From the IMG/VR virus record IMGVR_UViG_3300042507_002672: a DNA stretch of 37,813 nucleotides. One strand, 5' to 3'. The position numbers were made by a program, and so were the translations under genes. Each line of letters starts with the position of its first letter. Positions within the stretch are counted from its first letter, which is position 1. The notes beneath the pieces were generated by a model. That model was not told the origin of the DNA. It saw only the letters and a list, made by a program, of their open reading frames with translations, and made no database searches. The DNA is from a virus. Positions 1-37,813 of this stretch are shown here, one piece after another.

Positions 1-132
1 GTCGCCGTCGCCGTAGCCGGAGCCGGAGCCGTAGCCGGAGCCGTAGCCGTCGCCGTAGCCGTCGCCGTCGCCGTAGCCGGAGCCGGAGCCGTAGCCGTAG
101 CCGTAGCCGGAGCCGTAGCCGGAGCCGTAGCC
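1..132. repeat. Tandem hexanucleotide array made only of gtcgcc, gtagcc and ggagcc (22 perfect units up to the window edge)
   Basis: Direct reading with D=gtcgcc, Y=gtagcc, S=ggagcc. Unit order is DDYSSYSYDY DDYSSYYYSYSY with no degenerate unit. Positions 1..86 are identical to 37728..37813. Confidence 0.95.
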
Positions 133-153
133 GTCATAAATTTTGGGTTCCAT
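1..153 (-). CDS. N-terminal part of a (Gly-X)n repeat protein (X = Tyr/Ser/Asp). It runs off the window start and continues at 37813..37524 if the molecule is circular.
   Basis: The ATG at 153..151 shares one base with the TGA of the upstream gene 153..524 (tgatg on the minus strand). The product reads MEPKIYD followed by GY GS GY GS GY GY GY GS GS GY GD GD and so on. It is missing from the ORF track because it is open at the window edge. Five of six frames are open across the repeat, so the call rests on the boundaries. Confidence 0.5.
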   Translation of the reverse strand, partial: MEPKIYDGYGSGYGSGYGYGYGSGSGYGDGDGYGDGYGSGYGSGSGYGDGD

Positions 154-524
154 CACTTGCCCCACGATTGGCCGCGCAAGCACTTTTCACCCTTGTTCGA
201 CGTTGGGATGATTTCGATTGCCTGCGTAAGAATAACGGTCGGTGTTTCCTCGGAAATCTTCGAGGCTTTATCGACGCCATTCAAAGCCACCTCATGCAGC
301 GTGTTCGCGCCCTGCCATTGCCAGATGCGCTTGGCTTCTGTCAGAACGACCTCCTGGCCATTGCGGGACTTCAAAACGCCCACATGCACGCCCGCCGAAT
401 ACGTGCGGACAACCACGTATTTTCCGGTGAACTCGCAGCACGACGAAGATTGCGCCGACTGATTGCCGCCGAACATGCACGCCAGTTTCCGGGCTTCTCC
501 GATAGTCAGATCATCAAGGTTCAT
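153..524 (-). CDS. Hypothetical early protein (123 aa)
   Basis: ORF track. It lies in the leftward operon 5 nt after the stop of the upstream gene. No family recognised. Confidence 0.7.
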   Translation of the reverse strand: MNLDDLTIGEARKLACMFGGNQSAQSSSCCEFTGKYVVVRTYSAGVHVGVLKSRNGQEVVLTEAKRIWQWQGANTLHEVALNGVDKASKISEETPTVILTQAIEIIPTSNKGEKCLRGQSWGK

Positions 525-528
525 AGGC

Positions 529-951
529 TTATTCCTTTTCTGCTTGAGGGGTAGGGGTAGGGCTTGGCAAGGACGCGCTTAGGCGCGTTGACGCTACAAA
601 CTTCTTGCCGGCCTCTGTAGTTGTGATCCACTTCCGCCATAAGCGGTCGGCCACCTGGAGCATCTTGAACCGATGCCGCATCTCGAATGACTGTTCGCCA
701 ATCGAGTGCTGTTCATGGTGATGCCACTCACAGAGCGGAATGGCAAAGTTGTCGCCTGGCTTCATGCCTACGCCGCCATCAGATCCACGGCGCACATGAG
801 CGGCCTGGATTTTACCACCGCATCCCGTGGGGTCGTTCTCAACACAGGCGCAGTTATAGCCGCGAATGTGCTGGAGGAATGACGGGCAACGAATCGGGGC
901 GTCCTCTTTCGGGGCCATCATGCGGGGGCGGGTTCTGCGCTTCGGTATCAA
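529..951 (-). CDS. Putative Zn/HNH-type nuclease (YbcO/DUF1364- or DUF968-like)
   Basis: Cys cluster (C..FL...C.C....C) followed by AHVRRGSDGGVGMKPGDNFAIPLCEWHHHEQH. This matches the AH...KP.D...PLC..HH..H pattern of small prophage HNH-like nucleases. It overlaps the upstream gene by 4 nt. Confidence 0.55.
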   Translation of the reverse strand: MIPKRRTRPRMMAPKEDAPIRCPSFLQHIRGYNCACVENDPTGCGGKIQAAHVRRGSDGGVGMKPGDNFAIPLCEWHHHEQHSIGEQSFEMRHRFKMLQVADRLWRKWITTTEAGKKFVASTRLSASLPSPTPTPQAEKE

Positions 952-1439
952 CGTGCGAACTCCCTCAGTTCAAAGTCAGTGCGGAGCGCGTCAAAGCGGG
1001 CGGCGGCTTCGGGGTCGGTGTCGAGGTTTTTCTTCTCTTTGATCGCCAATGTTGCCTTTAAGATTCGGTTGGCAGATTCGTAACCATCATTCGTTCCGCG
1101 CTGTGAGCCCATCACGCCAAGCCATTTCTGAACCTCAACGTCCTGGCACATCAGGAAGGCAACGCTCGACCGCTTACGCGCAGCCTTCTCGACCGCCACG
1201 GGTTCCACGGCCTTCTCTGGAACGGTAGGCGCATTAAGCGCCTCTACGTCCATCCTCGCCACCGCCACATGCACAGGGTTAGCCCTATCAGGAGCCCCGA
1301 ACAGTCGGAGGAACTCGTTTGAGTGTTCGATGGGAATGTCGATTGAAATTCTGGCCACCTTAAATCCGGCCATGAATTTACAATCGACGTAGACCCCTTG
1401 CATGACGGCGGGTTTGTCGGTCACTGGGTCACCTATCAA
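948..1439 (-). CDS. Hypothetical early protein (163 aa)
   Basis: ORF track, with 4-nt overlaps to both neighbours. No motif recognised. Confidence 0.65.
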   Translation of the reverse strand: MIGDPVTDKPAVMQGVYVDCKFMAGFKVARISIDIPIEHSNEFLRLFGAPDRANPVHVAVARMDVEALNAPTVPEKAVEPVAVEKAARKRSSVAFLMCQDVEVQKWLGVMGSQRGTNDGYESANRILKATLAIKEKKNLDTDPEAAARFDALRTDFELREFAR

Positions 1440-1825
1440 AAAGGCACGTCATCCTGGTACATATCGTCGCCACGGGTAGCGCGCCCACGATCCGCCACCG
1501 GCTTGTCATCCCGATTGCCGCCGCCGTGGAGTTTCACTTCCATCACCGAAAGCTCGATCTGACCGCGCGGCTCTTTGGTAGTCTTGTCAGCCCACACTCC
1601 AACAACGGGCTCGCCCACGACCTCGACCAGTGAGCCCTTGGAAAGCATTTCCGCCAACTTGGTAGCGCGCTTGCCGAAGATAGCGCATTTCACCCAATGG
1701 CTTTTCTTCTTGTCGCCATACCCGGTGTCGTAGGCCATTGACCAAGAACAGACCTCTGTTCCGTTGCTGAGTGTTTTCAATTCGGCGTCTTTGCCGAGGC
1801 GTCCTGTGCAGATAAATGTGGCCAT
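1436..1825 (-). CDS. ssb: Single-stranded DNA-binding protein
   Basis: OB-fold-type N-terminus (MATFICTGRLGKDAELKTLSNGTEVCSWSMA...). A Gly/Arg-rich linker is followed by an acidic C-terminal tail ending DDVPF, as in bacterial and phage SSBs. Confidence 0.9.
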   Translation of the reverse strand: MATFICTGRLGKDAELKTLSNGTEVCSWSMAYDTGYGDKKKSHWVKCAIFGKRATKLAEMLSKGSLVEVVGEPVVGVWADKTTKEPRGQIELSVMEVKLHGGGNRDDKPVADRGRATRGDDMYQDDVPF

Positions 1826-1836
1826 TTTGATTGCTC

Positions 1837-2493
1837 CTATTCGGCGGCTTGCTTGGAGTGTTGGCCGACCTTCATGTCGTAAGCAGCGGCGCAGCTTTCG
1901 TAGAGTTCCTTGGAGAGGCTCTCCAAGTTGGCCTTGTTGTCATCGTGGAGCTTGGTCGCGGCCTGGACGTCAGGAGCTTTCGCCATGCGTTCCACGAACT
2001 TCTTGGCGAATTCCTCGGGCGTCTTGGCTGTGAGCGTCCACGGAACGTCAGCGGACTTCGGAGCGGTCGGTTGCGCGGGCAGGCGTCCGCCGCCATTGCC
2101 AGACACGGCAGCGTTGCCATCGTCATCTTCATCGGAGCAGACGCCAAGCGCCGACGCCAAGCTGTAACGGCGGGCATATGTGGCGGCCGAGCCGAGCCCC
2201 TGCGCGTCCTGCTTGCCGGCAGGAACATAGAGCGGGCCGAACTCCATCCATTGCCCGGTTTTGTGAACAACGCGGGTAATGACAGTCACACCGCCGTCAG
2301 CGTTTCCGACCTCTTGCAGCACCGAAAGTCCGGCCTTTGCAAACGGAACGCGGATTGCCTCAAACACGCTGGCAAGGTCGGCATACTTCGACTTGAAGTG
2401 CGGGTTGGTCGCGTCTTTGACGGCGGGTTTCATTTCGCCCTGGGCTACGGCAAGCGCGGCGCAGATGGCGTCGATTGCTTCAGATGTTCTCAT
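1837..2493 (-). CDS. erf: Erf-family single-strand annealing protein
   Basis: Motifs NPHFKSKYADLASV and ATYARRYSL are typical of the ERF superfamily. Start chosen at MRTSEAID (ATG 2493..2491), which overlaps the TAA of the exonuclease gene (taatg) and has AAGGA upstream. The track ORF extends to 2535. Confidence 0.85.
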   Translation of the reverse strand: MRTSEAIDAICAALAVAQGEMKPAVKDATNPHFKSKYADLASVFEAIRVPFAKAGLSVLQEVGNADGGVTVITRVVHKTGQWMEFGPLYVPAGKQDAQGLGSAATYARRYSLASALGVCSDEDDDGNAAVSGNGGGRLPAQPTAPKSADVPWTLTAKTPEEFAKKFVERMAKAPDVQAATKLHDDNKANLESLSKELYESCAAAYDMKVGQHSKQAAE

Positions 2494-3362
2494 TACGCGG
2501 TTTCCTTCTTTGCTTTGAGTTCCTTGATCGTGCATCCACGACCGTCTTTGACGATTTCGATTCCGTGGCCGTAACCGCGGCGCATGTCGGGTTCCATGAG
2601 GGCCTTCAGATCCTTTGCGGCCTTCTCAAATTCCTTGGCTTGGTCGCGGAGCATCAGCCAATCCGAGGCGCGGACAGCCCATGTGTTATTGGCGCGCATA
2701 TCAACGTCTCGGGTCGGCGGAACGAGTTCCGGCGCGTTGATGGTCTTGGCCGTGTCAATCTCGATATCCATCACGACATGGTTCCAGAACACTTGTTCGA
2801 CCTTGATAAGGTGGGCGATGTAATCCTCGTCGCGCTCGACCTTGCGCCATTCGTGGCGATCCGAGCCGATGAAAACCGAGAGGTAGCAAGCCTGCGCGCC
2901 GTAGACGGCCATGTTGTGCTGTAGCTGGGGGAAGTAGCGCACCAAGGCATCATCGAACTTGGTGAACGAGTTGCAGTGCTTGCATTCCACAATGTCGATG
3001 GCGTCGTTATCGCCACCCGTGAACCCGTCGATATTGGCGCGCATGAACGCATGTTCGGGGTGGATGTGAGTGCCACCAGGCAGGACCGGCTTGCCGATGG
3101 CGTAGGAAAGCCACAGGCGGTTAAGAGGTTCGGTCCATGAGCCCATCTGGACAGGCAGAACCTTCGTCAGATCGTCGGACGCCTGCCGGCCAAGCTTCTC
3201 AAGGCGCAGAACTTCCAGTTCCTCGCGCACGCCCTTTGCGATTTTCACCGCGTCCGAGCCGCCGACGCCCAGCGCGCGGGCTGAGTGCCAGTCCGGCCCG
3301 TGGTCCAGTAGACCCCCCGCTTCCATATCCCCGATGTGCATGTTCATTTCCTTCTGTTTCAT
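2493..3362 (-). CDS. YqaJ/lambda-Exo-type recombination exonuclease (PD-(D/E)XK)
   Basis: GVGGSDA near the N-terminus, D...VECKH, and QLQHNMAV. This is the typical YqaJ viral recombinase exonuclease motif order. It sits directly upstream of the annealase. Confidence 0.85.
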   Translation of the reverse strand: MKQKEMNMHIGDMEAGGLLDHGPDWHSARALGVGGSDAVKIAKGVREELEVLRLEKLGRQASDDLTKVLPVQMGSWTEPLNRLWLSYAIGKPVLPGGTHIHPEHAFMRANIDGFTGGDNDAIDIVECKHCNSFTKFDDALVRYFPQLQHNMAVYGAQACYLSVFIGSDRHEWRKVERDEDYIAHLIKVEQVFWNHVVMDIEIDTAKTINAPELVPPTRDVDMRANNTWAVRASDWLMLRDQAKEFEKAAKDLKALMEPDMRRGYGHGIEIVKDGRGCTIKELKAKKETA

Positions 3363-3529
3363 CGTCGGGGATCGACCCCAACTCGTCAGTGCATCGCAAA
3401 TTCACGAAGCCGAGCACGGCTATACAATCCCAACCAAAGCGCGGAACCAGTACGGGATCCATCCCCATCTTTTGTGGAACTTCTTACGCATTGGCTTGCC
3501 TTCGATGAGACACATGGAAAGAGGTACGC

Positions 3530-3613
3530 TCACGTCACAACCCAAAGGGCAAAGAACAGACCCATGATGGCCAACAGGCTTAGAAAGTTGCCGGCGACTT
3601 GATAGAAGTTCAT
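3530..3613 (-). CDS. Possible 27-aa hydrophobic peptide (MNFYQVAGNFLSLLAIMGLFFALWVVT)
   Basis: Hand translation. The ATG lies 3 nt after the stop of 3617..3895 and the product is a single hydrophobic stretch. It is below the ORF-track size cutoff. Confidence 0.3.
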   Translation of the reverse strand: MNFYQVAGNFLSLLAIMGLFFALWVVT

Positions 3614-3616
3614 GGC

Positions 3617-3895
3617 CTACTCCGCCGCGTCCAGGCGTGCTTGTGCGTCGTTTACAAGGTCGACCCACATCTGAAGTTCTTCGTCTTTCAGTGAGATGCG
3701 CCACGTAACATTGTCACGGCGCTTTCCCTCGGGGAGTGCGTCACGCGCTGCGATATCTTCGGCAATCTCGCGGGTGATCCGGTCGCGGTTCATGTTCCCG
3801 ACGCGGACGCGTTGCTGGTATCCCATGGCGTCCAGCTTGGGGGCCGGATCAATAGCCGCCAGGATCGGTGCAAAAATCGGATGTACGTTGTTCAT
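3617..3895 (-). CDS. Hypothetical early protein (92 aa)
   Basis: ORF track, tightly packed in the leftward operon. Confidence 0.6.
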   Translation of the reverse strand: MNNVHPIFAPILAAIDPAPKLDAMGYQQRVRVGNMNRDRITREIAEDIAARDALPEGKRRDNVTWRISLKDEELQMWVDLVNDAQARLDAAE

Positions 3896-3898
3896 GGC

Positions 3899-4069
3899 CT
3901 AGCCCTCAATCCGTTCGCAGCCTGCGCCGCCGCGCCAGACCTGGGTGGCCGCGACGAACGCTTTGGTGCGAAGCCACTTGGCCCAATTCTTCGCCTTGCG
4001 TTCAGTCTCGAAGTAAGCGGAACGTTCGATTGCGCCGGTCTGGTTGGTAAAGGTGACTTCGTAGATCAT
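3899..4069 (-). CDS. Hypothetical 56-aa protein, first gene of the leftward operon
   Basis: Hand translation gives MIYEVTFTNQTGAIERSAYFETERKAKNWAKWLRTKAFVAATQVWRGGAGCERIEG. GGAGAG lies about 6 nt upstream of the ATG. The stop is 3 nt before the next ATG. It is below the ORF-track cutoff. Confidence 0.5.
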   Translation of the reverse strand: MIYEVTFTNQTGAIERSAYFETERKAKNWAKWLRTKAFVAATQVWRGGAGCERIEG

Positions 4070-4095
4070 GTGGGCTGCTCTCCGTCTGTGTGTTC

Positions 4096-4210
4096 GTGTC
4101 CAGAGATTGCGCCTTGTGCAAGCCAGTGTCCAGAACTATTTTGGCTCGCGGTGCAAAATAATTTGCAACCCCAAAAAAAACCGCTTGCAATCCCTTAGCA
4201 CAAGGCGCAA
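4096..4210. promoter_or_regulatory. Divergent control region with candidate operators
   Basis: A 15-nt inverted repeat, ttgcgccttgtgcaa (4107-4121) versus tagcacaaggcgcaa (4196-4210), matches 14/15 as reverse complement. A 9-nt direct repeat gtgtccaga (4096-4104 and 4126-4134) flanks the first copy. There are several TTGCAA/TGCAA words. Confidence 0.5.
4163..4191 (+). promoter_or_regulatory. Candidate rightward sigma70-type promoter
   Basis: TTGCAA (4163-4168), a 17-nt spacer, then TGCAAT (4186-4191). The predicted start would fall inside the 4196-4210 operator-like repeat, about 25 nt before the HTH gene. Confidence 0.35.
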
Positions 4211-4219
4211 GGTTCCGGC

Positions 4220-4429
4220 ATGACATTAGATCAATACCTGACACGCAACAAAATGACCGCAACCGAGATGGCTCAGACCCTCGGCCGCGCCATTTCCACA
4301 ATAACCCGCATCCGTAAGGGTGAAATCAAGCCGGATTTCGACACAATTCAAGAACTTGTCGATGTGACGGAAGGCCTGGTTACGCCCAATGACTTTTTTG
4401 TGATGCCGGCCAAGAAGACGCGCAAATGA
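4220..4429 (+). CDS. Cro/XRE-like helix-turn-helix regulator (69 aa)
   Basis: MTATEMAQTLGRAISTITRIRKGEIKP is a classic HTH segment. It is the first gene of the rightward unit, next to the operator-like repeats. Confidence 0.8.
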   Translation: MTLDQYLTRNKMTATEMAQTLGRAISTITRIRKGEIKPDFDTIQELVDVTEGLVTPNDFFVMPAKKTRK

Positions 4430-4438
4430 ACCAGACTA

Positions 4439-4671
4439 CCGCGCATGGACCCGCACTTGCGCGGCGCTCTCATGGGGTATCAGTCCCCGGCGCTCCCATG
4501 AGAGCAACCTTTTCAGACGCGTGCGCTGGCCCCCTGGCCCACGCCGCCCTCGGTAGTCACTCCGTCCACTGGTCCTCAGCTACCGAGGGCACCCCCATCC
4601 GTGATGCCCGGTTGGCATTGGCTGTTTGGCAGGGTCAGTACGCTGCCTGTGATCGTCTCCACGACTTGAGC
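4439..4671 (+). ncRNA. Hairpin-dense leader; candidate cis-acting RNA or small RNA
   Basis: Perfect stems found by eye: 4439-4445/4458-4464 (7 bp), 4466-4476/4495-4505 (11 bp), 4519-4523/4540-4544 with inner 4528-4531/4536-4539, 4546-4556/4580-4590 (11 bp), and 4628-4632/4643-4647 (5 bp). A 101-aa ORF also spans the region (see findings). Confidence 0.35.
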
Positions 4672-4729
4672 GCCCGTTACTTGCAACCGTGTGTAAGCTA
4701 CCCACGGAAGCCGGTAACGGGCCTTTTTT
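4672..4729 (+). terminator. Intrinsic terminator-like stem-loop plus T6
   Basis: gcccgttac (4672-4680) pairs with gtaacgggc (4714-4722), with an inner stem 4687-4691/4703-4707. The structure is followed after one base (c4723) by tttttt (4724-4729). Confidence 0.6.
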
Positions 4730-4756
4730 AGGCATAGAACACAAGGGGACGGGGGA

Positions 4757-4909
4757 ATGTTTAGGACAATCAAGCGTTTCTGGACCCGGTACGTACTACG
4801 ACGCGAAGCCGCTCGCCTTTCTACAACTGAGCGCGCGGCGCGGGGTGTGGCTCCGGTTCAACGGATTAACAAAGGCCGTCCCGTTCATGTTCCAGCGGGG
4901 AAAAAATAA
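4757..4909 (+). CDS. Possible 50-aa arginine-rich peptide
   Basis: Hand translation gives MFRTIKRFWTRYVLRREAARLSTTERAARGVAPVQRINKGRPVHVPAGKK. GGGGGA lies directly upstream of the ATG. Its TAA overlaps the ATG of the VRR-NUC gene (taatg). Confidence 0.35.
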   Translation: MFRTIKRFWTRYVLRREAARLSTTERAARGVAPVQRINKGRPVHVPAGKK

Positions 4910-5346
4910 TGTCGGCGGGCTTCATGATTCCGGCAGCTAACGTGAAGCGTGCCACGGCTAAGAAAGCACGGGCAAATGGGAAGCGGGCGCGTAGACGCCC
5001 CGAAGCTCTCATCCAAGAGAGCGTGTGCCAGTACCTTGCCCTTCAGGAGCGCCAGGGTCGGCTGCTCTGGTTTGCGGTCCCCAATGGTGGATCGCGCAAC
5101 CTGTTGGAAGCGGTGAACTTGAAGCGGCAAGGAGTTCGCGGGGGCGTTCCAGACCTGGTAATCGTGCCCAAGGTCGGACCTGTCTGCTTCATCGAACTCA
5201 AATCCAAAGATGGCACGCTGTCCAAGCTGCAAAGCCTCTGGCTTGAGAGCCTGTCTTTGTACGGATGCCCCGTAGCTGTGTGCCGGTCACTTGATGAGGT
5301 TATGCAATTCCTATTCGAGCAGGGCGTTATTCGAGAAGTCTTCTAA
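4909..5346 (+). CDS. VRR-NUC domain nuclease
   Basis: GVRGGVPDLVIV ... CFIELKSKDGTLSKLQSLW is the PD-(D/E)XK core (D...ELK...Q..W) typical of VRR-NUC proteins. Confidence 0.85.
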   Translation: MSAGFMIPAANVKRATAKKARANGKRARRRPEALIQESVCQYLALQERQGRLLWFAVPNGGSRNLLEAVNLKRQGVRGGVPDLVIVPKVGPVCFIELKSKDGTLSKLQSLWLESLSLYGCPVAVCRSLDEVMQFLFEQGVIREVF

Positions 5347-5407
5347 ACCTACCGTGCCGGATGCGACGGAAACAGCATTCATTAGCCATCAACACAAGGA
5401 AAACCGT

Positions 5408-5647
5408 ATGGCAAAGACAGAAAGAACGACGGACGGCCTACGTCTCGCTTTGTTCGAAGAACTCGACAATCTTCGTGCCGGCAAGACCACCCCGCAAAAG
5501 GCGAGCGCAATGGCCCGATTGGCGTCCACCATCGTCATGGCGAGCAAGCTTGATATTGAATATCAGCGGTTCGTATCTGCCGGCGAAAGCCAGCTGACTG
5601 CAGGAAGCCCTCGCGTCCCGAGCCTTAAGCTTGTGAAAGCCGCTTAG
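5408..5647 (+). CDS. Hypothetical protein (79 aa)
   Basis: Start taken at MAKTERTT (AAGGA upstream) within track ORF 5291..5647. Confidence 0.6.
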   Translation: MAKTERTTDGLRLALFEELDNLRAGKTTPQKASAMARLASTIVMASKLDIEYQRFVSAGESQLTAGSPRVPSLKLVKAA

Positions 5648-6103
5648 GTGATTTTGCCCCTCCAGCGTTGGCATGACCATCCGGGCGGCGTGTCCTTAGA
5701 GGACGCGCTTTTATTGGTTTGGTTGATGCCGGAATGGAATTGGATGCGCGATGAAGGCGTCCGCGCCGATTCTTTGCTGGAGGGGTTGCCGTCTCGGTTT
5801 AGATCGCACGAATTTAGGTTGAGCAAAGACCCAATGTTGCCGAAGCGCGCTGTTTCAAGCGCCGTGTCGCGCCCGTACGTGAGATGCCAAGCGTGCAATC
5901 GCAGAAAAATTGTATGGGCGGTCAATCACACCAGCAAACAGAACCACATACTTGCCGAGCTTCGCCGCTTTAATTCAGACATTTACGACGCGATTACGGG
6001 TCGGACGCACGTTGCTGTGTGTACGTGGTGTTCAAAGAAATACCGCGAAGAACCAGAGATGTTTTTGGTTCGATTGCTGAAAAAACAGGTCAAGGCCGCA
6101 TGA
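5648..6103 (+). CDS. Hypothetical protein with a CxxC...CxxC zinc-ribbon-like motif
   Basis: RCQACNRR and CTWCSKK lie about 55 aa apart. The start is GTG, directly after the previous stop. Confidence 0.55.
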   Translation: MILPLQRWHDHPGGVSLEDALLLVWLMPEWNWMRDEGVRADSLLEGLPSRFRSHEFRLSKDPMLPKRAVSSAVSRPYVRCQACNRRKIVWAVNHTSKQNHILAELRRFNSDIYDAITGRTHVAVCTWCSKKYREEPEMFLVRLLKKQVKAA

Positions 6104-6228
6104 CCACCTTCTTTGCCAGCGTCGTCATGGGTTACCTCGGCCTCTCAGCCTACACGCGGAGAGAGTTTTACAGGCTGCTTGTGGCTTTCCTAACTGGTGC
6201 AATCGCTGCTTATCCGTGGGGTGCTTAA
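6100..6228 (+). CDS. Small membrane peptide (42 aa)
   Basis: MTTFFASVVMGYLGLSAY...LLVAFLTGAIAAYPWGA has two hydrophobic segments. It has an ATGA overlap with the upstream stop. Confidence 0.4.
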   Translation: MTTFFASVVMGYLGLSAYTRREFYRLLVAFLTGAIAAYPWGA

Positions 6229-6323
6229 TGGACCTTCATTCATTTCTCGCCGGCTTCGCATTTATGGGCTTCCTGATGATGTTCCTGGCCGTGGGTCTAA
6301 TCATGTGGATGGGCAGACCATGA
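6228..6323 (+). CDS. Small membrane peptide (31 aa)
   Basis: Hand translation gives MDLHSFLAGFAFMGFLMMFLAVGLIMWMGRP. It has a TAATG overlap upstream and an ATGA overlap downstream. Confidence 0.35.
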   Translation: MDLHSFLAGFAFMGFLMMFLAVGLIMWMGRP

Positions 6324-6454
6324 CCGTCATCCAATGGATTTATGCCGATCAAGTCGATGCGTATCTGTCTCAAGGATGGATCGTAACCAAGATGATGGCG
6401 CACCACGGCGCGCGTAAAGCAGGGCGCAATTTTATGGCGGTTATAGAGTTATGA
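6320..6454 (+). CDS. Hypothetical 44-aa protein
   Basis: MTVIQWIYADQVDAYLSQGWIV... has ATGA overlaps at both ends. Confidence 0.4.
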   Translation: MTVIQWIYADQVDAYLSQGWIVTKMMAHHGARKAGRNFMAVIEL

Positions 6455-7833
6455 AGTACTCAGATTTTCTGGCCGGCAAGGCAATTGTTGACCCCGACAC
6501 TGGAATAAAAAACCCCGTAGGCTTGTCTCCTCATTTGCGCGGGTTTCAGCGCGATATTACGAAGTGGGCACTACGTCGCGGCAGGGCTGCAATCTTTGCC
6601 GGCACGGGTCTTGGTAAGAGCTTCATGGAGTTGGAGTGGTGCAAGGCGGTCGCCGCCCACACTGGCAAGCCGTCACTGATCCTGACACCGCTCGCTGTCG
6701 CCGCTCAATTCGTGACAGAGGGCGAGAAGTGGGGAAACCCAGTAACGCACGCTCGCACTGGCGACGATATTCGTCCCGGCATTAACGTCACGAATTACGA
6801 AAAGCTTGAACACTTTGATATATCTCAATTCGGTGCCATCGTTCTGGATGAAAGCTCAATCCTTAAATCCTACGATGGCAAAACCCGTTCCCTTCTAATC
6901 AACACATGCAAGCAAGTTCCGTTCCGGCTGGCTGCGAGTGCAACCCCGGCGCCGAATGATTTTATGGAGCTTGGCAACCATGCCGAGTTCCTCGGTGTCA
7001 TGTCTTACACAGACATGCTCGCCACGTTCTTTATGCACGATTCGAGCGAGACGCAGACATGGCGCCTGCGTGGTCATGCCGAGCAACCGTTCTGGCGCTG
7101 GATGTGCTCATGGGCCGTAACCCTTCGTAAGCCTTCCGACCTTGGATATGAAAACGGAGGATACGACCTCCCGCCCCTAAACCAGATCGAACACCGCGTC
7201 GATGTTGCCTACGCCCCATCCCAGGATAGCGGGATGCTATTCCCGATGGAGGCACAGACCCTTTCAGAACGCCTCGGGGCGCGACGTGGGAGCATCAAGG
7301 AGCGCGTTGCTAAAGCCGCTGCTGTTACCCCATCCGACCGCCCGTTCGTGTGGTGGTGCAACCTCAATGCGGAAGCGGAGGCATTGTGCGCGGCTATTCC
7401 AGATGCCGTCGAAGTTCGTGGATCTGATAGCGAGCGCGAGAAGGAACGCAAACTAGCGGAGTTCGCAGCTGGAAAAATCCGCGTACTTGTGACGAAGCCT
7501 TCTATCTGCGGGTGGGGCCTAAACTGGCAGCATTGCGCCGACACTGGATTTGTCGGCCTCTCCGATAGCTTTGAGCAAGTCTATCAGGCCATCCGTCGTT
7601 TCTGGCGCTTTGGGCAAACCAATCAAGTCACGGCGCACTTCATTGCCGCCGAAACCGAGGGCGCGGTAGTCGCCAATATCCGCCGCAAAGAACAACAGGC
7701 CGATCACATGGTCAGTTCGATGATTGACCATATGCGGGATTTGAACAGCGCGGCCATCGCGGGGACGACGAGAGACAAGGCTTCATATTTTCCGACAACC
7801 AAAATGGGGATGCCACAATGGATCGCAGCGTAG
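6451..7833 (+). CDS. SNF2/DEAD-like superfamily 2 helicase
   Basis: Walker A AGTGLGKS, DExx-type VLDESS, SATPAPN (motif III), and C-terminal helicase-domain motifs (QAIRRFWRFGQ). Confidence 0.85.
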   Translation: MKYSDFLAGKAIVDPDTGIKNPVGLSPHLRGFQRDITKWALRRGRAAIFAGTGLGKSFMELEWCKAVAAHTGKPSLILTPLAVAAQFVTEGEKWGNPVTHARTGDDIRPGINVTNYEKLEHFDISQFGAIVLDESSILKSYDGKTRSLLINTCKQVPFRLAASATPAPNDFMELGNHAEFLGVMSYTDMLATFFMHDSSETQTWRLRGHAEQPFWRWMCSWAVTLRKPSDLGYENGGYDLPPLNQIEHRVDVAYAPSQDSGMLFPMEAQTLSERLGARRGSIKERVAKAAAVTPSDRPFVWWCNLNAEAEALCAAIPDAVEVRGSDSEREKERKLAEFAAGKIRVLVTKPSICGWGLNWQHCADTGFVGLSDSFEQVYQAIRRFWRFGQTNQVTAHFIAAETEGAVVANIRRKEQQADHMVSSMIDHMRDLNSAAIAGTTRDKASYFPTTKMGMPQWIAA

Positions 7834-8795
7834 AGACAATCGACCAAGTTATAACATCTGACTACGCCATTTACCTTGGCGACAGTTGCGAGCTTTTGCA
7901 GGGTATCCCGTCCGACAGCATCGGGTTCGGGATTCACTCTCCGCCGTTTGAGGGGCTGTATAAATTCAGCAATTCAGAACGCGACGTTTCAAACTCCGAA
8001 GGGCCGCAATTCTGGCAGCACTACGGGTTCATCATCTCTGAATTGCTCCGCGTGACAAAGCCGGGTCGCCTTCATTCGGTCCATTGCATGAACCTCCCCA
8101 CGTCGAAGATTAGGGACGGGTTCATTGGGATGCGTGACTTCCGCGGCGAAGTCGTGAGGGCTTACGAGGAAGCCGGCTGGCACATGCACTCGGAAGTGTG
8201 CATCTGGAAGGATCCCGTAGTCGCTCAGCAGCGCACAAAATCAATCCGGCTTTTGCACAAGCAAGTCGTAAAGGATTCGACGCTGTCAGGGCAGGGCCTT
8301 GCCGATTACATCGTGACGTTCCGCAAGCCAGGCGAGAACGCAGACCGTGTCTCGGGATGCTTCGACCAGTACATCGGGCCGGAAGATCAAGAACCCTCGA
8401 GGGCAAAGTACACATCCGAGATGGATGGCCGGAATTGGTACTCCATCGAAGTATGGCAGCGTTACGCATCTCCGGTCTGGATGGATATTCGCCAGGGCCG
8501 CGTTCTGCCGTTCCGGGGCGGTCGAGACGAAGATGATGAAGTCCACATCTCACCGCTGCAGCTCGATGTTATCGAGCGTTGCATCGACCTTTGGAGCAAC
8601 CCCGGCGATACCGTTATTACCCCGTTTATGGGTGTTGGTTCTGAGGTCTATTGCGCCGTTCAGATGGGCCGCAAGGGGCTTGGGATCGAACTGAAGCCAA
8701 GCTACTTCCGGCAAGCCGTCGAGAACGTAGCCAATGCCAGCGCGAGTAAAAACGATATGCCGTTGTTCGCGGTGATTAATGGGGGCGCGGCATGA
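7818..8795 (+). CDS. Beta-class exocyclic-amino DNA methyltransferase (N4-C or N6-A)
   Basis: Catalytic motif IV HSPPF lies near the N-terminus. The AdoMet motif I VITPFMGVGSE lies near the C-terminus. This IV-then-I order defines the beta class. Confidence 0.85.
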   Translation: MDRSVETIDQVITSDYAIYLGDSCELLQGIPSDSIGFGIHSPPFEGLYKFSNSERDVSNSEGPQFWQHYGFIISELLRVTKPGRLHSVHCMNLPTSKIRDGFIGMRDFRGEVVRAYEEAGWHMHSEVCIWKDPVVAQQRTKSIRLLHKQVVKDSTLSGQGLADYIVTFRKPGENADRVSGCFDQYIGPEDQEPSRAKYTSEMDGRNWYSIEVWQRYASPVWMDIRQGRVLPFRGGRDEDDEVHISPLQLDVIERCIDLWSNPGDTVITPFMGVGSEVYCAVQMGRKGLGIELKPSYFRQAVENVANASASKNDMPLFAVINGGAA

Positions 8796-8983
8796 CACCC
8801 GCACTATGCAAGCGCGCCGAGCGTGCCGTTACTTACGCTAATGGGTCCGCCGCTCGTCACAAGGCATCATTGCGTAAACGCCGAGAGGCTCAACGTCTTG
8901 TCGCCCTGTGTCTCGTCCAAGAGATCAGGTCAAAAGGCGGATACGTTCCGAGGAAGATCGAAACCGTACTGAGGGGGAACTAA
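8792..8983 (+). CDS. Hypothetical protein (63 aa)
   Basis: ORF track, with an ATGA overlap upstream. Confidence 0.5.
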   Translation: MTPALCKRAERAVTYANGSAARHKASLRKRREAQRLVALCLVQEIRSKGGYVPRKIETVLRGN

Positions 8984-9264
8984 TGCCAAACATCAGCAGA
9001 GGCCGCGCCGCGCTTACATGGTACGCGGATCGTGAAAAGAGGGCCGAACTAAAGGACGCAGAGAAAGCCGCTAAGTCGGCCCAAAATAAGGGCCTACAGC
9101 GCAAGTCCATGAAGTACCCAGGCTCATACACTGAGCATGAAAGAGAAGTCCTGCGGGCTTATTATTCGACGTTGGGGGCCGATCTACTGGCCGAGCGCCT
9201 TGGACGTACCCCGGCAAGTGTCGGGACCGAGGCCAATAGCATGGGCCTGAGGTTTGGCAAATGA
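8983..9264 (+). CDS. Hypothetical protein, possible HTH (93 aa)
   Basis: Start at MPNISRGR (taatg overlap). The C-terminal EREVLRAYYSTLGADLLAERLGRTPASV looks HTH-like. Confidence 0.55.
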   Translation: MPNISRGRAALTWYADREKRAELKDAEKAAKSAQNKGLQRKSMKYPGSYTEHEREVLRAYYSTLGADLLAERLGRTPASVGTEANSMGLRFGK

Positions 9265-9536
9265 TCGGCCCCGTATCTCGGATCATGGAAGAAGTCGCGC
9301 GCAAGCACGGGCTTACCATCGAGGACCTAAAGAAGCGCACCACCAGCCCGCGCTACGCCTGGCCGCGTCAGGAGGTGATGTACCGCTGCGTCACCGAAAC
9401 CAAGGCACCGTATCGCACCATTGCGGCTGCGCTTGGACTGAAGGATCACAAATCAGTGGTGGTTGGCGTACCACTCCACGCGGAGCGGCTTGTGTGGCTT
9501 ACCAAGATGACCAGCCAGTTATCCCCACTGCGCTGA
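9261..9536 (+). CDS. DnaA domain IV-like DNA-binding protein (91 aa)
   Basis: HGLTIEDLKKRTTSPRYAWPRQEVMYRCVTETKAPYRTIAAALGLKDHKSVV follows the DnaA C-terminal pattern (...R...A.PRQ.AMY....T..S...IG...G.RDHSTV). Confidence 0.6.
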   Translation: MIGPVSRIMEEVARKHGLTIEDLKKRTTSPRYAWPRQEVMYRCVTETKAPYRTIAAALGLKDHKSVVVGVPLHAERLVWLTKMTSQLSPLR

Positions 9537-9605
9537 GATATCCACAGGAAAGACTATTTTACTTCAACGTCCTGTAGGGCATCCTAATGCGCGAGGTGAA
9601 CACAA

Positions 9606-10571
9606 ATGGCACGACCTGACACATGGATGCCGATGTACTGGCGAGACTTCTGGGCGGATACCGGCCACCTGTCACCCGTTGAAGGATGGGCCTACATCAA
9701 CCTGATTGGTGCTTACTGGACCATTGGAGGCCCGCTAGAGAACGATGACGCTCGACTTGCTAGGCAGGCCAAGGTCAGCCCGAAGGAATGGAAGGCGGCG
9801 CGTCCTGCCGTTATCGCGTTCTTTTCCGTGGATGACAAACTGATCCATCAGAAGCGGATTGACGCCGAGCTTGCCGTAGCCGTAGCCAGACACGCAGCTA
9901 AGGTCAAAGCAGGGACAAACGGAGCGCAAAAGAGATGGCAAAACGATAGCAGAGCTATAGCAGACCCATCTCTCAGCCATAAGCAAACCGATGCACAACT
10001 ACAACCACACTCATCTAACGATGAGACAGAAGCTAAAGCTTCTGTGGCGCAAGCGCCCAAATCCACGAAAGGAACTCGTCTTGCAAACGATTGGAAACCT
10101 AGTGAAGCAGATCGAACCTATGGCCGTAAACTCGGATACGCAGATACGGAGTTCGACGCGGAGTGCGGAGAGTTTAGAGCCTATTTCACAGGGCCAAACG
10201 CCACCAAGCCGGTCAAAAAATGTTGGGCTAGTGCCCTTGAACGATGGCTTCGCGAAAACGCCAGCCGCCGTTTTGCGAAGCGCAATCGCCCAGGACAGTC
10301 CGGCGGAAACAAACGCGGCCCTGGAAGCATACTTGCCGCGCTCGGTTCGGTCTTGGATCGACAGGACGGAAACTCGCGAGACGTGGGAGAAGTTGCCGAA
10401 AATGCGCCAGTATTTACCGGAGCCGACGCGCCCGGAACCTCTGCCGCAGGACGAGCATCAGAAGGCTTTGGCGGCGGTGAAGGCAACGTTATCAACGGTG
10501 AATGGAGCCGAGTGCAGGAAGCTCCTAGCGGAGATGAAATACCTCACGCGGCAGCGGGCGGAATCTACTGA
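9606..10571 (+). CDS. DUF1376/YdaU-like phage replication protein (3' end uncertain)
   Basis: The N-terminal WMPMYWRDFWADTGHLSPVEGWAYINLIGAYW is the DUF1376 signature. The C-terminal third overlaps another plausible frame (see findings). Confidence 0.75.
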   Translation: MARPDTWMPMYWRDFWADTGHLSPVEGWAYINLIGAYWTIGGPLENDDARLARQAKVSPKEWKAARPAVIAFFSVDDKLIHQKRIDAELAVAVARHAAKVKAGTNGAQKRWQNDSRAIADPSLSHKQTDAQLQPHSSNDETEAKASVAQAPKSTKGTRLANDWKPSEADRTYGRKLGYADTEFDAECGEFRAYFTGPNATKPVKKCWASALERWLRENASRRFAKRNRPGQSGGNKRGPGSILAALGSVLDRQDGNSRDVGEVAENAPVFTGADAPGTSAAGRASEGFGGGEGNVINGEWSRVQEAPSGDEIPHAAAGGIY

Positions 10572-10764
10572 GGACATTGCCGCGCAGATCGAGATTTACG
10601 CGCGGAAGATGGAATCATACCCAGCCGATATTGTGCGCTACGTGATTAAAACGCAGATTGACAACAGCCCGTGGTGGCCGGCATGGAACGAACTCAAGGA
10701 CAGGCTTGATTTGTTTCTGAGCGCCCGGAGCCGGAAGCTTATTGCGCTGACGACGCAGCCATGA
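10402..10764 (+). CDS. Hypothetical protein (start uncertain; frame open from 9991)
   Basis: The C-terminal part (ECRKLLAEMKYLTRQRAESTEDIAAQIEIYARKMESYPADIVRYVIKTQIDNSPWWPAWNELKDRL) looks genuinely coding. Its stop overlaps the next ATG (ATGA). Confidence 0.5.
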   Translation: MRQYLPEPTRPEPLPQDEHQKALAAVKATLSTVNGAECRKLLAEMKYLTRQRAESTEDIAAQIEIYARKMESYPADIVRYVIKTQIDNSPWWPAWNELKDRLDLFLSARSRKLIALTTQP

Positions 10765-11345
10765 TTTACACCGGATCAGGCGACCTACCCCGTCATCTTT
10801 ACGTCTACGTTGACCGCTCGTTTATTCGCCGCGACGGTACGGGATTTGAACCCGCTGTGTGGTTTGGCCTTACCGCAAAGTTTGGCGAGATGTGGGGCGC
10901 AAATTTGATGCTGGAATGTGGGGCGATCTACCGCAACGTTCCGTTGCACGCGCTGGCCTTTAGACCCAACCCGGACCCAGATTGGAGCGAACAAAGCGCC
11001 CAAGCTTGGGACTGCTACGGGGCTCAGTTCTCGGTGATCGAATACCGATATCTGACCAACGTACAGGCGGAAATCCGCAAGCCTGCAAAGCTGATGGGTT
11101 CGTACCTGTTCACGGCCATTCCGTTGTTTGACGGCTATACGCGCCACCCCGGCCAGTCGAAAGAGTTTGTGTTTCTTGAGCTTGAGAACGGGCGTTTGTC
11201 CTGTAAGTCCACGGACATGCTGATCTTCCACGACAAATCATTCTGCACGCCGTCGTGGCCGACCGATCTACGCCGGCAAGTGGACACCTACCATTGCGAA
11301 ATGTCGGCTGTAGCGGACATTGTTGGGAAAAGGATCGAAGGATGA
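10761..11345 (+). CDS. Hypothetical protein (194 aa)
   Basis: ORF track, with ATGA overlaps at both ends. Confidence 0.65.
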   Translation: MIYTGSGDLPRHLYVYVDRSFIRRDGTGFEPAVWFGLTAKFGEMWGANLMLECGAIYRNVPLHALAFRPNPDPDWSEQSAQAWDCYGAQFSVIEYRYLTNVQAEIRKPAKLMGSYLFTAIPLFDGYTRHPGQSKEFVFLELENGRLSCKSTDMLIFHDKSFCTPSWPTDLRRQVDTYHCEMSAVADIVGKRIEG

Positions 11346-11647
11346 CCAAGACAATCCCCGAAATAGACGATGAGATGGTTGAGCGTGCGTTTAGGTGGCT
11401 GAACGAAAACGCATGTTTTGGCGGTGAGCCGTTTTCGGAAAGCCGCCGTCAGGTTCGATGTGCATTGGAAGCCGCCCTTACAGAACCCGAGATAGAGGTG
11501 ACTGAGACCATGGCCGAAGCTGGTTGGAGCGCGTCTTGCGAGGGATACAACAGCGCCATCAAAAGGAATGCCGCCGTCTACCGCGCCATGGTTAAGGCCG
11601 CGCCTGGGGGTATTCCTCACGCCATTAACTCTGTAACGATAATATGA
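11342..11647 (+). CDS. Hypothetical protein (101 aa)
   Basis: Start at MTKTIPEID (ATGA overlap) within track ORF 11255..11647. Confidence 0.6.
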   Translation: MTKTIPEIDDEMVERAFRWLNENACFGGEPFSESRRQVRCALEAALTEPEIEVTETMAEAGWSASCEGYNSAIKRNAAVYRAMVKAAPGGIPHAINSVTII

Positions 11648-12390
11648 AAATAGGCTTCATCGGCTTATCAAAAATTGCTGCCGGTTATGAGGATCCCAAA
11701 GAAACGCATTTAGGGGCGATCCTGCGCGCCAATCCAAAAGCCAACCTCGTATGCTTTGACCCTGATAAAAACGCCCAGGTCGCCGCAAAACAAAGATTTG
11801 GGACCATCCACATCGCGGATGAATTAGACGCCTTGAAATGCGATGTGGTGCTTATATCTTCCCCGACGCAAACCCATTATCAGCACGTTACAAAAGCCCT
11901 CACACAACGGCACAAGCCCGTAGTGGTTTGCGAAAAGCCCCTGGCTCCCACATACGAGCAGGGCCGCGAGCTTGTGGAAAGGGCAGATCAATCCGGTCAA
12001 ACCCTAATCGTCAATTTTCAGCGCCGATGGCTTCCGGGTGTTTTGCAATGGTGCGCAGCTGCCAACCAAGGCCAATTCGGTAGACGAAGGGCGAGCGTGT
12101 TTTACGTTGGTCCCGAAACACGGGAAAGGTTTATCGCCTCGGCAAGCCACGCCTTGGACATTGCCGGGGCGTGTGGCGTGACGGCAGAGAATATCGACGT
12201 TTACCCGTATTTTGATTTTTCTGTCGAGGTTAGGTGCGAGCAAAGCAGCCTAACACTCCGCAAAATCGGGGACCTTGTGCCCGTTTGGGAAAATATCTTT
12301 AACCACATCGCCAAAGGAGATTCATTGCCGTGCCGCGCCGCAGACCATCTCCCCGGAATGAAACTCGTGGACGAACTGTGTCCAGCTTGA
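11644..12390 (+). CDS. Gfo/Idh/MocA-like NAD(P)-dependent oxidoreductase
   Basis: N-terminal Rossmann start MKIGFIGLSKIA. SSPTQTHYQHVTKAL...KPVVVCEKPLA contains the family-typical EKP motif. Confidence 0.7.
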   Translation: MKIGFIGLSKIAAGYEDPKETHLGAILRANPKANLVCFDPDKNAQVAAKQRFGTIHIADELDALKCDVVLISSPTQTHYQHVTKALTQRHKPVVVCEKPLAPTYEQGRELVERADQSGQTLIVNFQRRWLPGVLQWCAAANQGQFGRRRASVFYVGPETRERFIASASHALDIAGACGVTAENIDVYPYFDFSVEVRCEQSSLTLRKIGDLVPVWENIFNHIAKGDSLPCRAADHLPGMKLVDELCPA

Positions 12391-12489
12391 CCAAGAAAAC
12401 CGCAAAGAATGACGCCACAGCCAAGCGCACAGGCATGACCTGGAGCTTCCGGCAGAAAAAATACGTCACCCTCAGGGAATGGTGGGACC

Positions 12490-13110
12490 TTGGCTAAGAA
12501 ACTCAAAACCGTAGCACTTCTCGCCCGCAAGCCTGGATTGGAAATTCTTGACGCGCTTTTGTCGGATCCCCGGATCGATTTGAAAGTGGTCTACACTTAC
12601 AACCACCTTCCAAAATCTGAGAGCCCGAAGGAAAACAATTCCATCGGCTACACCGTAACGCAGCGCCCGGAATGGCCGGTGTTCAAGGAAAAGTGCGAAG
12701 CTGCCAGCGTGTTGATTTGGTCCGAGGTTGGATCAAACGGCTTTAATCCAACAAACGACCGCCATGCGCCCTATGATTTGCTTCTGTGCTGCAATTGGCG
12801 CCAGGTTGTGCCTGAATGGATACTCAGCGCCGCGCGCCACGCCATCAACATTCACCGTGGCGACCTTCCAAAATACCCCGGCAAGCGCCCTGTCCTTCAG
12901 GCCGTAGAGGTGGGGGAAGCGAGAGTAGCCATCACCGCGCACAAAATGACCGGGGTTATCGACGGAGGCCCAGTGATTGCAAAGGTTTACGCGGACGTTG
13001 TTAAGGCTTCGACGTTTGCGGAATCTGAAACGCTGACGCGAGACGCGCTTGTACCGTACTACGCGCCGTTAACGAGATTTATTGTAGATATTGCTTCCCG
13101 TGAAACCTAA
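12490..13110 (+). CDS. Formyltransferase-fold protein (PurN/Fmt N-domain/sugar N-formyltransferase-like)
   Basis: AINIHRGDLPKYPGKRPV matches the N.H...LP...G core. It is followed by HKMTGVIDGGPVIAK (D.G.I). The size (206 aa) fits single-domain formyltransferases. The start is TTG. Confidence 0.7.
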   Translation: MAKKLKTVALLARKPGLEILDALLSDPRIDLKVVYTYNHLPKSESPKENNSIGYTVTQRPEWPVFKEKCEAASVLIWSEVGSNGFNPTNDRHAPYDLLLCCNWRQVVPEWILSAARHAINIHRGDLPKYPGKRPVLQAVEVGEARVAITAHKMTGVIDGGPVIAKVYADVVKASTFAESETLTRDALVPYYAPLTRFIVDIASRET

Positions 13111-13192
13111 CCAGTGGAGTGTGACTACATGAAAACTATACGCCGTGGCCGGCCAAAATCAGACCGCCCCAAAGTAACCCAGGGAGCCTTAA

Positions 13193-13486
13193 ATGCTTGT
13201 CCATCTCCGAACCATTAAGGCCCTCCAAACCCAGTCCATGAGCTACCGGACACCGCCCAAGCCCCACCACGACAACGCGGGCTATCAGCCGGCGCTCTGC
13301 CCGATCAACTGGACCCCCAAAACATGCCAGTGGATCGAGGGAACGCCGAGCAAGATGGAACTACGGCGCCACGGGTCAGAACGGTTTAAGTGCAACGCCG
13401 CGGTTCAACCACAATCGAGCTATTGCGAAGAACACCATTCGAAATGTTGGACCGTGTTGACACCCCCGGAAAAACAAGCACGGTAA
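13193..13486 (+). CDS. GcrA C-terminal-domain-like protein (97 aa)
   Basis: TCQWIEGTPS....RFKCNAAVQPQSSYCEEHHSKCW follows the GcrA C-terminal pattern C.WP.G.P....F.C.......YC..H. No GcrA-type N-terminal HTH is recognisable. GGGAG lies upstream of the ATG. Confidence 0.55.
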   Translation: MLVHLRTIKALQTQSMSYRTPPKPHHDNAGYQPALCPINWTPKTCQWIEGTPSKMELRRHGSERFKCNAAVQPQSSYCEEHHSKCWTVLTPPEKQAR

Positions 13487-13556
13487 ATCGAATGACCAAA
13501 GCCCAACTCCTGCGGACAGTCTCGCCGCTCCCGTTCCGAATTTATTACGCGCGCCT

Positions 13557-13832
13557 ATGGTTATAAATCGCTGGCTGACAAATTTAGAGTCCCGCGAAAG
13601 CCTTGAGGCCGAACGGGACAAAGCCCAGGCCCAGGTTGACGCAAGCCCTGCCAGTTTGACCGCACGGGCGGAATTAAACGCCGCTCTTAGCAGATTGGTA
13701 AGCCACGACAGGACCATGGCCCTGATTGAGCAAGAGAACGGACGCATCGGCATTGGCGAGCCCATGGGCACAGAGTACCGCACGGCAGAACAAATCAAGG
13801 CTGACGGGCATATTGGGATTTACCGGACGTGA
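13557..13832 (+). CDS. Hypothetical protein (91 aa)
   Basis: ORF track only. Confidence 0.5.
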   Translation: MVINRWLTNLESRESLEAERDKAQAQVDASPASLTARAELNAALSRLVSHDRTMALIEQENGRIGIGEPMGTEYRTAEQIKADGHIGIYRT

Positions 13833-13841
13833 TCGCACAGA

Positions 13842-14102
13842 ATGGCAGCGCGTAAGACCAAGGGCACAAAAGACATACCGTGGCCCGAAGCTACGAGAGA
13901 GCGCATCCGCGCCAGTATGCTTGAAAAAGAGCTTATGAAACATGTACTTGGCCAGCGCGATATGACGCCAACGCAATTTGGCGCGGCTAAGGCGCTACTG
14001 AACAAGGTTCTCCCCGACCTGACAGAGAACGAAACGCGCATCTCGGGTGAAATAATTATCGAGCGCAGGTATTTTGGCTCAAAGAATCCAAATCCCAAAT
14101 AA
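13842..14102 (+). CDS. Candidate small terminase subunit (86 aa)
   Basis: Called from its position immediately upstream of, and overlapping, the large terminase gene. It is small and basic with an HTH-like middle. No diagnostic motif. Confidence 0.4.
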   Translation: MAARKTKGTKDIPWPEATRERIRASMLEKELMKHVLGQRDMTPTQFGAAKALLNKVLPDLTENETRISGEIIIERRYFGSKNPNPK

Positions 14103-15444
14103 GTGGGAACCGCGTGAGTACCAATTACCGCTGTGGTCTGCCCTTGAGGACGGCTGCAAGCGCGCCCTGTACACGTGGCATCGCCGCGCTGGCAAGGACG
14201 ACATAGGGCTTCACTTCACCGCGACCGAGGTGATCGAGAAGCCCGGCGTCTACTGGTACATGCTTCCCGAAGCCGCGCAGGCCCGTAAGGCGATCTGGAA
14301 GGCTATCGACCCCCACACTGGCCTGCGACGTATTGATTGGGCTTTCCCTCCCGAGATTCGGGCAAGTACCAACGACACGGAAATGTTCATCAACTTCAAG
14401 AGCGGCGCAACGTGGCAAGTCGTGGGCTCTGATAACTACAACAGCCTGGTGGGATCGCCTCCCCGCGGCGTGGTGTTCTCTGAGTGGGCCTTAGCCAATC
14501 CTGCGGCATGGGCCTACATCCGGCCTATCCTGAGAGAAAACGGCGGATGGGCGCTGTTCAACTTCACGCCCCGAGGTCGCAACCATGCCGTTACCATGTA
14601 CGAGGCGCACAAGGACGACCCCGACTGGTTCATTCAGAAGCTTACAGCCAAGCAAACCGGGGCCATGACCGACGAAGAATTGGCTAAGGAACTGCTGGAT
14701 TATCAATCTGACTTTGGCGAGGAAGATGGGGAATCGAAGTTCCGCCAGGAATACCTATGCGACTTCGACGCTCCTTTGGTCGGGGCTTACTACGCCAAGA
14801 TTATCAGCAAGCTCGAAGATGCCGGCCAAATCCGCGATGTGCCTTACGACAAGCACAAGCCCGTTTACACCGCCTGGGACATCGGCCGCACGGATGACGC
14901 CGCAGTGTGGTTCTACCAGATCATCAACCGCGAAATTCACGTCATTGACTACTTTGCCAAGCCGGGCGGGGACGTGCCCGAGTTCGCCGCCATGCTGCAA
15001 GAGAAGAAATACATCTACGGCAAGCACACGCTCCCCCATGACGGCCGGCATAAAACATTCGCGGCGCCGCGCTCTGTATTCGAGCAGCTCGGGGAGTTCG
15101 TGGGCTTGGCGTCGGTCGGCATCTGCCCCGACCATCATCGGATTGATGGTATCGCCGCGGTTCGTGCTATACTGCCGAGGTGCTGGTTTGACGCCAAGCG
15201 ATGCAAGCAAGGGCTAGAAGCCTTGCGGCAATACCAGCGGAAATGGGACGACGAACGTAAGGTGTTCTCTCCTGATCCGCTGCATAATTGGGCGTCTCAT
15301 GCGTCCGATGCCTTCCGCTATATGGCTGTGGCGTTCAAGGAAGAAAACCCGACTGCGTTTAAATCCTCCACGTTCCGCCAGCCCACGCTTAACGAAGCAT
15401 GGGAGAGGCAGGAGCGTTTCGGGCATGACGAGGCGCGGATATGA
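14074..15444 (+). CDS. terL: Terminase large subunit
   Basis: N-terminal ATPase region (WHRRAGKDD Walker-A-like). C-terminal RNaseH-like nuclease motifs (YTAWDIGRTDDAAVWFYQ, PHDG, ASDAFRY). The start is non-ATG (TTG) and approximate. Confidence 0.9.
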   Translation: MAQRIQIPNKWEPREYQLPLWSALEDGCKRALYTWHRRAGKDDIGLHFTATEVIEKPGVYWYMLPEAAQARKAIWKAIDPHTGLRRIDWAFPPEIRASTNDTEMFINFKSGATWQVVGSDNYNSLVGSPPRGVVFSEWALANPAAWAYIRPILRENGGWALFNFTPRGRNHAVTMYEAHKDDPDWFIQKLTAKQTGAMTDEELAKELLDYQSDFGEEDGESKFRQEYLCDFDAPLVGAYYAKIISKLEDAGQIRDVPYDKHKPVYTAWDIGRTDDAAVWFYQIINREIHVIDYFAKPGGDVPEFAAMLQEKKYIYGKHTLPHDGRHKTFAAPRSVFEQLGEFVGLASVGICPDHHRIDGIAAVRAILPRCWFDAKRCKQGLEALRQYQRKWDDERKVFSPDPLHNWASHASDAFRYMAVAFKEENPTAFKSSTFRQPTLNEAWERQERFGHDEARI

Positions 15445-17534
15445 GAGACAAAGGCACTCCCAAAGACCAGGGCACGGCGTCCTCGGTCATTGCCGAGATT
15501 GAGGCTTACGAAAAGCAATTCGAGCCTTGGCTTAAACGTGGCTCTGAAATCGTCAAACGCTACCGCGACGAGCGCGTTACCACGTCGAACGCCACGATCA
15601 TCACCCGGAAATACAATATCCTGTGGTCGAACGTTGAGACGCTTCGGCCTACGCTCTACGCCCGTATCCCTCAGGTCCAGGTGGAGCGCCGGTTCAAGGA
15701 CGCCGACCCCGTTGGCCGTGTTGCCTGCCAGATTGCAGAGCGCGCCGGCAACTACCTACTTCAGACCGGCCCATTCGGGACCATCCTTGGGAACTGCGTT
15801 GAGGACTACCTTCTCCCCGGTCGTGGGGTGATGTGGATTCACTACGACGCGGAGGGCGAAGATGTACCCAAGGAGGGATACGAGGCCGAGGACGGGGAAG
15901 AACCCGAGACGGAGTTTAAGAAGCTACAGGAGACAATCACCCCGACCTATGTGGATTGGCGGGACTTCGGCCATCAGCCTAAGCGCCACTGGCAGGAGAA
16001 CAAGCTGGTATGGCGTCGGACATACCTCACGCGCGCTGAGTTAATTAAACGCTTTGGGAAAACGCTTGGAGAGCAGATCAACCTAGACCGCACTCCCAAA
16101 GAGGACGGCAAGGCTGACGAAGTCGTAGCGCAGGCCACGATCTACGAAGTCTGGGACAAGAAGCGCGGCAAGGTCTGCTGGGTCCACCGGGATATGGTGG
16201 ATTATCTGGATGAGATCGACCCGCCCATTAATTTGGAATCGTTCTGGCCGTGCGCCGATCCTCTCACCGCCACGATGACCAACGGCACGCTCATCCCGGT
16301 TGCCGATTATCTGCTTTATCAGGATCAAGCCCAAGAGCTAGACAAGCTCACCAATCGCATTGGGAGGCTGACAGACGCGCTTAAGGTTGTCGGGGTCTAC
16401 AACGCCAGCGTCCCCGAGCTTTCGCGCCTGCTGAGCCCCAATGGCACGCCTGACAACGTTATGATTCCGGTCGCGGATTGGGCGGTGCTGAGTGAAAAGG
16501 GCGGACTTTCGCGCGGGGTCGAGTTTATTCCCCTGGTTGATATCGTCAACGCGCTGGGCCAGGCTTATCAAGCCCGTGAGCAAGTCCTAAACGTGATTTA
16601 CCAAATCACCGGCATCTCGGACCTCTTGCGCGGCGCGTCAGATCCACGTGAAACGGCCACGGCTCAGGGCATCAAGGGGCAGTACGGATCAACCCGCATC
16701 AAAGCCCGTCAGGCCAAGGTTGCGACGTTTGCCCGCGACAACGCCCGCATCGTTGTGGAAATCGCGGTGGAGATGTTCGAGCCCCAAACCCTGTGGGAAA
16801 TGACGAACGCCAAGTCATTCTGCCAGATCAACCCCGAGGCCCAGGCGGCACTTCAGCAAATGGGCGGGGAGCCGCAGTTTACCGACAGCCAAGAGTTTAT
16901 GCAGGCTCTCAGCCTGTTGCGGAATGACAAACTCCGCTCGTTCCATGTGGATATTGAGACTGACAGCACGATTGCTCTTGACGAGGCCGAGGATAAGGCC
17001 GCGACCGTGGAGTTTATCGGCGCCGTGGGGAATTTCCTCGGGACGTTCGGCCCTATCGTCCAGCAGCAGCCAGCCCTCGCCCCGCTTGCCGGCGAGATGC
17101 TTATGTACGCCGCCCGTAGGTTTAAGGCAGGACGCGCGCTGGAAGCGTCGATTGAGAAAGCTGTGGCCGGTATTGCCCAAGCCGCGGCTCAGCCCCAGGC
17201 CCCGCCCGCGCCCCCGCCTGAAGCCGTTATGAAGGCCGAAGCCGAGAAGTACGCCGTTGACGCCAAAACCCGCACCGAAGCCGAGAAGATCGCCGCCGAT
17301 AAGGAACTTGGGACGAATAAGATTATTAGCGAACGGGAAGCGGCCCGCGAGAAGCTCGACCTTGAAAAGCGCATTGCAGCCGAGAAACTTCGACTTGAGC
17401 AAGAGGCTCTGGACGTTGAACGCCAAAAGGTCGCCATATCCTCCAAGGCTAATGATGACCGGCGCGATATCGAGATGAACAATGCCGACCAAGCCCTTCT
17501 GAAGGCCGCTGCGACAAAGATTGGAGGCCGTTGA
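15441..17534 (+). CDS. Portal protein (697 aa)
   Basis: Called from its size and its position directly after terL with an ATGA overlap. It has a long C-terminal Ala/Glu/Lys coiled-coil tail like the barrel of P22-type portals. Confidence 0.85.
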   Translation: MRDKGTPKDQGTASSVIAEIEAYEKQFEPWLKRGSEIVKRYRDERVTTSNATIITRKYNILWSNVETLRPTLYARIPQVQVERRFKDADPVGRVACQIAERAGNYLLQTGPFGTILGNCVEDYLLPGRGVMWIHYDAEGEDVPKEGYEAEDGEEPETEFKKLQETITPTYVDWRDFGHQPKRHWQENKLVWRRTYLTRAELIKRFGKTLGEQINLDRTPKEDGKADEVVAQATIYEVWDKKRGKVCWVHRDMVDYLDEIDPPINLESFWPCADPLTATMTNGTLIPVADYLLYQDQAQELDKLTNRIGRLTDALKVVGVYNASVPELSRLLSPNGTPDNVMIPVADWAVLSEKGGLSRGVEFIPLVDIVNALGQAYQAREQVLNVIYQITGISDLLRGASDPRETATAQGIKGQYGSTRIKARQAKVATFARDNARIVVEIAVEMFEPQTLWEMTNAKSFCQINPEAQAALQQMGGEPQFTDSQEFMQALSLLRNDKLRSFHVDIETDSTIALDEAEDKAATVEFIGAVGNFLGTFGPIVQQQPALAPLAGEMLMYAARRFKAGRALEASIEKAVAGIAQAAAQPQAPPAPPPEAVMKAEAEKYAVDAKTRTEAEKIAADKELGTNKIISEREAAREKLDLEKRIAAEKLRLEQEALDVERQKVAISSKANDDRRDIEMNNADQALLKAAATKIGGR

Positions 17535-17613
17535 ATATGCGCCTTCTCATTCTTCTGGCGTGCTCCGACTACTAGATGTTGACACACGCAGAAAAACAAG
17601 CAGCGTAATCCCG

Positions 17614-17958
17614 ATGACTGAAAGTTACGGATACTACCGAGGCGTTGGTGGTTATTGGGTGTGGAGCGGCAAGAAGCCCTACGAAGGCACTTGCGTTCAT
17701 GTTCCCGGCCCCAAGCTTAACGCCACAAAAGACGGCGGTATTCAGGTCATCAAAGATATTGAGCCTTACCGGAACATGATCGACGGCAAGGTAATCGGCG
17801 GGCGCAGGCAGCATCGTGATTTTCTTCGCGCCAATGGCTGTATCGAAGTCGGCAACGAGCAGCCAAAGCCGAGAGTAGAAGGCCCGCGTAAACGAGACAA
17901 AGACCTCGTGTTGCAGCTAAAGGCCGCGGCACGGTCACATGGAGTTGATTGGGTATGA
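17614..17958 (+). CDS. Hypothetical head-module protein (114 aa)
   Basis: Start at MTESYGYY within track ORF 17521..17958. It has an ATGA overlap with the scaffold gene. Confidence 0.6.
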   Translation: MTESYGYYRGVGGYWVWSGKKPYEGTCVHVPGPKLNATKDGGIQVIKDIEPYRNMIDGKVIGGRRQHRDFLRANGCIEVGNEQPKPRVEGPRKRDKDLVLQLKAAARSHGVDWV

Positions 17959-19034
17959 CTGAAGAGCTTCAGGCTCAAGTTACCGACCAAGTTGATGCGC
18001 CGGTTATTGAGACACCAGAGGTCGAAAAGCCGGACCCTAACGACCTCCGCGCGGTAATCGAGCACGCGCAGAAAGAGGTAGAGAGCCGCCCCCGTGATGA
18101 GACGGGCAAGTTTACACAAAAGCCGCAGGCCGCTCAAAGCGCCGCGATAGATCCGAAAAGCCCTTTAGGGGCGCCGGCTGTTGCCGAGGTTAAAACCCTC
18201 GAAGCTCCAGCCACATGGAAGGCCGAGGAAAAGGCATTTTGGGCGACACTTTCTGACCAAGCGAAGTCTACGATCCTTCGCCGGGAAAAGGAATTTGCTC
18301 AAGGTATCCAATCCAAGGCCGATGAAGCGAAGCAGGCCAGAGCAGTTGCCGAGGCGCTCGAACCCGTTATTGGACCTCACCGCCAGAATTTGATGCAGGC
18401 GGGTAGCGTAGAGCAGGGGATTAAAAACCTCCTTGATACGTCTACTTACGCCGCCAAAGACCCGGTGGGGTTCATTCAGTGGTTCGCGCAAAGCAAAGGC
18501 ATTGACCTAGGGAACATGCAGCAGCCGACCGGGGATCAAAACCCCGAAGTGGCCCAGCTCAAGCAGTCCCTCTACGGACTTCAAAGCGAGATAGCCGAAC
18601 TCAAGGGTTACACGACCCAGCAGCAGACGCGCACTGTAGTTTCCGAGATACAAGCCTTTGCCGACGAGAAGGACCAAAGCGGGCAAGCTCTGCGTCCACA
18701 TTTCGAAAGCGTGAGGAAAGAGGTTTACGAGCTTATTCCGCTCATCAAGAGCACAAACCCCGATTGGAGCGTTCGTCAGGTCATGGACGCGGCTTATTCC
18801 AAAGCCGTTCGCTTGAATGACGATGTTTTCGGGAAAGTGCAAAGCGAGCAGGCGGAAAAGGCCCGTTTAGCCAAGGAAGCAGCCGACCGCGCGCAGAAGG
18901 CCAGTCTAGCTAGGAAGTCCCTCACCGGCGGCTCTCCTGTTGGGGATTCCCAGCAGAAGCCCGCCAAAAACCAATCGGTGCGGGACGCTATCAAATTAGC
19001 CATGCAGGAGCATGGGGTAGACGCCCGCCTCTGA
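17955..19034 (+). CDS. Scaffolding protein (candidate)
   Basis: It lies between the portal and capsid genes. It is acidic, Ala/Glu/Gln/Lys-rich and predicted helical. GGAG lies 10 nt upstream of the ATG at 17955. Confidence 0.65.
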   Translation: MTEELQAQVTDQVDAPVIETPEVEKPDPNDLRAVIEHAQKEVESRPRDETGKFTQKPQAAQSAAIDPKSPLGAPAVAEVKTLEAPATWKAEEKAFWATLSDQAKSTILRREKEFAQGIQSKADEAKQARAVAEALEPVIGPHRQNLMQAGSVEQGIKNLLDTSTYAAKDPVGFIQWFAQSKGIDLGNMQQPTGDQNPEVAQLKQSLYGLQSEIAELKGYTTQQQTRTVVSEIQAFADEKDQSGQALRPHFESVRKEVYELIPLIKSTNPDWSVRQVMDAAYSKAVRLNDDVFGKVQSEQAEKARLAKEAADRAQKASLARKSLTGGSPVGDSQQKPAKNQSVRDAIKLAMQEHGVDARL

Positions 19035-19049
19035 AAAAGGCGTAAATAA

Positions 19050-20012
19050 ATGGCTTCTCCGAATACCTCATTTACGGAAATCGTCACTACGACGCTCCGT
19101 AACCGTTCCGGGGTCCTCGCGGACAACGTTTCGGAAAACAACGCGATCCTCCGTCGCCTGAACAAGAAGGGCAAGATCAAGACCGTCTCTGGCGGTCGCA
19201 CGATTGTTCAAGAACTCGAATACGACGAGAACGGGACATACACCCGTTACACCGGCTACGAGACGTTGGACATTTCGCCGTCTGACGTGTTCTCGGCTGC
19301 TGAGTTCAACTACAAACAAGCCGCGGTCGCAGTGACCATCTCCGGCTTGGAAGAACTTCAGAACTCCGGCCCGAACGCCATCATCGACCTCTTGGAAAGC
19401 CGGATCGGCAACGCCGAGCGGACGATGAAGAACAACATCTCTGCCGATATGTACTCGGACGGGACGGCTTCGGATTCCAAGCAGATCGGCGGTCTTCAGC
19501 TTCTCGTGGCTGACTCTCCGACCGCGGGCACTGTTGGCGGCATCGCTGCTTCCAATGCCTTTTGGCAGAACCGCCAGGCTGCGGCCGGTACGGCTGCCGC
19601 TGGTTCCATCGTTGGAGCCATGAACGATATGTACACCAATCTCGTTCGCGGCAACGACGCGCCCGACCTCATCATCGCTGATAACAACTTTTACAACCGT
19701 TATCTGCGTGAACTCCAGATCATCCAGCGCATCACTTCGGATGAGATGGCGCAGGCCGGCTTTACGGCGCTCAAGTACATGAACTCCGATCTTGTCCTCG
19801 ACGGCGGTGTCGGCGGCAACTGCCCCACCAATCACATGTACTTCCTCAACACGAACTACCTGTTCTGGCGCCCCCACGCGTCCAGAAACATGGTTCCGAT
19901 TGGGGATGAGCGCTTCTCCGTCAACCAGGACGCCATGGTCAAGCTGATCGGCTGGGCCGGCAACATGACTATTGCAAACCGACGCCTTCAGGGCGTCCTC
20001 ACCGCAGCTTAA
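19050..20012 (+). CDS. Major capsid protein (320 aa)
   Basis: Called from its position after the scaffold gene, its size, and an N-terminus (TSFTEIVTTTLRNRSG..ADNVS.NNAILRRL) resembling capsid proteins of BPP-1-like podoviruses. This is recognition from memory, not a search. Confidence 0.8.
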   Translation: MASPNTSFTEIVTTTLRNRSGVLADNVSENNAILRRLNKKGKIKTVSGGRTIVQELEYDENGTYTRYTGYETLDISPSDVFSAAEFNYKQAAVAVTISGLEELQNSGPNAIIDLLESRIGNAERTMKNNISADMYSDGTASDSKQIGGLQLLVADSPTAGTVGGIAASNAFWQNRQAAAGTAAAGSIVGAMNDMYTNLVRGNDAPDLIIADNNFYNRYLRELQIIQRITSDEMAQAGFTALKYMNSDLVLDGGVGGNCPTNHMYFLNTNYLFWRPHASRNMVPIGDERFSVNQDAMVKLIGWAGNMTIANRRLQGVLTAA

Positions 20013-20024
20013 GGAGCAACAGTC

Positions 20025-20357
20025 ATGGGTAACATCTACACGAACGACAGCACGCTTGGGGTCGCGTTTGACCGCAAGACCACTTCGCCCGAACACAAGG
20101 TCGGGACGGTGGTTAAGCTCCTGAGCAACTATCCGACCGTGCAGGGCAAGTTCGCCATGTACGTCAAAGCGGCCGGCGTCATCGGCAATTCGACCTACGC
20201 CACGGTGGCCCTCGCGTCCATCTCGTGCCTTGCCACATCGGTTGATGGTGGTGCGGGTACGGCGTTCTTCCGCAACGGATCGGTGGCCTTTGCCGCTGAC
20301 GAGTACGGTTGGCTGATGTGCGTTAAGACTGCGATCCCGCAGGGCACGAACACCTAA
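20025..20357 (+). CDS. Head decoration/cement protein (candidate, 110 aa)
   Basis: A small ORF immediately after the capsid gene and followed by a hairpin. Positional inference only. Confidence 0.5.
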   Translation: MGNIYTNDSTLGVAFDRKTTSPEHKVGTVVKLLSNYPTVQGKFAMYVKAAGVIGNSTYATVALASISCLATSVDGGAGTAFFRNGSVAFAADEYGWLMCVKTAIPQGTNT

Positions 20358-20365
20358 CGAAGGGA

Positions 20366-20389
20366 GGGGCCGGGTTAAAATCCGGCCCC
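20366..20389 (+). terminator. GC-rich hairpin after the capsid/decoration genes
   Basis: ggggccgg (20366-20373) pairs with ccggcccc (20382-20389) across an 8-nt loop. There is no clear T-run, so it may be an attenuator or an RNA-stability element. Confidence 0.35.
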
Positions 20390-20396
20390 GATCTCC

Positions 20397-21437
20397 TTGG
20401 ATTTATCAAATCATCCTCTCGGCAATTTGGGCGACGGCTTCCGCATTAAGGAAACGTTTGACCCGATCACGACGAGCTCCGTTGCGTTCTCAACGGTCCC
20501 CGCATTTATACAAATCGGGCCTGCCGCGCCGCAGTTCAGACCTTTGCGGGATGCCATACCGTACACAAAGGGTCGGTTGGAGGCGTGGAAGCTTGTCGAG
20601 CATGTACGCTCGGCCAAGGCGAAAAACTGGCCTGGGATCAAGCCTAGTGAGTTTTTAGGCCAGTCCATTGCTATCTGTGGCGGCGGGCCGTCGCTGGCGT
20701 CCCTTGAGCAATTAAAAGAACTGCGCGCCCTTCAAAAGAAGGGAACAAAGGTTCTTGCGATCAACCGCACGCATGATTTTTTGCTGACCAAGGGCGTTGT
20801 CCCGTGGGCTGGGATTTTGCTTGATCCCGTTCCCGCGGTCGCAAGCTACATCACACCGCGCCGCGGTATCCGGTATTACGTCGGCTCTCAGTGTCATCCG
20901 AGCACGTTTGACAACTTCGACAAGCCCGATGTGCAGAAATACATCTGGCACGCTGCCTCCGTTCCTGAGATGGACGCCGAACTTACTGCGCGCGAGATGG
21001 TTTTACGCGTTCCGGCGAACGGTTCTACGTGCGGGCTTCGCTCGATCCTCAAGTCTTATATCGAGGGATTCCGCGAGATTCATCTGTTCGGCTTTGATAG
21101 CTGCATGGAGCAGAACGCGGACGGGACGCTCAAGATCAACGACGGCAAGCCAAACCTTCACGCCTACCCCAAACCCGAGGCCATCCTTGACGTGAAGGAA
21201 ATGCTGGTCCCGATGGATGACGGGGACCGCACGTACTACGGCAACACGATGATGTTTTCGCAGGCTGACGAGTTCCAACAGTTTCTTTTAGCCCGCGATC
21301 AAGGCCTGCAAAACGGGATGCTGGAGCCCCATACGATAACTGTCCACGGGTCCGGTTTAATCCCTGATATCGCCCGCTTCTATGGGCTCCATTCCGACCA
21401 ACTGAAGGTGAAACATGGCAAGCGGCTACACGCGTGA
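20397..21437 (+). CDS. DUF115 (MptE/Maf-like) protein
   Basis: IAICGGGPSLASL...KVLAINRTHDFLLTKGVVPWAGILLDP...NGSTCGLRSILKSYIEGFREIHLFGFDSC matches the GxGPSL ... D ... G.D core of DUF115/motility-accessory-factor proteins. The start is TTG. Confidence 0.65.
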   Translation: MDLSNHPLGNLGDGFRIKETFDPITTSSVAFSTVPAFIQIGPAAPQFRPLRDAIPYTKGRLEAWKLVEHVRSAKAKNWPGIKPSEFLGQSIAICGGGPSLASLEQLKELRALQKKGTKVLAINRTHDFLLTKGVVPWAGILLDPVPAVASYITPRRGIRYYVGSQCHPSTFDNFDKPDVQKYIWHAASVPEMDAELTAREMVLRVPANGSTCGLRSILKSYIEGFREIHLFGFDSCMEQNADGTLKINDGKPNLHAYPKPEAILDVKEMLVPMDDGDRTYYGNTMMFSQADEFQQFLLARDQGLQNGMLEPHTITVHGSGLIPDIARFYGLHSDQLKVKHGKRLHA

Positions 21438-22020
21438 TTTCGACGCTAAATTCGATCAAAGCTCGGGACGTTTCGAGGATGAATCCAAGGAGCGCGCAAA
21501 GGTGCGTTTCTGGATTGATGAAATCCTGAATCCCAAGACCAACAATCTTGACAAGATCGAGATGATCGAAATCCGCGTCCCCGGCGAAGACAAGAACATC
21601 TGGGCGGGCAAGGTCGAGGAAAAGCACCGCCAGCGTTTTGGCCGTGCGTACCAGTATTTCAAAGCCGGTCAGGAAATGCCCATCAATGGGTATCCGCTTA
21701 ACAAGCTGCCCGGCATCACGGCGCAGATGCTGACGGACCTACGCTATATGGGCTTTGCATCGGTCGAGGACCTTTCGCGCGCGACGGATCAGGCCATTGG
21801 GCAAATCCACGCCGGTCTTACGTGGCGCCGCAAGGCTCAACTCTGGCTTGATGAGCAAAAGGCCATCGAATCCAAAGCCAATAGTTCTGCGGAAAAGGAC
21901 GCCATCATTGCCGAACAGGGCGAAGCCTTGAAGGCACTTCAGGATCAGATGGCCGAGCTTATTGCGAACTTGCCCAAGAAACCCGGCCCTAAGCCGAAGT
22001 CTGAACAGGCCGCTGCCTAA
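21415..22020 (+). CDS. Hypothetical virion-module protein (201 aa)
   Basis: ORF track. It has an HhH-like segment (ITAQMLTDLRYMGFASVEDLSRATDQAI) and a taatg overlap downstream. Confidence 0.6.
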   Translation: MASGYTRDFDAKFDQSSGRFEDESKERAKVRFWIDEILNPKTNNLDKIEMIEIRVPGEDKNIWAGKVEEKHRQRFGRAYQYFKAGQEMPINGYPLNKLPGITAQMLTDLRYMGFASVEDLSRATDQAIGQIHAGLTWRRKAQLWLDEQKAIESKANSSAEKDAIIAEQGEALKALQDQMAELIANLPKKPGPKPKSEQAAA

Positions 22021-22730
22021 TGTCTCTCCTCACGCTGATCCAAGACGCGTCCAAGATGATCGGGCTTTCGAGCCCGACCGCCGTAGTTACGTCTGCGGAC
22101 CAGCGTGTGCTTGAGCTTCTCGTTATGGCCAACGTGGTTGGGGAGGACTTGTCCACCCGCTACGAATGGCAGGAGCTTGTAAGAACGGCTCAATGGTCAA
22201 GCTCTGGCACTATTGCCCAAGGCACGATCAATAGTTCTACGATTGCGTCTGACTTTGGCCGCTTCATTGATGGCACGTTTTGGGATCGGTCGCTTCGGCA
22301 ACAGGTTCTAGGCCCTTCGACGGCGCAGCAATGGCAGGCTGACCTTTCCAACGCGATTGTCTCACCGCCTTACAAATTCATCGTCCAGAACAATATCCTC
22401 TACATCGGCCCCACTCCGATTGGCTCTGGGAATACGCTTGTTTTTAACTACGTCACAAAGAATTGGTGTCAGTCGGCCGCGGGGACGGGGCAATCAGCCT
22501 TCGCCGCGGATACCGATACGACGCTTATCCCAGAGCGCCTATTTAAGCTCGATCTCATATGGCGTTGGAAGTCCTCAAAGGGATTGGCCTATGCCGAGGA
22601 CCTTGAGAACGCAGAGCGCGAGATTGACAAGCATATCGGCCAGAACGGCGGCCGGCGCGTGCTGTTTATCGGCGGGGCTCCGATTGAGTACCTGTCAGGA
22701 AACGTAGCCGCGGGGAATTGGCCCGGATGA
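22020..22730 (+). CDS. Putative head-tail adaptor / tail tubular A-like structural protein
   Basis: Called from position and size (236 aa) before a larger tail gene. No diagnostic motif. Confidence 0.5.
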   Translation: MSLLTLIQDASKMIGLSSPTAVVTSADQRVLELLVMANVVGEDLSTRYEWQELVRTAQWSSSGTIAQGTINSSTIASDFGRFIDGTFWDRSLRQQVLGPSTAQQWQADLSNAIVSPPYKFIVQNNILYIGPTPIGSGNTLVFNYVTKNWCQSAAGTGQSAFAADTDTTLIPERLFKLDLIWRWKSSKGLAYAEDLENAEREIDKHIGQNGGRRVLFIGGAPIEYLSGNVAAGNWPG

Positions 22731-24286
22731 GGAAGGCATTAAGACCAACGCCCGCCACATCCGAGGCATCACTTCCAATCAATATCCCGGCTCCGGTTGG
22801 GGGCTTAAACACGCGCGACGGGCGGGCGGTTATGCCCATCACCGATGCTGAGTTGATGGACAACTGGTTCCCCGAGGCGACAGACGTTCGCGTTCGTCCG
22901 GGCTCTGACACCTATTGTTCCGGCATCGGCGCCCAGGTTGAAAGCATCATGTCCTATTCGGGCGGGGCAACGCTGAAGCTGCTTATCGCTGCGGGCGGGA
23001 CGATCCAGAACATATCGACCGTAGGCGTCACGGGGACGATTGCAGCCAGTTCAACCATTGCCAACGGGTTCAATAACGACCGCTGGCAGTATCGGAACTT
23101 TGGCACTCCTGGAGGCACATTCCTTGTCGCGGTGAACGGCGAAGACGCGCGCCAGATTTATAACGGCACGGTCATGTGGGCCGGATCGGCGTCTGCCGGC
23201 TCGGGTACGGCTGCGGTCTTCTCGAATATCGAGATTTTTCAGCGGCGCATCTACTACACCCAGACCAATTCGCTAGAGTTTCTCTACCACGACCAAGTAT
23301 CAGCCATAGGCGGGACAATTAGCGGATTTAACCTCGCGCCATTGTTAAGCCGTGGTGGATCTCTTACCGCTATCGGAACATGGACCCGCGACGGCGGTTC
23401 GGGGATGGATGACTTAATATCCTTCCTCTCATCCGAGGGGGAAATCATCGTCTATCAGGGGCTTGATCCGGCAGACGCCAATTCGTGGTCAATGGTTGGG
23501 GTCTATAAGATTGCTCGCCCTGTTGGACCCCGAGCGATGCAAAAGCTCGGTGGTGAGCTTCTAATTGACACGGTGCAGGGCGTTTATTCGCTCTCTGCGG
23601 TTATGTCAGGCCTCAAACAGCAGGCCCCATTCTCCGACAAGATCAACACGGCTCTAAGCGCGGCGTGGGGTGTCTACAAGAACAACTTTGGCTGGGAGAT
23701 GAAATACGACCCAGACCGTGAATGGCTGATACTGAATGTCCCTGTCGCGTCGGGGAACTTACAGCAGCAATACGTCATGAACACTCACACTCAAGCCTGG
23801 ACGCGCTTCCTGGGCTGGGATGCGAACTGTTTCGAGTTCCACAACGGGAATCTGTATTTTGGGACAAATGGGTCTGTAGTCCAAGCCGCGACAAGTTCAC
23901 AGTCCGATGATGGCGAGGATATCCTTGTTGACGTTCGACAGGCCGCGTCAACCTTCGGCGCTCCCGGCAGGCTTAAGCACTTCAAGATTTACCGCCCTCT
24001 GATTAACTCAGACGGGGCGCTTGGCCTCGCGTTCGCTATGGACGTGGATTTCAACGATCAAACGCCAACCAACATCCCGACAGTGGTGGCTGTCCCCTTT
24101 GCTGAGTGGGACGTGGCTACGTGGGACGATTTCTTCTGGGGTGGCGATCCGGTCCCCGTGGGCCAGTGGCAATCAGCCGGCGCATTGGGGACTTACGGGT
24201 CTGTACGTATCAAGGGCGCTGCCAATGAAACGGCCATTCGCTGGTACGGAACGGATGTAGTGTTAGAACCCGGAGGTATGGTATAA
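22727..24286 (+). CDS. Putative tail tubular B/nozzle-like structural protein
   Basis: ATG at 22727 (ATGA overlap). The call rests on size (about 520 aa) and position in a podovirus-like tail module. Confidence 0.5.
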   Translation: MRKALRPTPATSEASLPINIPAPVGGLNTRDGRAVMPITDAELMDNWFPEATDVRVRPGSDTYCSGIGAQVESIMSYSGGATLKLLIAAGGTIQNISTVGVTGTIAASSTIANGFNNDRWQYRNFGTPGGTFLVAVNGEDARQIYNGTVMWAGSASAGSGTAAVFSNIEIFQRRIYYTQTNSLEFLYHDQVSAIGGTISGFNLAPLLSRGGSLTAIGTWTRDGGSGMDDLISFLSSEGEIIVYQGLDPADANSWSMVGVYKIARPVGPRAMQKLGGELLIDTVQGVYSLSAVMSGLKQQAPFSDKINTALSAAWGVYKNNFGWEMKYDPDREWLILNVPVASGNLQQQYVMNTHTQAWTRFLGWDANCFEFHNGNLYFGTNGSVVQAATSSQSDDGEDILVDVRQAASTFGAPGRLKHFKIYRPLINSDGALGLAFAMDVDFNDQTPTNIPTVVAVPFAEWDVATWDDFFWGGDPVPVGQWQSAGALGTYGSVRIKGAANETAIRWYGTDVVLEPGGMV

Positions 24287-24723
24287 TGCTTTCCGTCGCC
24301 ACTCCCGACGACCTTGAAGAGGTTTTTAACCTTCTCCTGGTCATGCACGCCGAAAACGGCGTCGGTCGATTGGATGAACCCAAGGCCCGCGGGGCTATCT
24401 CCGAAATCATCAATTCTGGCGGCTGCTTAATTTCAAAGCAGAACGGCAAGATTGTTGGAAGTGTTGGTCTCACCATGACGAGCTGGTGGTATTCGCGGGA
24501 TCGGTTTCTTGTGGACGAGTGGTTCTTTGTCCACCCCGACAACCGGAGCGAAGGCCATGCGACCCAGCTTATTGGATGGATGAAAACTGCGGCTCAGACG
24601 TGCGGGACTCCGGTTGTTCTCAGCGTGGGGACTACGGTGGACGCTCTGTCCAAGCTTAAATACTTCCGCAAGCATCTGACCCCGTTCGGCGGCGCCTTCA
24701 TTTACCAGCCCAAGGCGGCTTAA
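24286..24723 (+). CDS. GNAT-family N-acetyltransferase-like protein (145 aa)
   Basis: KIVGSVGL...DEWFFVHPDNRSEGHATQLIGWMKTAA resembles GNAT motif A (V.P..R..G....L). It has a taatg overlap with the upstream tail gene. Confidence 0.6.
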   Translation: MLSVATPDDLEEVFNLLLVMHAENGVGRLDEPKARGAISEIINSGGCLISKQNGKIVGSVGLTMTSWWYSRDRFLVDEWFFVHPDNRSEGHATQLIGWMKTAAQTCGTPVVLSVGTTVDALSKLKYFRKHLTPFGGAFIYQPKAA

Positions 24724-26523
24724 ATGTGCTTCGGCAGTGCTCCTAGACCGCCCGACCCCGTAGCGACGGCCCAAGCGCAGAGCGGGATCAATCGCGCTGA
24801 CCTCGGCTATGCTGCTGGGCTCAATCAAATCAATCAGACCGGGCCGTTCGGTTCTGTATCGTATTCGGGTGAGATTGGTTCGCCCAATCGCACACAGACC
24901 ACGACCCTTACGCCTGAGATGCAAGCCATCCTCAATGGGCAAACCCAGCTTACAGGGGGGCTCACAGACCTTGCTAACCAGCGGCTTGCCGGCGCTCCGC
25001 GATCAAACTTCACGCTTGATGGGCAGCCCGATGTGCGTCGTGCTCAGGGGGTGACGTTTGGCACGTCCTTTAATCAAGGCCCTGCGGTTCAGAACACATT
25101 CGACCAAGGCCCTGCACTTCGCAACGAATTCGATCAAGGCCAGGCCGTTCAGACCAGTTTCAATAACGGCGGCGCGTTACAGCGCGGGTTTGACAACGGC
25201 GGCGCGCTTCAGCGCGACATTCAGGCCGGAGCGATAACTGATAGGTTCGACGCTGGCGGTCAGGCCCAGCGCAGCGTTGACCTTAGTGGCCAGCCGGCGC
25301 TCAACACAGACTTTTCCAAGCTTTCGCAGCAAGCCCAAGAAGCCGCGTATCGTCAAAATACAAAATACCTTGATCCTCAGTTTGCACAGCAGGAGCAGGC
25401 AACCCGCGCACGGTTGGCCGCGCAGGGCGTTACCGAGGGCTCCCAGGCGTACAATCAAGAAATGGCTAACCTTGCCCAGCAACGGGACCAGTCATACTCT
25501 GGCGCGCGGGATCAGGCCATTAATCAGGGGTTCAACCTTGAAGGCCAAATGTTTGGCCAAAACCTTGCCGCGAGACAGCAGGGCGTCGGAGAGCAATTCC
25601 AACTTGGTGAGTTTGGCAACAGTTCGCTTGCTCAGCAGTTCGGCATGAACCAAGCCCAAGCTCAGTTCCAGAACCAAGCTCAGAATCAGGGCTTTGGTCA
25701 GAACCAAGCCCGAGCACAGCTTAATAACGACGCCGCAATGATGGACTACCAGCGCAACTTGGGCATGGCTGAGTTCGGCAACAACGCAGCGATGCAGGAC
25801 TACGCCCGCAATCAAGGGATGGCGCAATTCGGCAATCAAGCGGCTGGTCAGCAGTACAGCCAGAACCGCGGCTCTGCTGAGTTCGCCAACACCGCGGCCA
25901 ATCAGCAGTACGACCGCAACCGTGCGACGGCTCAGTTTGGAAACGACGCGGCTAGTCAGCAGTACGGGCAGAACCTTGGCGCGGCTCAGTTCGGCAACGA
26001 CGCATTGGCGCAACAGTTCAACGCCGGCCTTAACCTCCAGCAGGCCGACCAGTCGAACCGTTCTCAGTCGATCAACGAGAATATTTTGGGGCGTAACCAG
26101 AACATCAACGAGGCGATGGCCTTTGTTAATGGAGCCCCGGTATCGCCGCAGAACCCGACGTTCCAGCCGTTCGCCCAAAGCACGGCGGCACAGGCCGCGC
26201 CTGATGCGATTGGCTTGGCATCGGCTAACTACGGCAACCAGTCTGCGGCTCGCGCGCAAATCCTAGGCTCTATCTTTGGTTCTGCTGGCAAGATTGGTGG
26301 CGCGGCCATAGGAGCCTCTTGCTGGGTCGCGCGCGAAGTCTACGGCGTCGAGAATCCCAAGTGGGTCATCTTCCGCGAATGGATGCTGAACAAGTCTCCC
26401 AAGTGGTTCCGCGCGCTTTATCTGACCTACGGCGAGCGTTTCGCGGCGTGGATCAAAGACAAGCCGAAGCTCAAGACGATGATCCGCAATTGGATGGACG
26501 CGAGGATTGTTCATGCCTCGTAG
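24724..26523 (+). CDS. Gln/Asn/Gly-rich repeat protein, putative internal virion/ejection protein
   Basis: It lies after the tail tubular-like genes. It contains two families of tandem peptide repeats (see findings). The conserved-looking C-terminus is CWVAREVYGVENPKWVIFREWML. Confidence 0.6.
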   Translation: MCFGSAPRPPDPVATAQAQSGINRADLGYAAGLNQINQTGPFGSVSYSGEIGSPNRTQTTTLTPEMQAILNGQTQLTGGLTDLANQRLAGAPRSNFTLDGQPDVRRAQGVTFGTSFNQGPAVQNTFDQGPALRNEFDQGQAVQTSFNNGGALQRGFDNGGALQRDIQAGAITDRFDAGGQAQRSVDLSGQPALNTDFSKLSQQAQEAAYRQNTKYLDPQFAQQEQATRARLAAQGVTEGSQAYNQEMANLAQQRDQSYSGARDQAINQGFNLEGQMFGQNLAARQQGVGEQFQLGEFGNSSLAQQFGMNQAQAQFQNQAQNQGFGQNQARAQLNNDAAMMDYQRNLGMAEFGNNAAMQDYARNQGMAQFGNQAAGQQYSQNRGSAEFANTAANQQYDRNRATAQFGNDAASQQYGQNLGAAQFGNDALAQQFNAGLNLQQADQSNRSQSINENILGRNQNINEAMAFVNGAPVSPQNPTFQPFAQSTAAQAAPDAIGLASANYGNQSAARAQILGSIFGSAGKIGGAAIGASCWVAREVYGVENPKWVIFREWMLNKSPKWFRALYLTYGERFAAWIKDKPKLKTMIRNWMDARIVHAS

Positions 26524-27826
26524 ACAGCAGACCCAATACCGCCAGATCGAAGCCCAGCAGCCGTATATGGGCGAGTATTCCGCGCTTGCCGAGCAATTCC
26601 TTCGCAAGAAGGACAAACCCATCTATTCGGTGGGGCAGGGCCTTGTAGAAGCTGGCTCTGACATTGCCGAGGCGTTCCTGATGAAGAAAGCGGCGGAACG
26701 TGAGCAGCGGAAAGAAGATAAAGACATTAGCGACGTTGCCATGGCGCAACGGTTCGCAATGGACCCCGGCTTGGCGCGCGATAAGAACAGCGGGGCGTTA
26801 TACTCGGCGGAAGACTTCGGAGGTCTGCAGACGCAGGGCATTGAGCCCATGAGCGCGCAGCAACGCGCAGCCGCGGCAACGGGCAGGCTCTCGGATGTTA
26901 ACCCGAGGGCGGCGCTCGCCACGGCTCCGGGGATGCTTGACCTTGCCCAGCAGTTTGAAGCGCCGAAAGACACATACGAAATCAACAAAGAGTTTGGGGT
27001 TATGCGGAGGCCTGCTGGCGGGGGCCAGCCCGAAGTCGTAATGTCAGTTCCGACCCCCGCAAGGGCATCGCAGCTTTTGACGCCCGACGAAGAAGCACAG
27101 AAATTGCGGATTCAGGCAGCAGGACGCACCCCTCAAGCTGCAATGACGCCTGTGGAGATGTACCAAAAGAACTTTGGCCCGCTTGCTCCTGGCATGATGC
27201 CGGAGATTGTTGACGGCAGGATTACGCCGCGACAGGTTCCGCAGCCAAGCGGCCCGCAAGACCCCGCCGTTATCGAACAAAAGCGCATCGAGGCGCTTAA
27301 GGCCGACCTACCCAGCGCGCAGAATAAACTTATGTCTGTGACCCAGCCCTTGCGCTCGTTGGCGGGCCAAATCCGCGCAGCCAAAACCGACCCGAACACT
27401 AAAGACGTTACCGGGCCATATGAAGGGCGGACAAGCGGCGGTGTCTTGGGGCGGTTCTCCGAAGGCAATTCGACCGCGGCGTCTCGCATCGAAAACATTA
27501 GGAACGTCGCGCAGTCAATCGGTTTGAACTTGACGCGCATGGGCGGTATCGCGCCGGGTAGCATAACGCAGGCGGAATGGCCGAAGTTCGAGGCTTACGT
27601 TGCCAACCTCGACCCTATGCAGGGTGATGAGGCGTTTACCAAACAATTGGACGTTGCCGAGCAAATGGCTACCGGCCTCCTTAATGCAATGGAGACAGAG
27701 TTCAAAACCACTTACGCACCAGTCCTCCCCAAAGTAGAAGCGCCCACTACAAGCGGCGTTTCAGGCTCTTGGGGCGATGGCAGAACTAAGGTCATCGCGG
27801 GCGCTCGCGTGACAAGGCTCGACTAA
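26513..27826 (+). CDS. Putative internal virion protein (437 aa)
   Basis: ATG at 26513 with GAGGA 6 nt upstream. It is the second of three consecutive large ORFs. Confidence 0.55.
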   Translation: MPRRQQTQYRQIEAQQPYMGEYSALAEQFLRKKDKPIYSVGQGLVEAGSDIAEAFLMKKAAEREQRKEDKDISDVAMAQRFAMDPGLARDKNSGALYSAEDFGGLQTQGIEPMSAQQRAAAATGRLSDVNPRAALATAPGMLDLAQQFEAPKDTYEINKEFGVMRRPAGGGQPEVVMSVPTPARASQLLTPDEEAQKLRIQAAGRTPQAAMTPVEMYQKNFGPLAPGMMPEIVDGRITPRQVPQPSGPQDPAVIEQKRIEALKADLPSAQNKLMSVTQPLRSLAGQIRAAKTDPNTKDVTGPYEGRTSGGVLGRFSEGNSTAASRIENIRNVAQSIGLNLTRMGGIAPGSITQAEWPKFEAYVANLDPMQGDEAFTKQLDVAEQMATGLLNAMETEFKTTYAPVLPKVEAPTTSGVSGSWGDGRTKVIAGARVTRLD

Positions 27827-29946
27827 TGCCCAAGTACAAGGTCGAACTCCCGAGCGGAACATATCAGATTGAGGCTGACGACGAAGGCCAACTTGAGGCC
27901 GCCATTAGCGAACTTGGCGGGCAGAGCGGCCCCAAGGCGCCAACGTCCGACACCGCGCAGATGTTTAACCGCGGAATGACGGCGGGACTGTCCGACTATC
28001 CGGCGGCGGCTGGCAAGTACGTTGGGGACAAGATCGGCGGCGCTTTGTTGAACGCGACTGGTAAGCAGAGGACGCTTGCTGACTTGGTAGCCCCATCCCG
28101 GCCAAATGTGGGGAATAAGTCGTTTGAACAGTCCCTCCAAGAAGTACGCGCGGGCAATACGGCGTTCCGCGACGAAAGCCCGGTTCTGGCCTACGGTGCG
28201 GAAATCGCCGGGGGTATTGCATCCCCTATCTTCCGGGGTGTCGCCAAGGGCACTCAATACGGCATGGACAAGGCCGCGCAGTTCCTTGGTAAGACCGTCC
28301 CGAAATATGTTGGCTATGGCTTCCAGGGCGGCGCTGCTGGCCTAACAGGGGGCATTGGCGGCGCTCAGAACGAACAGGGCGGCGTTCCTAGCCTTGGAGA
28401 CGTAGCGGAGCAGGGTGGCGTTGGCGCGGCTCTCGGCGGCGCTCTCGGGGTATCTATTCCTGCGGGGATCGAAGTTGGCCGCAAAGTCATTAACTCCACG
28501 GTCCAACCCGTTCTTGATCGCGTTGCCAAAAGCGGCCCGGTTAATGCTGCGGCCCGTCGCACCCTGGACTATCTGGAATCGCGCGGGCTTACTCCCCAGC
28601 AACTCCAAGCCAAGATGAACGTCCGCAACGCTGACGGGCAAGGCATGATTGCCGATGTGTTGCCAGAACTTGCCGACGACGCGGCCCAATTCAGGGGCGC
28701 GGCTCAGACTGCGGCTAGTCGCAACCTCACAAGCCGCCAGGGCACGATTATGTCTCCGAGCGGGCAGGGCGACAGGCTTTCGGAATCGGTGTTTAAGAAC
28801 CTGTCGGGCGATGACTTCCTAACCACCATAGACGATTTGCAGAAGGCCAGGACCGTAGACGCCGGCCCAAAGTATGACGCGGCGTTTGCCGAGCAGACAG
28901 GCCCCGCGACAACTAGAAGCCGTCAGATCACAAGCCCGACGATTGAGCGTCTTTTGGAAGATGACGATATCCAAAAGGGCATCGCAACGGGCGTAAAGCT
29001 CCTGCAAAAGGAATCGTCCGTCACTGGTGCGCCGGTCAATCTTGCCGACTACGCTTTGAAGCGTAACGCCCAAGGCCAGTTTGAACGTGTTGGCACGCCT
29101 ACGCTTCGCCTTCTCGATGCGGCAAAGCGCGGCATTGATGACATGCTGTTCAATGGCGACGGATTCCGCAACCAATTCGGCAAACTGACGCAGATGGGGC
29201 GCGCTCTGGAAAACCAGCGTGCAGCTCTAGTCAGCGAAATGGACCGATTGACCGTCGATCAATCTGGCAAGTCTATATACAAAGCCGCGCGAGACGCTTG
29301 GGCTGGGCCATCCCGTTCGCTCGATATGATGCAACGCGGGCGCGACTTCATCAAGGAAGGCGGCGCGGACGAAACCACGGCTTTCTTCAAAGGTCTTGGG
29401 GAGAGCGAAAGAGAGTTCTACCGCATCGGCGTTGCCAAGCAACTTCGCGAGATGATCGAAACGTCTGCGGACGAGGCGAACAAAGCCAAAAAGATTTTTG
29501 GCAGCGATGCCATGCGAACAAAGCTGGAAGCCATTTTTCCATCTCGCAAGGCTTTCAACGAGTTCCGTAAGTCCGTCCTGCTCGAAATGGAACGCTCAAA
29601 CACAAAGCAGACGGTTATCGGTGGATCTCCGACCGCCAAGAGATTGGCAGGCCGCGATCAATTCGAGATGGACCCAAGCGGTCCGTTAATTGATATGGCG
29701 ACAGGAAACCCGCGCCAGGGTGCTGTAGGGTTCTTGCGTCAAGCCGCCCGCGCTCTCAACGCCCCTCCGAAATCTACCGCAGAGCAATTAGCGGTGTTGT
29801 TCAGCCGTGACCCAGCGGAACAGACGAAGTTTATTCAGAGCCTAGATAATCGGGCGATGGCCAGCAGGCTTTTAAGTCAGAAGCCGTTGCCGCGTGATTT
29901 GCTGTCGCGTGCAGGCGTCCCGTTGTTCGGATCGTCAAACCAATGA
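27826..29946 (+). CDS. Putative internal virion protein (706 aa)
   Basis: It has a taatg overlap and is the largest ORF of the module. No lytic-transglycosylase motif recognised. Confidence 0.55.
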   Translation: MPKYKVELPSGTYQIEADDEGQLEAAISELGGQSGPKAPTSDTAQMFNRGMTAGLSDYPAAAGKYVGDKIGGALLNATGKQRTLADLVAPSRPNVGNKSFEQSLQEVRAGNTAFRDESPVLAYGAEIAGGIASPIFRGVAKGTQYGMDKAAQFLGKTVPKYVGYGFQGGAAGLTGGIGGAQNEQGGVPSLGDVAEQGGVGAALGGALGVSIPAGIEVGRKVINSTVQPVLDRVAKSGPVNAAARRTLDYLESRGLTPQQLQAKMNVRNADGQGMIADVLPELADDAAQFRGAAQTAASRNLTSRQGTIMSPSGQGDRLSESVFKNLSGDDFLTTIDDLQKARTVDAGPKYDAAFAEQTGPATTRSRQITSPTIERLLEDDDIQKGIATGVKLLQKESSVTGAPVNLADYALKRNAQGQFERVGTPTLRLLDAAKRGIDDMLFNGDGFRNQFGKLTQMGRALENQRAALVSEMDRLTVDQSGKSIYKAARDAWAGPSRSLDMMQRGRDFIKEGGADETTAFFKGLGESEREFYRIGVAKQLREMIETSADEANKAKKIFGSDAMRTKLEAIFPSRKAFNEFRKSVLLEMERSNTKQTVIGGSPTAKRLAGRDQFEMDPSGPLIDMATGNPRQGAVGFLRQAARALNAPPKSTAEQLAVLFSRDPAEQTKFIQSLDNRAMASRLLSQKPLPRDLLSRAGVPLFGSSNQ

Positions 29947-30110
29947 CCGTAACGCATCTTATGAACGCCCTGCCACATGACGGTTGCGCCGATCCATCCG
30001 AGGCAGAACGTGACCATCGTTTGAGTGCCCCAAATCCATTCGATTGCTTGGAAAAGAAACCCGAAGCCGACCATGACGGCTACGACAACGAAGTTAGCGA
30101 GGAAAATCAT
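29877..30110 (-). CDS. Candidate opposite-strand two-helix membrane protein (77 aa from ATG 30110; TTG at 30131 possible)
   Basis: MIFLANFVVVAVMVGFGFLFQAIEWIWGTQTMVTFCLGWIGATVMWQGV. A hand count of G/C at third codon positions gives about two thirds here, against about one half for the competing plus-strand ORF. Confidence 0.45.
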   Translation of the reverse strand: MIFLANFVVVAVMVGFGFLFQAIEWIWGTQTMVTFCLGWIGATVMWQGVHKMRYGHWFDDPNNGTPARDSKSRGNGF

Positions 30111-30214
30111 GTTCCGGCCTGCTGGCTGCAAACCTTGATTTTACCGCAAAAACAAGCATCACGGAAGACACTGGAAACGCCCGCAACACGGGCATTTTCG
30201 AGGGATTTTAGCTA

Positions 30215-31024
30215 ATGGCTTTCAACGGAAGTGGTACGTTCGTCCGCGTTTATAGCTGGGCCACGGACAAGGCCAACGGCATCAAAATCCGTGCCGACCG
30301 CATGGATGGAGAGGACGATGGCTTTGCAACCGGCCTTTCCACTTGCGTTACCCGTGATGGCCAATCCCCGGCCACAGCAAACCTACCCATGGGGACGTTC
30401 AAGCACACGGGCGTTGCCGTTGCATCGGCCCGCACTGACTATCTGAGGGCATCCCAGGCCCAAGATAACGACCTGACGTACTTCACAAGCGCAGGGACGA
30501 TCAACGCGTACACCCTGACGCCCGCGCCGGCCATTACAGGGCTGACGGCTGGCCAAGAATGGCTTGTAAAAATCCATGCGGCTTGTGCCGCAACGCCGAC
30601 GCTTGCTGTGTCAGGGCTTGCCGCGGCTACGATTGTTTACGCTGACGGCTCGGCGCTCCCGGCGAACGCGCTTGCCACCAACGGGCAATATACGTTCCGG
30701 TATGACGGCACGAACTACCGCGTGAACCTTTCCGCATCAACCACGCTTGGGCTGACTTCTGGAACGGATATTTCCGGCGCCATCGCGGTAGCGGTTAATA
30801 CCAAGTACCTCTGCGACTTCACCGCATCGTCTTACACGATCACTTTGCCGGCGGCTCCTGCCGCGGGCGATATGATTCTACTCACAAAGTTTGGCACGTT
30901 TGCCATGACGCTTGCTTTGAACGGCTTGAAGTTCAACGGCTCAACAAACAACCCCGTAACGACCGCGGAGGGCTCCACGCTTCTCCGATATACCGGCGCA
31001 TCACGCGGCTGGGTGGAGATGTAA
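30215..31024 (+). CDS. Tail fibre protein
   Basis: The N-terminus MAFNGSGTFVRVYSWATDKANGIKIRADRMDGEDDGFATGLSTCVTRDGQ follows a pattern I recognise from prophage tail-fibre N-termini. The C-terminal half is Ala/Thr/Gly-rich. Confidence 0.65.
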   Translation: MAFNGSGTFVRVYSWATDKANGIKIRADRMDGEDDGFATGLSTCVTRDGQSPATANLPMGTFKHTGVAVASARTDYLRASQAQDNDLTYFTSAGTINAYTLTPAPAITGLTAGQEWLVKIHAACAATPTLAVSGLAAATIVYADGSALPANALATNGQYTFRYDGTNYRVNLSASTTLGLTSGTDISGAIAVAVNTKYLCDFTASSYTITLPAAPAAGDMILLTKFGTFAMTLALNGLKFNGSTNNPVTTAEGSTLLRYTGASRGWVEM

Positions 31025-31636
31025 ATGGCACTCTTCGGAAAAGACCTTGGGATTCACTTCAATCAGCCGTCGCAGTTCCAACCTATTATTGCGCCTGTGG
31101 CTGATCTGAATATTTTCGACAACGGCAACATCATTAGAGAATCGAGCACCACGGCGTTTTTCACGCAGATGGCCTCGCGTGGATTGCAGGACACAACGAA
31201 TTGGACGGCGAACACTTACAAGACCCTGCTCACCGTCACAGGTGCGGGGTTCGTCGCTGGCATTGTTGGCCCTACCGCGGGCGGGGCTGAAACAACCACG
31301 TTTGAAATCACCACGGACGGCGTTCTTGATGAAATAGCCATAACCGTTGCGGCCAGCCAGCGCGCGGTTCTTCTCGCAAAGTATGGTGGGCCGACCGATT
31401 TTACTTCGGCGGAACTCTTTATGTATGCCGGTGTAAGCGGTGCTCTTGGGGCTGATAAAGCGACGTTTACCATATCGTCAAACCCGGTTGGCGTTATTCC
31501 GGGGTGGCGTCAAATGGTGATGTATCCGCAGCTTCGGTTTAGTCAATCGCTTCTAATCCGCGCGAAGCACTCTGCAAACATCACAAACGCCACCGCGACG
31601 GCTTATAGCGCCGTCATGTATCGACTGGACCTGTAA
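31025..31636 (+). CDS. Hypothetical tail-fibre-module protein (203 aa)
   Basis: ORF track; the ATG follows the upstream TAA directly. Confidence 0.6.
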   Translation: MALFGKDLGIHFNQPSQFQPIIAPVADLNIFDNGNIIRESSTTAFFTQMASRGLQDTTNWTANTYKTLLTVTGAGFVAGIVGPTAGGAETTTFEITTDGVLDEIAITVAASQRAVLLAKYGGPTDFTSAELFMYAGVSGALGADKATFTISSNPVGVIPGWRQMVMYPQLRFSQSLLIRAKHSANITNATATAYSAVMYRLDL

Positions 31637-31638
31637 TC

Positions 31639-32100
31639 ATGACCGAGATTGTCAAAGTCTCATGTTACCCGAATGAAGGAACGCCGCAGGTTATCGCGGG
31701 CGACCCCCAGGCGGGCGATTTGGTTCGCATCACGACTGCGAGCGGGGCGGTTATTTATGAGCGGTTTACGCCCGCGCCATCGCCGCCGGGGACACGTCCG
31801 CTAGTTCTATCCGCTACGGGGTTCATGGATGCTGCGATTGCTGGCCTCCGCACCGCGAACGGTTCGACGCAAGCCGCAGCCGAGGCGCGTTTTCAGGAAA
31901 TCATTGAGGGCGCAAAGAACTTTGCGGGCTCGACTGAAATCGCCAAGCGTATCCGCTACGTCCATGAGCGATACGCAAAGGCGACCACGTTTAATAAGGC
32001 CGTGGTCGTGGGGATGCTTGCTCTGTTCCGCTCTGCCGGCGTGGCGTCTCTTACGGCAGATGAAGAAACGGGCATGTTAGCGGCATGGCCCGAAGCATAG
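31639..32100 (+). CDS. Hypothetical tail-fibre-module protein (153 aa)
   Basis: ORF track. Confidence 0.6.
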   Translation: MTEIVKVSCYPNEGTPQVIAGDPQAGDLVRITTASGAVIYERFTPAPSPPGTRPLVLSATGFMDAAIAGLRTANGSTQAAAEARFQEIIEGAKNFAGSTEIAKRIRYVHERYAKATTFNKAVVVGMLALFRSAGVASLTADEETGMLAAWPEA

Positions 32101-32202
32101 CAGATCGCCCCCGGACTAAATCGCCAACTAAAGGCCGGGGACTAGCCAGTACGACTACTTCTGAGGAGTCGCCATGCGAGCTTGCAAATGGGTTAACGCC
32201 CC

Positions 32203-32442
32203 ATGACCGAAGATGTTCGCATTGGGGAGGTCGTTACTAAGACCGCCGTTCTTGAATCTCGTTTAGACGGCCATGAGGACATTTGCGCCAAGAGGTATGG
32301 GGAGATTGCCGAGGCTTTTGGCGATCTAAAATCAAAACTTGTGGGGATCGAAAGCCGGATGACCGGCGCGCTTATCACCCTCGTTTTAATCCTCACAACG
32401 GCCCTAGCGACGGTCCTGTGGGCTAAAATGAATGGTGGGTGA
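32203..32442 (+). CDS. Small protein with a C-terminal transmembrane helix (79 aa)
   Basis: A coiled-coil-like N-terminus is followed by GALITLVLILTTALATVLWA. Confidence 0.55.
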   Translation: MTEDVRIGEVVTKTAVLESRLDGHEDICAKRYGEIAEAFGDLKSKLVGIESRMTGALITLVLILTTALATVLWAKMNGG

Positions 32443-33482
32443 TGGGCCTGCCCCCAACCCCTCGTGATGTTCTCCAAGAGGCTCTGGACCTTAAGGCGAA
32501 GTATGGGGGATGGGCGGAAGCCTCTAGGGTGTCTCGGGTTCCTATCAATACTCTGAAGTCTCGAGGGGATAGGGCCAAAGCGGCGGGGCTTACGCCCCTA
32601 GCAGCCCCCATCAGAGATGATTCCAACATCACCGCGCTGGTTGATAGCCTGCGGTCGGAGTTGGACAAAGCCAGGGACGAACTGGCCAAAGCCCAAAGGC
32701 CAAAGTTCACCATCCGTCAAGAGGTGCGCGGTGTAGCCTCTAAGATACGGGTTCTTGCCATAGGCGATACCCACGACGATAGGCACCTCTCCAAAGACAG
32801 ATTTGAGTGGCTCTGCAAATACGCGCGCGAGATTACCCCCGATGTGGTTTTGCAGATCGGGGATATGGCGACGATGGACAGCCTCAATTTCCACATCCCG
32901 AACGAAAGCCTGGACGGGAAACTAAAGCCTTCGTTTGAGGCGGATATGGGTTCGCTCAATCTCGCCCTCCAAGCCTTTGGCTGCGACGGAATCGAGAAAC
33001 ACGTAACTCTCGGAAACCACGAACGGCGCGTCTGGAATTATGAGCAATCCAATCCCGAGATGGCCGGCAAGCTGGTTTGCACGCTCGACAGCGTCCTAAA
33101 AAATAACGGGTGGACCTATAGCCCTTACGGAATAATTCAATATTACGGCGGCGTCGGATTCGTGCATTGCGCCTTAAATACACTGGGCAAGGCGTATGGG
33201 GGGAAGAACTGCCTCCCGACCATTGCGAACGACAGCGTTTCGGATTTGGTCGTAGGCCACTCTCACCGCGCCCGCGTGCATCAAGCTCCGAAGATTGGGC
33301 AGCGATACCCCACGACCATCATAGACCTCGGCTGCGCTTTGCCTGATGGCCATATCGAGGGTTATGCCGCACACGCCCTGAACGGCTGGACCTGGGGAGC
33401 TTATGAGCTGCTCATCCAGCACAATCATATCCAGAGCGCGAAATTCGTCAGCATGGCGGAACTTGGGGAGCGGTACTCATGA
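32442..33482 (+). CDS. Calcineurin-like metallophosphoesterase with an N-terminal extension of about 100 aa
   Basis: The ordered motifs GDTHD, GDMA, GNHE and GHSH are present. ATG at 32442 overlaps the upstream TGA. Confidence 0.8.
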   Translation: MGLPPTPRDVLQEALDLKAKYGGWAEASRVSRVPINTLKSRGDRAKAAGLTPLAAPIRDDSNITALVDSLRSELDKARDELAKAQRPKFTIRQEVRGVASKIRVLAIGDTHDDRHLSKDRFEWLCKYAREITPDVVLQIGDMATMDSLNFHIPNESLDGKLKPSFEADMGSLNLALQAFGCDGIEKHVTLGNHERRVWNYEQSNPEMAGKLVCTLDSVLKNNGWTYSPYGIIQYYGGVGFVHCALNTLGKAYGGKNCLPTIANDSVSDLVVGHSHRARVHQAPKIGQRYPTTIIDLGCALPDGHIEGYAAHALNGWTWGAYELLIQHNHIQSAKFVSMAELGERYS

Positions 33483-33697
33483 GCGAGGAACCCGAAGTCC
33501 CGGTTGAGTTCGTAGAACTCCCGTACCCGTTTCTGGAAACCAACCACGCCAAGCTCCGCTGCTTCATTGCTGAGCACTTCATGAACGCTGAGATCGACGG
33601 CAACATTTTAGTGGCCAACATGGACGCGGTTTATCAGTGGGTACTGAAGGGCACTGTATCGAAGGCCCGCGCGAAACCGCAACTGGTGAAGCCATGA
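33479..33697 (+). CDS. Hypothetical protein (72 aa)
   Basis: ORF track, ATGA overlap. Confidence 0.5.
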   Translation: MSEEPEVPVEFVELPYPFLETNHAKLRCFIAEHFMNAEIDGNILVANMDAVYQWVLKGTVSKARAKPQLVKP

Positions 33698-33864
33698 GCG
33701 AGAAGATCGGCCCCTTCATCGTCCCGACTGCGGAGGGTGGCGTGGCCCTGATCTACGACTACGAACGCATCGAACTCGACCAACAGACCGCTCAACATTG
33801 GTGGTGGACCTTGAGCCAGTATTTGAACCGATGGGCGGAAGAACAAAGGAAAAGGACTAAGTGA
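33694..33864 (+). CDS. Hypothetical protein (56 aa)
   Basis: Start at MSEKIGPF (ATGA overlap) within track ORF 33637..33864. Confidence 0.5.
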   Translation: MSEKIGPFIVPTAEGGVALIYDYERIELDQQTAQHWWWTLSQYLNRWAEEQRKRTK

Positions 33865-34190
33865 GAATGGCTATTGCACTGAAAAGCAGCGCGCGGATTA
33901 CAGGGGTTAGACCGGAAACCCTATTCGCCATGCGTGTTGCTGAAGGCGTGTTCGAGGACCGCAAACTAGGGCTAATGACCATCACGTCCTGCAATGACGG
34001 CAAGCACTCCCCCGGAAGTAAACACTATGTCGGCGGTGCCTTTGACATTCGCACGCGCGATATCCCAAAGGACCAATGGCAGCTTGTGGCCAGTGACATA
34101 CGCGAACGGCTCGGAACTGAATATGACGTAGTTGTCGAGGCCGATCATTATCACATCGAACTCGACCCAAAGACCCCCATCAACGCATAG
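33861..34190 (+). CDS. Peptidase M15-type endolysin (Zn D-Ala-D-Ala / L-Ala-D-Glu peptidase fold)
   Basis: SKHYVGGAFDI and ADHYHIE give the H...D...H zinc ligand pattern. It sits directly upstream of the holin and spanins. The start is GTG 33861 or ATG 33867. Confidence 0.8.
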   Translation: MRMAIALKSSARITGVRPETLFAMRVAEGVFEDRKLGLMTITSCNDGKHSPGSKHYVGGAFDIRTRDIPKDQWQLVASDIRERLGTEYDVVVEADHYHIELDPKTPINA

Positions 34191-34199
34191 GAGCTAACC

Positions 34200-34403
34200 A
34201 TGGAAGCTAAATCAATCTTTGCCAGCCGCACCCTTTGGGCCAACGTCATTGGTGGTGCCGTAGCCATTGCGACGGCCTTCGGCCTGGACCTCGACATTGA
34301 CGCCGAAGCGCAGACCGCAATCGTCGGCGGCATTATGGCCGTTGTGAACATCGTCCTGCGCTTCATGACCTCGGCCCCCGTGACGGTAACGAGGGCCGAA
34401 TGA
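34200..34403 (+). CDS. Holin (two transmembrane helices, 67 aa)
   Basis: Hydrophobic segments TLWANVIGGAVAIATAFGL and TAIVGGIMAVVNIVLRF. It lies between the endolysin and the spanins. Confidence 0.65.
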   Translation: MEAKSIFASRTLWANVIGGAVAIATAFGLDLDIDAEAQTAIVGGIMAVVNIVLRFMTSAPVTVTRAE

Positions 34404-34591
34404 CGGCAATTATCGGCCTCGGAATTGCGGGCCTCGCGTTCCTGGCTTTGTACCTGTTCGGGCGCAAAGCCGGGAAAGACGCGGCTAAGGCCAAAACCTT
34501 GGAGAAAACCATTGAACAAATTGTGGATGCTGTGCGCCCTGCCACTGATGTTGAGCTTGACAGGGTGCGGAGCAAGTACAGGCGGGATTAA
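34400..34591 (+). CDS. i-spanin-like protein (N-terminal TM helix, 63 aa)
   Basis: MTAIIGLGIAGLAFLALYLFG is followed by a charged helical region. It has an ATGA overlap with the holin. Confidence 0.6.
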   Translation: MTAIIGLGIAGLAFLALYLFGRKAGKDAAKAKTLEKTIEQIVDAVRPATDVELDRVRSKYRRD

Positions 34592-34709
34592 AGCCGCCTG
34601 CGCTGTGTTTACGGCGCCGTCGTGGTCAAGCCGGGATACCCCTGAAACCCAGGTCTGGATGGAAAACTATGCAGTCCGATATGAAAGACTTTGCGTCGAT
34701 GCTCGATAG
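34527..34709 (+). CDS. o-spanin-like lipoprotein (60 aa), overlapping the i-spanin 3' end in another frame
   Basis: MLCALPLMLSLTGCGAS has the lipobox LTGC. It is short with conserved Cys residues, in an overlapped spanin arrangement. Confidence 0.65.
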   Translation: MLCALPLMLSLTGCGASTGGIKAACAVFTAPSWSSRDTPETQVWMENYAVRYERLCVDAR

Positions 34710-35115
34710 CTTTGTGGAGTGGGTCGCGGAACATGGGCGGGTGATGCTTTACAGCTTCCTTGCCGGCGTCATCCTGATGCTTGTGTTCGGGTGTAGCGCA
34801 GCCAATGCCTACACAAAGCCCCAGGGAGCCCCGGAGATTGCCGTTCCCGCTCATGGGGTAGTTGTGGCCATCTTCGCCGCACAAACGCCTGTAGGGCACG
34901 GCATAGGGGTTTTTGAGCAACGTGGGGCGGACTGGTATCTGTGCGGTCAATGTATCATCGCAGAATACCCCACTATGGATAGCGCGGTTTCCGGCGCCGG
35001 TGGGGCTCTGCCTTATATGGCGAGCAAGGTTCCAGAACTTAACGCTATCCTCGCAAGCCGATACCCTGCCACAGGCACGCCGCCTACTGGGTCAACCATT
35101 GATCGAGTTAATTAG
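34669..35115 (+). CDS. Hypothetical membrane-anchored or lipoprotein (148 aa; start uncertain)
   Basis: A hydrophobic segment ends in LVFGCSA (lipobox-like). It is the last gene of the rightward unit. Confidence 0.55.
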   Translation: MQSDMKDFASMLDSFVEWVAEHGRVMLYSFLAGVILMLVFGCSAANAYTKPQGAPEIAVPAHGVVVAIFAAQTPVGHGIGVFEQRGADWYLCGQCIIAEYPTMDSAVSGAGGALPYMASKVPELNAILASRYPATGTPPTGSTIDRVN

Positions 35116-35370
35116 GCTCTCTCGGGGTCGAGTGTCGATCTTCATGGCGCGGATTGCTGCGCGGGCAGTCGGTAGGTATTCGGTCCAATCCAGCTCAAGT
35201 CCACCCTTCGCTTCTGGAAAGTCGAACGGTGCAGCAAACCCGGTATCAATTTGATGCTGGTTTATGTCGCGGGAAATCGCTTTAGCTACGCGCGTTTCCA
35301 TCTCCGTGGCATCGACCGCTCCGCTCATTGTTTTCTCTGCACTCACGCCAACCTCCATTTGCCAAGCCAT
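35092..35370 (-). CDS. Hypothetical protein (92 aa), last gene of the leftward unit
   Basis: ORF track. It converges on, and overlaps by 24 nt, the last rightward gene. Confidence 0.5.
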   Translation of the reverse strand: MAWQMEVGVSAEKTMSGAVDATEMETRVAKAISRDINQHQIDTGFAAPFDFPEAKGGLELDWTEYLPTARAAIRAMKIDTRPRESLINSING

Positions 35371-35429
35371 CTTACGCGCCTAAAGCGCGTCCTATCAATT
35401 CCCCATCCGTGTGAGGGGAGCGGTCGGGG

Positions 35430-36836
35430 TCATGCTGCGGGCCTTTCGATCTGATCCACCATTGTGATGCGCCGGCCAATCCAGGCCATCACGGGCACGG
35501 CCATTGAGTTCCCCAGCGCCTTGTAGCGAGGGCCATCAGCGGCCATGCCGTTGCGGTAAGGAATCAAAGTATAATCGTCAGGAAATCCCTGTAATCTTTC
35601 GCACTCCCGCGGTGTAAGGCGGCGCACGGCGGCTGATGTGGAAAGCATGGGCGTATTGCGCCCGCTTGCGTTGCTGTTCGTGTTCAAAGTGTTAAACACG
35701 TCCCCCGCGCGCACCTCGCCTGTCTGGTTTTGAGCAAAGGCCACGGCTTGCTGAATGCAGTCGCCCCCTTGTTGGTTGCCCCCGACAGGGCCACCCGCCA
35801 TGACAGGCTGCGCTACGTCCACGGCGCGTGCCTTGTAATCACGGCTCGAGTTCTGCGGCATGATCGACCACGCGACGTAGGTTTGCTCGACTTGGTTGCC
35901 GCCAGAGTTGGCGCCGAGGCTGTTCGACACTGCGACCTGGCGGATCTGCATTGCCATAGGACTGGCCCCGTTTACACCTGACCCAGCCGTCCCGATTGTC
36001 GCTGCAACCTCGCCAGTTATGATTCCGTTATAGCAGTCAACGCCAATCGTGACAGGCACAAGCGGCGTTCCCCGTCCCGTCCCATTTTCACTCGCGTCAA
36101 AGCCATCAGCGCGCAGGGAGTGGGTAACGAACGTCTCACTTTCACCGTCAATGCGACCGACGCCGCCCTTGGCGTTTAAAGCCCTAGCGATTAGATGACC
36201 GGCCTGAGCTTGGTTATCGTCCGCGCCGCATGTTCCAACGCCGTTTGCAGTGAGCGCGGCAACTCCCGGCCCCGCTTGGCGGCGCGGCGCAGTATCCCCG
36301 CGCAGGCTTTCGCGCTCAAAAAGAACCGCTGCGGCACGTCGCCAGTCTCCAAGGTGTCCGACAACGAACACACGGCGGCGGCGCTGGGCCACTCCGAAGT
36401 ACTGAGCGTCAAGCACTCGATAGGCGAACCCATACCCGAGTTCTGCCAAGCCCCCGAGGATGGAACCAAAGTCCCGTCCTCCGTTCGATGACAGTACACC
36501 GGGGACGTTCTCCCAAACCACCCATCGGGCGCGTGAGCGGCGAGCAAGTTGAAGAAACGCGAGGGCCAGGTTGCCACGCGCGTCGCCCAAGCCGCCCCGC
36601 AATCCTGCGATCGAAAAGCTCTGGCAGGGGGTTCCGCCGACAAGAAGGTCAATTGGTTCATATTCGCCCTCGCGAATGGTGGTGAAGTCCCCATGCAACG
36701 GCACATCGGGATAGTGGTGCGCGAGGACCGCCCGCGGGAATTTGTCGATCTCGGAATAGAAGGCCGGCCGCCAGCCGAGCGGATGCCATGCGACCGTGGC
36801 CGCTTCGATGCCGGAACAGACTGAGCCGTACCGCAT
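35430..36836 (-). CDS. dcm: DNA (cytosine-5) methyltransferase with a long variable region
   Basis: Motif I-like SVCSGIEA, motif IV GGTPCQSFS, motif VI WENVPG, motif VIII QRRRRVFVVG, motif IX RRLTPRECERLQGFPDDYT and motif X GNSMAVPVM. About 240 aa lie between motifs VIII and IX. Confidence 0.9.
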   Translation of the reverse strand: MRYGSVCSGIEAATVAWHPLGWRPAFYSEIDKFPRAVLAHHYPDVPLHGDFTTIREGEYEPIDLLVGGTPCQSFSIAGLRGGLGDARGNLALAFLQLARRSRARWVVWENVPGVLSSNGGRDFGSILGGLAELGYGFAYRVLDAQYFGVAQRRRRVFVVGHLGDWRRAAAVLFERESLRGDTAPRRQAGPGVAALTANGVGTCGADDNQAQAGHLIARALNAKGGVGRIDGESETFVTHSLRADGFDASENGTGRGTPLVPVTIGVDCYNGIITGEVAATIGTAGSGVNGASPMAMQIRQVAVSNSLGANSGGNQVEQTYVAWSIMPQNSSRDYKARAVDVAQPVMAGGPVGGNQQGGDCIQQAVAFAQNQTGEVRAGDVFNTLNTNSNASGRNTPMLSTSAAVRRLTPRECERLQGFPDDYTLIPYRNGMAADGPRYKALGNSMAVPVMAWIGRRITMVDQIERPAA

Positions 36837-36907
36837 CAGGCCCTCGCGATCTTTACGAGGGGGGATACGAGGGGGATTTGGCCCGCCGCCGGTTCACTAT
36901 CGGTCAT
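36836..36907 (-). CDS. Possible 23-aa peptide (MTDSEPAAGQIPLVSPLVKIARA)
   Basis: Hand translation. Its TGA overlaps the dcm ATG (tgatg). It may simply be a coupling leader. Confidence 0.2.
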   Translation of the reverse strand: MTDSEPAAGQIPLVSPLVKIARA

Positions 36908-36911
36908 GGTC

Positions 36912-37226
36912 CTACGTCCCCGTGGGTGTGGGAGCGGGCTTCTCGGTGAGGAGGGCGAGGATGGCGTTGACTTCGTATTCAGTTCGCCTGTCTCTATCCA
37001 AACTTTCCGAATTGAACCAATCGACACGCGCTTGTTGTAATGCCGATTCGATCTGCTCCCGCGTGACCGTCTGTGCCTGGGGTGGCGTCTGACTGGCGCG
37101 GAGGTGGTCACGCAAAGCTCTGGCGACCGTTGCGTTTCTGCTCCACCCGCCAACTTGATGGTTTTCAGCGATCATTTCGTCGCACAGTTTCAGCAGTTCT
37201 TCTGCGGTCATACGTTCTTCGCTCAT
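36912..37226 (-). CDS. Hypothetical early protein (104 aa)
   Basis: Start at MSEERMTAEELL (ATGA overlap with the upstream stop) within track ORF 36912..37355. Confidence 0.6.
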   Translation of the reverse strand: MSEERMTAEELLKLCDEMIAENHQVGGWSRNATVARALRDHLRASQTPPQAQTVTREQIESALQQARVDWFNSESLDRDRRTEYEVNAILALLTEKPAPTPTGT

Positions 37227-37504
37227 GTGGTCACCGTGAAGGGATGGAGGGCTTCGTCCATATCGGGAAGTAACTGCGTCAGGCCGGGGTGTCCGCCCAG
37301 TATCCAGCCCTTTTCGGTACGGCACGCGCGCACCTTGGCGAGCGTTTCGGCGCACTTAACCAGGGCACGAATAATATCTGTGTCCGACGTGTACTCGCTC
37401 AGGTCGTCCATATAGCGCGTGCTGCCTGAGCGAAGGTCGCAGGCTTCCTCGTATGCTTTCTCAGCCGCTTCTTTCAGGGCCTTCAGGTCAATACGTTCAG
37501 TCAT
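37223..37504 (-). CDS. Hypothetical early protein (93 aa)
   Basis: ORF track. GAAGGGA lies upstream of the ATG, which is 19 nt after the stop of the repeat ORF. Confidence 0.6.
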   Translation of the reverse strand: MTERIDLKALKEAAEKAYEEACDLRSGSTRYMDDLSEYTSDTDIIRALVKCAETLAKVRACRTEKGWILGGHPGLTQLLPDMDEALHPFTVTT

Positions 37505-37523
37505 TTGTCGTGTCCCTTCGTGG

Positions 37524-37813
37524 TTAGCCGTCGCCGTAGCCGGAGCCGTAGCCGGAGCCGGAGCCGTAGCCGGAGCCGTAGCCGTCGCCGTAGCCGTCGC
37601 CGTCGCCGTAGCCGGAGCCGGAGCCGTAGCCGGAGCCGTAGCCGTCGCCGTCGCCGTAGCCGGAGCCGGAGCCGTAGCCGTAGCCGTAGCCGGAGCCGTA
37701 GCCGGAGCCGTAGCCGTCGCCGTAGCCGTCGCCGTCGCCGTAGCCGGAGCCGGAGCCGTAGCCGGAGCCGTAGCCGTCGCCGTAGCCGTCGCCGTCGCCG
37801 TAGCCGGAGCCGG
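37524..37813 (-). CDS. C-terminal part of the (Gly-X)n repeat protein (enters from the window end; stop TAA at 37526..37524)
   Basis: The minus-strand frame reads GGC-TAC/GGC-TCC/GGC-GAC throughout and ends ...G-Y-G-D-G-stop. It is the same frame as 1..153 once the 86-nt terminal overlap is merged. Confidence 0.5.
   Translation of the reverse strand, partial: GSGYGDGDGYGDGYGSGYGSGSGYGDGDGYGDGYGSGYGSGYGYGYGSGSGYGDGDGYGSGYGSGSGYGDGDGYGDGYGSGYGSGSGYGSGYGDG
37530..37813. repeat. Tandem hexanucleotide array (47 perfect units plus 2 nt) of gtcgcc, gtagcc and ggagcc
   Basis: Direct reading gives unit order DYSYSSYSYDY DDYSSYSYD DYSSYYYSYSY DY DDYSSYSYDY DDYS(gg). The 60-nt super-unit DDYSSYSYDY recurs. 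Confidence 0.95.

Follow-up and report, generated by a model that had tools for sequence, protein, structure and literature searches.

How temperate phages outside the lambdoids time the passage from immediate-early to delayed-early expression is largely unknown, and few antitermination devices based on RNA have been reported (put, EAR and conAn2). In phage lambda, the early rightward promoter and cro are followed by an RNA element, nutR, and by the first terminator, tR1, which gate the delayed-early genes. The tR1 terminator is Rho-dependent, the boxA consensus is CGCUCUUA-like, and the boxB hairpin, with 5 bp in its stem and a GNRA-like pentaloop, is the target of the arginine-rich N protein, whose gene lies ahead of the first terminator. 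To our knowledge, the known put and nut sites are untranslated. The CcsR or 'cuckoo' RNAs of Alphaproteobacteria and RsaE/RoxS of Firmicutes are multi-hairpin 3'-UTR sRNAs with C-rich anti-Shine-Dalgarno loops; they form a hairpin series downstream of a small gene with which they are co-transcribed, and they end in a terminator. The put RNA of HK022 works in cis on the beta' zinc-binding domain of RNA polymerase, needs no protein factor and overcomes terminators further along. It belongs to the early operon and consists of two adjacent stem-loops of about 70 nt, putR lying some 270 nt past the PR start (PMC9378689). In Gram-positive conjugative plasmids, the conAn2 RNA (260-600 nt) and the ConAn1 protein constitute a bipartite antitermination system (PMC8191782). 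An intrinsic terminator is repressed by ribosomes whose translation reaches or crosses it, and termination returns on uncoupling (PMC4824070, where pyrBI leader attenuation is also cited).

The window analysed here is a stretch of 37,813 nt of DNA from an uncultivated temperate phage. Its rightward operon begins with a Cro-like HTH gene (4220..4429, + strand; 69 aa; Pfam HTH_26/HTH_3, PHROG transcriptional regulator), and directly 3' of this gene, on the + strand, lies a structured RNA of about 300 nt with seven hairpins (H1 to H7). As in lambda, an early rightward promoter and cro are followed by an RNA element and a first terminator ahead of the delayed-early genes; unlike the Rho-dependent tR1, the terminator is here predicted to be a strong intrinsic one. 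An earlier note on this DNA had proposed a structured RNA with an intrinsic terminator at the nutR-tR1-equivalent position, and covariation, fold z-scores and terminator geometry agreed with that proposal. The minimum free energy (MFE) was well below that of shuffled sequences for 4426-4731 (z = -4.40) and for 4426-4760 (z = -3.47), and the flanks were without notable fold (z = -0.13 in the cro gene and z = -0.71 in the 300 nt after the element). The claim that such a density of stems is unique in the window did not hold, with 34280-34680 (z = -5.45) and 5501-5800 (z = -4.07) being at least as structured.

The seven-hairpin layout is kept in about 12 related metagenomic phage contigs through compensatory changes, and every relative examined folds into the same modules as the window. 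Covariation was present in H1 to H5 and in H7. In the model-fitted alignment, H1-H3 were 98.4% paired, 11 of 29 pairs were changed on both sides and none of 500 shuffles reached the observed score; a plain MAFFT alignment gave 93.9% paired and 8 pairs changed on both sides. The strand is indicated by 25 G-U cells in H1-H3, which would be A-C mismatches if read on the opposite strand, and by the U-tract, which lies 3' of its hairpin on the + strand only. On the comparative evidence, the element appears to be a real structured RNA of the + strand, conserved in evolution and ending in a predicted intrinsic terminator.

H1 (4439-4445/4458-4464) forms, in the local MFE fold, a 7-bp stem with a conserved 12-nt loop (UGGACCCGCACU); two of its pairs covary (CG to AU and GC to UA) and 96% of cells are paired. 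H2 (4466-4476/4495-4505) starts 1 nt further on, with a covarying 11-bp basal stem that can be extended and a near-invariant apical part (GGGGUAUCMGUCCCCGGCG). Seven of its 11 pairs changed on both sides in the model-fitted alignment, with 100% of cells paired, and four of 11 in the plain MAFFT alignment. A candidate boxA at 4465-4472 (CGCUCUCA) was rejected: it is part of the H2 stem (5' arm), varies in concert with the opposite arm and reads GCCUAGGU in relatives L001 and L030, and there is no conserved single-stranded boxA. H3 is a two-tier hairpin with loop CCCC(C), 98% of cells paired and a loop-closing pair of four types (CG, UA, GC and GU). The stems drawn by eye in the earlier note all exist in local MFE folds, with adjustments. 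The outer stem of H3 (4519-4523/4540-4544) stood, while for the inner one, drawn at 4528-4531/4536-4539, the relatives support 4525-4529/4534-4538 instead; H4, drawn with 11 bp (4546-4556/4580-4590), has 12 bp here (4546-4557/4579-4590); and the last stem, drawn with 9 bp (4672-4680/4714-4722), reaches 4672-4681/4713-4722.

The base of H4 comprises 10-12 bp, with C-rich internal loops, and in most relatives the hairpin carries an inner hairpin with loop UUCCCCU. Eight of ten basal pairs changed on both sides, 99% were paired and none of 500 shuffles reached the observed score. A single-stranded CCCCC spacer (4592..4596) separates H4 from H5 (4603-4608/4614-4619), a hairpin that was absent from the earlier list of stems. 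H5 has a stem of 5-6 bp, a conserved CGGUU loop and conserved flanks (CCGUG...UGGC); its four stem variants (AUGCC, GCGAG, ACGGG and AUGGG) are 100% complementary, with four of five pairs changed on both sides. The invariant CGGUU pentaloop is, unlike that of lambda boxB, not GNRA-like. H6 (4628-4632/4643-4647, local MFE) and the weak stem H6b (4648-4651/4660-4663) are the least certain part; the register of H6 varies among relatives and its helix is partly supported. A possible pseudoknot may pair GGUCA (4633-4637) with UGAUC (4650-4654). C-rich loops and spacers recur along the element (H3 CCCCC, H4 UUCCCCU, the CCCCC spacer and the H7 loop GCCUCC), and the region has a C-over-G skew. Relative L065 is without H1-H3 and has a replacement hairpin with loop CUCCCCU, and it retains H4-H7, the overlapping open frame (ORFx, below) and the small gene that follows.

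H7 (4672-4681/4713-4722, inner stem 4687-4691/4703-4707) is a three-tier terminator hairpin with a predicted energy of -29 kcal/mol (4672-4722), loop RAAGCYNCC, and a U6 tract 3' of it (4724-4729, T6 in the DNA). It is the strongest hairpin before any T5+ run on both strands of the window. Eight basal-stem variants were found, all 100% paired, with eight of nine pairs changed on both sides, which none of 2000 shuffles reached. The inner H7 stems of the L001 class are likewise without mismatches. The terminator hairpins of the relatives range from -27 to -40 kcal/mol and each abuts U5-7. Terminator classes are swapped freely against the upstream modules among relatives, and the 5' arm of the terminator formed no better duplex with the 110 nt upstream than shuffled arms did in 11 of 12 relatives (z -0.9 to +1.2). 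H7 is modelled as a strong intrinsic terminator that may part cro from the delayed-early genes, a reading that shares the tentative standing of the explanation preferred below; it would therefore be the functional counterpart of lambda tR1.

The Rfam/Infernal scan that the earlier note had proposed returned no family: Rfam 15 at the gathering threshold gave no match in the whole window, and at E <= 10 the region 4000-5000 gave two chance-level matches only (13 bits). A tRNA/tmRNA scan found none, and blastn of 4100-5000 against 50,697 phage records gave no match. Searches by pattern returned, for GGGGYATCAGTCCCCGGCG in viral, metagenome and genome collections, chance matches except L004; for the 14-mer TGGACCCGCACTTG in public collections, at least 117 chance matches; for the ribosome-binding site of the small ORF in public collections, chance matches inside coding sequence; and for H5 in public collections, three already known IMG/VR contigs and chance matches. 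Judged by its alignments, the element is a cleanly covarying RNA family that is absent from Rfam.

ORFx (4426..4731, + strand; 101 codons) extends over the entire element, terminator included. It starts at an ATG that shares ATGA with the TGA stop of the HTH gene, and the first T of its TAG stop (4729-4731) is also the last T of the T-run. This ORF, with its ATGA overlap and its reading through the terminator stem and T-run, had been recorded before and dismissed as featureless, a dismissal that did not survive comparison. The frame is open in 12 of 12 relatives and each of the other frames has 2-7 stops, a count to be read knowing that nine of the 12 DNA relatives were found by ORFx protein search, which returns open frames only, and that just the window, L030 and L053 (the latter two found via neighbouring genes) are unbiased for frame openness. 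No stop occurs in 752 distinct codon contexts, against 43 (15 + 28) in the other two frames (naive P ~4e-10). The stop lies 0-6 nt past the U-tract, with the same geometry in 12 of 12, and insertion variants keep the frame (L062, with 174 additional nt, and P0020). An ATGA start on the upstream stop recurs in four different upstream-gene contexts, with an SD-like motif (AAGAAGG, GGAGA, AGGTG, AGGCGG or GGAGG) 4-9 nt upstream. Programmed frameshifting from cro into ORFx was rejected: there is no slippery heptamer and the junction is merely CA-ATGA in the four contexts.

The peptide is not conserved, as had been expected. Substitution rates in ORFx are flat by codon position (0.255/0.284/0.293), whereas those of cro (0.106/0.056/0.313 in 8 relatives) carry a coding signature with a strong third-position bias. 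Among relatives, the reading frame differs at about 20% of aligned site pairs; in L001, indels of -1, -2, -1 and -2 shift and then restore the frame within the most conserved nucleotides. Paired amino-acid replacements follow compensatory stem changes. The pattern is the opposite of a protein conserved with synonymous bias and no compensatory changes, with many compensatory changes and no synonymous-site bias. These comparisons show a frame that has apparently been selected to stay open, with a free peptide sequence and a start coupled to the upstream gene, and the open frame points to ribosome transit as a part of the putative mechanism.

Beyond the terminator lie the delayed-early genes, namely a small basic ORF and genes for a VRR-NUC nuclease, a helicase, a methylase and replication proteins. 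The G-rich ribosome-binding region of the small ORF (4744..4756, + strand, AGGGGACGGGGGA) is conserved as GGGG-N1-2-GGGGG in all relatives. In the read-through RNA its predicted pairing probability is 0.8-1.0, and in every relative it is predicted to pair with C-rich segments; the CCCCC spacer is predicted to pair with its G-run by partition function in the window, L001, L061, L062 and L064, and also by MFE. The small ORF itself (4757..4909, + strand; 50 aa, MFRTIKRFWTRYVLRRE...) is Arg-rich and always lies 3' of the element. Its rates by codon position (0.195/0.150/0.298) carry a coding signature, tblastn found it only in loci with the RNA, and it matched no Pfam or PHROG family.

We favour, tentatively, a conserved cis-regulatory leader, a 3' continuation of the cro message folded as a modular seven-hairpin RNA, that ends in a tR1-like conditional terminator, read through when a coupled ribosome translates across it. 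The gate would be translation. Ribosomes finishing cro would re-initiate on the AUGA overlap, read ORFx past every hairpin and over the terminator, and halt 0-6 nt past the U-tract. With a ribosome close behind RNA polymerase, the terminator hairpin could not fold and transcription would continue; the translating ribosome would also melt the C-rich segments that mask the G-rich ribosome-binding site of the next gene, and downstream translation would continue. With translation lagging or absent, H7 would fold, transcription would halt and a stable, highly structured cro RNA would result. We infer that ORFx is translated, that its translation suppresses H7 and that the early-to-delayed-early transition would be controlled by this gate. 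The mechanism may well be independent of the terminator sequence, in keeping with the swapped terminator classes and with the 5' arm having no upstream complement in 11 of 12 relatives; this is part of the same, still uncertain, explanation.

The likeness to pyrBI/pyrE attenuation and to the ribosome-repressed terminators of PMC4824070 lies in an open frame that runs into or through an intrinsic terminator (here ORFx, 4426-4731, and the terminator, 4672-4729), in the ability of a close ribosome to block folding and in the lack of dependence on the terminator sequence. However, the pyrBI/pyrE leaders are short and poorly structured and sense UTP through pausing, whereas this locus, part of a phage early operon, has a 100-codon frame that is coupled to cro and crosses another six conserved hairpins whose loops are invariant. 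For such a ribosome gate, six hairpins upstream, with their near-invariant loops, would be superfluous, and part of the function of the element is therefore unaccounted for; the near-invariant loops of H1, H2 and H5 probably bind some factor, which the ribosome gate does not explain. Moreover, an RNA ended in the U-tract would be a non-stop message, with no in-frame stop, which looks costly, and in P0015 and P0020, known at the protein level, the stop comes about 13-20 codons earlier, apparently inside the terminator hairpin.

A broader version of this explanation, which we consider rather doubtful, is a 'translated riboregulator': 300 nt under two selective demands, to fold as a seven-hairpin RNA and to remain an open frame, with an irrelevant peptide, in which ribosome transit, invariant loops bound by RNA polymerase or by the 50-aa protein, and a swappable terminator would jointly decide passage beyond cro. 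As a switch in the early operon of temperate phages other than the enteric lambdoids, it would represent a new class. The element sits exactly at that control point and is under a second constraint: its frame stays open without conserving a peptide and closes just beyond the terminator. It offers a concrete model of how ribosomes could gate termination in the decision circuit of a phage. Should polymerase or the small protein indeed be recruited by the loops, put, EAR and conAn would be joined by another RNA-based antitermination system, apparently the first to have translation built in. The conAn system likewise opens a long operon with a large structured leader RNA, has a small protein gene next to it and, as the phage element would, acts independently of the terminator; unlike the phage element, it has the protein gene first, belongs to Gram-positive hosts, has an intergenic and untranslated conAn2 and shows no homology.

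A processive antitermination site of the put or nut kind, in which H1 and H2 (perhaps H5) would bind RNA polymerase directly or via a small protein, for example the product of the 50-aa basic ORF, and confer resistance to H7 and later terminators with ORFx being secondary, is in our judgement unlikely. The element has the position of nutR or putR, after cro and before the first terminator, and H1 lies comparably far (about 250 nt or more) from the divergent promoter region as putR does from the PR start. H1 and H2 are two stem-loops of 67 nt in total, one base apart, with near-invariant loops and covarying stems as expected for a recognised RNA, and H5 resembles a small protein-binding hairpin, with a pentaloop, conserved flanks and a covarying stem. 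In size and layout H1 and H2 resemble put, the kind of site suggested earlier; a second copy, a match to HK022 and a structured leftward leader, by contrast, were not found. The covariance model R1 (H1-H3) matched the window at 4435-4545 only, with no putL-like copy, and gave in the whole HK022 genome (L186), with filters off, a best score of 10 bits (E = 1.3) in a structural gene. The H1 loop motif occurs once in the window. A structured leftward leader was ruled out by the fold of the leftward leader and intergenic region (3355-3625, minus strand; z = +1.07), whereas put systems have putL and putR.

As for HK022, no N-like protein is evident: neither an N-like nor a Q-like protein was recognised in the early region by Pfam or PHROGs, in line with the earlier note. 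In contrast to lambda with its N protein, the only basic small ORF (4757-4909) lies downstream of the very terminator to be suppressed, although it co-occurs strictly with the RNA. Its link to antitermination, as the earlier note had already said, is speculative. An action independent of the terminator sequence would fit the swapped terminator classes. However, H7 is a long multi-tier stem, and long stems resisted processive antitermination in one system tested (PMC10325885). H1 and H2 are, unlike put, a quarter of a larger seven-hairpin unit, and L065 dispenses with H1-H3 and keeps the rest. The element differs from lambda nut, too, in being overlapped by a frame that is selected to stay open and is possibly translated.

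We also hold it improbable that the stretch is a stable structured RNA, either the cro-plus-leader transcript released at H7 or a processed 3'-UTR fragment of about 300 nt. The hairpins would stabilise the cro message against Rho or RNases, or act in trans through C-rich loops and spacers on G-rich ribosome-binding sites, and translation of ORFx would only protect the nascent RNA. Very stable hairpins with a strong terminator are the usual anatomy of a stable bacterial sRNA. The recurrent C-rich loops and spacers (including the loop of the L065 replacement hairpin), the C-over-G skew and the predicted pairing of the next gene's G-rich site in every relative suit it as well, and the hairpin series downstream of a small gene, co-transcribed, terminator-ended and with C-rich loops, resembles the CcsR and RsaE/RoxS type. 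Unlike those RNAs, the element has no Rfam match at E <= 10, loops that are not one repeated motif, an open frame and no trans target found; the complement of the H1 loop is no commoner elsewhere in the window than expected by chance. G-runs find C-rich partners in any GC-rich RNA, and the long-range pairing is without covariation support. A purely non-coding RNA, moreover, would leave unexplained why the frame is open, why it starts at ATGA and why its stop comes just after the U-tract.

A riboswitch-type attenuator, sensing a ligand or factor through an alternative antiterminator helix that competes with H7, is very unlikely. The conserved structured domain, with a terminator next to it and genes immediately beyond, does resemble the layout of an aptamer and expression platform; nevertheless, the antiterminator helix was ruled out by the duplexes of the 5' arm, at shuffled level in 11 of 12 relatives. 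In addition, relatives exchange terminator classes without regard to the modules upstream, an open frame encloses the whole region and no Rfam riboswitch matched. Still less probable is an ordinary 101-aa protein-coding gene whose mRNA is structured by happenstance. Gene callers predict ORFx, with 23 'homologues' of 76-161 aa, and the frame is open in all relatives; on the other side stand the flat codon-position rates, the reading of the most conserved nucleotides in different frames and the amino-acid replacements that follow stem changes, together with the lack of any Pfam or PHROG match for ORFx and the conserved C-terminal 'GLF', which is merely GGGCCUUUUUU of the terminator. The 'hypothetical protein' that public databases call at ORFx most likely has no function as a protein, and the locus is therefore a warning case for annotation. 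A DNA-level element (a replication origin, single-strand hairpins or palindromic protein-binding sites) can practically be dismissed: the inverted repeats are present in the DNA just as much, but the stems covary rather than keep their sequence, G-U pairs are frequent and of + sense only, the last hairpin is a canonical + strand terminator and the replication module (DUF1376/DnaT-like and DnaA_C-like) lies 5 kb downstream.

Later promoters may lie further along the window, for instance in the gaps at 11346-11643 or 13111-13556, and the 30 kb of rightward genes may not all depend on the terminator. The terminase shares no more than 45-50% identity with its counterparts in phages of Stenotrophomonas, Acetobacter, Rhizobium and Bradyrhizobium.

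In a group of uncultivated temperate phages, the leader RNA that follows the cro-like gene, with its hairpins H1-H7, sits at the early control point and represents a new RNA family, strongly covarying and absent from Rfam. The window comes from a metagenomic, uncultivated temperate phage whose terminase shares just 45-50% identity with the terminases of Stenotrophomonas, Acetobacter, Rhizobium and Bradyrhizobium phages, and the element region had no DNA-level match among deposited phages. A divergent control region (about 4070-4219) lies immediately left of the first rightward gene, which encodes a 69-aa Cro/CI-type HTH protein (4220-4429, +; Pfam HTH_26/HTH_3), and the leftward genes encode recombination and SSB functions (YqaJ exonuclease, ERF-type annealing protein and SSB). 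Several TTGCAA/TTGCAC-type repeats at 4100-4200 (e.g. ATTTGCAACC, GCTTGCAATC and CTTGTGCAAG) may serve the HTH protein as operators; a consensus scan of the control region revealed no sigma-70-like promoter. The TGA of the cro-like gene overlaps the ATG of ORFx, a frame of 101 codons (4426-4731, +) spanning the whole structured RNA and its terminator. A 25-nt spacer, including a G-rich ribosome-binding region, separates the ORFx end (4731) from a basic ORF of 50 aa (MFKTIKALWTRYVLRRE..., 4757-4909, +), followed by a VRR-NUC nuclease gene (4909-5346, +); tightly packed + strand genes continue to about 35.1 kb.

Local minimum free energy (MFE) folding recovered every stem drawn in the earlier note. 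The hairpins, all on the + strand, are H1 (4439-4464), H2 (4466-4505), H3 (4519-4544), H4 (4546-4590), H5 (4603-4619, overlooked at the first reading), H6 (4628-4647), the weak H6b (4648-4663) and H7 (4672-4722, then U6 at 4724-4729). Against dinucleotide shuffles, the MFE of the element gave z = -3.47 (4426-4760) and -4.40 (4426-4731), and the neighbours were not unusually folded (-0.13 in the cro gene and -0.71 in the following 300 nt). H7 was the strongest of the hairpins preceding runs of at least five T on both strands of the window; a simple terminator scan missed it because of its long loop. The stem density had been thought unique in the window, but two other stretches are equally or more structured. 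One is a second structured stretch of the rightward early operon (5501-5800, +; z = -4.07). It holds a terminator-like hairpin (5687-5709; 10 pairs, then TTTATT) about 40 nt past the stop of ORF 5408-5647 (79 aa, matching phrog_2044, annotated 'RNA polymerase beta subunit'), and this region may be a second early terminator. The window's most structured stretch (34280-34680, +; MFE -183.8 kcal/mol, z = -5.45) is in the lysis cassette, where ORF 34200-34403 matches the PHROG holin phrog_297; a terminator-like hairpin (34579-34600) lies near its end.

A protein search with ORFx returned 23 clusters of 76-161 aa (P0001-P0023), and relative DNA was obtained by this route for loci L001, L058-L062 and L064-L066. 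When the adjacent VRR-NUC and Cro proteins were used as IMG/VR queries, they yielded three contigs independently of ORFx: L030, L053 (the same contig as L032) and L004 (the same contig as L031 and L052), the last near-identical to the window. In a profile search of 1.5 Mb of loci the element was confined to those relative contigs, and pattern scans of large collections gave matches at chance level only; the family is therefore small, amounting to a few dozen metagenomic contigs.

Each relative, folded singly, gave the same series of modules. In plain MAFFT alignments 93.9% of the H1-H3 cells were paired, with changes on both sides in 8/29 pairs, and sliding the partner by 1-3 columns reduced pairing to 27-52%. 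After fitting to R1, the covariance model of H1-H3, these values were 98.4% and 11/29, a covariation score reached by 0/500 shuffles. The H4 base (MAFFT) was paired in 99% of cells (both-side changes in 8/10 pairs); with curated arms, pairing was complete in H5 (100%; 4/5 pairs) and in the H7 base (100%; 8/9 pairs, eight versions), the latter equalled by 0/2000 arm shuffles. The H5 stem occurs in four versions (AUGCC, GCGAG, ACGGG and AUGGG) around an invariant CGGUU loop, and the loops of H1 (UGGACCCGCACU) and H2 (GGGGUAUCMGUCCCCGGCG) are near-invariant. The inner stem of H7 also carries compensatory changes, around the conserved loop RAAGCCUCC, and U5-7 directly follows every H7 version. The RNA is of + sense: 25 G-U cells in H1-H3 would become A-C if read from the other strand, and the U-tract stands 3' of H7 in the + sense only. 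H6 is the least secure helix, its register varying among relatives. A possible pseudoknot across H6 would pair GGUCA (4633-4637) with UGAUC (4650-4654); its four central pairs are feasible in most relatives (columns 44-47 and 60-63 of alignment A6), though not in L001-type relatives or L062.

The modules are mosaic: relatives differ in which types of H4 and H5/H6 are combined with which terminator class. In L062, about 170 nt of highly structured sequence are inserted after H4 and before H5 (3905-4080), and P0020 has a shorter insertion at the same point; ORFx stays in frame through both, stop-free in L062. In L065 (1-360), H4-H7 are kept and H1-H3 and cro are replaced by an unrelated upstream gene (C-terminus ...DAAARAYDAAFREIHGEFARLNFPEAA), which we guess to be AP2-like, and by a different hairpin with a CUCCCCU loop; ORFx starts there with ATGA on the upstream stop, preceded by GGAGG.

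The ORFx peptide is not conserved. Its substitution rates by codon position were flat (0.255/0.284/0.293), compared to 0.106/0.056/0.313 in cro and 0.195/0.150/0.298 in the 50-aa ORF of the same genomes, and different reading frames were used at about a fifth of the aligned site pairs. In L001, indels of -1, -2, -1 and -2 nt lose and regain the frame within the most conserved nucleotides. What the H1 loop encodes differs between two phages (AHGPALARR or RMDPHLRG), and the conserved C-terminal 'GLF' simply corresponds to GGGCCUUUUUU. The flat rates and the frame differences make a conserved protein very unlikely. The refuting pattern named in the earlier note, a peptide conserved with synonymous-biased substitutions and stems lacking compensatory changes, was not seen in relatives. 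On this evidence the public entries P0001-P0023 (labelled 'hypothetical protein' by JGI; listed without a name by NCBI, ENA and Logan) do not form a protein family; they are a structured RNA read as amino acids.

Nevertheless, the frame is maintained across the whole element without a conserved peptide, an unusual added property. The ATGA-started frame was open until 0-6 nt past the U-tract in 12/12 relatives, of which nine came via the ORFx search (the window, L030 and L053 are unbiased), and the alternative frames contained 2-7 stops each. Over 752 distinct codon contexts, each entered a single time, the ORFx frame had 0 stops vs. 15 and 28 in the others (naive P about 4e-10). Among the protein-level entries, P0015 and P0020 stop 13-20 codons earlier, apparently within the terminator hairpin. 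The ATGA overlap was found with four unrelated upstream sequences, and every context had an SD-like motif 4-9 nt upstream of the ATG (AAGAAGG, GGAGA, AGGTG, AGGCGG or GGAGG).

The anatomy of the element is that of a tR1 equivalent: a strong intrinsic terminator separates cro from the delayed-early genes, with a conserved leader before it. Read-through must ignore the terminator sequence, because terminators are swapped freely among relatives and because no upstream segment was complementary to the terminator 5' arm above shuffled controls in 11 of 12 relatives; the latter also speaks against riboswitches and classical attenuators. Two mechanisms would be indifferent to sequence in this way, modification of RNA polymerase (put/nut type) and a ribosome trailing the polymerase and blocking the hairpin. 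The second accords with a frame selected to stay open, its putatively coupled start and its stop placed just past the U-tract. When an intrinsic terminator lies at the end of an ORF or inside it, ribosomes repress it and uncoupling restores termination, as demonstrated experimentally for lambda tR2; pyrBI attenuation rests on the same repression (PMC4824070). ORFx has the pyrBI geometry, a frame through an intrinsic terminator. A ribosome-gated conditional terminator is thus the best-supported mechanism, which we propose tentatively: a ribosome translating ORFx behind the polymerase would keep the terminator hairpin from folding.

Translation of ORFx would also open the ribosome-binding site of the next gene, since this site is predicted to pair with the leader. 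In the read-through RNA of every relative, its G-runs (4745-4748 and 4751-4755) were predicted to be paired (p = 0.8-1.0) with C-rich single-stranded leader segments, often the CCCCC spacer (4592-4596); no covariation supported this pairing. As an unlikely alternative, the element could function as a stable cro-leader RNA or as a 3'-UTR RNA whose C-rich loops act on G-rich ribosome-binding sites.

The loops in H1, H2 and H5, invariant as they are, find no explanation in the ribosome gate. They suggest a bound factor and so keep a put/nut-like antitermination leader in play, an unlikely reading on a par with the stable RNA. The 50-aa basic ORF, whose product is a speculative candidate for such a factor, sits downstream of the terminator. 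Coding-type codon bias marks this ORF as a real gene; it was present only at structured-RNA loci among 185 loci (also at L001 6330-6479, L058 4338-4487 and others; duplicated as two 50-aa ORFs in some relatives), and it matched no known Pfam or PHROG family. None of the early ORFs tested encoded an N- or Q-like protein. The octamer CGCUCUCA (4465-4472) resembles lambda boxA (CGCUCUUA), but it lies in a covarying stem, as the 5' arm of H2, and is GCCUAGGU in L001 and L030 with a compensating partner; the likeness is probably a coincidence. H5 is not GNRA-like, in contrast to nut boxB. The put-like proposal of the earlier note finds partial support: the size, two-hairpin layout and position after cro of H1 and H2 agree with HK022 put (PMC9378689), but R1 revealed neither similarity in the HK022 genome nor a second copy in the window. 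The conAn system likewise combines a large leader RNA with a small protein, but belongs to Gram-positive plasmids, has the reverse gene order and leaves its leader untranslated (PMC8191782). Long-stem terminators resisted its processive antitermination (PMC10325885), which, given the long H7 stem, is mild evidence against a put/nut-like mechanism.

The 30 kb downstream need not all depend on this terminator, as later promoters could lie in the gaps 11346-11643 and 13111-13556. Between them lies a metabolic-looking pair of + strand genes, encoding a GFO_IDH_MocA-type NAD-binding oxidoreductase (11644-12390) and a formyl-transferase domain protein (12490-13110), which may form a nucleotide- or sugar-modification module.

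Follow-up and report, generated by a model that had tools for sequence, protein, structure and literature searches.

A phage formyltransferase and oxidoreductase as candidate tailoring enzymes for host nonulosonic acids

Two adjacent genes of an uncultured tailed phage, encoding a Gfo/Idh/MocA-family NAD-dependent oxidoreductase (Gfo) and a single-domain N-formyltransferase (FT), probably serve in the tailoring of nonulosonic acids (NulOs) together with a phage DUF115 protein. NulOs are the pseudaminic and legionaminic acid (Pse and Leg) class of bacterial sialic-acid-like sugars. On balance, we favor a reading in which Gfo and FT would tailor a host NulO while the DUF115 protein, a minimal relative of the flagellin glycosyltransferase Maf (mini-Maf), would attach the sugar to protein. 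The window analyzed here (37,813 nucleotides, IMG/VR record IMGVR_UViG_3300042507_002672) is an apparently complete 37.7-kb genome in which domain searches and tblastn detected no aminotransferase, dehydratase, nucleotidyltransferase, NeuB or CMP-transferase. It carries no NulO synthesis genes and the pathway must therefore branch from a host intermediate, as an earlier note on this DNA had proposed. The combination of FT, Gfo and a Maf-like protein was not found in any cultured phage or in the literature searched.

The formyltransferase and the oxidoreductase

FT is encoded at 12490..13110 on the plus strand (TTG start, 206 aa) by a reading frame containing NIHRGDLPKYPG and VIDGGPVI. Pfam assigned Formyl_trans_N (PF00551, 1.5e-12, residues 94-181), and the AlphaFold model (pLDDT 91.2) consists of one domain that ends in a long C-terminal helix and lacks the C-domain of Fmt. 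The Asn-x-His motif, the downstream Asp and the Rossmann-like fold of the formyltransferase superfamily are all present, with the catalytic triad N120/H122/D158 being invariant in 56 family members. R13 and G16 of the N-terminal loop, which reads ARxPG in the window, are likewise invariant in the family. The cofactor is presumably N10-formyl-tetrahydrofolate. Gfo lies at 11644..12390 on the same strand (ATG start, 248 aa), begins with MKIGFIGLSKIA and contains the motif VVCEKPLA. It matches GFO_IDH_MocA (PF01408, 5e-18, residues 2-125) and is confidently modeled (pLDDT 91.5). Its Rossmann N-domain with the glycine-rich loop GLSKIA, an acidic residue after beta-2, the EKP motif and the catalytic His are features of the Gfo/Idh/MocA family, while the protein is ~75-80 residues below normal family length. 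Two internal deletions take out part of the C-terminal beta-sheet domain, shortening it by ~80 residues, and E97-K98-P99, D39 and H169 are retained and invariant.

Compared with a diverged relative (L012), dN/dS was 0.05 for FT and 0.12 for Gfo, showing that both are real genes under strong purifying selection. Pfam, AlphaFold and dN/dS thus bear out what had been read from the motifs of the two frames, including the single-domain architecture of FT. A TARA relative carries an in-frame 23-codon deletion in FT that removes the catalytic Asp, reflecting either decay of the gene or an error of assembly. In the structure comparison that the earlier note had suggested, Foldseek matched FT at probability 1.00 with each of Fmt, ArnA and PurN; by fold, formyltransferases for sugars, tRNA and GAR are not told apart. 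Gfo, also at probability 1.00, matched WlbA, GnnA, KijD10 and inositol dehydrogenases at TM ~0.7 and is by fold equally like many sugar dehydrogenases.

An exhaustive search of 1.84 billion (1.84e9) proteins returned 64 representatives of the FT clade at E<=1e-30, followed by a gap in score. We defined the clade by a full-length match of at least ~120 bits to the clade profile, a single domain of ~185-250 aa and invariant R13, G16, W103, NxHRG and D158. The window FT seeded this profile, so its own profile match is not independent; it does carry the defining sequence features, and a single-sequence search found clade members 38-49% identical over >94% of its length. FT scores under every NCBIfam equivalog cutoff, and its family profile ranks Fmt-N (2.7e-19) ahead of ArnA (9e-16), PurN (9e-14) and PseJ (1e-9). 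Judged by these searches, FT belongs to a distinct, small and discrete clade that is not PurN, Fmt or PseJ. The labels "Methionyl-tRNA formyltransferase" (JGI) and "PurN" (PHROG) are wrong for this gene. The clade was previously unannotated and is now defined together with a cellular cassette of NUDIX-like protein, FT, NeuB and HAD.

The best sequence and structure matches of FT are the catalytic domain of Fmt (TM 0.70-0.75) and the N-terminal domain of ArnA (TM 0.61-0.72), which share its Asn-His-Asp triad at an identity of 15-21%. An assignment as Fmt was rejected, as PF02911 is not matched, TIGR00460 yields 38.8 bits against a cutoff of 201.5, and the 206-aa protein ends in a helix without an OB-fold C-domain. 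ArnA aligns with FT over its full length from residue 3 and is a precedent for a sugar formyltransferase coupled to an NAD-dependent sugar oxidoreductase. However, the ArnA oxidoreductase is a fused SDR decarboxylase whereas the phage uses a separate Gfo-family protein and lacks Ara4N genes. The one characterized NulO formyltransferase, PseJ of the Anoxybacillus pseudaminic acid pathway (PDB 6CI2/6CI4), has the same fold, a single domain and similar size (192-217 aa chains). It makes Pse5Ac7Fo by formylating a NulO-precursor amine in place of acetylation by PseH, which is the role proposed here for FT (PMC11040635). FT is nevertheless remote from PseJ in sequence and was rejected as a PseJ type, given a match confined to the C-terminal half of the profile (E 1.1e-9) that ranks behind Fmt, ArnA, PurU, PurN and WbkC. 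The FT clade differs further in its N-terminal signature (invariant R13 and G16) and in its NUDIX-like, HAD and NeuB partners.

Gene context in cells and phages

NeuB, the nonulosonic acid synthase, is adjacent to or one gene away from FT in six of eight cellular loci (L004, L018, L013, L014, L015, L016). Four of these (L013-L016) were retrieved through FT similarity alone, making this sample unbiased with respect to NeuB. In the remaining two loci (L017, L019), NeuB was not found within 10 kb of FT. The same HAD partner and the same NUDIX-like partner each occur in 6/8 loci and CTP_transf_3 in 3/8, and fusions of FT to HAD (P0085, P0097) and to GNAT (P0091) exist. This cellular context ties the FT clade to NulO clusters, and the cassette may constitute an undescribed formamido-NulO route in Bdellovibrionota, Chlamydiae, Magnetococcales and Nitrososphaerota. 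By tblastn, the window has no NeuB, HAD or NUDIX-like partner for its FT, which co-occurs with DUF115 instead.

For Gfo, the closest cellular relative (P0016) is 30% identical over 59% of the protein (E 6e-9). Its gene is flanked by CTP_transf_3 and a DegT aminotransferase within a Leg-type cluster that also contains NeuB, a 2-epimerase and dehydratases. Lying directly after CTP_transf_3, P0016 occupies the position of PtmF, which is found next to LegF/PtmE in legionaminic acid clusters; the gene order LegF-PtmF is known from Plesiomonas and Vibrio (PMC4481668). Both Gfo and P0016 carry an N-terminal "AAGY...THLGA" signature. Through this genomic association of P0016, we assign a PtmF-like character to Gfo with modest confidence. 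The likeness is judged via a protein of 30% identity, and the phage Gfo differs in its ~75-80 residue shortening by two C-domain deletions as well as in the absence of PtmA, PtmE and PgmL from the phage.

Gfo and FT are adjacent in ~17 near-identical metagenomic contigs. All five FT-bearing phage lineages whose contigs are of sufficient length (that of the window, L012, L002, L020 and L104) also encode DUF115. The earlier note had proposed to check whether the pair co-occurs with DUF115 across related phages, and for FT this is seen. In L012, Gfo shares 92% and FT 85% identity with the window copies, compared with only 36% for DUF115, whose gene has moved to ~0.7 kb downstream of FT. The association of FT with DUF115 has outlived a rearrangement. 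Other FT-carrying phages encode PhyH, GNAT, FkbM-type and SAM methyltransferases or a glycosyltransferase (GT), which are typical glycan-tailoring enzymes.

The mini-Maf and a possible formamido-NulO route

The DUF115/MptE-like mini-Maf is encoded at 20397..21437 on the plus strand (346 aa; PF01973 at 2.2e-10 in Pfam), 7.3 kb downstream of FT and not adjacent to it, and is the only GT detected in the window. A profile built from 43 phage DUF115 sequences matches the central domain of Maf from M. magneticum (5MU5) at E 2.7e-11 over 192 residues (245-436). The GxGPS motif is kept between the two. E324 and D415, which are critical in this Maf (bioRxiv 10.1101/2020.06.03.131540), align with D143 and D234, both invariant in the 43 phage sequences. 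An assignment as MptE (the archaeal 6-hydroxymethyl-dihydropterin pyrophosphokinase) was rejected, with 8SD5 matching only 52 residues around GxGPS (E 6e-4). The profile comparison identifies the window DUF115 as a homolog of the catalytic domain of Maf (motility-associated factor), the flagellin Pse/Leg O-glycosyltransferase, and we presume that it acts as a CMP-nonulosonic acid:protein glycosyltransferase using the tailored sugar. Whereas Maf has 666 aa and is encoded in flagellar glycosylation islands, phage mini-Mafs have 282-410 aa, lack the N- and C-terminal flanking domains of Maf, and are encoded in the head or packaging module in every viral locus with placeable landmark genes (~40 of 80). 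Most DUF115 phages do without FT (78/80 viral loci), which means that FT is an accessory and that DUF115 may draw on a donor other than the FT product.

We infer every functional step of the proposed pathway from homology and gene neighborhood, and this applies to the precise substrate of FT, the reaction of Gfo, the sugar donor and the acceptor alike. As the phage makes no NulO, FT would catch a host intermediate with a free amino group, most likely an NDP-4-amino-4,6-dideoxy-hexosamine from PseC/LegC; an NDP-hexosamine or a de-N-acetylated CMP-NulO are other possible substrates. FT would formylate the amine and pre-empt acetylation by the host, after which a tolerant host hydrolase, NeuB-type synthase and CMP-transferase could complete a formamido-NulO. 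Gfo, as a PtmF-like enzyme, would use NAD to oxidize or reduce this sugar or one of its precursors, and the mini-Maf would move the CMP-activated sugar onto Ser/Thr of a protein. The most probable recipient is a concurrently synthesized virion protein, of the head or another part. The feasibility of such a route is supported by three reports. PseF accepts Pse5Ac7Fo as well as Pse5Ac7Ac (PMC11040635), formylated CMP-NulOs are known and come with formyltransferase genes next to neuB (bioRxiv 10.64898/2026.04.20.719630), and Maf enzymes are donor-promiscuous.

A virion protein as acceptor is a tentative assignment that we would not rely on. The fullest version of the proposal is somewhat less likely still: a large and wholly uncultured group of tailed phages (at least 291 IMG/VR contigs) might put NulOs on their own head proteins via a minimal Maf, with a variable slot, filled here by the new FT clade and the trimmed PtmF-like Gfo, rewriting the host NulO into a virion formamido-NulO unlike the host sugar. 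If true, protein-NulO glycosylation by a phage-encoded system would be seen here for the first time, as would a virus that customizes its glycan by taking over a host nucleotide-sugar pathway partway through. Recognition of bacterial surfaces depends to a large degree on NulOs, which have roles as phage receptors and in immune evasion and flagellar assembly. Viruses would then exploit this chemistry themselves, possibly for masking or stabilizing the virion or for rewriting the host surface. The 206-aa FT and mini-Mafs of 280-350 aa are also compact candidates for chemoenzymatic synthesis and protein sialylation-like engineering.

Alternative readings, related systems and neighboring genes

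The same tailoring could instead remodel the host surface, with the product placed on flagellin, pilin, S-layer, capsule or LPS rather than on the virion, resulting in a receptor change and superinfection block or in altered motility. We regard this as unlikely, though deserving of serious weight, since every experimentally shown phage NulO modification that we found acts on the host capsule (EpaA/EpaB, PMC12053666; O-acetyltransferases, PMC6586298) and the known Maf acceptor is flagellin. The slot filled by the Gfo-FT pair, with replication genes on one side and the terminase on the other, is variable and resembles a moron; in a relative (L027) it holds a GT. The Erf/YqaJ/SSB recombination genes are of lambdoid style. 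However, no integrase, recombinase or recognizable repressor domain was found in the non-spurious ORFs of at least 250 aa and most of at least 80 aa, and related 36-38 kb contigs all lack host flanks. The head/packaging location of the mini-Maf fits late co-expression with virion proteins, and its lack of the Maf flanking domains likewise speaks against a role on the host surface. It is quite improbable that FT formylates an NDP-amino-hexose, as WlaRD, VioF, WbkC and ArnA do, after oxidation of C3 or C4 by Gfo, with the product being used by host enzymes or a GT other than DUF115. Such chemistry would suit the closest structures of Gfo, which include the nucleotide-sugar C3 dehydrogenases/ketoreductases WlbA, GnnA and KijD10, the full-length alignment of the FT profile with the ArnA formyltransferase domain and the pairing of FT with a Nucleotid_trans-type GT in one phage (L003). 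Yet an aminotransferase to convert the keto sugar to an amine is missing, the FT clade goes with NeuB, HAD and CMP-transferase and not with dTDP- or GDP-sugar genes, DUF115 is the sole GT of the window, and a relative of the L003-type cluster (L048) carries DUF115 as well.

The remaining two readings concern nucleotides and both have lost ground since the earlier note raised them. Derivatization of a base or nucleotide by the pair, allowing phage DNA to evade restriction, is very improbable. The replication module does end with this pair, the genome contains an N6/N4 methyltransferase (7818-8795) and a C5 methyltransferase (35430-36836, minus strand), and in many phages DUF115 adjoins the terminase. 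Searches of the window, though, detected no gene for base modification, whether hydroxymethylase, deazaguanine, amino-acyl or of another kind. In the loci examined, neither enzyme clade was seen among genes of nucleotide metabolism, and DUF115 retains the catalytic residues of a sialyltransferase-like enzyme that glycosylates protein. We give even less credence to FT being a PurN-like GAR transformylase or formyl-THF hydrolase that raises nucleotide supply. Its best single-sequence PDB match is indeed E. coli PurN (3e-8) and its PHROG match is labeled "cyanobacterial PurN", but both matches are confined to the shared catalytic core (residues 90-190). FT scores 33.5 bits with the NCBIfam PurN model TIGR00639 against a cutoff of 150.1, and PurN aligns only with the C-terminal half of the FT profile. 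PurN chains start at profile position 57 or later, most from ~75, and miss the N-terminus that ArnA covers from position 4. The PurN phosphate loop is GxGSN, whereas the window FT has ARxPG there. No purine genes are nearby in any locus examined.

Several known systems resemble parts of the favored NulO-tailoring pathway. In mycobacteriophages, GT genes have been taken as a sign of capsid glycosylation. These genes lie beside the capsid gene and encode ordinary GT-A/GT-B hexosyltransferases. EpaA/EpaB, which turn Pse into 8ePse (PMC12053666), and the NulO O-acetyltransferases of Acinetobacter prophages (PMC6586298) are phage-encoded, re-tailor a host-made NulO and need the host pathway. They are encoded on integrated prophages, though, act on capsular polysaccharide without a phage-encoded transferase and, in case of EpaA/EpaB, belong to other families (CTP_transf_3 fused to an aldo-keto reductase; SDR). 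A formylated NulO on a virus structural protein is known from VP4 of HRPV-1, which carries an N-formyl-legionaminic acid glycan (PMC6137143), but this glycan is made and attached wholly by host enzymes.

Of the sugar-modification proposal in the earlier note, in which the pair would feed DUF115 and GNAT, the DUF115 part has gained from the NulO clusters, the Maf homology and the five lineages, while the link to GNAT is weaker. Domain searches did recover DUF115, GNAT and the two DNA methyltransferases that had been listed. The GNAT N-acetyltransferase (24286..24723, plus strand, 145 aa; Acetyltransf_1 1.4e-6 in Pfam; phrog_1249 acetyltransferase) is possibly a second N-acylating enzyme, and its membership in the module is weak. 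GNATs beside FT in L020 and L104 together with the FT-GNAT fusion indicate that the two enzymes work together elsewhere. However, the window GNAT is not homologous to those found beside FT in other phages, and it has the same place in L027, where the 21 kb of contig examined contain neither FT nor Gfo. Directly upstream of Gfo, a small ORF of ~100 aa (11345..11647, plus strand) has a stop codon that overlaps the Gfo start codon (ATGA). It has no match in Pfam or PHROG and is 38-41% identical to small ORFs directly beside FT or a GT in unrelated phage contigs (L003 4835-5224, L020 10651-10974, L048 1146-1409), and thus is apparently linked to the Gfo-FT module.

The gene pair and its genome

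Three roles had been left open in an earlier note for the adjacent Gfo/Idh/MocA oxidoreductase (Gfo) and single-domain formyltransferase (FT): supplying a modified sugar to the DUF115 and GNAT proteins, modifying DNA or nucleotides, and serving purine metabolism. Our analysis supports the first and refines it to tailoring of nonulosonic acids (NulOs, sialic-acid-like sugars of the Pse/Leg class) upstream of the DUF115 protein (20397-21437, 346 aa). Neither DNA or nucleotide modification nor purine metabolism is supported. Every component falls in a known superfamily. The family libraries and literature searched contain no description of the FT clade, of the trimmed Gfo, of the phage DUF115 clade or of their combination.

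Both open reading frames were found exactly where the note had placed them, with the motifs it named. Gfo (11644-12390, plus strand, ATG start, 248 aa) begins MKIGFIGLSKIA and carries VVCEKPLA, and FT (12490-13110, plus strand, TTG start, 206 aa) carries NIHRGDLPKYPG and VIDGGPVI. The Pfam GFO_IDH_MocA match (5e-18) covers only residues 2-125 of Gfo, and the Formyl_trans_N match (1.5e-12) residues 94-181 of FT. Both proteins score far under all NCBIfam equivalog cutoffs (PurN 33.5 vs. 150, fmt 38.8 vs. 201.5, IolG 54 vs. 355), and the PurN score of FT speaks against purine metabolism. The AlphaFold model of FT is a single domain with a long terminal helix, and the Fmt C-domain is missing, as had been read from the sequence. 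Gfo is about 80 residues under normal family length owing to two deletions within the C-terminal sheet domain, despite which D39, E97-K98-P99 and H169 are kept. Relative to L012, a diverged TARA contig, Gfo had a dN/dS of 0.12 and FT one of 0.05, as low as their neighbours (0.02-0.17), and both are functional genes. The portal dN/dS is disregarded, having come from misregistered coordinates. Promoter and terminator counts in 10500-14200 were no higher than chance.

The window is a podovirus-like, SU10-related phage. It encodes a recombination module (SSB, Erf, YqaJ, VRR-NUC), a replication module (helicase, N6/N4 methyltransferase, DnaA-HTH protein, DUF1376 primosomal protein), the Gfo-FT pair, a packaging and head module (terminase, portal, major head protein phrog_9953, DUF115) and later genes (SU10-type adaptor, GNAT, tail genes, metallophosphoesterase, C5 methyltransferase). 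Since the 86 nt at its start are identical to those at its end and a minus-strand reading frame continues in frame over the junction, the assembly is most likely circular and complete, at about 37.7 kb. Some 17 near-identical metagenomic contigs of up to 37.9 kb were found, with Gfo and FT adjacent wherever a contig covers both. Among deposited phages none is a close relative: searching GenBank matched the terminase region alone (70-75%), and tblastn there with DUF115, FT and Gfo gave no match or merely generic superfamily matches.

Placement of the two enzymes

Structure prediction followed by Foldseek, the check proposed earlier, gave confident models (pLDDT 91.2 for FT, 91.5 for Gfo) and did not resolve the subfamily of either enzyme. 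In the PDB, Fmt, ArnA, WbkC and PurN all matched FT at TM 0.57-0.75 and 15-21% identity; because fold was non-discriminating, placement by fold was dropped and sequence profiles and genome context were used. Relatives of FT numbered 11 in a word-indexed search across 5.8 billion clusters and 59 with a profile. When 1.84 billion representatives were searched exhaustively by HMM, 64 full-length clade members stood at E ≤ 1e-30, below which scores drop to about 80-100 bits and belong mostly to Fmt-sized proteins. The clade is rare and discrete. Against solved structures, its profile matched the Fmt catalytic domain (E 2.7e-19), the ArnA formyltransferase (9e-16, aligned from residue 3), PurU (1e-14), PurN (9e-14, C-terminal half only), WbkC (7e-11) and PseJ (1e-9). 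This ranking, the clade search and the equivalog scores below cutoff led us to reject FT as PurN, Fmt or PseJ. A scan of IMG/VR with one peptide pattern, which may under-count, found the window's own lineage only, and the FT-like proteins in BFVD were two giant-virus formyltransferases, with no phage protein among them.

For the placement of FT, its gene neighbourhood is decisive. NeuB, the NulO synthase, adjoins FT or is one gene off in six of eight cellular loci, the other two having no NeuB nearby. Four of the eight had been drawn from GTDB genomes by FT similarity alone, and NeuB was found in each (a Bdellovibrionaceae MAG, a Bdellovibrionota MAG, a Nitrososphaerota archaeon and a Chlamydiae MAG). 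The same HAD hydrolase recurs in 6/8 cellular loci, as does the same NUDIX-like protein, and FT-HAD (P0085, P0097) and FT-GNAT (P0091) fusions of the Rosetta-stone type occur. On metagenomic contig L004, NeuB and FT are followed by a 387-aa reading frame, HisH and HisF, with CTP_transf_3, a CmcI-type methyltransferase and a dehydratase nearby; the 387-aa product has no Pfam match and is WbpG-like by position only. On metagenomic contig L018, CTP_transf_3, NeuB and the NUDIX-like gene face FT, HAD and a methyltransferase. A conserved cassette of NUDIX-like, FT, NeuB and HAD genes, with or without CTP_transf_3, can be seen in Bdellovibrionota, Nitrososphaerota and these two contigs (L013 9333-12199; L014 2767-5756; L016 20-1990; L018 7281-12627; L004 999-4240); the Chlamydiae locus L015 shows NeuB and FT alone. 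NUDIX and HAD could stand in place of a PseG/LegG-type NDP-sugar hydrolase, and no description of such a NUDIX-like/FT/NeuB/HAD route was found in the literature. Reading the FT/NUDIX/HAD set as folate metabolism was rejected, since the clusters are defined by NeuB and CMP-transferase.

Formylation of NulOs is real chemistry, as published cases show. The PseJ product is Pse5Ac7Fo, on which PseF acts as readily as on the diacetyl form (PMC11040635); 5-N-formyl-legionaminic acid is present in Halorubrum and on VP4 of its virus (PMC6137143); and formylated CMP-NulOs are found in Ca. Kuenenia, where a formyltransferase gene separates the leg genes from neuB (bioRxiv 10.64898/2026.04.20.719630).

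In case of Gfo, no subfamily could be assigned by fold, all candidates standing at TM ~0.7: WlbA, GnnA and KijD10, which are sugar or nucleotide-sugar C3 dehydrogenases and ketoreductases, match about as well as inositol dehydrogenases, and Gal80 does likewise. Only four close relatives were found, all on phage-like contigs. The closest cellular relative, P0016 from Thalassospira (30% identity, E 6e-9), shares the N-terminal signature AAGY...THLGA. Its gene lies between CTP_transf_3 and a DegT aminotransferase gene, followed further on by NeuB, a hydrolysing 2-epimerase, a second CTP_transf_3 and three dehydratase/epimerase genes, all in one Leg-type cluster. This gene order is the LegF-PtmF arrangement of Plesiomonas, Vibrio and Campylobacter, whose PtmF is an "oxidoreductase" of 326 aa (PMC4481668). 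We infer from the P0016 cluster that the phage Gfo is PtmF-like.

The DUF115 protein and its link to the pair

A profile of 43 phage DUF115 sequences matched the central catalytic domain of Magnetospirillum magneticum Maf (5MU5), a putative flagellin pseudaminic-acid transferase, over 192 residues (E 2.7e-11); the single-sequence PDB search gave no match and profiles alone succeeded. Aligned to E324 and D415, the two residues critical in Maf (bioRxiv 10.1101/2020.06.03.131540), are D143 (LLDP) and D234 (GFDS), neither of which varies across the phage clade. An MptE-type pterin kinase reading was rejected, as similarity to the archaeal MptE kinase is confined to 52 residues (E 6e-4). Because the phage proteins are 282-410 aa long and lack the flanking domains of Maf, we call them mini-Maf. 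At least 291 confirmed relatives in IMG/VR make mini-Maf widespread in uncultured phages, and the clade was not found in PHROGs, NCBIfam or about 50,000 deposited phage genomes. Among 80 IMG/VR loci examined (L024-L103), the gene lies between capsid and adaptor or directly upstream of TerL wherever landmarks are identifiable (about 40). A Nucleotid_trans-type glycosyltransferase is also present in 11 of the 80, and probes for NeuB, CMP-transferase, DegT and dehydratase found none within 10 kb in any.

DUF115 is present in every FT-bearing phage contig of judgeable length, so that the co-occurrence check suggested earlier held for FT. The window lineage and L012 carry Gfo, FT and DUF115; contig L002 carries the Gfo C-terminus, FT, VapE, TerL, DUF115 and PhyH; contig L020 (P22-type portal) carries FT, PhyH, GNAT, an FkbM methyltransferase and a TerL-adjacent DUF115; and contig L104 has the L020 set plus a second methyltransferase. 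Most DUF115 phages are without FT. The window GNAT shares no homology with those beside FT elsewhere, and its position is kept in relative L027, which lacks FT in the stretch examined.

The most telling case is L012, which had looked like a counter-example with no DUF115 between capsid and adaptor until tblastn found a diverged copy beside FT. Its Gfo shares 92% and its FT 85% identity with the window copies but its DUF115 only 36%, and this DUF115 has left the capsid-adaptor position and lies downstream of FT at a distance of about 0.7 kb; the association therefore survives rearrangement and allele replacement. The L012 FT (8638-9189; scaffolded assembly) has an in-frame 23-codon deletion removing the catalytic D158, and its apparent Gfo frameshift is a run of Ns followed by AT-rich sequence (8270-8285), that is, a scaffold gap. 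Both are probably assembly artefacts, with gene decay as the alternative.

Between replication genes and terminase, the window holds Gfo-FT (11644-13110), L012 holds Gfo, FT, a 162-aa reading frame and DUF115 (7619-10762), and L027 (205-831) holds a Nucleotid_trans glycosyltransferase of the type in phage contig L003. This position behaves as a variable glycan-tailoring slot. A small reading frame of about 100 aa (11345-11647, plus strand), ending in a stop codon that overlaps the Gfo ATG, has no family match and is 38-41% identical to small reading frames directly beside FT or a glycosyltransferase in phage contigs unrelated to the window (L003, L020, L048); it may be a further conserved module component. 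Directly upstream of this block, and kept in all relatives, lies the gene for a 194-aa protein (10761-11345, plus strand) that matches phrog_3704, annotated "ferredoxin" (5e-12), and has no Pfam match.

Proposed sugar tailoring and its acceptor

Genes for NeuB, a CMP-transferase, an aminotransferase, a dehydratase, a HAD or a NUDIX protein are all missing from the window, which bears out the earlier remark on aminotransferase and dehydratase. In the best-supported scheme, FT would turn an amine of the host NulO pathway into its N-formyl derivative, downstream host enzymes would finish and CMP-activate the formylated sugar, Gfo would contribute a redox step of unspecified kind, and mini-Maf would move the product sugar onto a protein. 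The folds, catalytic residues, selection, clade definitions, neighbourhoods and co-occurrence are established by our analysis; the FT substrate, Gfo reaction, sugar donor and acceptor are inferred.

Two acceptors can be considered. A virion protein is favoured by DUF115 being encoded within the head module, by the absence from mini-Maf of Maf's flanking domains and by the lack of an integrase, no such domain being present in any reading frame tested, including every non-spurious one of at least 250 aa. Candidates include the capsid protein (19050-20012) and proteins of 110 aa (20025-20357) and 201 aa (21415-22020). The host surface is favoured by published precedents, namely EpaA/EpaB and NulO O-acetyltransferases.

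A TAGCCG-type hexanucleotide array of 48 copies occupies both window ends (1-153 and 37521-37813) and is also the site of the assembly break. Its minus strand codes for MEPKIYD followed by (Gly-Tyr/Gly-Ser/Gly-Asp)n in a reading frame of about 118 aa, the one that stays in frame over the 86-nt overlap. As a speculation, this Ser/Tyr-rich repeat protein might be an O-glycosylation acceptor. The tail module is closed by a calcineurin-like metallophosphoesterase (32439-33482, plus strand, 347 aa, Pfam 6e-7).

What the first reader, a model, noticed from the sequence alone, without database searches (positions are those of the whole stretch)
20397..21437. DUF115 / Maf-like putative glycosyltransferase inserted between the capsid-decoration genes and the tail genes
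Seen: the 346-aa product carries GGGPSL, AIN....L...G..P....LLDP and G.T.G....I.LFGFD. This is the conserved core of DUF115 (the MptE-like fold). It follows the hairpin that closes the capsid and decoration genes, and it overlaps the next structural gene by 23 nt, so it is expressed with the virion genes.

Established knowledge: the best-studied bacterial DUF115 proteins are the motility accessory factors, which transfer nonulosonic acids (pseudaminic or legionaminic acid) onto flagellin Ser/Thr. Virion glycosylation by phage-encoded glycosyltransferases located next to capsid genes has been described for some actinophages.

Inference: this may be a virion-protein glycosyltransferase acting on the capsid, decoration protein or tail fibre. 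The capsid and fibre proteins are Ser/Thr-rich. It could use a host nonulosonic-acid donor that is possibly remodelled by the phage oxidoreductase, formyltransferase and GNAT. I am not aware of a characterised Maf-like enzyme in a phage head module.
Basis: partly seen in the sequence, partly recalled or inferred. Interest (0 to 1): 0.65.

Follow-up and report, generated by a model that had tools for sequence, protein, structure and literature searches.

The report
Maf-like sugar transferase beside capsid genes
A phage of the Mx8 type carries, right after its capsid genes, a well-conserved enzyme related to the bacterial proteins that attach sialic-acid-like sugars to flagella; relatives fuse it to other sugar-building enzymes, so it most likely decorates the virus particle with sugars, which has not been shown for this kind of phage.

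Summary
ORF 20397-21437 (+, 346 aa, TTG start) passes Pfam PF01973 (DUF115/MptE-like; 41 bits, cut-off 34.6). A confident AlphaFold model matches Maf glycosyltransferase 5mu5 best, then archaeal HPPK (MptE). The three Maf positions shown by mutagenesis to be essential align with D143, S210/T211 and D234, all conserved.

The gene fills a cargo slot between the Mx8p49-like and Mx8p50-like genes of an Mx8-like podophage head module. That slot is empty in Mx8 and Bradyrhizobium phage ppBjS10J-1. The stand-alone gene marks one monophyletic capsid clade and is under purifying selection (dN/dS 0.06-0.14).

In other clades the same slot holds fusions of a GT8-like glycosyltransferase, DUF115 and a methyltransferase. 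This favours a glycosylation enzyme over a pterin pyrophosphokinase.

Most likely it is a late-expressed, Maf-like transferase of a host-made CMP-activated ulosonic acid onto a virion protein. Neither donor nor acceptor has been shown.

The proposed partnership with the phage GNAT, oxidoreductase and formyltransferase is not supported.

The family is large (1,128 clusters at E<=1e-30), known only from metagenomes, and absent from cultured phages.

The parts
20397..21437 (+). DUF115 (extended Maf-like) enzyme gene, 346 aa. The catalytic unit spans roughly aa 45-335. Key residues: GGGPS 95-99, N123, D143, W184-H185, S210/T211, D234-S235, H255-A-Y257, M286/Q289/F293, H317-G-x-G320.
20366..20389 (+). 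Conserved GC-rich stem-loop (9 bp) between the stop of the p49-like gene and the DUF115 start codon. It has no U-tract. It is flanked by an AGGGAGG SD-like sequence (20361-20367) that can pair with the CU-rich stretch beside the TTG. Likely an attenuator, mRNA-end or translation-damping element that separates the abundant capsid genes from the enzyme.
19050..20012 (+). Major capsid protein (phrog_9953; 49-58% identical to the Mx8 and ppBjS10J-1 MCPs). Candidate acceptor.
20025..20357 (+). 110-aa short homologue of the Mx8p49 virion structural protein (shared (E/Q)YGW motif; 19% Ser+Thr). Upstream border of the cargo slot and a candidate acceptor.
21415..22020 (+). 201-aa homologue of Mx8p50. 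Downstream border of the cargo slot; overlaps DUF115 by 23 nt.
22020..22730 (+). SU10-type adaptor / tail protein (phrog_6013), used as the downstream anchor for measuring the slot.

Best explanation
The gene encodes a soluble, late-expressed glycosyltransferase of the Maf / sialyltransferase-like branch of the DUF115 fold. It is transcribed with the head genes, at a lower level than the capsid genes because of the conserved stem-loop just upstream. It binds a cytidine-nucleotide-activated ulosonic acid that the host supplies; the phage encodes no such pathway. CMP-Kdo is the candidate available in any Gram-negative host, and CMP-Pse or CMP-Leg are candidates in hosts that make them. It transfers that sugar to Ser/Thr of a virion protein before or during head assembly. 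The capsid protein and the Mx8p49-like protein encoded immediately upstream are the prime candidate acceptors. In sister clades the same slot carries GT8-like - DUF115 - methyltransferase fusions that would build a longer, methylated glycan.

Shown here: fold, family, conserved catalytic positions, slot, synteny, selection and domain fusions.

Inferred: glycosyltransferase activity (about 0.7), a virion protein as acceptor (about 0.5), and an ulosonic acid as donor (about 0.4).
For: Family and fold: PF01973 above cut-off. The closest solved relative by profile and by fold (271 aligned columns) is Maf 5mu5. GT29 sialyltransferases also appear in the fold search.

Catalytic residues: MmMaf E324 and D415, and the Ser mutated in CbMaf and GkMaf, align with D143, D234 and S210/T211. 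Across 47 distinct phage DUF115 domains these are conserved 46/47, 47/47 and 44/47.

Fusions: in the same post-capsid slot of related phages, DUF115 is fused in either order to a domain whose AF2 model (pLDDT 96) matches glycogenin, LgtC, GlyE and GT6 and which has an invariant DxD. It is also fused to FkbM, Methyltransf_24 or class-I methyltransferases and to a TIGR04396 'surface carbohydrate biosynthesis' domain. PseD (Maf-type) is the only NCBIfam hit to the DUF115 domains.

Head-module association: the position between the p49-like and p50-like genes is conserved from 98% down to 27% identity. A DUF115-methyltransferase also sits next to the portal in an SU10-like phage.

Expression: contiguous operon, overlapping stop and start, no promoter-like site, native composition.

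Selection: dN/dS 0.06-0.14.

Precedents: actinophage capsid and tail-tube glycosylation by phage glycosyltransferases (PMC11256854, PMC12619734, PMC12363180, all citing Freeman et al. 2023). PBCV-1 A064R is a GT-GT-methyltransferase for capsid glycans (PMC7826918). Maf enzymes accept CMP-Neu5Ac and CMP-Kdo (bioRxiv 10.1101/2020.06.03.131540).
Against: No biochemical or mass-spectrometric data exist.

The conserved acidic, Ser and GGGPS positions have counterparts in MptE pyrophosphokinase in the partial alignment, so they do not by themselves exclude a phosphotransfer reaction. MptE is the second-best fold match.

The window protein lacks the N- and C-terminal domains of Maf. It gets no NCBIfam hit.

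No nucleotide-sugar or nonulosonic-acid biosynthesis gene was found in the window or in neighbouring genes of relatives. The host is unknown.

No acceptor-specific signal was found. S/T enrichment is modest. The slot is empty in about two thirds of related capsid loci, so the modification is dispensable.

The location argues only indirectly for a virion acceptor.
Confidence: 0.5

Rival explanations
1. The enzyme is a glycosyltransferase that acts on a host glycoconjugate, not on the virion. Candidates are the LPS/LOS core, O-antigen or capsule precursors, or flagellin. The function would be lysogenic conversion or superinfection exclusion, with the gene acting as a 'moron' lodged in the late operon.
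For: Bacterial GT8 enzymes such as LgtC, which is among the fold matches of the fused partner domain, modify LOS/LPS (established knowledge, not tested here). Cst-II-type sialyltransferases, to which the Maf central domain is structurally related, sialylate LOS (established knowledge). Maf enzymes act on flagellin. The lineage includes temperate phages such as Mx8 and prophage-derived UViGs. The gene is accessory and is gained and lost repeatedly. Stand-alone paralogues also occur outside the head module, in the pre-packaging slot (L021, L022, L024, L025).
Against: The gene has no promoter-like site or terminator of its own. It starts 7 nt after a hairpin and overlaps the next structural gene. 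Its composition is identical to the neighbouring genes. The position next to the capsid genes is conserved over very deep divergence and in a second podophage lineage. All UViGs whose identifiers look like isolate-genome ids have the empty slot.
Confidence: 0.15
2. The protein is not a glycosyltransferase. It is an MptE- or ThiN-like nucleotide-dependent pyrophosphokinase or kinase acting on a small molecule, for example a pterin, cofactor or sugar, or on a protein.
For: The Pfam family is named for MptE. MjHPPK is the second-best fold match (E 1.7e-6, TM 0.57 on the target). Thiamin pyrophosphokinase and SteA also appear. The GGGPS and acidic motifs have MptE counterparts. One distant relative is fused to a CTP-dependent kinase-like domain.
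Against: The profile E-value to MptE is only 0.023, against 1e-6 for Maf. The alignment to Maf covers 271 columns, including part of the region beyond the Pfam domain. There are repeated fusions to a bona fide GT-A glycosyltransferase and to sugar-type methyltransferases, and none to folate or pterin enzymes. There is no folate-pathway context. The conserved extension of about 100 aa (LHAYxKPE, NxxMxxQ, HGxGxxP) lies outside the 171-position Pfam model and cannot fit within the 215-241-aa MptE chains.
Confidence: 0.12
3. The enzyme glycosylates phage DNA (hypermodified bases) and not protein.
For: Phage glycosyltransferases commonly modify DNA (reviewed in PMC12619734). The window encodes two DNA methyltransferases.
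Against: The window has no hydroxymethylase (thymidylate-synthase-like) or other base-hypermodification gene; all ORFs of 200 aa or more were assigned. The gene sits in the head module, not the replication module. Its closest characterised relatives act on proteins.
Confidence: 0.03

Closest known systems
Maf (motility accessory factor) flagellin nonulosonic-acid glycosyltransferases: M. magneticum Maf (PDB 5mu5), C. botulinum CbMaf, G. kaustophilus GkMaf, Campylobacter PseD/PseE
   Same: Same Pfam domain (PF01973). Best profile and fold match. The GxGPS motif and the three mutagenesis-tested positions are conserved. Soluble cytoplasmic enzyme that would act on a folded or assembling structural protein before export or assembly.
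   Different: About half the size (346 aa against roughly 600-670 aa). It lacks the Maf N-terminal Rossmann-like domain and C-terminal helical domain, and has its own conserved C-terminal extension of about 100 aa. It is encoded in a phage head operon, not a flagellar glycosylation island. There are no adjacent nonulosonic-acid biosynthesis genes. The acceptor cannot be assumed to be flagellin. The NCBIfam PseD model does not hit the window protein.
MptE (archaeal 6-hydroxymethyl-7,8-dihydropterin pyrophosphokinase; PDB 8sd5)
   Same: Same Pfam family and core fold. It has a GxGPS-type motif and acidic positions that align with those of the phage family in the partial alignment.
   Different: Weak profile similarity (E 0.023). 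MptE is a single-domain protein of 215-241 aa. From established knowledge (not tested here) it works in archaeal folate/methanopterin synthesis. The phage family has an extra conserved C-terminal region and is fused to glycosyltransferase and methyltransferase domains, not to pterin enzymes.
Actinobacteriophage virion glycosylation (Che8, Corndog, Myrna; Freeman et al. 2023, as cited in PMC11256854, PMC12619734 and PMC12363180)
   Same: Phage-encoded glycosyltransferases modify the phage's own capsid and tail proteins. The genes are accessory and variably present.
   Different: The enzymes there are not reported as DUF115/Maf-type; I could not read the primary paper. The hosts are Actinobacteria and the phages are siphophages or myophages. 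Here the setting is an Mx8-like podophage lineage whose cultured members infect Gram-negative bacteria, and nothing has been shown experimentally.
Chlorovirus PBCV-1 A064R (GT - GT - methyltransferase enzyme that builds capsid-protein glycans; PMC7826918)
   Same: The fusion-type relatives (GT8-like - DUF115 - FkbM or Methyltransf_24) have the same logic: two transferase domains plus a methyltransferase in one virus-encoded polypeptide, linked to the capsid protein.
   Different: A064R is from a eukaryotic giant virus, makes N-linked glycans, has rhamnosyltransferase domains, and shows no detected homology. The window phage has only the single DUF115 unit.
GT42 / GT29 sialyltransferases (Cst-II, ST3Gal, ST8Sia)
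   Same: Maf's central domain is reported to resemble Cst-II in the donor-binding region. GT29 enzymes appear as weak fold matches. The donors are CMP-activated.
   Different: The structural scores are weak (E 2e-3 to 2e-2, TM about 0.3). There is no sequence similarity. Their acceptors are glycans.

Membership tests
Pfam PF01973 (DUF115 / MptE-like / Maf_flag10) | Profile HMM score at or above the curated gathering cut-off (34.6 bits) | tested here: met
   41.0 bits, E 2.2e-10, aa 86-239 matching profile positions 22-170 of 171. All close homologues carry the same precomputed domain.
Pfam PF01973 (DUF115 / MptE-like / Maf_flag10) | DUF115 core fold | tested here: met
   AF2 model with pLDDT 89.7. 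The top Foldseek hits are the solved DUF115 proteins found here, 5mu5 and 8sd5.
Maf flagellin nonulosonic-acid glycosyltransferases | Catalytic positions shown by mutagenesis (MmMaf E324 and D415; CbMaf D272/S334/D357; GkMaf D285/S356/N379) | tested here: met
   They align with D143, D234 and S210/T211. Conserved in 46/47, 47/47 and 44/47 phage DUF115 domains. These positions have counterparts in MptE, so they are necessary but not discriminating.
Maf flagellin nonulosonic-acid glycosyltransferases | Three-domain architecture of about 600-670 aa: N-terminal Rossmann-like domain, central Maf_flag10 domain, C-terminal helical domain | tested here: not met
   346 aa. Only about 85 aa precede the core, and about 100 aa of a different conserved extension follow it.
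Maf flagellin nonulosonic-acid glycosyltransferases | Match to a curated Maf-type model (NCBIfam NF050051, PseD) | tested here: not met
   No NCBIfam hit for the window protein at E<=0.01. Fusion-type relatives hit PseD at E 1.8e-11 to 2e-4, far below the whole-protein cut-off.
Maf flagellin nonulosonic-acid glycosyltransferases | Genomic context: flagellin genes and Pse/Leg/Neu biosynthesis genes | tested here: not met
   The context is a phage head operon. No NeuB/PseI-, NeuA/PseF- or flagellin-like genes occur in the window or in neighbouring genes of relatives.
Maf flagellin nonulosonic-acid glycosyltransferases | Transfer of a CMP-activated nonulosonic or ulosonic acid to protein Ser/Thr | not testable with these tools
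   Requires an enzyme assay or glycoproteomics.
MptE (archaeal HPPK) | Close sequence relationship to characterised MptE, and a single-domain size of about 215-240 aa | tested here: not met
   The profile hit to 8sd5 is only E 0.023 over 50 residues. The protein is 346 aa with a conserved extension. The fusions are to glycosyltransferases and methyltransferases.
MptE (archaeal HPPK) | ATP-dependent pyrophosphoryl transfer to 6-hydroxymethyl-dihydropterin | not testable with these tools
   Requires an enzyme assay.
Phage virion-glycosylation systems | Phage-encoded glycosyltransferase co-expressed with virion genes | tested here: inconclusive
   Co-expression is inferred from operon structure. 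Glycosyltransferase activity is inferred from homology and domain fusions.
Phage virion-glycosylation systems | Glycan covalently attached to capsid or tail proteins | not testable with these tools
   Requires intact-mass or glycopeptide MS of virions. No cultured phage carries the gene.

The most novel reading that the evidence does not exclude
A very large, so far uncharacterised and almost purely metagenomic family of 'extended DUF115' enzymes is the catalytic core of a modular capsid-glycosylation cassette of tailed phages. The cassette occurs as DUF115 alone, GT8-like-DUF115, GT8-like-DUF115-methyltransferase, or with a doubled DUF115, and sits in the head module of Mx8-like and SU10-like podophages. 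It would put ulosonic-acid-containing (Kdo/Pse/Leg-type), sometimes methylated, O-glycans on virions of phages infecting Gram-negative bacteria. That would be the first such system outside actinophages and the first non-flagellar substrate class for Maf-type enzymes.
Probability: 0.4. Interest if true: 0.8.

Novelty: new variant of a known kind. Interest (0 to 1): 0.66.

Why it matters
Virion glycosylation by phage-encoded enzymes has been shown only for actinophages, where it shields particles from antibodies.

If Mx8-like podophages decorate their heads with acidic ulosonic sugars using a Maf-type enzyme, three things follow:
- Phage glycobiology would extend to phages of Gram-negative hosts.
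- Maf/DUF115 enzymes would gain a new class of acceptors.
- More than a thousand unannotated metagenomic protein clusters, now labelled 'MptE-like' or hypothetical, would gain a function.

It would also provide small (346 aa), soluble, stand-alone protein O-ulosonyl transferases for glyco-engineering.

The presence/absence polymorphism on closely related capsids (26 of 72 scorable loci carry DUF115) gives a natural experiment for asking what a capsid glycan is good for: stability, adhesion to mucus or particles, or evasion of grazers or immune recognition.

Tried and rejected
1. Single-sequence search of the PDB, PHROGs and NCBIfam gave nothing for the window protein. Only Pfam, the family profile and the fold search were informative.

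2. tblastn against 50,697 cultured or deposited phage genomes, using the window protein and a fusion-type DUF115 domain, gave no match. There is therefore no isolate to point to.

3. Scan of one genome per bacterial and archaeal species gave only four distant hits, on short MAG contigs. No host could be identified, so the suggested check of host Pse/Leg capacity could not be done. No tRNA genes were found.

4. I tested whether window g194 is the GT8-like partner domain. It is not (hhalign probability 0.5%). No GT8-like domain occurs anywhere in the window.

5. I tested whether a Ser/Thr-rich protein of about 121 aa seen next to fusion-type genes is DUF115-specific. It also occurs in DUF115-less loci, so I rejected it as a dedicated acceptor.

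6. I looked for DUF115-specific Ser/Thr features in the capsid proteins. Enrichment is only modest and there are no tracts. I did not pursue this further because of phylogenetic confounding.

7. The literature hits for 'DUF115 + phage' in defence papers were prefix artefacts for DUF1156.

8. The Freeman et al. 2023 primary paper is not held. The precedent is cited through papers that describe it.

9. The first attempt to scan genome contigs with the 54-sequence alignment failed because no block was conserved enough. I repeated it with a closer alignment.
Full report
**The observation**

The window carries an ORF at 20397-21437 on the + strand. It is 346 aa with a TTG start and a TGA stop. Its N-terminus (MDLSNHPLG...) lines up with homologues that begin with ATG at the same place, so the TTG start is credible.

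Their spacing was written in abbreviated form.

Pfam PF01973 (DUF115 / MptE-like) scores 41.0 bits against a gathering cut-off of 34.6. PHROGs, NCBIfam and a single-sequence PDB search found nothing.

A profile built from 54 family members finds the Maf glycosyltransferase of Magnetospirillum (5mu5) at E 1e-6 and archaeal HPPK/MptE (8sd5) only at E 0.023. An AlphaFold2 model built on that alignment is confident (pLDDT 89.7, pTM 0.88). Foldseek ranks 5mu5 first (E 1.6e-7, 271 aligned columns). Next come 8sd5, SteA, GT29 sialyltransferases and thiamin pyrophosphokinase.

The gene is functional and long resident. dN/dS against relatives is 0.06-0.14. Its GC, GC3 and codon usage are those of its neighbours.

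**Where it sits**

The window is an Mx8-like podophage genome. Its identified genes are ERF, YqaJ, a helicase, two DNA methyltransferases and DUF1376, followed by TerL, portal, scaffold, MCP, an SU10-type adaptor, a protein of about 520 aa at the nozzle position, a GNAT, and further virion proteins.

The nearest cultured capsids are Bradyrhizobium phage ppBjS10J-1 (58% identity), Mx8 and Mx9 (49%), Stenotrophomonas BUCT555, and more distantly the Brucella Tb group.

From TerL to the tail genes everything is on one strand with overlapping or abutting genes. No promoter-like site lies near the gene.

The 110-aa gene upstream is a short homologue of the Mx8 virion structural protein p49. The 201-aa gene downstream is a homologue of Mx8p50. 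In Mx8 and ppBjS10J-1 these two genes are adjacent. The DUF115 gene therefore really is an insertion into a slot of the head module.

**The upstream hairpin**

Between the p49-like stop and the DUF115 start lies a 9-bp GC-rich stem-loop (20366-20389, MFE -29 kcal/mol). It is conserved in position. Across seven relatives 98.4% of cells pair and five of nine pairs show compensatory double changes. No shuffle out of 500 reaches the observed score, and the slid-register controls collapse.

It has no U-tract, so it is not a canonical terminator. An AGGGAGG SD-like sequence on its 5' side can pair with the CU-rich stretch next to the start codon.

I read it as an element that sets the enzyme's expression below that of the capsid genes. 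That reading is inference.

**How the gene is distributed**

The large protein database returns 105 relatives, all from metagenomes. About 60 are full length, at 33-98% identity.

On long contigs the order is always: portal, a gene of unknown function, scaffold, MCP, p49-like, DUF115, p50-like, adaptor, nozzle-position protein, GNAT.

I anchored a separate search on the capsid protein, not on DUF115, which gave 78 new loci. Of the 72 that can be scored, 26 carry DUF115 in this slot. The remainder have an MCP-to-adaptor distance of 1.15-1.75 kb as in Mx8, or a somewhat longer one explained by longer or duplicated p49-like genes and a backbone protein of about 121 aa.

On a capsid tree the stand-alone 346-aa type marks one monophyletic clade that includes the window. 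It is inherited vertically down to 63% MCP identity. The other DUF115-bearing loci are scattered among empty-slot clades, and deep branches (L010, L030, L032) also carry DUF115. The cassette is therefore old, accessory, and repeatedly gained or lost.

A few stand-alone paralogues (31-37% identity) sit instead in the slot just before the packaging genes (L021, L022, L024, L025). A DUF115-methyltransferase sits right after the portal gene of an SU10-like podophage.

An exhaustive profile search finds 3,839 clusters at 50% identity with E<=1e-3 and 1,128 with E<=1e-30. They match profile positions of about 45-335. The functional unit is thus an 'extended DUF115' of about 280 aa.

No cultured phage in INPHARED has a tblastn-detectable member. 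No isolate genome was found either.

**What the fusions say**

In the non-window clades the slot holds multi-domain proteins of 450-920 aa.

The commonest partner is a domain of about 200 aa with the motifs CxTDD, GWWxK, YxDLD, GDQxW and FHGxPKP. It can be N- or C-terminal to DUF115. It also exists as a stand-alone family of more than 500 proteins. Its AlphaFold model (pLDDT 96) matches glycogenin and other GT8, GT6, LgtC, GlyE and LARGE1 structures, with 215 PDB hits at E<=1e-3. It is a retaining GT-A glycosyltransferase with an invariant DxD.

The next commonest partners are methyltransferases of the FkbM (PF05050), Methyltransf_24 (PF13578) or class-I kinds. Some proteins have two DUF115 domains (L067, L110). 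L023 has two DUF115 genes with an Acetyltransf_3 GNAT between them.

More distant members are fused to a TIGR04396 'surface carbohydrate biosynthesis protein' domain or to a CTP-dependent-kinase-like domain. The only NCBIfam model hit by the DUF115 domains is PseD, a Maf-type flagellin modification protein, though below its whole-protein cut-off.

No fusion to a pterin or folate enzyme was seen.

GT - GT - methyltransferase in one viral polypeptide is the architecture of chlorovirus A064R, which builds the capsid glycan of PBCV-1 (PMC7826918).

**Catalytic positions**

Sulzenbacher et al. showed that E324 and D415 of M. magneticum Maf are essential. Khairnar et al. showed the same for the equivalent residues, and for a conserved Ser 23 residues before the second acid, in CbMaf and GkMaf (bioRxiv 10.1101/2020.06.03.131540).

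In the profile alignment these map to D143 (LLDP), D234 (FGFDS) and S210/T211 (GSTCG). Over 47 distinct phage DUF115 domains they are conserved 46/47 (D or E), 47/47 and 44/47 (T or S) (printed numbering plus 3).

In the partial alignment, MptE has counterparts of these motifs. They therefore fit Maf-like catalysis without excluding phosphotransfer.

Beyond the Pfam domain the family has its own conserved positions: W184-H185, H255-A-Y257, M286/Q289/F293 and H317-G-x-G320. Their role is unknown. By analogy with sialyltransferases, a catalytic His and phosphate-binding Tyr or His are plausible. That is conjecture.

**Mechanism proposed**

Shown:
- A DUF115-fold enzyme, nearer to Maf than to MptE.
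- Conserved under purifying selection.
- Co-transcribed with head genes in a conserved slot.
- Fused in relatives to glycan-building domains.

Inferred:
- It is a glycosyltransferase (about 0.7).
- Because every characterised glycosyltransferase with this fold uses a CMP-activated nonulosonic or ulosonic acid, and Maf enzymes also accept CMP-Neu5Ac and CMP-Kdo, the donor is probably a host-made CMP-ulosonic acid (about 0.4). CMP-Kdo is the one available in any Gram-negative host.
- Because of the position and expression, the acceptor is probably a virion protein (about 0.5). The first candidates are the MCP and the p49-like protein.

Rivals:
- Action on host LPS, capsule or flagellin as a conversion gene (0.15).
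- An MptE-like pyrophosphokinase or kinase (0.12).
- DNA glycosylation (0.03). No base-hypermodification genes are present.

The GNAT at 24286-24723 is a backbone gene of the whole lineage. It is present in Mx8 (p53) and ppBjS10J-1, which lack DUF115.

The GFO/IDH/MocA oxidoreductase (11644-12390) and the formyltransferase (12490-13110) are absent from DUF115-bearing relatives L001, L003 and L004. The formyltransferase is closest to PurN, Fmt and PurU.

These genes are therefore not obligate partners of DUF115. One weak link remains: they occupy the pre-packaging cargo slot where other phages, including L022 with a 96% identical ERF, carry a DUF115 paralogue.

Ser/Thr richness of the capsid proteins is modest.

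**Comparison and novelty**

The protein is a member of PF01973. It works most like Maf but fails Maf membership on three counts: architecture, curated-model score and genomic context. It is not MptE.

Virion glycosylation by phage-encoded enzymes is known in actinophages (cited in PMC11256854, PMC12619734, PMC12363180). I found no report of a DUF115/Maf-type enzyme in a phage head module in the held literature.

I rate it a new variant of a known kind. It is real and widespread and can be tested directly, but its chemistry and acceptor are unproven.

**Limits**

- There is no host, no isolate, and no experimental data.
- I could not inspect structure coordinates, so I could not map pockets.
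- The DUF115-anchored loci bias raw counts. For that reason the frequency given (26 of 72) comes only from the capsid-anchored set, which still contains near-duplicates.

Noticed in passing
window 14074-15444; loci L014 2275-3570 and L019 71-1366: Two contigs are 99-100% identical to the window in the formyltransferase, portal, scaffold, MCP and p49-like genes, yet their large terminase is only 43-44% identical. This is a clean terminase-module replacement between otherwise near-identical phages.
   Followed up: no
window 24286-24723: A GNAT acetyltransferase gene directly after the ~520-aa nozzle-position gene is conserved across the whole Mx8-like lineage (Mx8p53, ppBjS10J-1, L001, L003, L111), whether or not DUF115 is present. 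Its role inside the tail/ejection module is unexplained.
   Followed up: partly
window 10761-13110: A cargo cluster of g194 (phrog_3704, 'ferredoxin' AMG), a short GFO/IDH/MocA oxidoreductase and a PurN/Fmt-like formyltransferase sits between the replication and packaging genes. In L021, L022, L024 and L025 a stand-alone DUF115 paralogue (31-37% identity) sits in this same pre-packaging region.
   Followed up: partly
window 20359-20399: An AGGGAGG Shine-Dalgarno-like sequence lies 5' of the conserved hairpin, about 30 nt from the TTG start, and can pair with the CU-rich stretch next to the start codon. This could damp translation, or the hairpin could bring the SD and the start codon together. 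It is untested.
   Followed up: partly
L023 8445-10912: A divergent Mx8-like contig has two separate DUF115 genes after the capsid gene, with an Acetyltransf_3 (RimJ/PseH-type) GNAT between them.
   Followed up: no
L113 6916-8340, L114 2597-4021: A DUF115 - class-I methyltransferase fusion lies immediately after the portal gene of an SU10-like podophage from sewage. The link between DUF115 and head modules is therefore not confined to Mx8-like phages.
   Followed up: no
window 22718-24286: The ~520-aa protein after the adaptor matches phrog_5107 and Mx8p52, both labelled 'amidase' (lysis). It has no Pfam amidase domain and sits at the nozzle position of the tail module, so the label looks like a legacy misannotation.
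   Followed up: no
L026 10692-11057, L027 11355-11723, L030 11278-11643 and many L04x-L10x loci: A Ser/Thr-rich protein of about 121 aa (19-22% S+T) occurs between the p50-like gene and the adaptor in many relatives, with or without DUF115. My gene map shows no such gene in the window.
   Followed up: partly
window 7818-8795 and 35430-36836: The phage encodes two DNA methyltransferases, an N6/N4 type and a 468-aa C5-cytosine type on the minus strand. This suggests anti-restriction methylation.
   Followed up: no

Follow-up and report, generated by a model that had tools for sequence, protein, structure and literature searches.

The DNA considered here is a viral contig of 37,813 nucleotides (IMG/VR record IMGVR_UViG_3300042507_002672; referred to as the window, meaning the whole stretch analyzed), both ends of which lie inside one array of hexanucleotide units. 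Read on the minus strand, the array encodes glycine at every second residue, and the ORF that contains it, termed the Gly-X ORF, is split across the two ends of the contig. The relevant features are as follows.

1..153, minus strand: 5' part of the Gly-X ORF, with its ATG at 153..151, the leader MEPKIYD at 153..133 and 22 units at 132..1
37524..37813, minus strand: 3' part of the Gly-X ORF, with 47 units plus 2 nt at 37813..37530, the last Gly codon at 37529..37527 and a TAA at 37526..37524
37728..37813: terminal 86 nt, identical to 1..86, an assembly overlap within the repeat
37788..37813: alternative exact overlap of 26 nt, a suffix/prefix match to 1..26
153..524, minus strand: DUF6948 protein of 123 aa (Pfam PF22253) with a predicted Sm/LSm-like fold, its stop codon overlapping the Gly-X start
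529..951, minus strand: DUF968/HNH, upstream in the same leftward operon
948..1439, minus strand: unknown ORF of 163 aa, upstream in the same operon
1436..1825, minus strand: SSB, upstream in the same operon
1837..2535, minus strand: ERF annealing protein, upstream in the same operon
2493..3362, minus strand: YqaJ-like exonuclease, upstream in the same operon
37223..37504, minus strand: next gene, 93 aa, without a family match, 19 nt past the Gly-X stop, with the RBS GAAGGGA at 37519..37513
35430..36836, minus strand: C-5 cytosine DNA methyltransferase, farther downstream in the same leftward block, given for context only

At the level of DNA, the array is composed of gtcgcc, gtagcc and ggagcc and nothing else, from 1 to 132 (22 units) and from 37530 to 37811 (47 units), and a recount of this composition, first noted in a preliminary description of the sequence, found no variant. 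Two extra nucleotides complete the array beyond the 47 units of the right end, and TRF reports a period of 6, with 21.8 copies at the left end and 48.0 copies at the right end. On the minus strand the units read GGC-GAC, GGC-TAC and GGC-TCC. The 60-nt super-repeat also proposed in that description holds as an approximation only, as autocorrelation of the string of X residues peaks at lags 10, 22 and 24. Five of the six frames are open through the array, in agreement with the earlier frame count, which missed an (Ala-Thr/Ala-Pro)n frame that opens at an ATG at 137..135 and is free of stops into the downstream gene at 37504..37223.

The boundaries of the Gly-X ORF are as first described. The ATG shares one base with the TGA of the upstream gene (155..153), creating the arrangement TGATG, and is followed by the seven-residue leader, whereas the far end reads GYGDG-TAA, with the next minus-strand ATG (37504) and the GAAGGGA that precedes it lying just beyond. 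Plain end-to-end joining of the window ends disrupts the frame, as had been claimed. Merging the identical 86-nt ends does close the ORF in frame, giving a product of 118 aa that consists of MEPKIYD, 55 Gly-X units, a final Gly and the TAA. This merge is not unique, however, as the 26-nt overlap has just as good a claim and yields a product of 138 aa, likewise in frame, and thus the number of units is not fixed by this assembly. Neither the 118-aa nor the 138-aa product was found verbatim in the protein collection. Other assemblies of the same phage, recognized by a DUF6948 protein that is 100% identical, terminate inside the array or differ in unit order, and one JGI contig crosses the array with an ORF of 118 aa. 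In close relatives the leaders (MASPKIYD, MGPKIHD, MTGPKIY and VTVPKTYD) are akin to that of the window.

The 118-aa product has the composition originally reported (56 G, 26 Y, 18 S and 13 D), a mass of ~11 kDa, a pI of 4.05 and a charge of -13.5, with acidic residues (Asp/Glu) making up ~12% of the chain. All of the array tyrosines lie in a GYG context, and alanine is absent from the array, as are glutamine and asparagine. The product was initially characterized as an acidic, aromatic, low-complexity (Gly-X)n polymer, and its composition bears this out; AlphaFold2 predicts no structure for the array (pLDDT 32), a value compatible with disorder. The product carries no signal peptide, and searches of four Gly-X proteins against Pfam and PHROGs gave no family, the only match being a sub-threshold, low-complexity one to TrAA12. 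RTX-type calcium repeats were dropped as a candidate, as their period is 9, against 2 here, and GG is absent. Folded DNA mimics (Ocr, ArdA and Gam), in which Asp/Glu arrays on a stable fold imitate the phosphate backbone, also failed as a comparison, with neither a predicted fold nor a family match for Gly-X. Across loci, the C-terminal third tends to be richer in acidic residues (59 loci versus 34), a weak trend among loci that are not phylogenetically independent, and one that is not present in the array of the window itself.

The product of the upstream gene is assigned to DUF6948 with a Pfam score of 99.6 bits against a cut-off of 27 (E 1.1e-28). Its AlphaFold2 model has a pLDDT of 87.6, and in Foldseek the best PDB matches are all Sm/LSm proteins, at moderate E values (3e-4 to 2e-3, target TM 0.65-0.74). 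The Sm fold consists of five antiparallel strands, strongly bent, and usually a helix at the N-terminus. "Sm-like domain" and "RNA binding protein" are among the structural neighbors in BFVD. At the level of sequence, no match to Sm, LSm or Hfq was found, with Pfam giving DUF6948 alone, and the DUF6948 profile had zero matches among solved structures at E values up to 1. The core of the protein has a pI of 9.5 and a charge of +3.9, opposite to that of the Gly-X product. We infer that DUF6948 is an Sm/LSm-like, basic, Arg/Trp-rich protein that binds nucleic acid.

Elsewhere in the window no second Gly-X protein was found, and the ten largest plus-strand ORFs do not include an integrase. The 93-aa downstream gene is not conserved beside the Gly-X ORF in relatives, and a search of IMG/VR for relatives through its protein found none, placing it outside the conserved module. 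A nucleotide search of the right end of the window against cultured phages matched the methyltransferase only.

Is the array a gene? To what extent it behaves as one can be judged from 157 informative DUF6948 loci, drawn from IMG/VR contigs, MAGs, isolate genomes and cultured phages. In 146 of these (~93%), a (G-X)n ORF with a short leader begins on or beside the DUF6948 stop codon and ends just past the array (76 of the 83 from IMG/VR and 70 of the 74 from genomes or MAGs). Sixty-six of 76 ORFs start at an ATG codon, the median length is 84 aa, and the commonest start offsets from the DUF6948 stop are -13, -4, -17, -11, -8 and -1 nt, the last being that of the window. In 4 of the 11 loci that lack an array, a degenerate G/aromatic/acidic ORF stands in its place. 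The encoded residues are likewise restricted, with X being S in 37%, Y in 27% and D in 24% of positions family-wide, and N, F, H and C each at 2.5% or less, even though these are equally reachable from TAC by a single mutation. What differs between loci is the DNA. Seventeen codon sets, including both TCN and AGY serine codons, encode the same amino acids, and the array motifs include GGCTAC, GGTTAC, GGCTAT, GGGTAC and GGA..AGC, among others. For instance, three IMG/VR relatives with ~50% identity in the partner protein have the same leader and (G-[YSD])n ORF written in other codons, either GGT-TAC/GAC/TCC or GGC-TAT/TCT/GAT, and 19 arrays with mixed Gly codons still have 46% Gly and 82% Gly-X coverage.

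The ORF of the window fits this family in starting on the DUF6948 stop, on the same strand, with a short leader, Gly-X units only and a prompt stop. The initial suggestion that the ORF is translated is thus upheld by relatives, which keep the Gly-X frame, the start on the upstream stop and the stop after the array while synonymous codons differ. Together, these patterns in the sequences strongly support the hexanucleotide array being a protein-coding gene of the phage. They also show that DUF6948 and Gly-X form a conserved module of two genes, in which the Gly-X ORF is the second.

Carriers of the module are phages and prophage-like contigs whose assignments span many bacterial phyla, and the DUF6948 family comprises about 2,800 representatives at 50% identity. 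Cultured phages with a Gly-X ORF include NK-7, phiPLPE, Taid and its relatives, IKEMa6-1 and CV-1-33. In GenBank, copies are present as "hypothetical" or "fibroin heavy chain-like" proteins, or are unannotated or wrongly framed, as illustrated by the following.

Iodobacter phage phiPLPE, EU876853, 46046-46255: repeat (KMGCCG)35, an unannotated copy
Ralstonia phage NK-7, XCO36015: "fibroin heavy chain-like protein", an automatic annotation
Pectobacterium phage Taid, XDF89792: a further copy
Chlorobiaceae phage CV-1-33, gene_25: annotated in the wrong frame (MAMAMA...)

All four resemble the copy in the window, lying directly after DUF6948 with a short leader, (G-[S/Y/D])n and a stop, and being written in the same type of hexanucleotide array. 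The pair is widespread, and has previously been missed or mis-annotated. In the case of phiPLPE, the repeat was speculated to be an att DNA site (PMC3391216, Table 3 and text). A search of the literature on DUF6948, DUF7666 and Gly-Tyr-repeat phage proteins found nothing relevant and no experiment on any member.

The codons of the array are all GGC, TAC, TCC or GAC, whereas the window's own long ORFs use these for only 49% (GGC), 66% (TAC), 19% (TCC) and 58% (GAC) of the respective residues, so that the uniformity of the array has P ~1e-38 under genome codon usage. Codons are also uniform inside most arrays of the surveyed loci. The preliminary description took such uniformity to mean that the array is either very young or constrained as DNA; the evidence instead favors continual turnover, that is, concerted evolution. 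The comparison of close relatives that it had suggested was made, and near-identical phages were found to differ in unit number by steps of 6 nt with identical flanks, as in four assemblies with called ORFs of 37, 43, 47 and 53 aa. Unit order also varies among assemblies of the window's own phage. Uniform codons within each array, combined with variable unit number and order, point to concerted evolution under selection at the protein level. Arrays are thus homogenized within each genome, with fast turnover of unit number, order and codon set, while selection holds Gly at each second position and S, Y or D at the remainder.

In the window, DUF6948 and Gly-X are separate ORFs in different frames. 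A programmed frameshift from DUF6948 into the array was considered and rejected, as the array is in frame class +2 in ~48 IMG/VR loci, +1 in ~26 and 0 in 2; because this relation is inconstant, there is no conserved frameshift, and coupling through the overlap is the simpler arrangement. The overlap of stop and start codons would link translation of the two genes, leading to co-production of both proteins. Fusions of DUF6948 and Gly-X exist in both orders, with DUF6948 followed by Gly-X in P0016, and an N-terminal domain, Gly-X and then DUF6948 in P0077, but these are rare, and none was seen among the 268 DUF6948 homologues listed. Gly-X arrays are also fused to unrelated domains, including DUF7666 and a "FWRS..PANGG..LHAT" domain, among others, and hence the Gly-X module is not tied to DUF6948 alone, and its role may be more generic.

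The best reading of these data, to which we would assign about an even chance, is that the Gly-X polypeptide is a separately encoded low-complexity "tail" for the predicted Sm-like protein. In such a scheme the polypeptide would serve DUF6948 as a tail supplied in trans, acting early in infection and alongside the neighboring genes for recombination and replication. Through its Tyr and Asp residues it would bind multivalently both to itself and to the surface of DUF6948, where Arg and aromatic residues are conserved. One consequence could be tuning of the RNA or ssDNA binding of DUF6948 by competition, in the manner of an acidic nucleic-acid mimic; alternatively, or in addition, Gly-X could drive the assembly of DUF6948 into condensate-like or other higher-order bodies. 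A mode of action of this kind is commonly ascribed to the C-terminal domains of Hfq, which are rich in Gly and have an acidic tip, and to the low-complexity tails that Sm/LSm proteins carry in eukaryotes.

A broader and more tentative possibility is that the free-standing (Gly-Ser/Tyr/Asp)n polypeptide is a diffusible low-complexity module that, with the Sm-like protein and, in other phages, with further array-tagged proteins, builds a condensate-like compartment or a regulator that mimics nucleic acid. If so, the module would serve early replication, recombination or RNA metabolism, and would represent a viral, prokaryotic counterpart to eukaryotic Sm/LSm low-complexity assemblies, kept functional by composition alone while slippage continually rebuilds the DNA array. 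The preliminary description had put forward three possible roles, a scaffold for condensates, a mimic or decoy and a substrate for modification, any of which may apply.

Gly-X might instead be an independent anti-host effector, acting as a decoy or as a flexible mimic, acidic and aromatic, of single-stranded nucleic acid. It would titrate a nuclease of the host, a sensor of its defences or a protein that interacts with SSB, and DUF6948 would be no more than a helper expressed alongside it, or unrelated. The acidic tails of T7 gp2.5 and SSB, which contain aromatic residues, compete with ssDNA for binding, and the Gly-X product is both acidic and tyrosine-rich, lies in an early operon beside exonuclease, Erf and SSB genes, and is joined as a module to many other domains. 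Rapid change in array length and order is also common for arms-race loci. The composition of Gly-X, however, is constant in phages assigned to very different phyla, suggesting a generic physicochemical role or a universal target rather than a host-specific one, and the synteny with DUF6948, the start/stop overlap and the fusions imply a function shared by the two proteins. In addition, acidic residues make up only ~12% of the chain, and a folded mimic surface is not predicted. On balance, an effector of this kind is rather unlikely.

Another explanation, and a distinctly improbable one, is that Gly-X serves as a material or as a chelator, stacking into beta-sheets like those of silk or amyloid in the first case and soaking up metal ions, with Asp, Tyr, Ser, His and Cys as ligands, in the second. 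The strict dipeptide periodicity recalls fibroin, as the annotation of the NK-7 copy attests, and H, C, N and E occur at low frequency among the X residues, with some arrays being His- or Cys-rich (L039, L068 and P0074). Against this, hardly any X residues are Ala, the driver of sheet formation in fibroin (1.7% across the family), and a quarter of them are Asp, which is unfavorable to sheet packing. A degenerate copy, L016, lacks strict alternation and yet retains the G/aromatic/acidic composition, as is usual in low complexity of the disordered type rather than in crystalline repeats, and neither a signal peptide nor a structure is predicted.

That the array acts as DNA, whether as an att site, a packaging or terminal repeat, a recombination hotspot or a protein-binding satellite, with the ORF being incidental, is very improbable. 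This reading, which extends the speculation in print on the phiPLPE repeat (PMC3391216) and which the preliminary description had offered as a satellite or genome end, draws on the open frames and on contigs that often end in the array. Such ends arise because assemblers break within a repeat that is longer than the k-mer. Moreover, what the loci conserve is the encoded peptide, the overlap at its start and the stop codon, and not the DNA motif, for which there are 17 codon sets; other frames differ in peptide between loci and often contain stops, and no integrase was seen among the ten largest plus-strand ORFs. Least credible of all is an assembly artefact, or an (Ala-Thr/Ala-Pro)n frame that extends the N-terminus of the 93-aa protein, which the array at both contig ends, the two possible overlaps and the stop-free run into the downstream gene might suggest, but like arrays lie inside more than 100 independent contigs, including finished phage genomes and long-read assemblies (L139 and L113), the alternative frame reads VT/VP or AM/AL in other loci, and the 93-aa gene is not a conserved neighbor.

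Masking, reading in the wrong frame and loss at the ends of contigs are routine fates of low-complexity genes, and Gly-X represents a whole conserved family hidden in this manner. It also provides a clean natural case of selection at the level of composition, where the proportions of amino acids and the spacing of Gly hold steady from phylum to phylum, and yet the array DNA turns over so quickly that it differs between near-identical phages. The arrays explain why assemblies of these phage genomes break repeatedly and why they show "circular" overlaps that are spurious, and the coding call sets right the interpretation of the phiPLPE repeat as an att site. If the polypeptide does act as a tail in trans, the pair would offer a system of just two genes, easy to handle, in which to study how such tails control chaperones of nucleic acids or give rise to condensates. 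Cultured carriers exist among Pectobacterium, Ralstonia, Iodobacter and Vibrio phages.

Among known systems, silk fibroin heavy chain, (GAGAGS/GAGAGY)n, is a secreted, very large protein that forms crystalline sheets, and its X residues are mainly Ala with almost no Asp. It shares with Gly-X the alternation of Gly and X, and Ser and Tyr among X, but the resemblance is compositional only; a silk-type repeat dominated by Ala and Ser failed as a model on the Ala and Asp contents given above. A second comparison is with the [G/S]Y[G/S] domains of the FUS family, disordered, phase-separating regions with few charged residues in which Tyr residues act as "stickers" and Gly/Ser as "spacers". Here the likeness lies in the GYG context of every tyrosine in the window's array and in the predicted disorder, whereas the window product has a density of Tyr about twice as high, no Gln or Asn, ~12% Asp, a strict period of 2, a mass of only ~11 kDa and no folded domain. 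[quoted passage not shown] Their sequence family is unrelated to DUF6948, and a Gly-X partner is not described for it.

Closer parallels are found among Sm-fold proteins with long extensions. In A. baumannii Hfq, GGFGGQ repeats and an acidic tip are needed for RNA binding and autoregulation (PMC11617691). The phage module differs from Hfq in that the extension is a separate gene, rarely fused, that its repeat is the dipeptide G-X rather than GGFGGQ, and that the DUF6948 core has no sequence similarity to Hfq, its Sm fold being only predicted. What the two share is an Sm-fold core, predicted in the case of DUF6948, together with a long, Gly/aromatic-rich, repetitive, disordered and acidic extension, and in A. 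baumannii the number of repeats matters for function. The Hfq of E. coli is also acidic-tipped. In eukaryotes, SmB, SmD1, SmD3 and LSm4 carry RG/RGG dipeptide-repeat tails that function in assembly or in targeting to condensates. These tails are basic (Gly-Arg), covalently attached and methylated, whereas phage Gly-X is acidic, aromatic and separately encoded; nevertheless, in both cases an Sm-fold protein, here a predicted one, is paired with a low-complexity tail of Gly-X dipeptides.

Both ends of the window are built solely from the hexanucleotides gtcgcc, gtagcc and ggagcc, with 22 units at 1..132 and 47 units at 37530..37811 plus two end bases, as the preliminary description had it (TRF gives period 6, with 21.8 and 48.0 copies); the 60-nt super-repeat that it also proposed is approximate, not exact. 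The Gly-X ORF is laid out on the minus strand as follows.

153..151, minus strand: start ATG, sharing one base with the TGA of the upstream gene
after the ATG at 153..151, minus strand: leader MEPKIYD, then solely Gly-Tyr, Gly-Ser and Gly-Asp
37526..37524, minus strand: stop TAA, preceded by a final Gly

The first 86 nt of the window are identical to the last 86 nt, and merging them closes the ORF in frame at 118 aa (56 G, 26 Y, 18 S, 13 D; pI 4.05; net charge -13.5), whereas plain abutment of the ends breaks the frame, both in agreement with the earlier account. However, the first 26 nt are likewise identical to the last 26 nt, and this merge also leaves a single open minus-strand frame, now of 138 aa, so the assembly does not settle how many units there are. 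Neither exact merged sequence is present in the protein collection, and a JGI contig that spans the array carries a 118-aa ORF, 19 nt, and then the 93-aa gene. To the earlier description of the frames, otherwise correct, must be added a second open minus-strand frame, (Ala-Thr/Ala-Pro)n, that runs from an ATG at 137..135 without a stop into the 93-aa gene (37504..37223). As a coding frame it looks accidental, because other loci encode VT/VP or AM/AL there. AlphaFold2 gives a pLDDT of 32 for the array alone. Two further tandem repeats, at 25075..25153 (period 30, 2.6 copies) and 25848..26003 (period 54, 2.9 copies), lie inside a plus-strand 599-aa ORF (24724..26523).

The array is a conserved protein-coding gene, whose Gly-X product is acidic and rich in Tyr. 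The start either overlaps the stop of the DUF6948 gene or lies directly beside it, and the DUF6948 gene served as the anchor for finding relatives. In three IMG/VR contigs with a partner protein only ~50% identical to that of the window, a short leader, (G-[Y/S/D])n and a stop come directly after the partner, written in GGT-TAC/GAC/TCC in two and in GGC-TAT/TCT/GAT in the third. The same arrangement is found in cultured phages, with the Gly-X ORF recorded as follows.

Ralstonia phage NK-7: annotated "fibroin heavy chain-like protein"
Pectobacterium phage Taid and six relatives: annotated "hypothetical protein"
Vibrio phage IKEMa6-1: record without annotation
Iodobacter phage phiPLPE: array unannotated
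Chlorobiaceae phage CV-1-33: annotated in the wrong frame (MAMAMALAM...)

For CV-1-33 (MT192033, gene_25; 2764..3030 of surveyed locus L007), the Gly-X frame is open from an ATG within the 3' end of the DUF6948 gene, and its translation, MDGINYGYGDGDGSG..., includes K, N and E variants. In phiPLPE (EU876853; 1173..1409 of L005), a 78-aa unannotated Gly-X ORF, which is the published repeat (KMGCCG)35, lies directly after gp84, a DUF6948 protein.

A profile scan found DUF6948 at more than 561 loci in IMG/VR and at 112 in a collection with one genome per species, and the best 80 of each scan were analysed together with nine loci fetched earlier. Retention of the frame, start and stop in relatives, put forward earlier as a check on the coding call, is seen in 146 of the 157 informative loci (119 ORFs complete, 27 cut by a contig end), and four of the 11 exceptions have a degenerate Gly/aromatic/acidic ORF at the same place. 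The start lies at -13, -4, -17, -11, -8 or -1 nt relative to the partner stop in the surveyed loci; within the IMG/VR and cultured-phage set it is an ATG in 66 of 76, and the median length is 84 aa (range 32-137). Two or more tandem Gly-X ORFs surround the DUF6948 gene in L020, L028, L039 and L061, with three successive "MKNDG.GNANG..." copies in L028.

In the window, the array uses exclusively GGC, TAC, TCC and GAC, for which usage in the phage's own long ORFs is 49%, 66%, 19% and 58%, and thus the probability of such uniformity under codon bias alone is ~1e-38. Among the IMG/VR and cultured-phage loci there are 17 codon sets, with Gly as GGC, GGT, GGG or GGA, Tyr as TAC or TAT, Ser as TCC, TCT, TCG, TCA, AGC or AGT, and Asp as GAC or GAT. 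Despite these varying codons, X is S (37%), Y (27%) or D (24%), with no more than 2.5% each for N, H, F and C, which are likewise one mutational step away from TAC. Because these four are so rare, and because H and C are reached from TAC by transitions and S and D by transversions, mutation alone would probably not produce this composition. In the 19 arrays with mixed Gly codons (entropy at least 0.8 bit), Gly still makes up 46% and Gly-X coverage is 82%, so synonymous changes have built up with Gly periodicity kept. The other frames of the array encode locus-dependent peptides (AT/AP, VT/VP, AM/AL, LR and so on), and stops occur in the +2 frame of 17 of 76 arrays.

Near codon-uniform arrays are found in 90 of the 146 loci. 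Where partner protein P0125 and the flanks are identical, the ORFs called in four assemblies are 37, 43, 47 and 53 aa, differing by 12 and 18 nt and hence in the multiples of 6 nt asked about earlier, with unit counts indicative only, since arrays of this kind can be collapsed in short-read assembly. Among assemblies of the window's own phage (partner 100% identical), some stop within the array and others have a different order of units. Since most arrays are nearly codon-uniform, vary in unit number and order, and conserve their residues across codon sets, the sequences indicate concerted evolution under selection for composition and Gly spacing, and the slippage or unequal exchange originally suggested is upheld in this form by the differences among near-identical phages. 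Such turnover also explains why so many contigs, the window included, have their ends in the array. The 86-nt "circular overlap" comes from the repeat itself and does not prove the junction. The array is a systematic assembly breakpoint (for instance in the IMG/VR and MAG loci L012-L014, L018, L019, L031, L042, L055, L077, L090, L091 and L101), and breaks of this kind can yield spurious terminal overlaps that resemble circularity.

A protein search with the Gly-X product gave 422 matches, and in all of the best 120 (P0001-P0120) the array, here (G-[Y/S/D/N])n, adjoins another domain. The fusions are N- or C-terminal and involve several unrelated domains (DUF7666, a "FWRS..PANGG..LHAT" domain, an "IKSxNG" domain and TIGR02996-like N-terminal domains), so that the array is a portable module, with the stand-alone form behind DUF6948 as one recurrent use. 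In L094, a relative of the window's phage, the gene after the Gly-X ORF encodes a DUF7666 protein. The literature search turned up no paper on DUF6948, DUF7666 or Gly-X polypeptides, and no Pfam or PHROG family covers the last; the window's ORF adds one member to a family that exists already but is undescribed, and there is a real chance that the gene is something without precedent.

The partner gene (153..524, minus strand, 123 aa) belongs to Pfam DUF6948 (E 1e-28), a family of 2,823 representatives at 50% identity. An AlphaFold2 model built from 68 sequences (pLDDT 87.6, pTM 0.73) has five long bent strands, with helices in the strand 3-4 loop and at both ends. The top PDB matches in Foldseek are all archaeal or eukaryotic Sm/LSm proteins (E 3e-4 to 2e-3, target TM 0.65-0.74), and in the viral library DUF6948 proteins come first, followed by entries named "Sm-like domain" and "RNA binding protein". 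At the sequence level, DUF6948 matched neither Sm/Hfq families nor any solved structure, and Sm-like is a predicted fold, not membership. Phages had no reported LSm-like fold family until 2025, when one was described for unrelated T4 proteins (PMC12152347). The core of the DUF6948 domain is basic (pI 9.5), and conserved residues include R40, H47, R65, R66, W68 and W70. Covalent fusions with Gly-X are rare, with none among the 268 homologues listed; P0016 has DUF6948 then Gly-X, and P0077 an N-terminal domain, then Gly-X, then DUF6948. P0241 and P0263 (216 aa each) have two tandem DUF6948 domains.

The leftward operon of the window reads, in order, YqaJ exonuclease, ERF, SSB (bearing its own DDVPF tip), an unknown gene, DUF968/HNH, DUF6948, Gly-X, two unknown genes and a C5 methyltransferase, and recombination or replication genes also lie near the module in phiPLPE, Taid, CV-1-33, L093 and L100. 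Plus-strand genes at 6451..10571 and 14074..20012 include a helicase, a primosomal or replication-initiation protein, TerL, portal and major head protein, with a second DNA methyltransferase at 7818..8795; no integrase is found among the ten largest plus-strand ORFs.

The overlap of stop and start suggests that the DUF6948 and Gly-X ORFs are translationally coupled. DUF6948 would be an Sm-like nucleic-acid-binding protein, and the Gly-X polypeptide its low-complexity tail, split off as a pure dipeptide-repeat gene and supplied in trans. Tyr and Asp would engage the Arg/Trp surface and one another in multivalent contacts, which may either act in competition with RNA or ssDNA or promote assembly into higher-order structures. 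The weightiest alternative is that Gly-X is an independent mimic or decoy effector, followed by a silk-like or metal-binding polymer. Third comes a DNA element, in line with the published speculation that the phiPLPE repeat is an att site (PMC3391216); the codon evidence contradicts this reading. An artefact or wrong frame carries the least weight; comparable arrays occur in finished phage genomes and long-read assemblies (L139, L113).

For the tail supplied in trans, an acidic tip is weakly suggested by the family-wide C-terminal enrichment in D+E, which is 30% in the last third versus 23% in the first third of 99 complete ORFs (higher in 59 loci and lower in 34, these being phylogenetically non-independent) and is absent from the window's own array. 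Among the nearest worked examples of this model, one is provided by the RG tails of Sm/LSm proteins. Another is the C-terminal domain of Acinetobacter Hfq, which is Gly-rich and acidic-tipped, and whose number of repeats affects RNA binding, autoregulation and fitness (PMC11617691).
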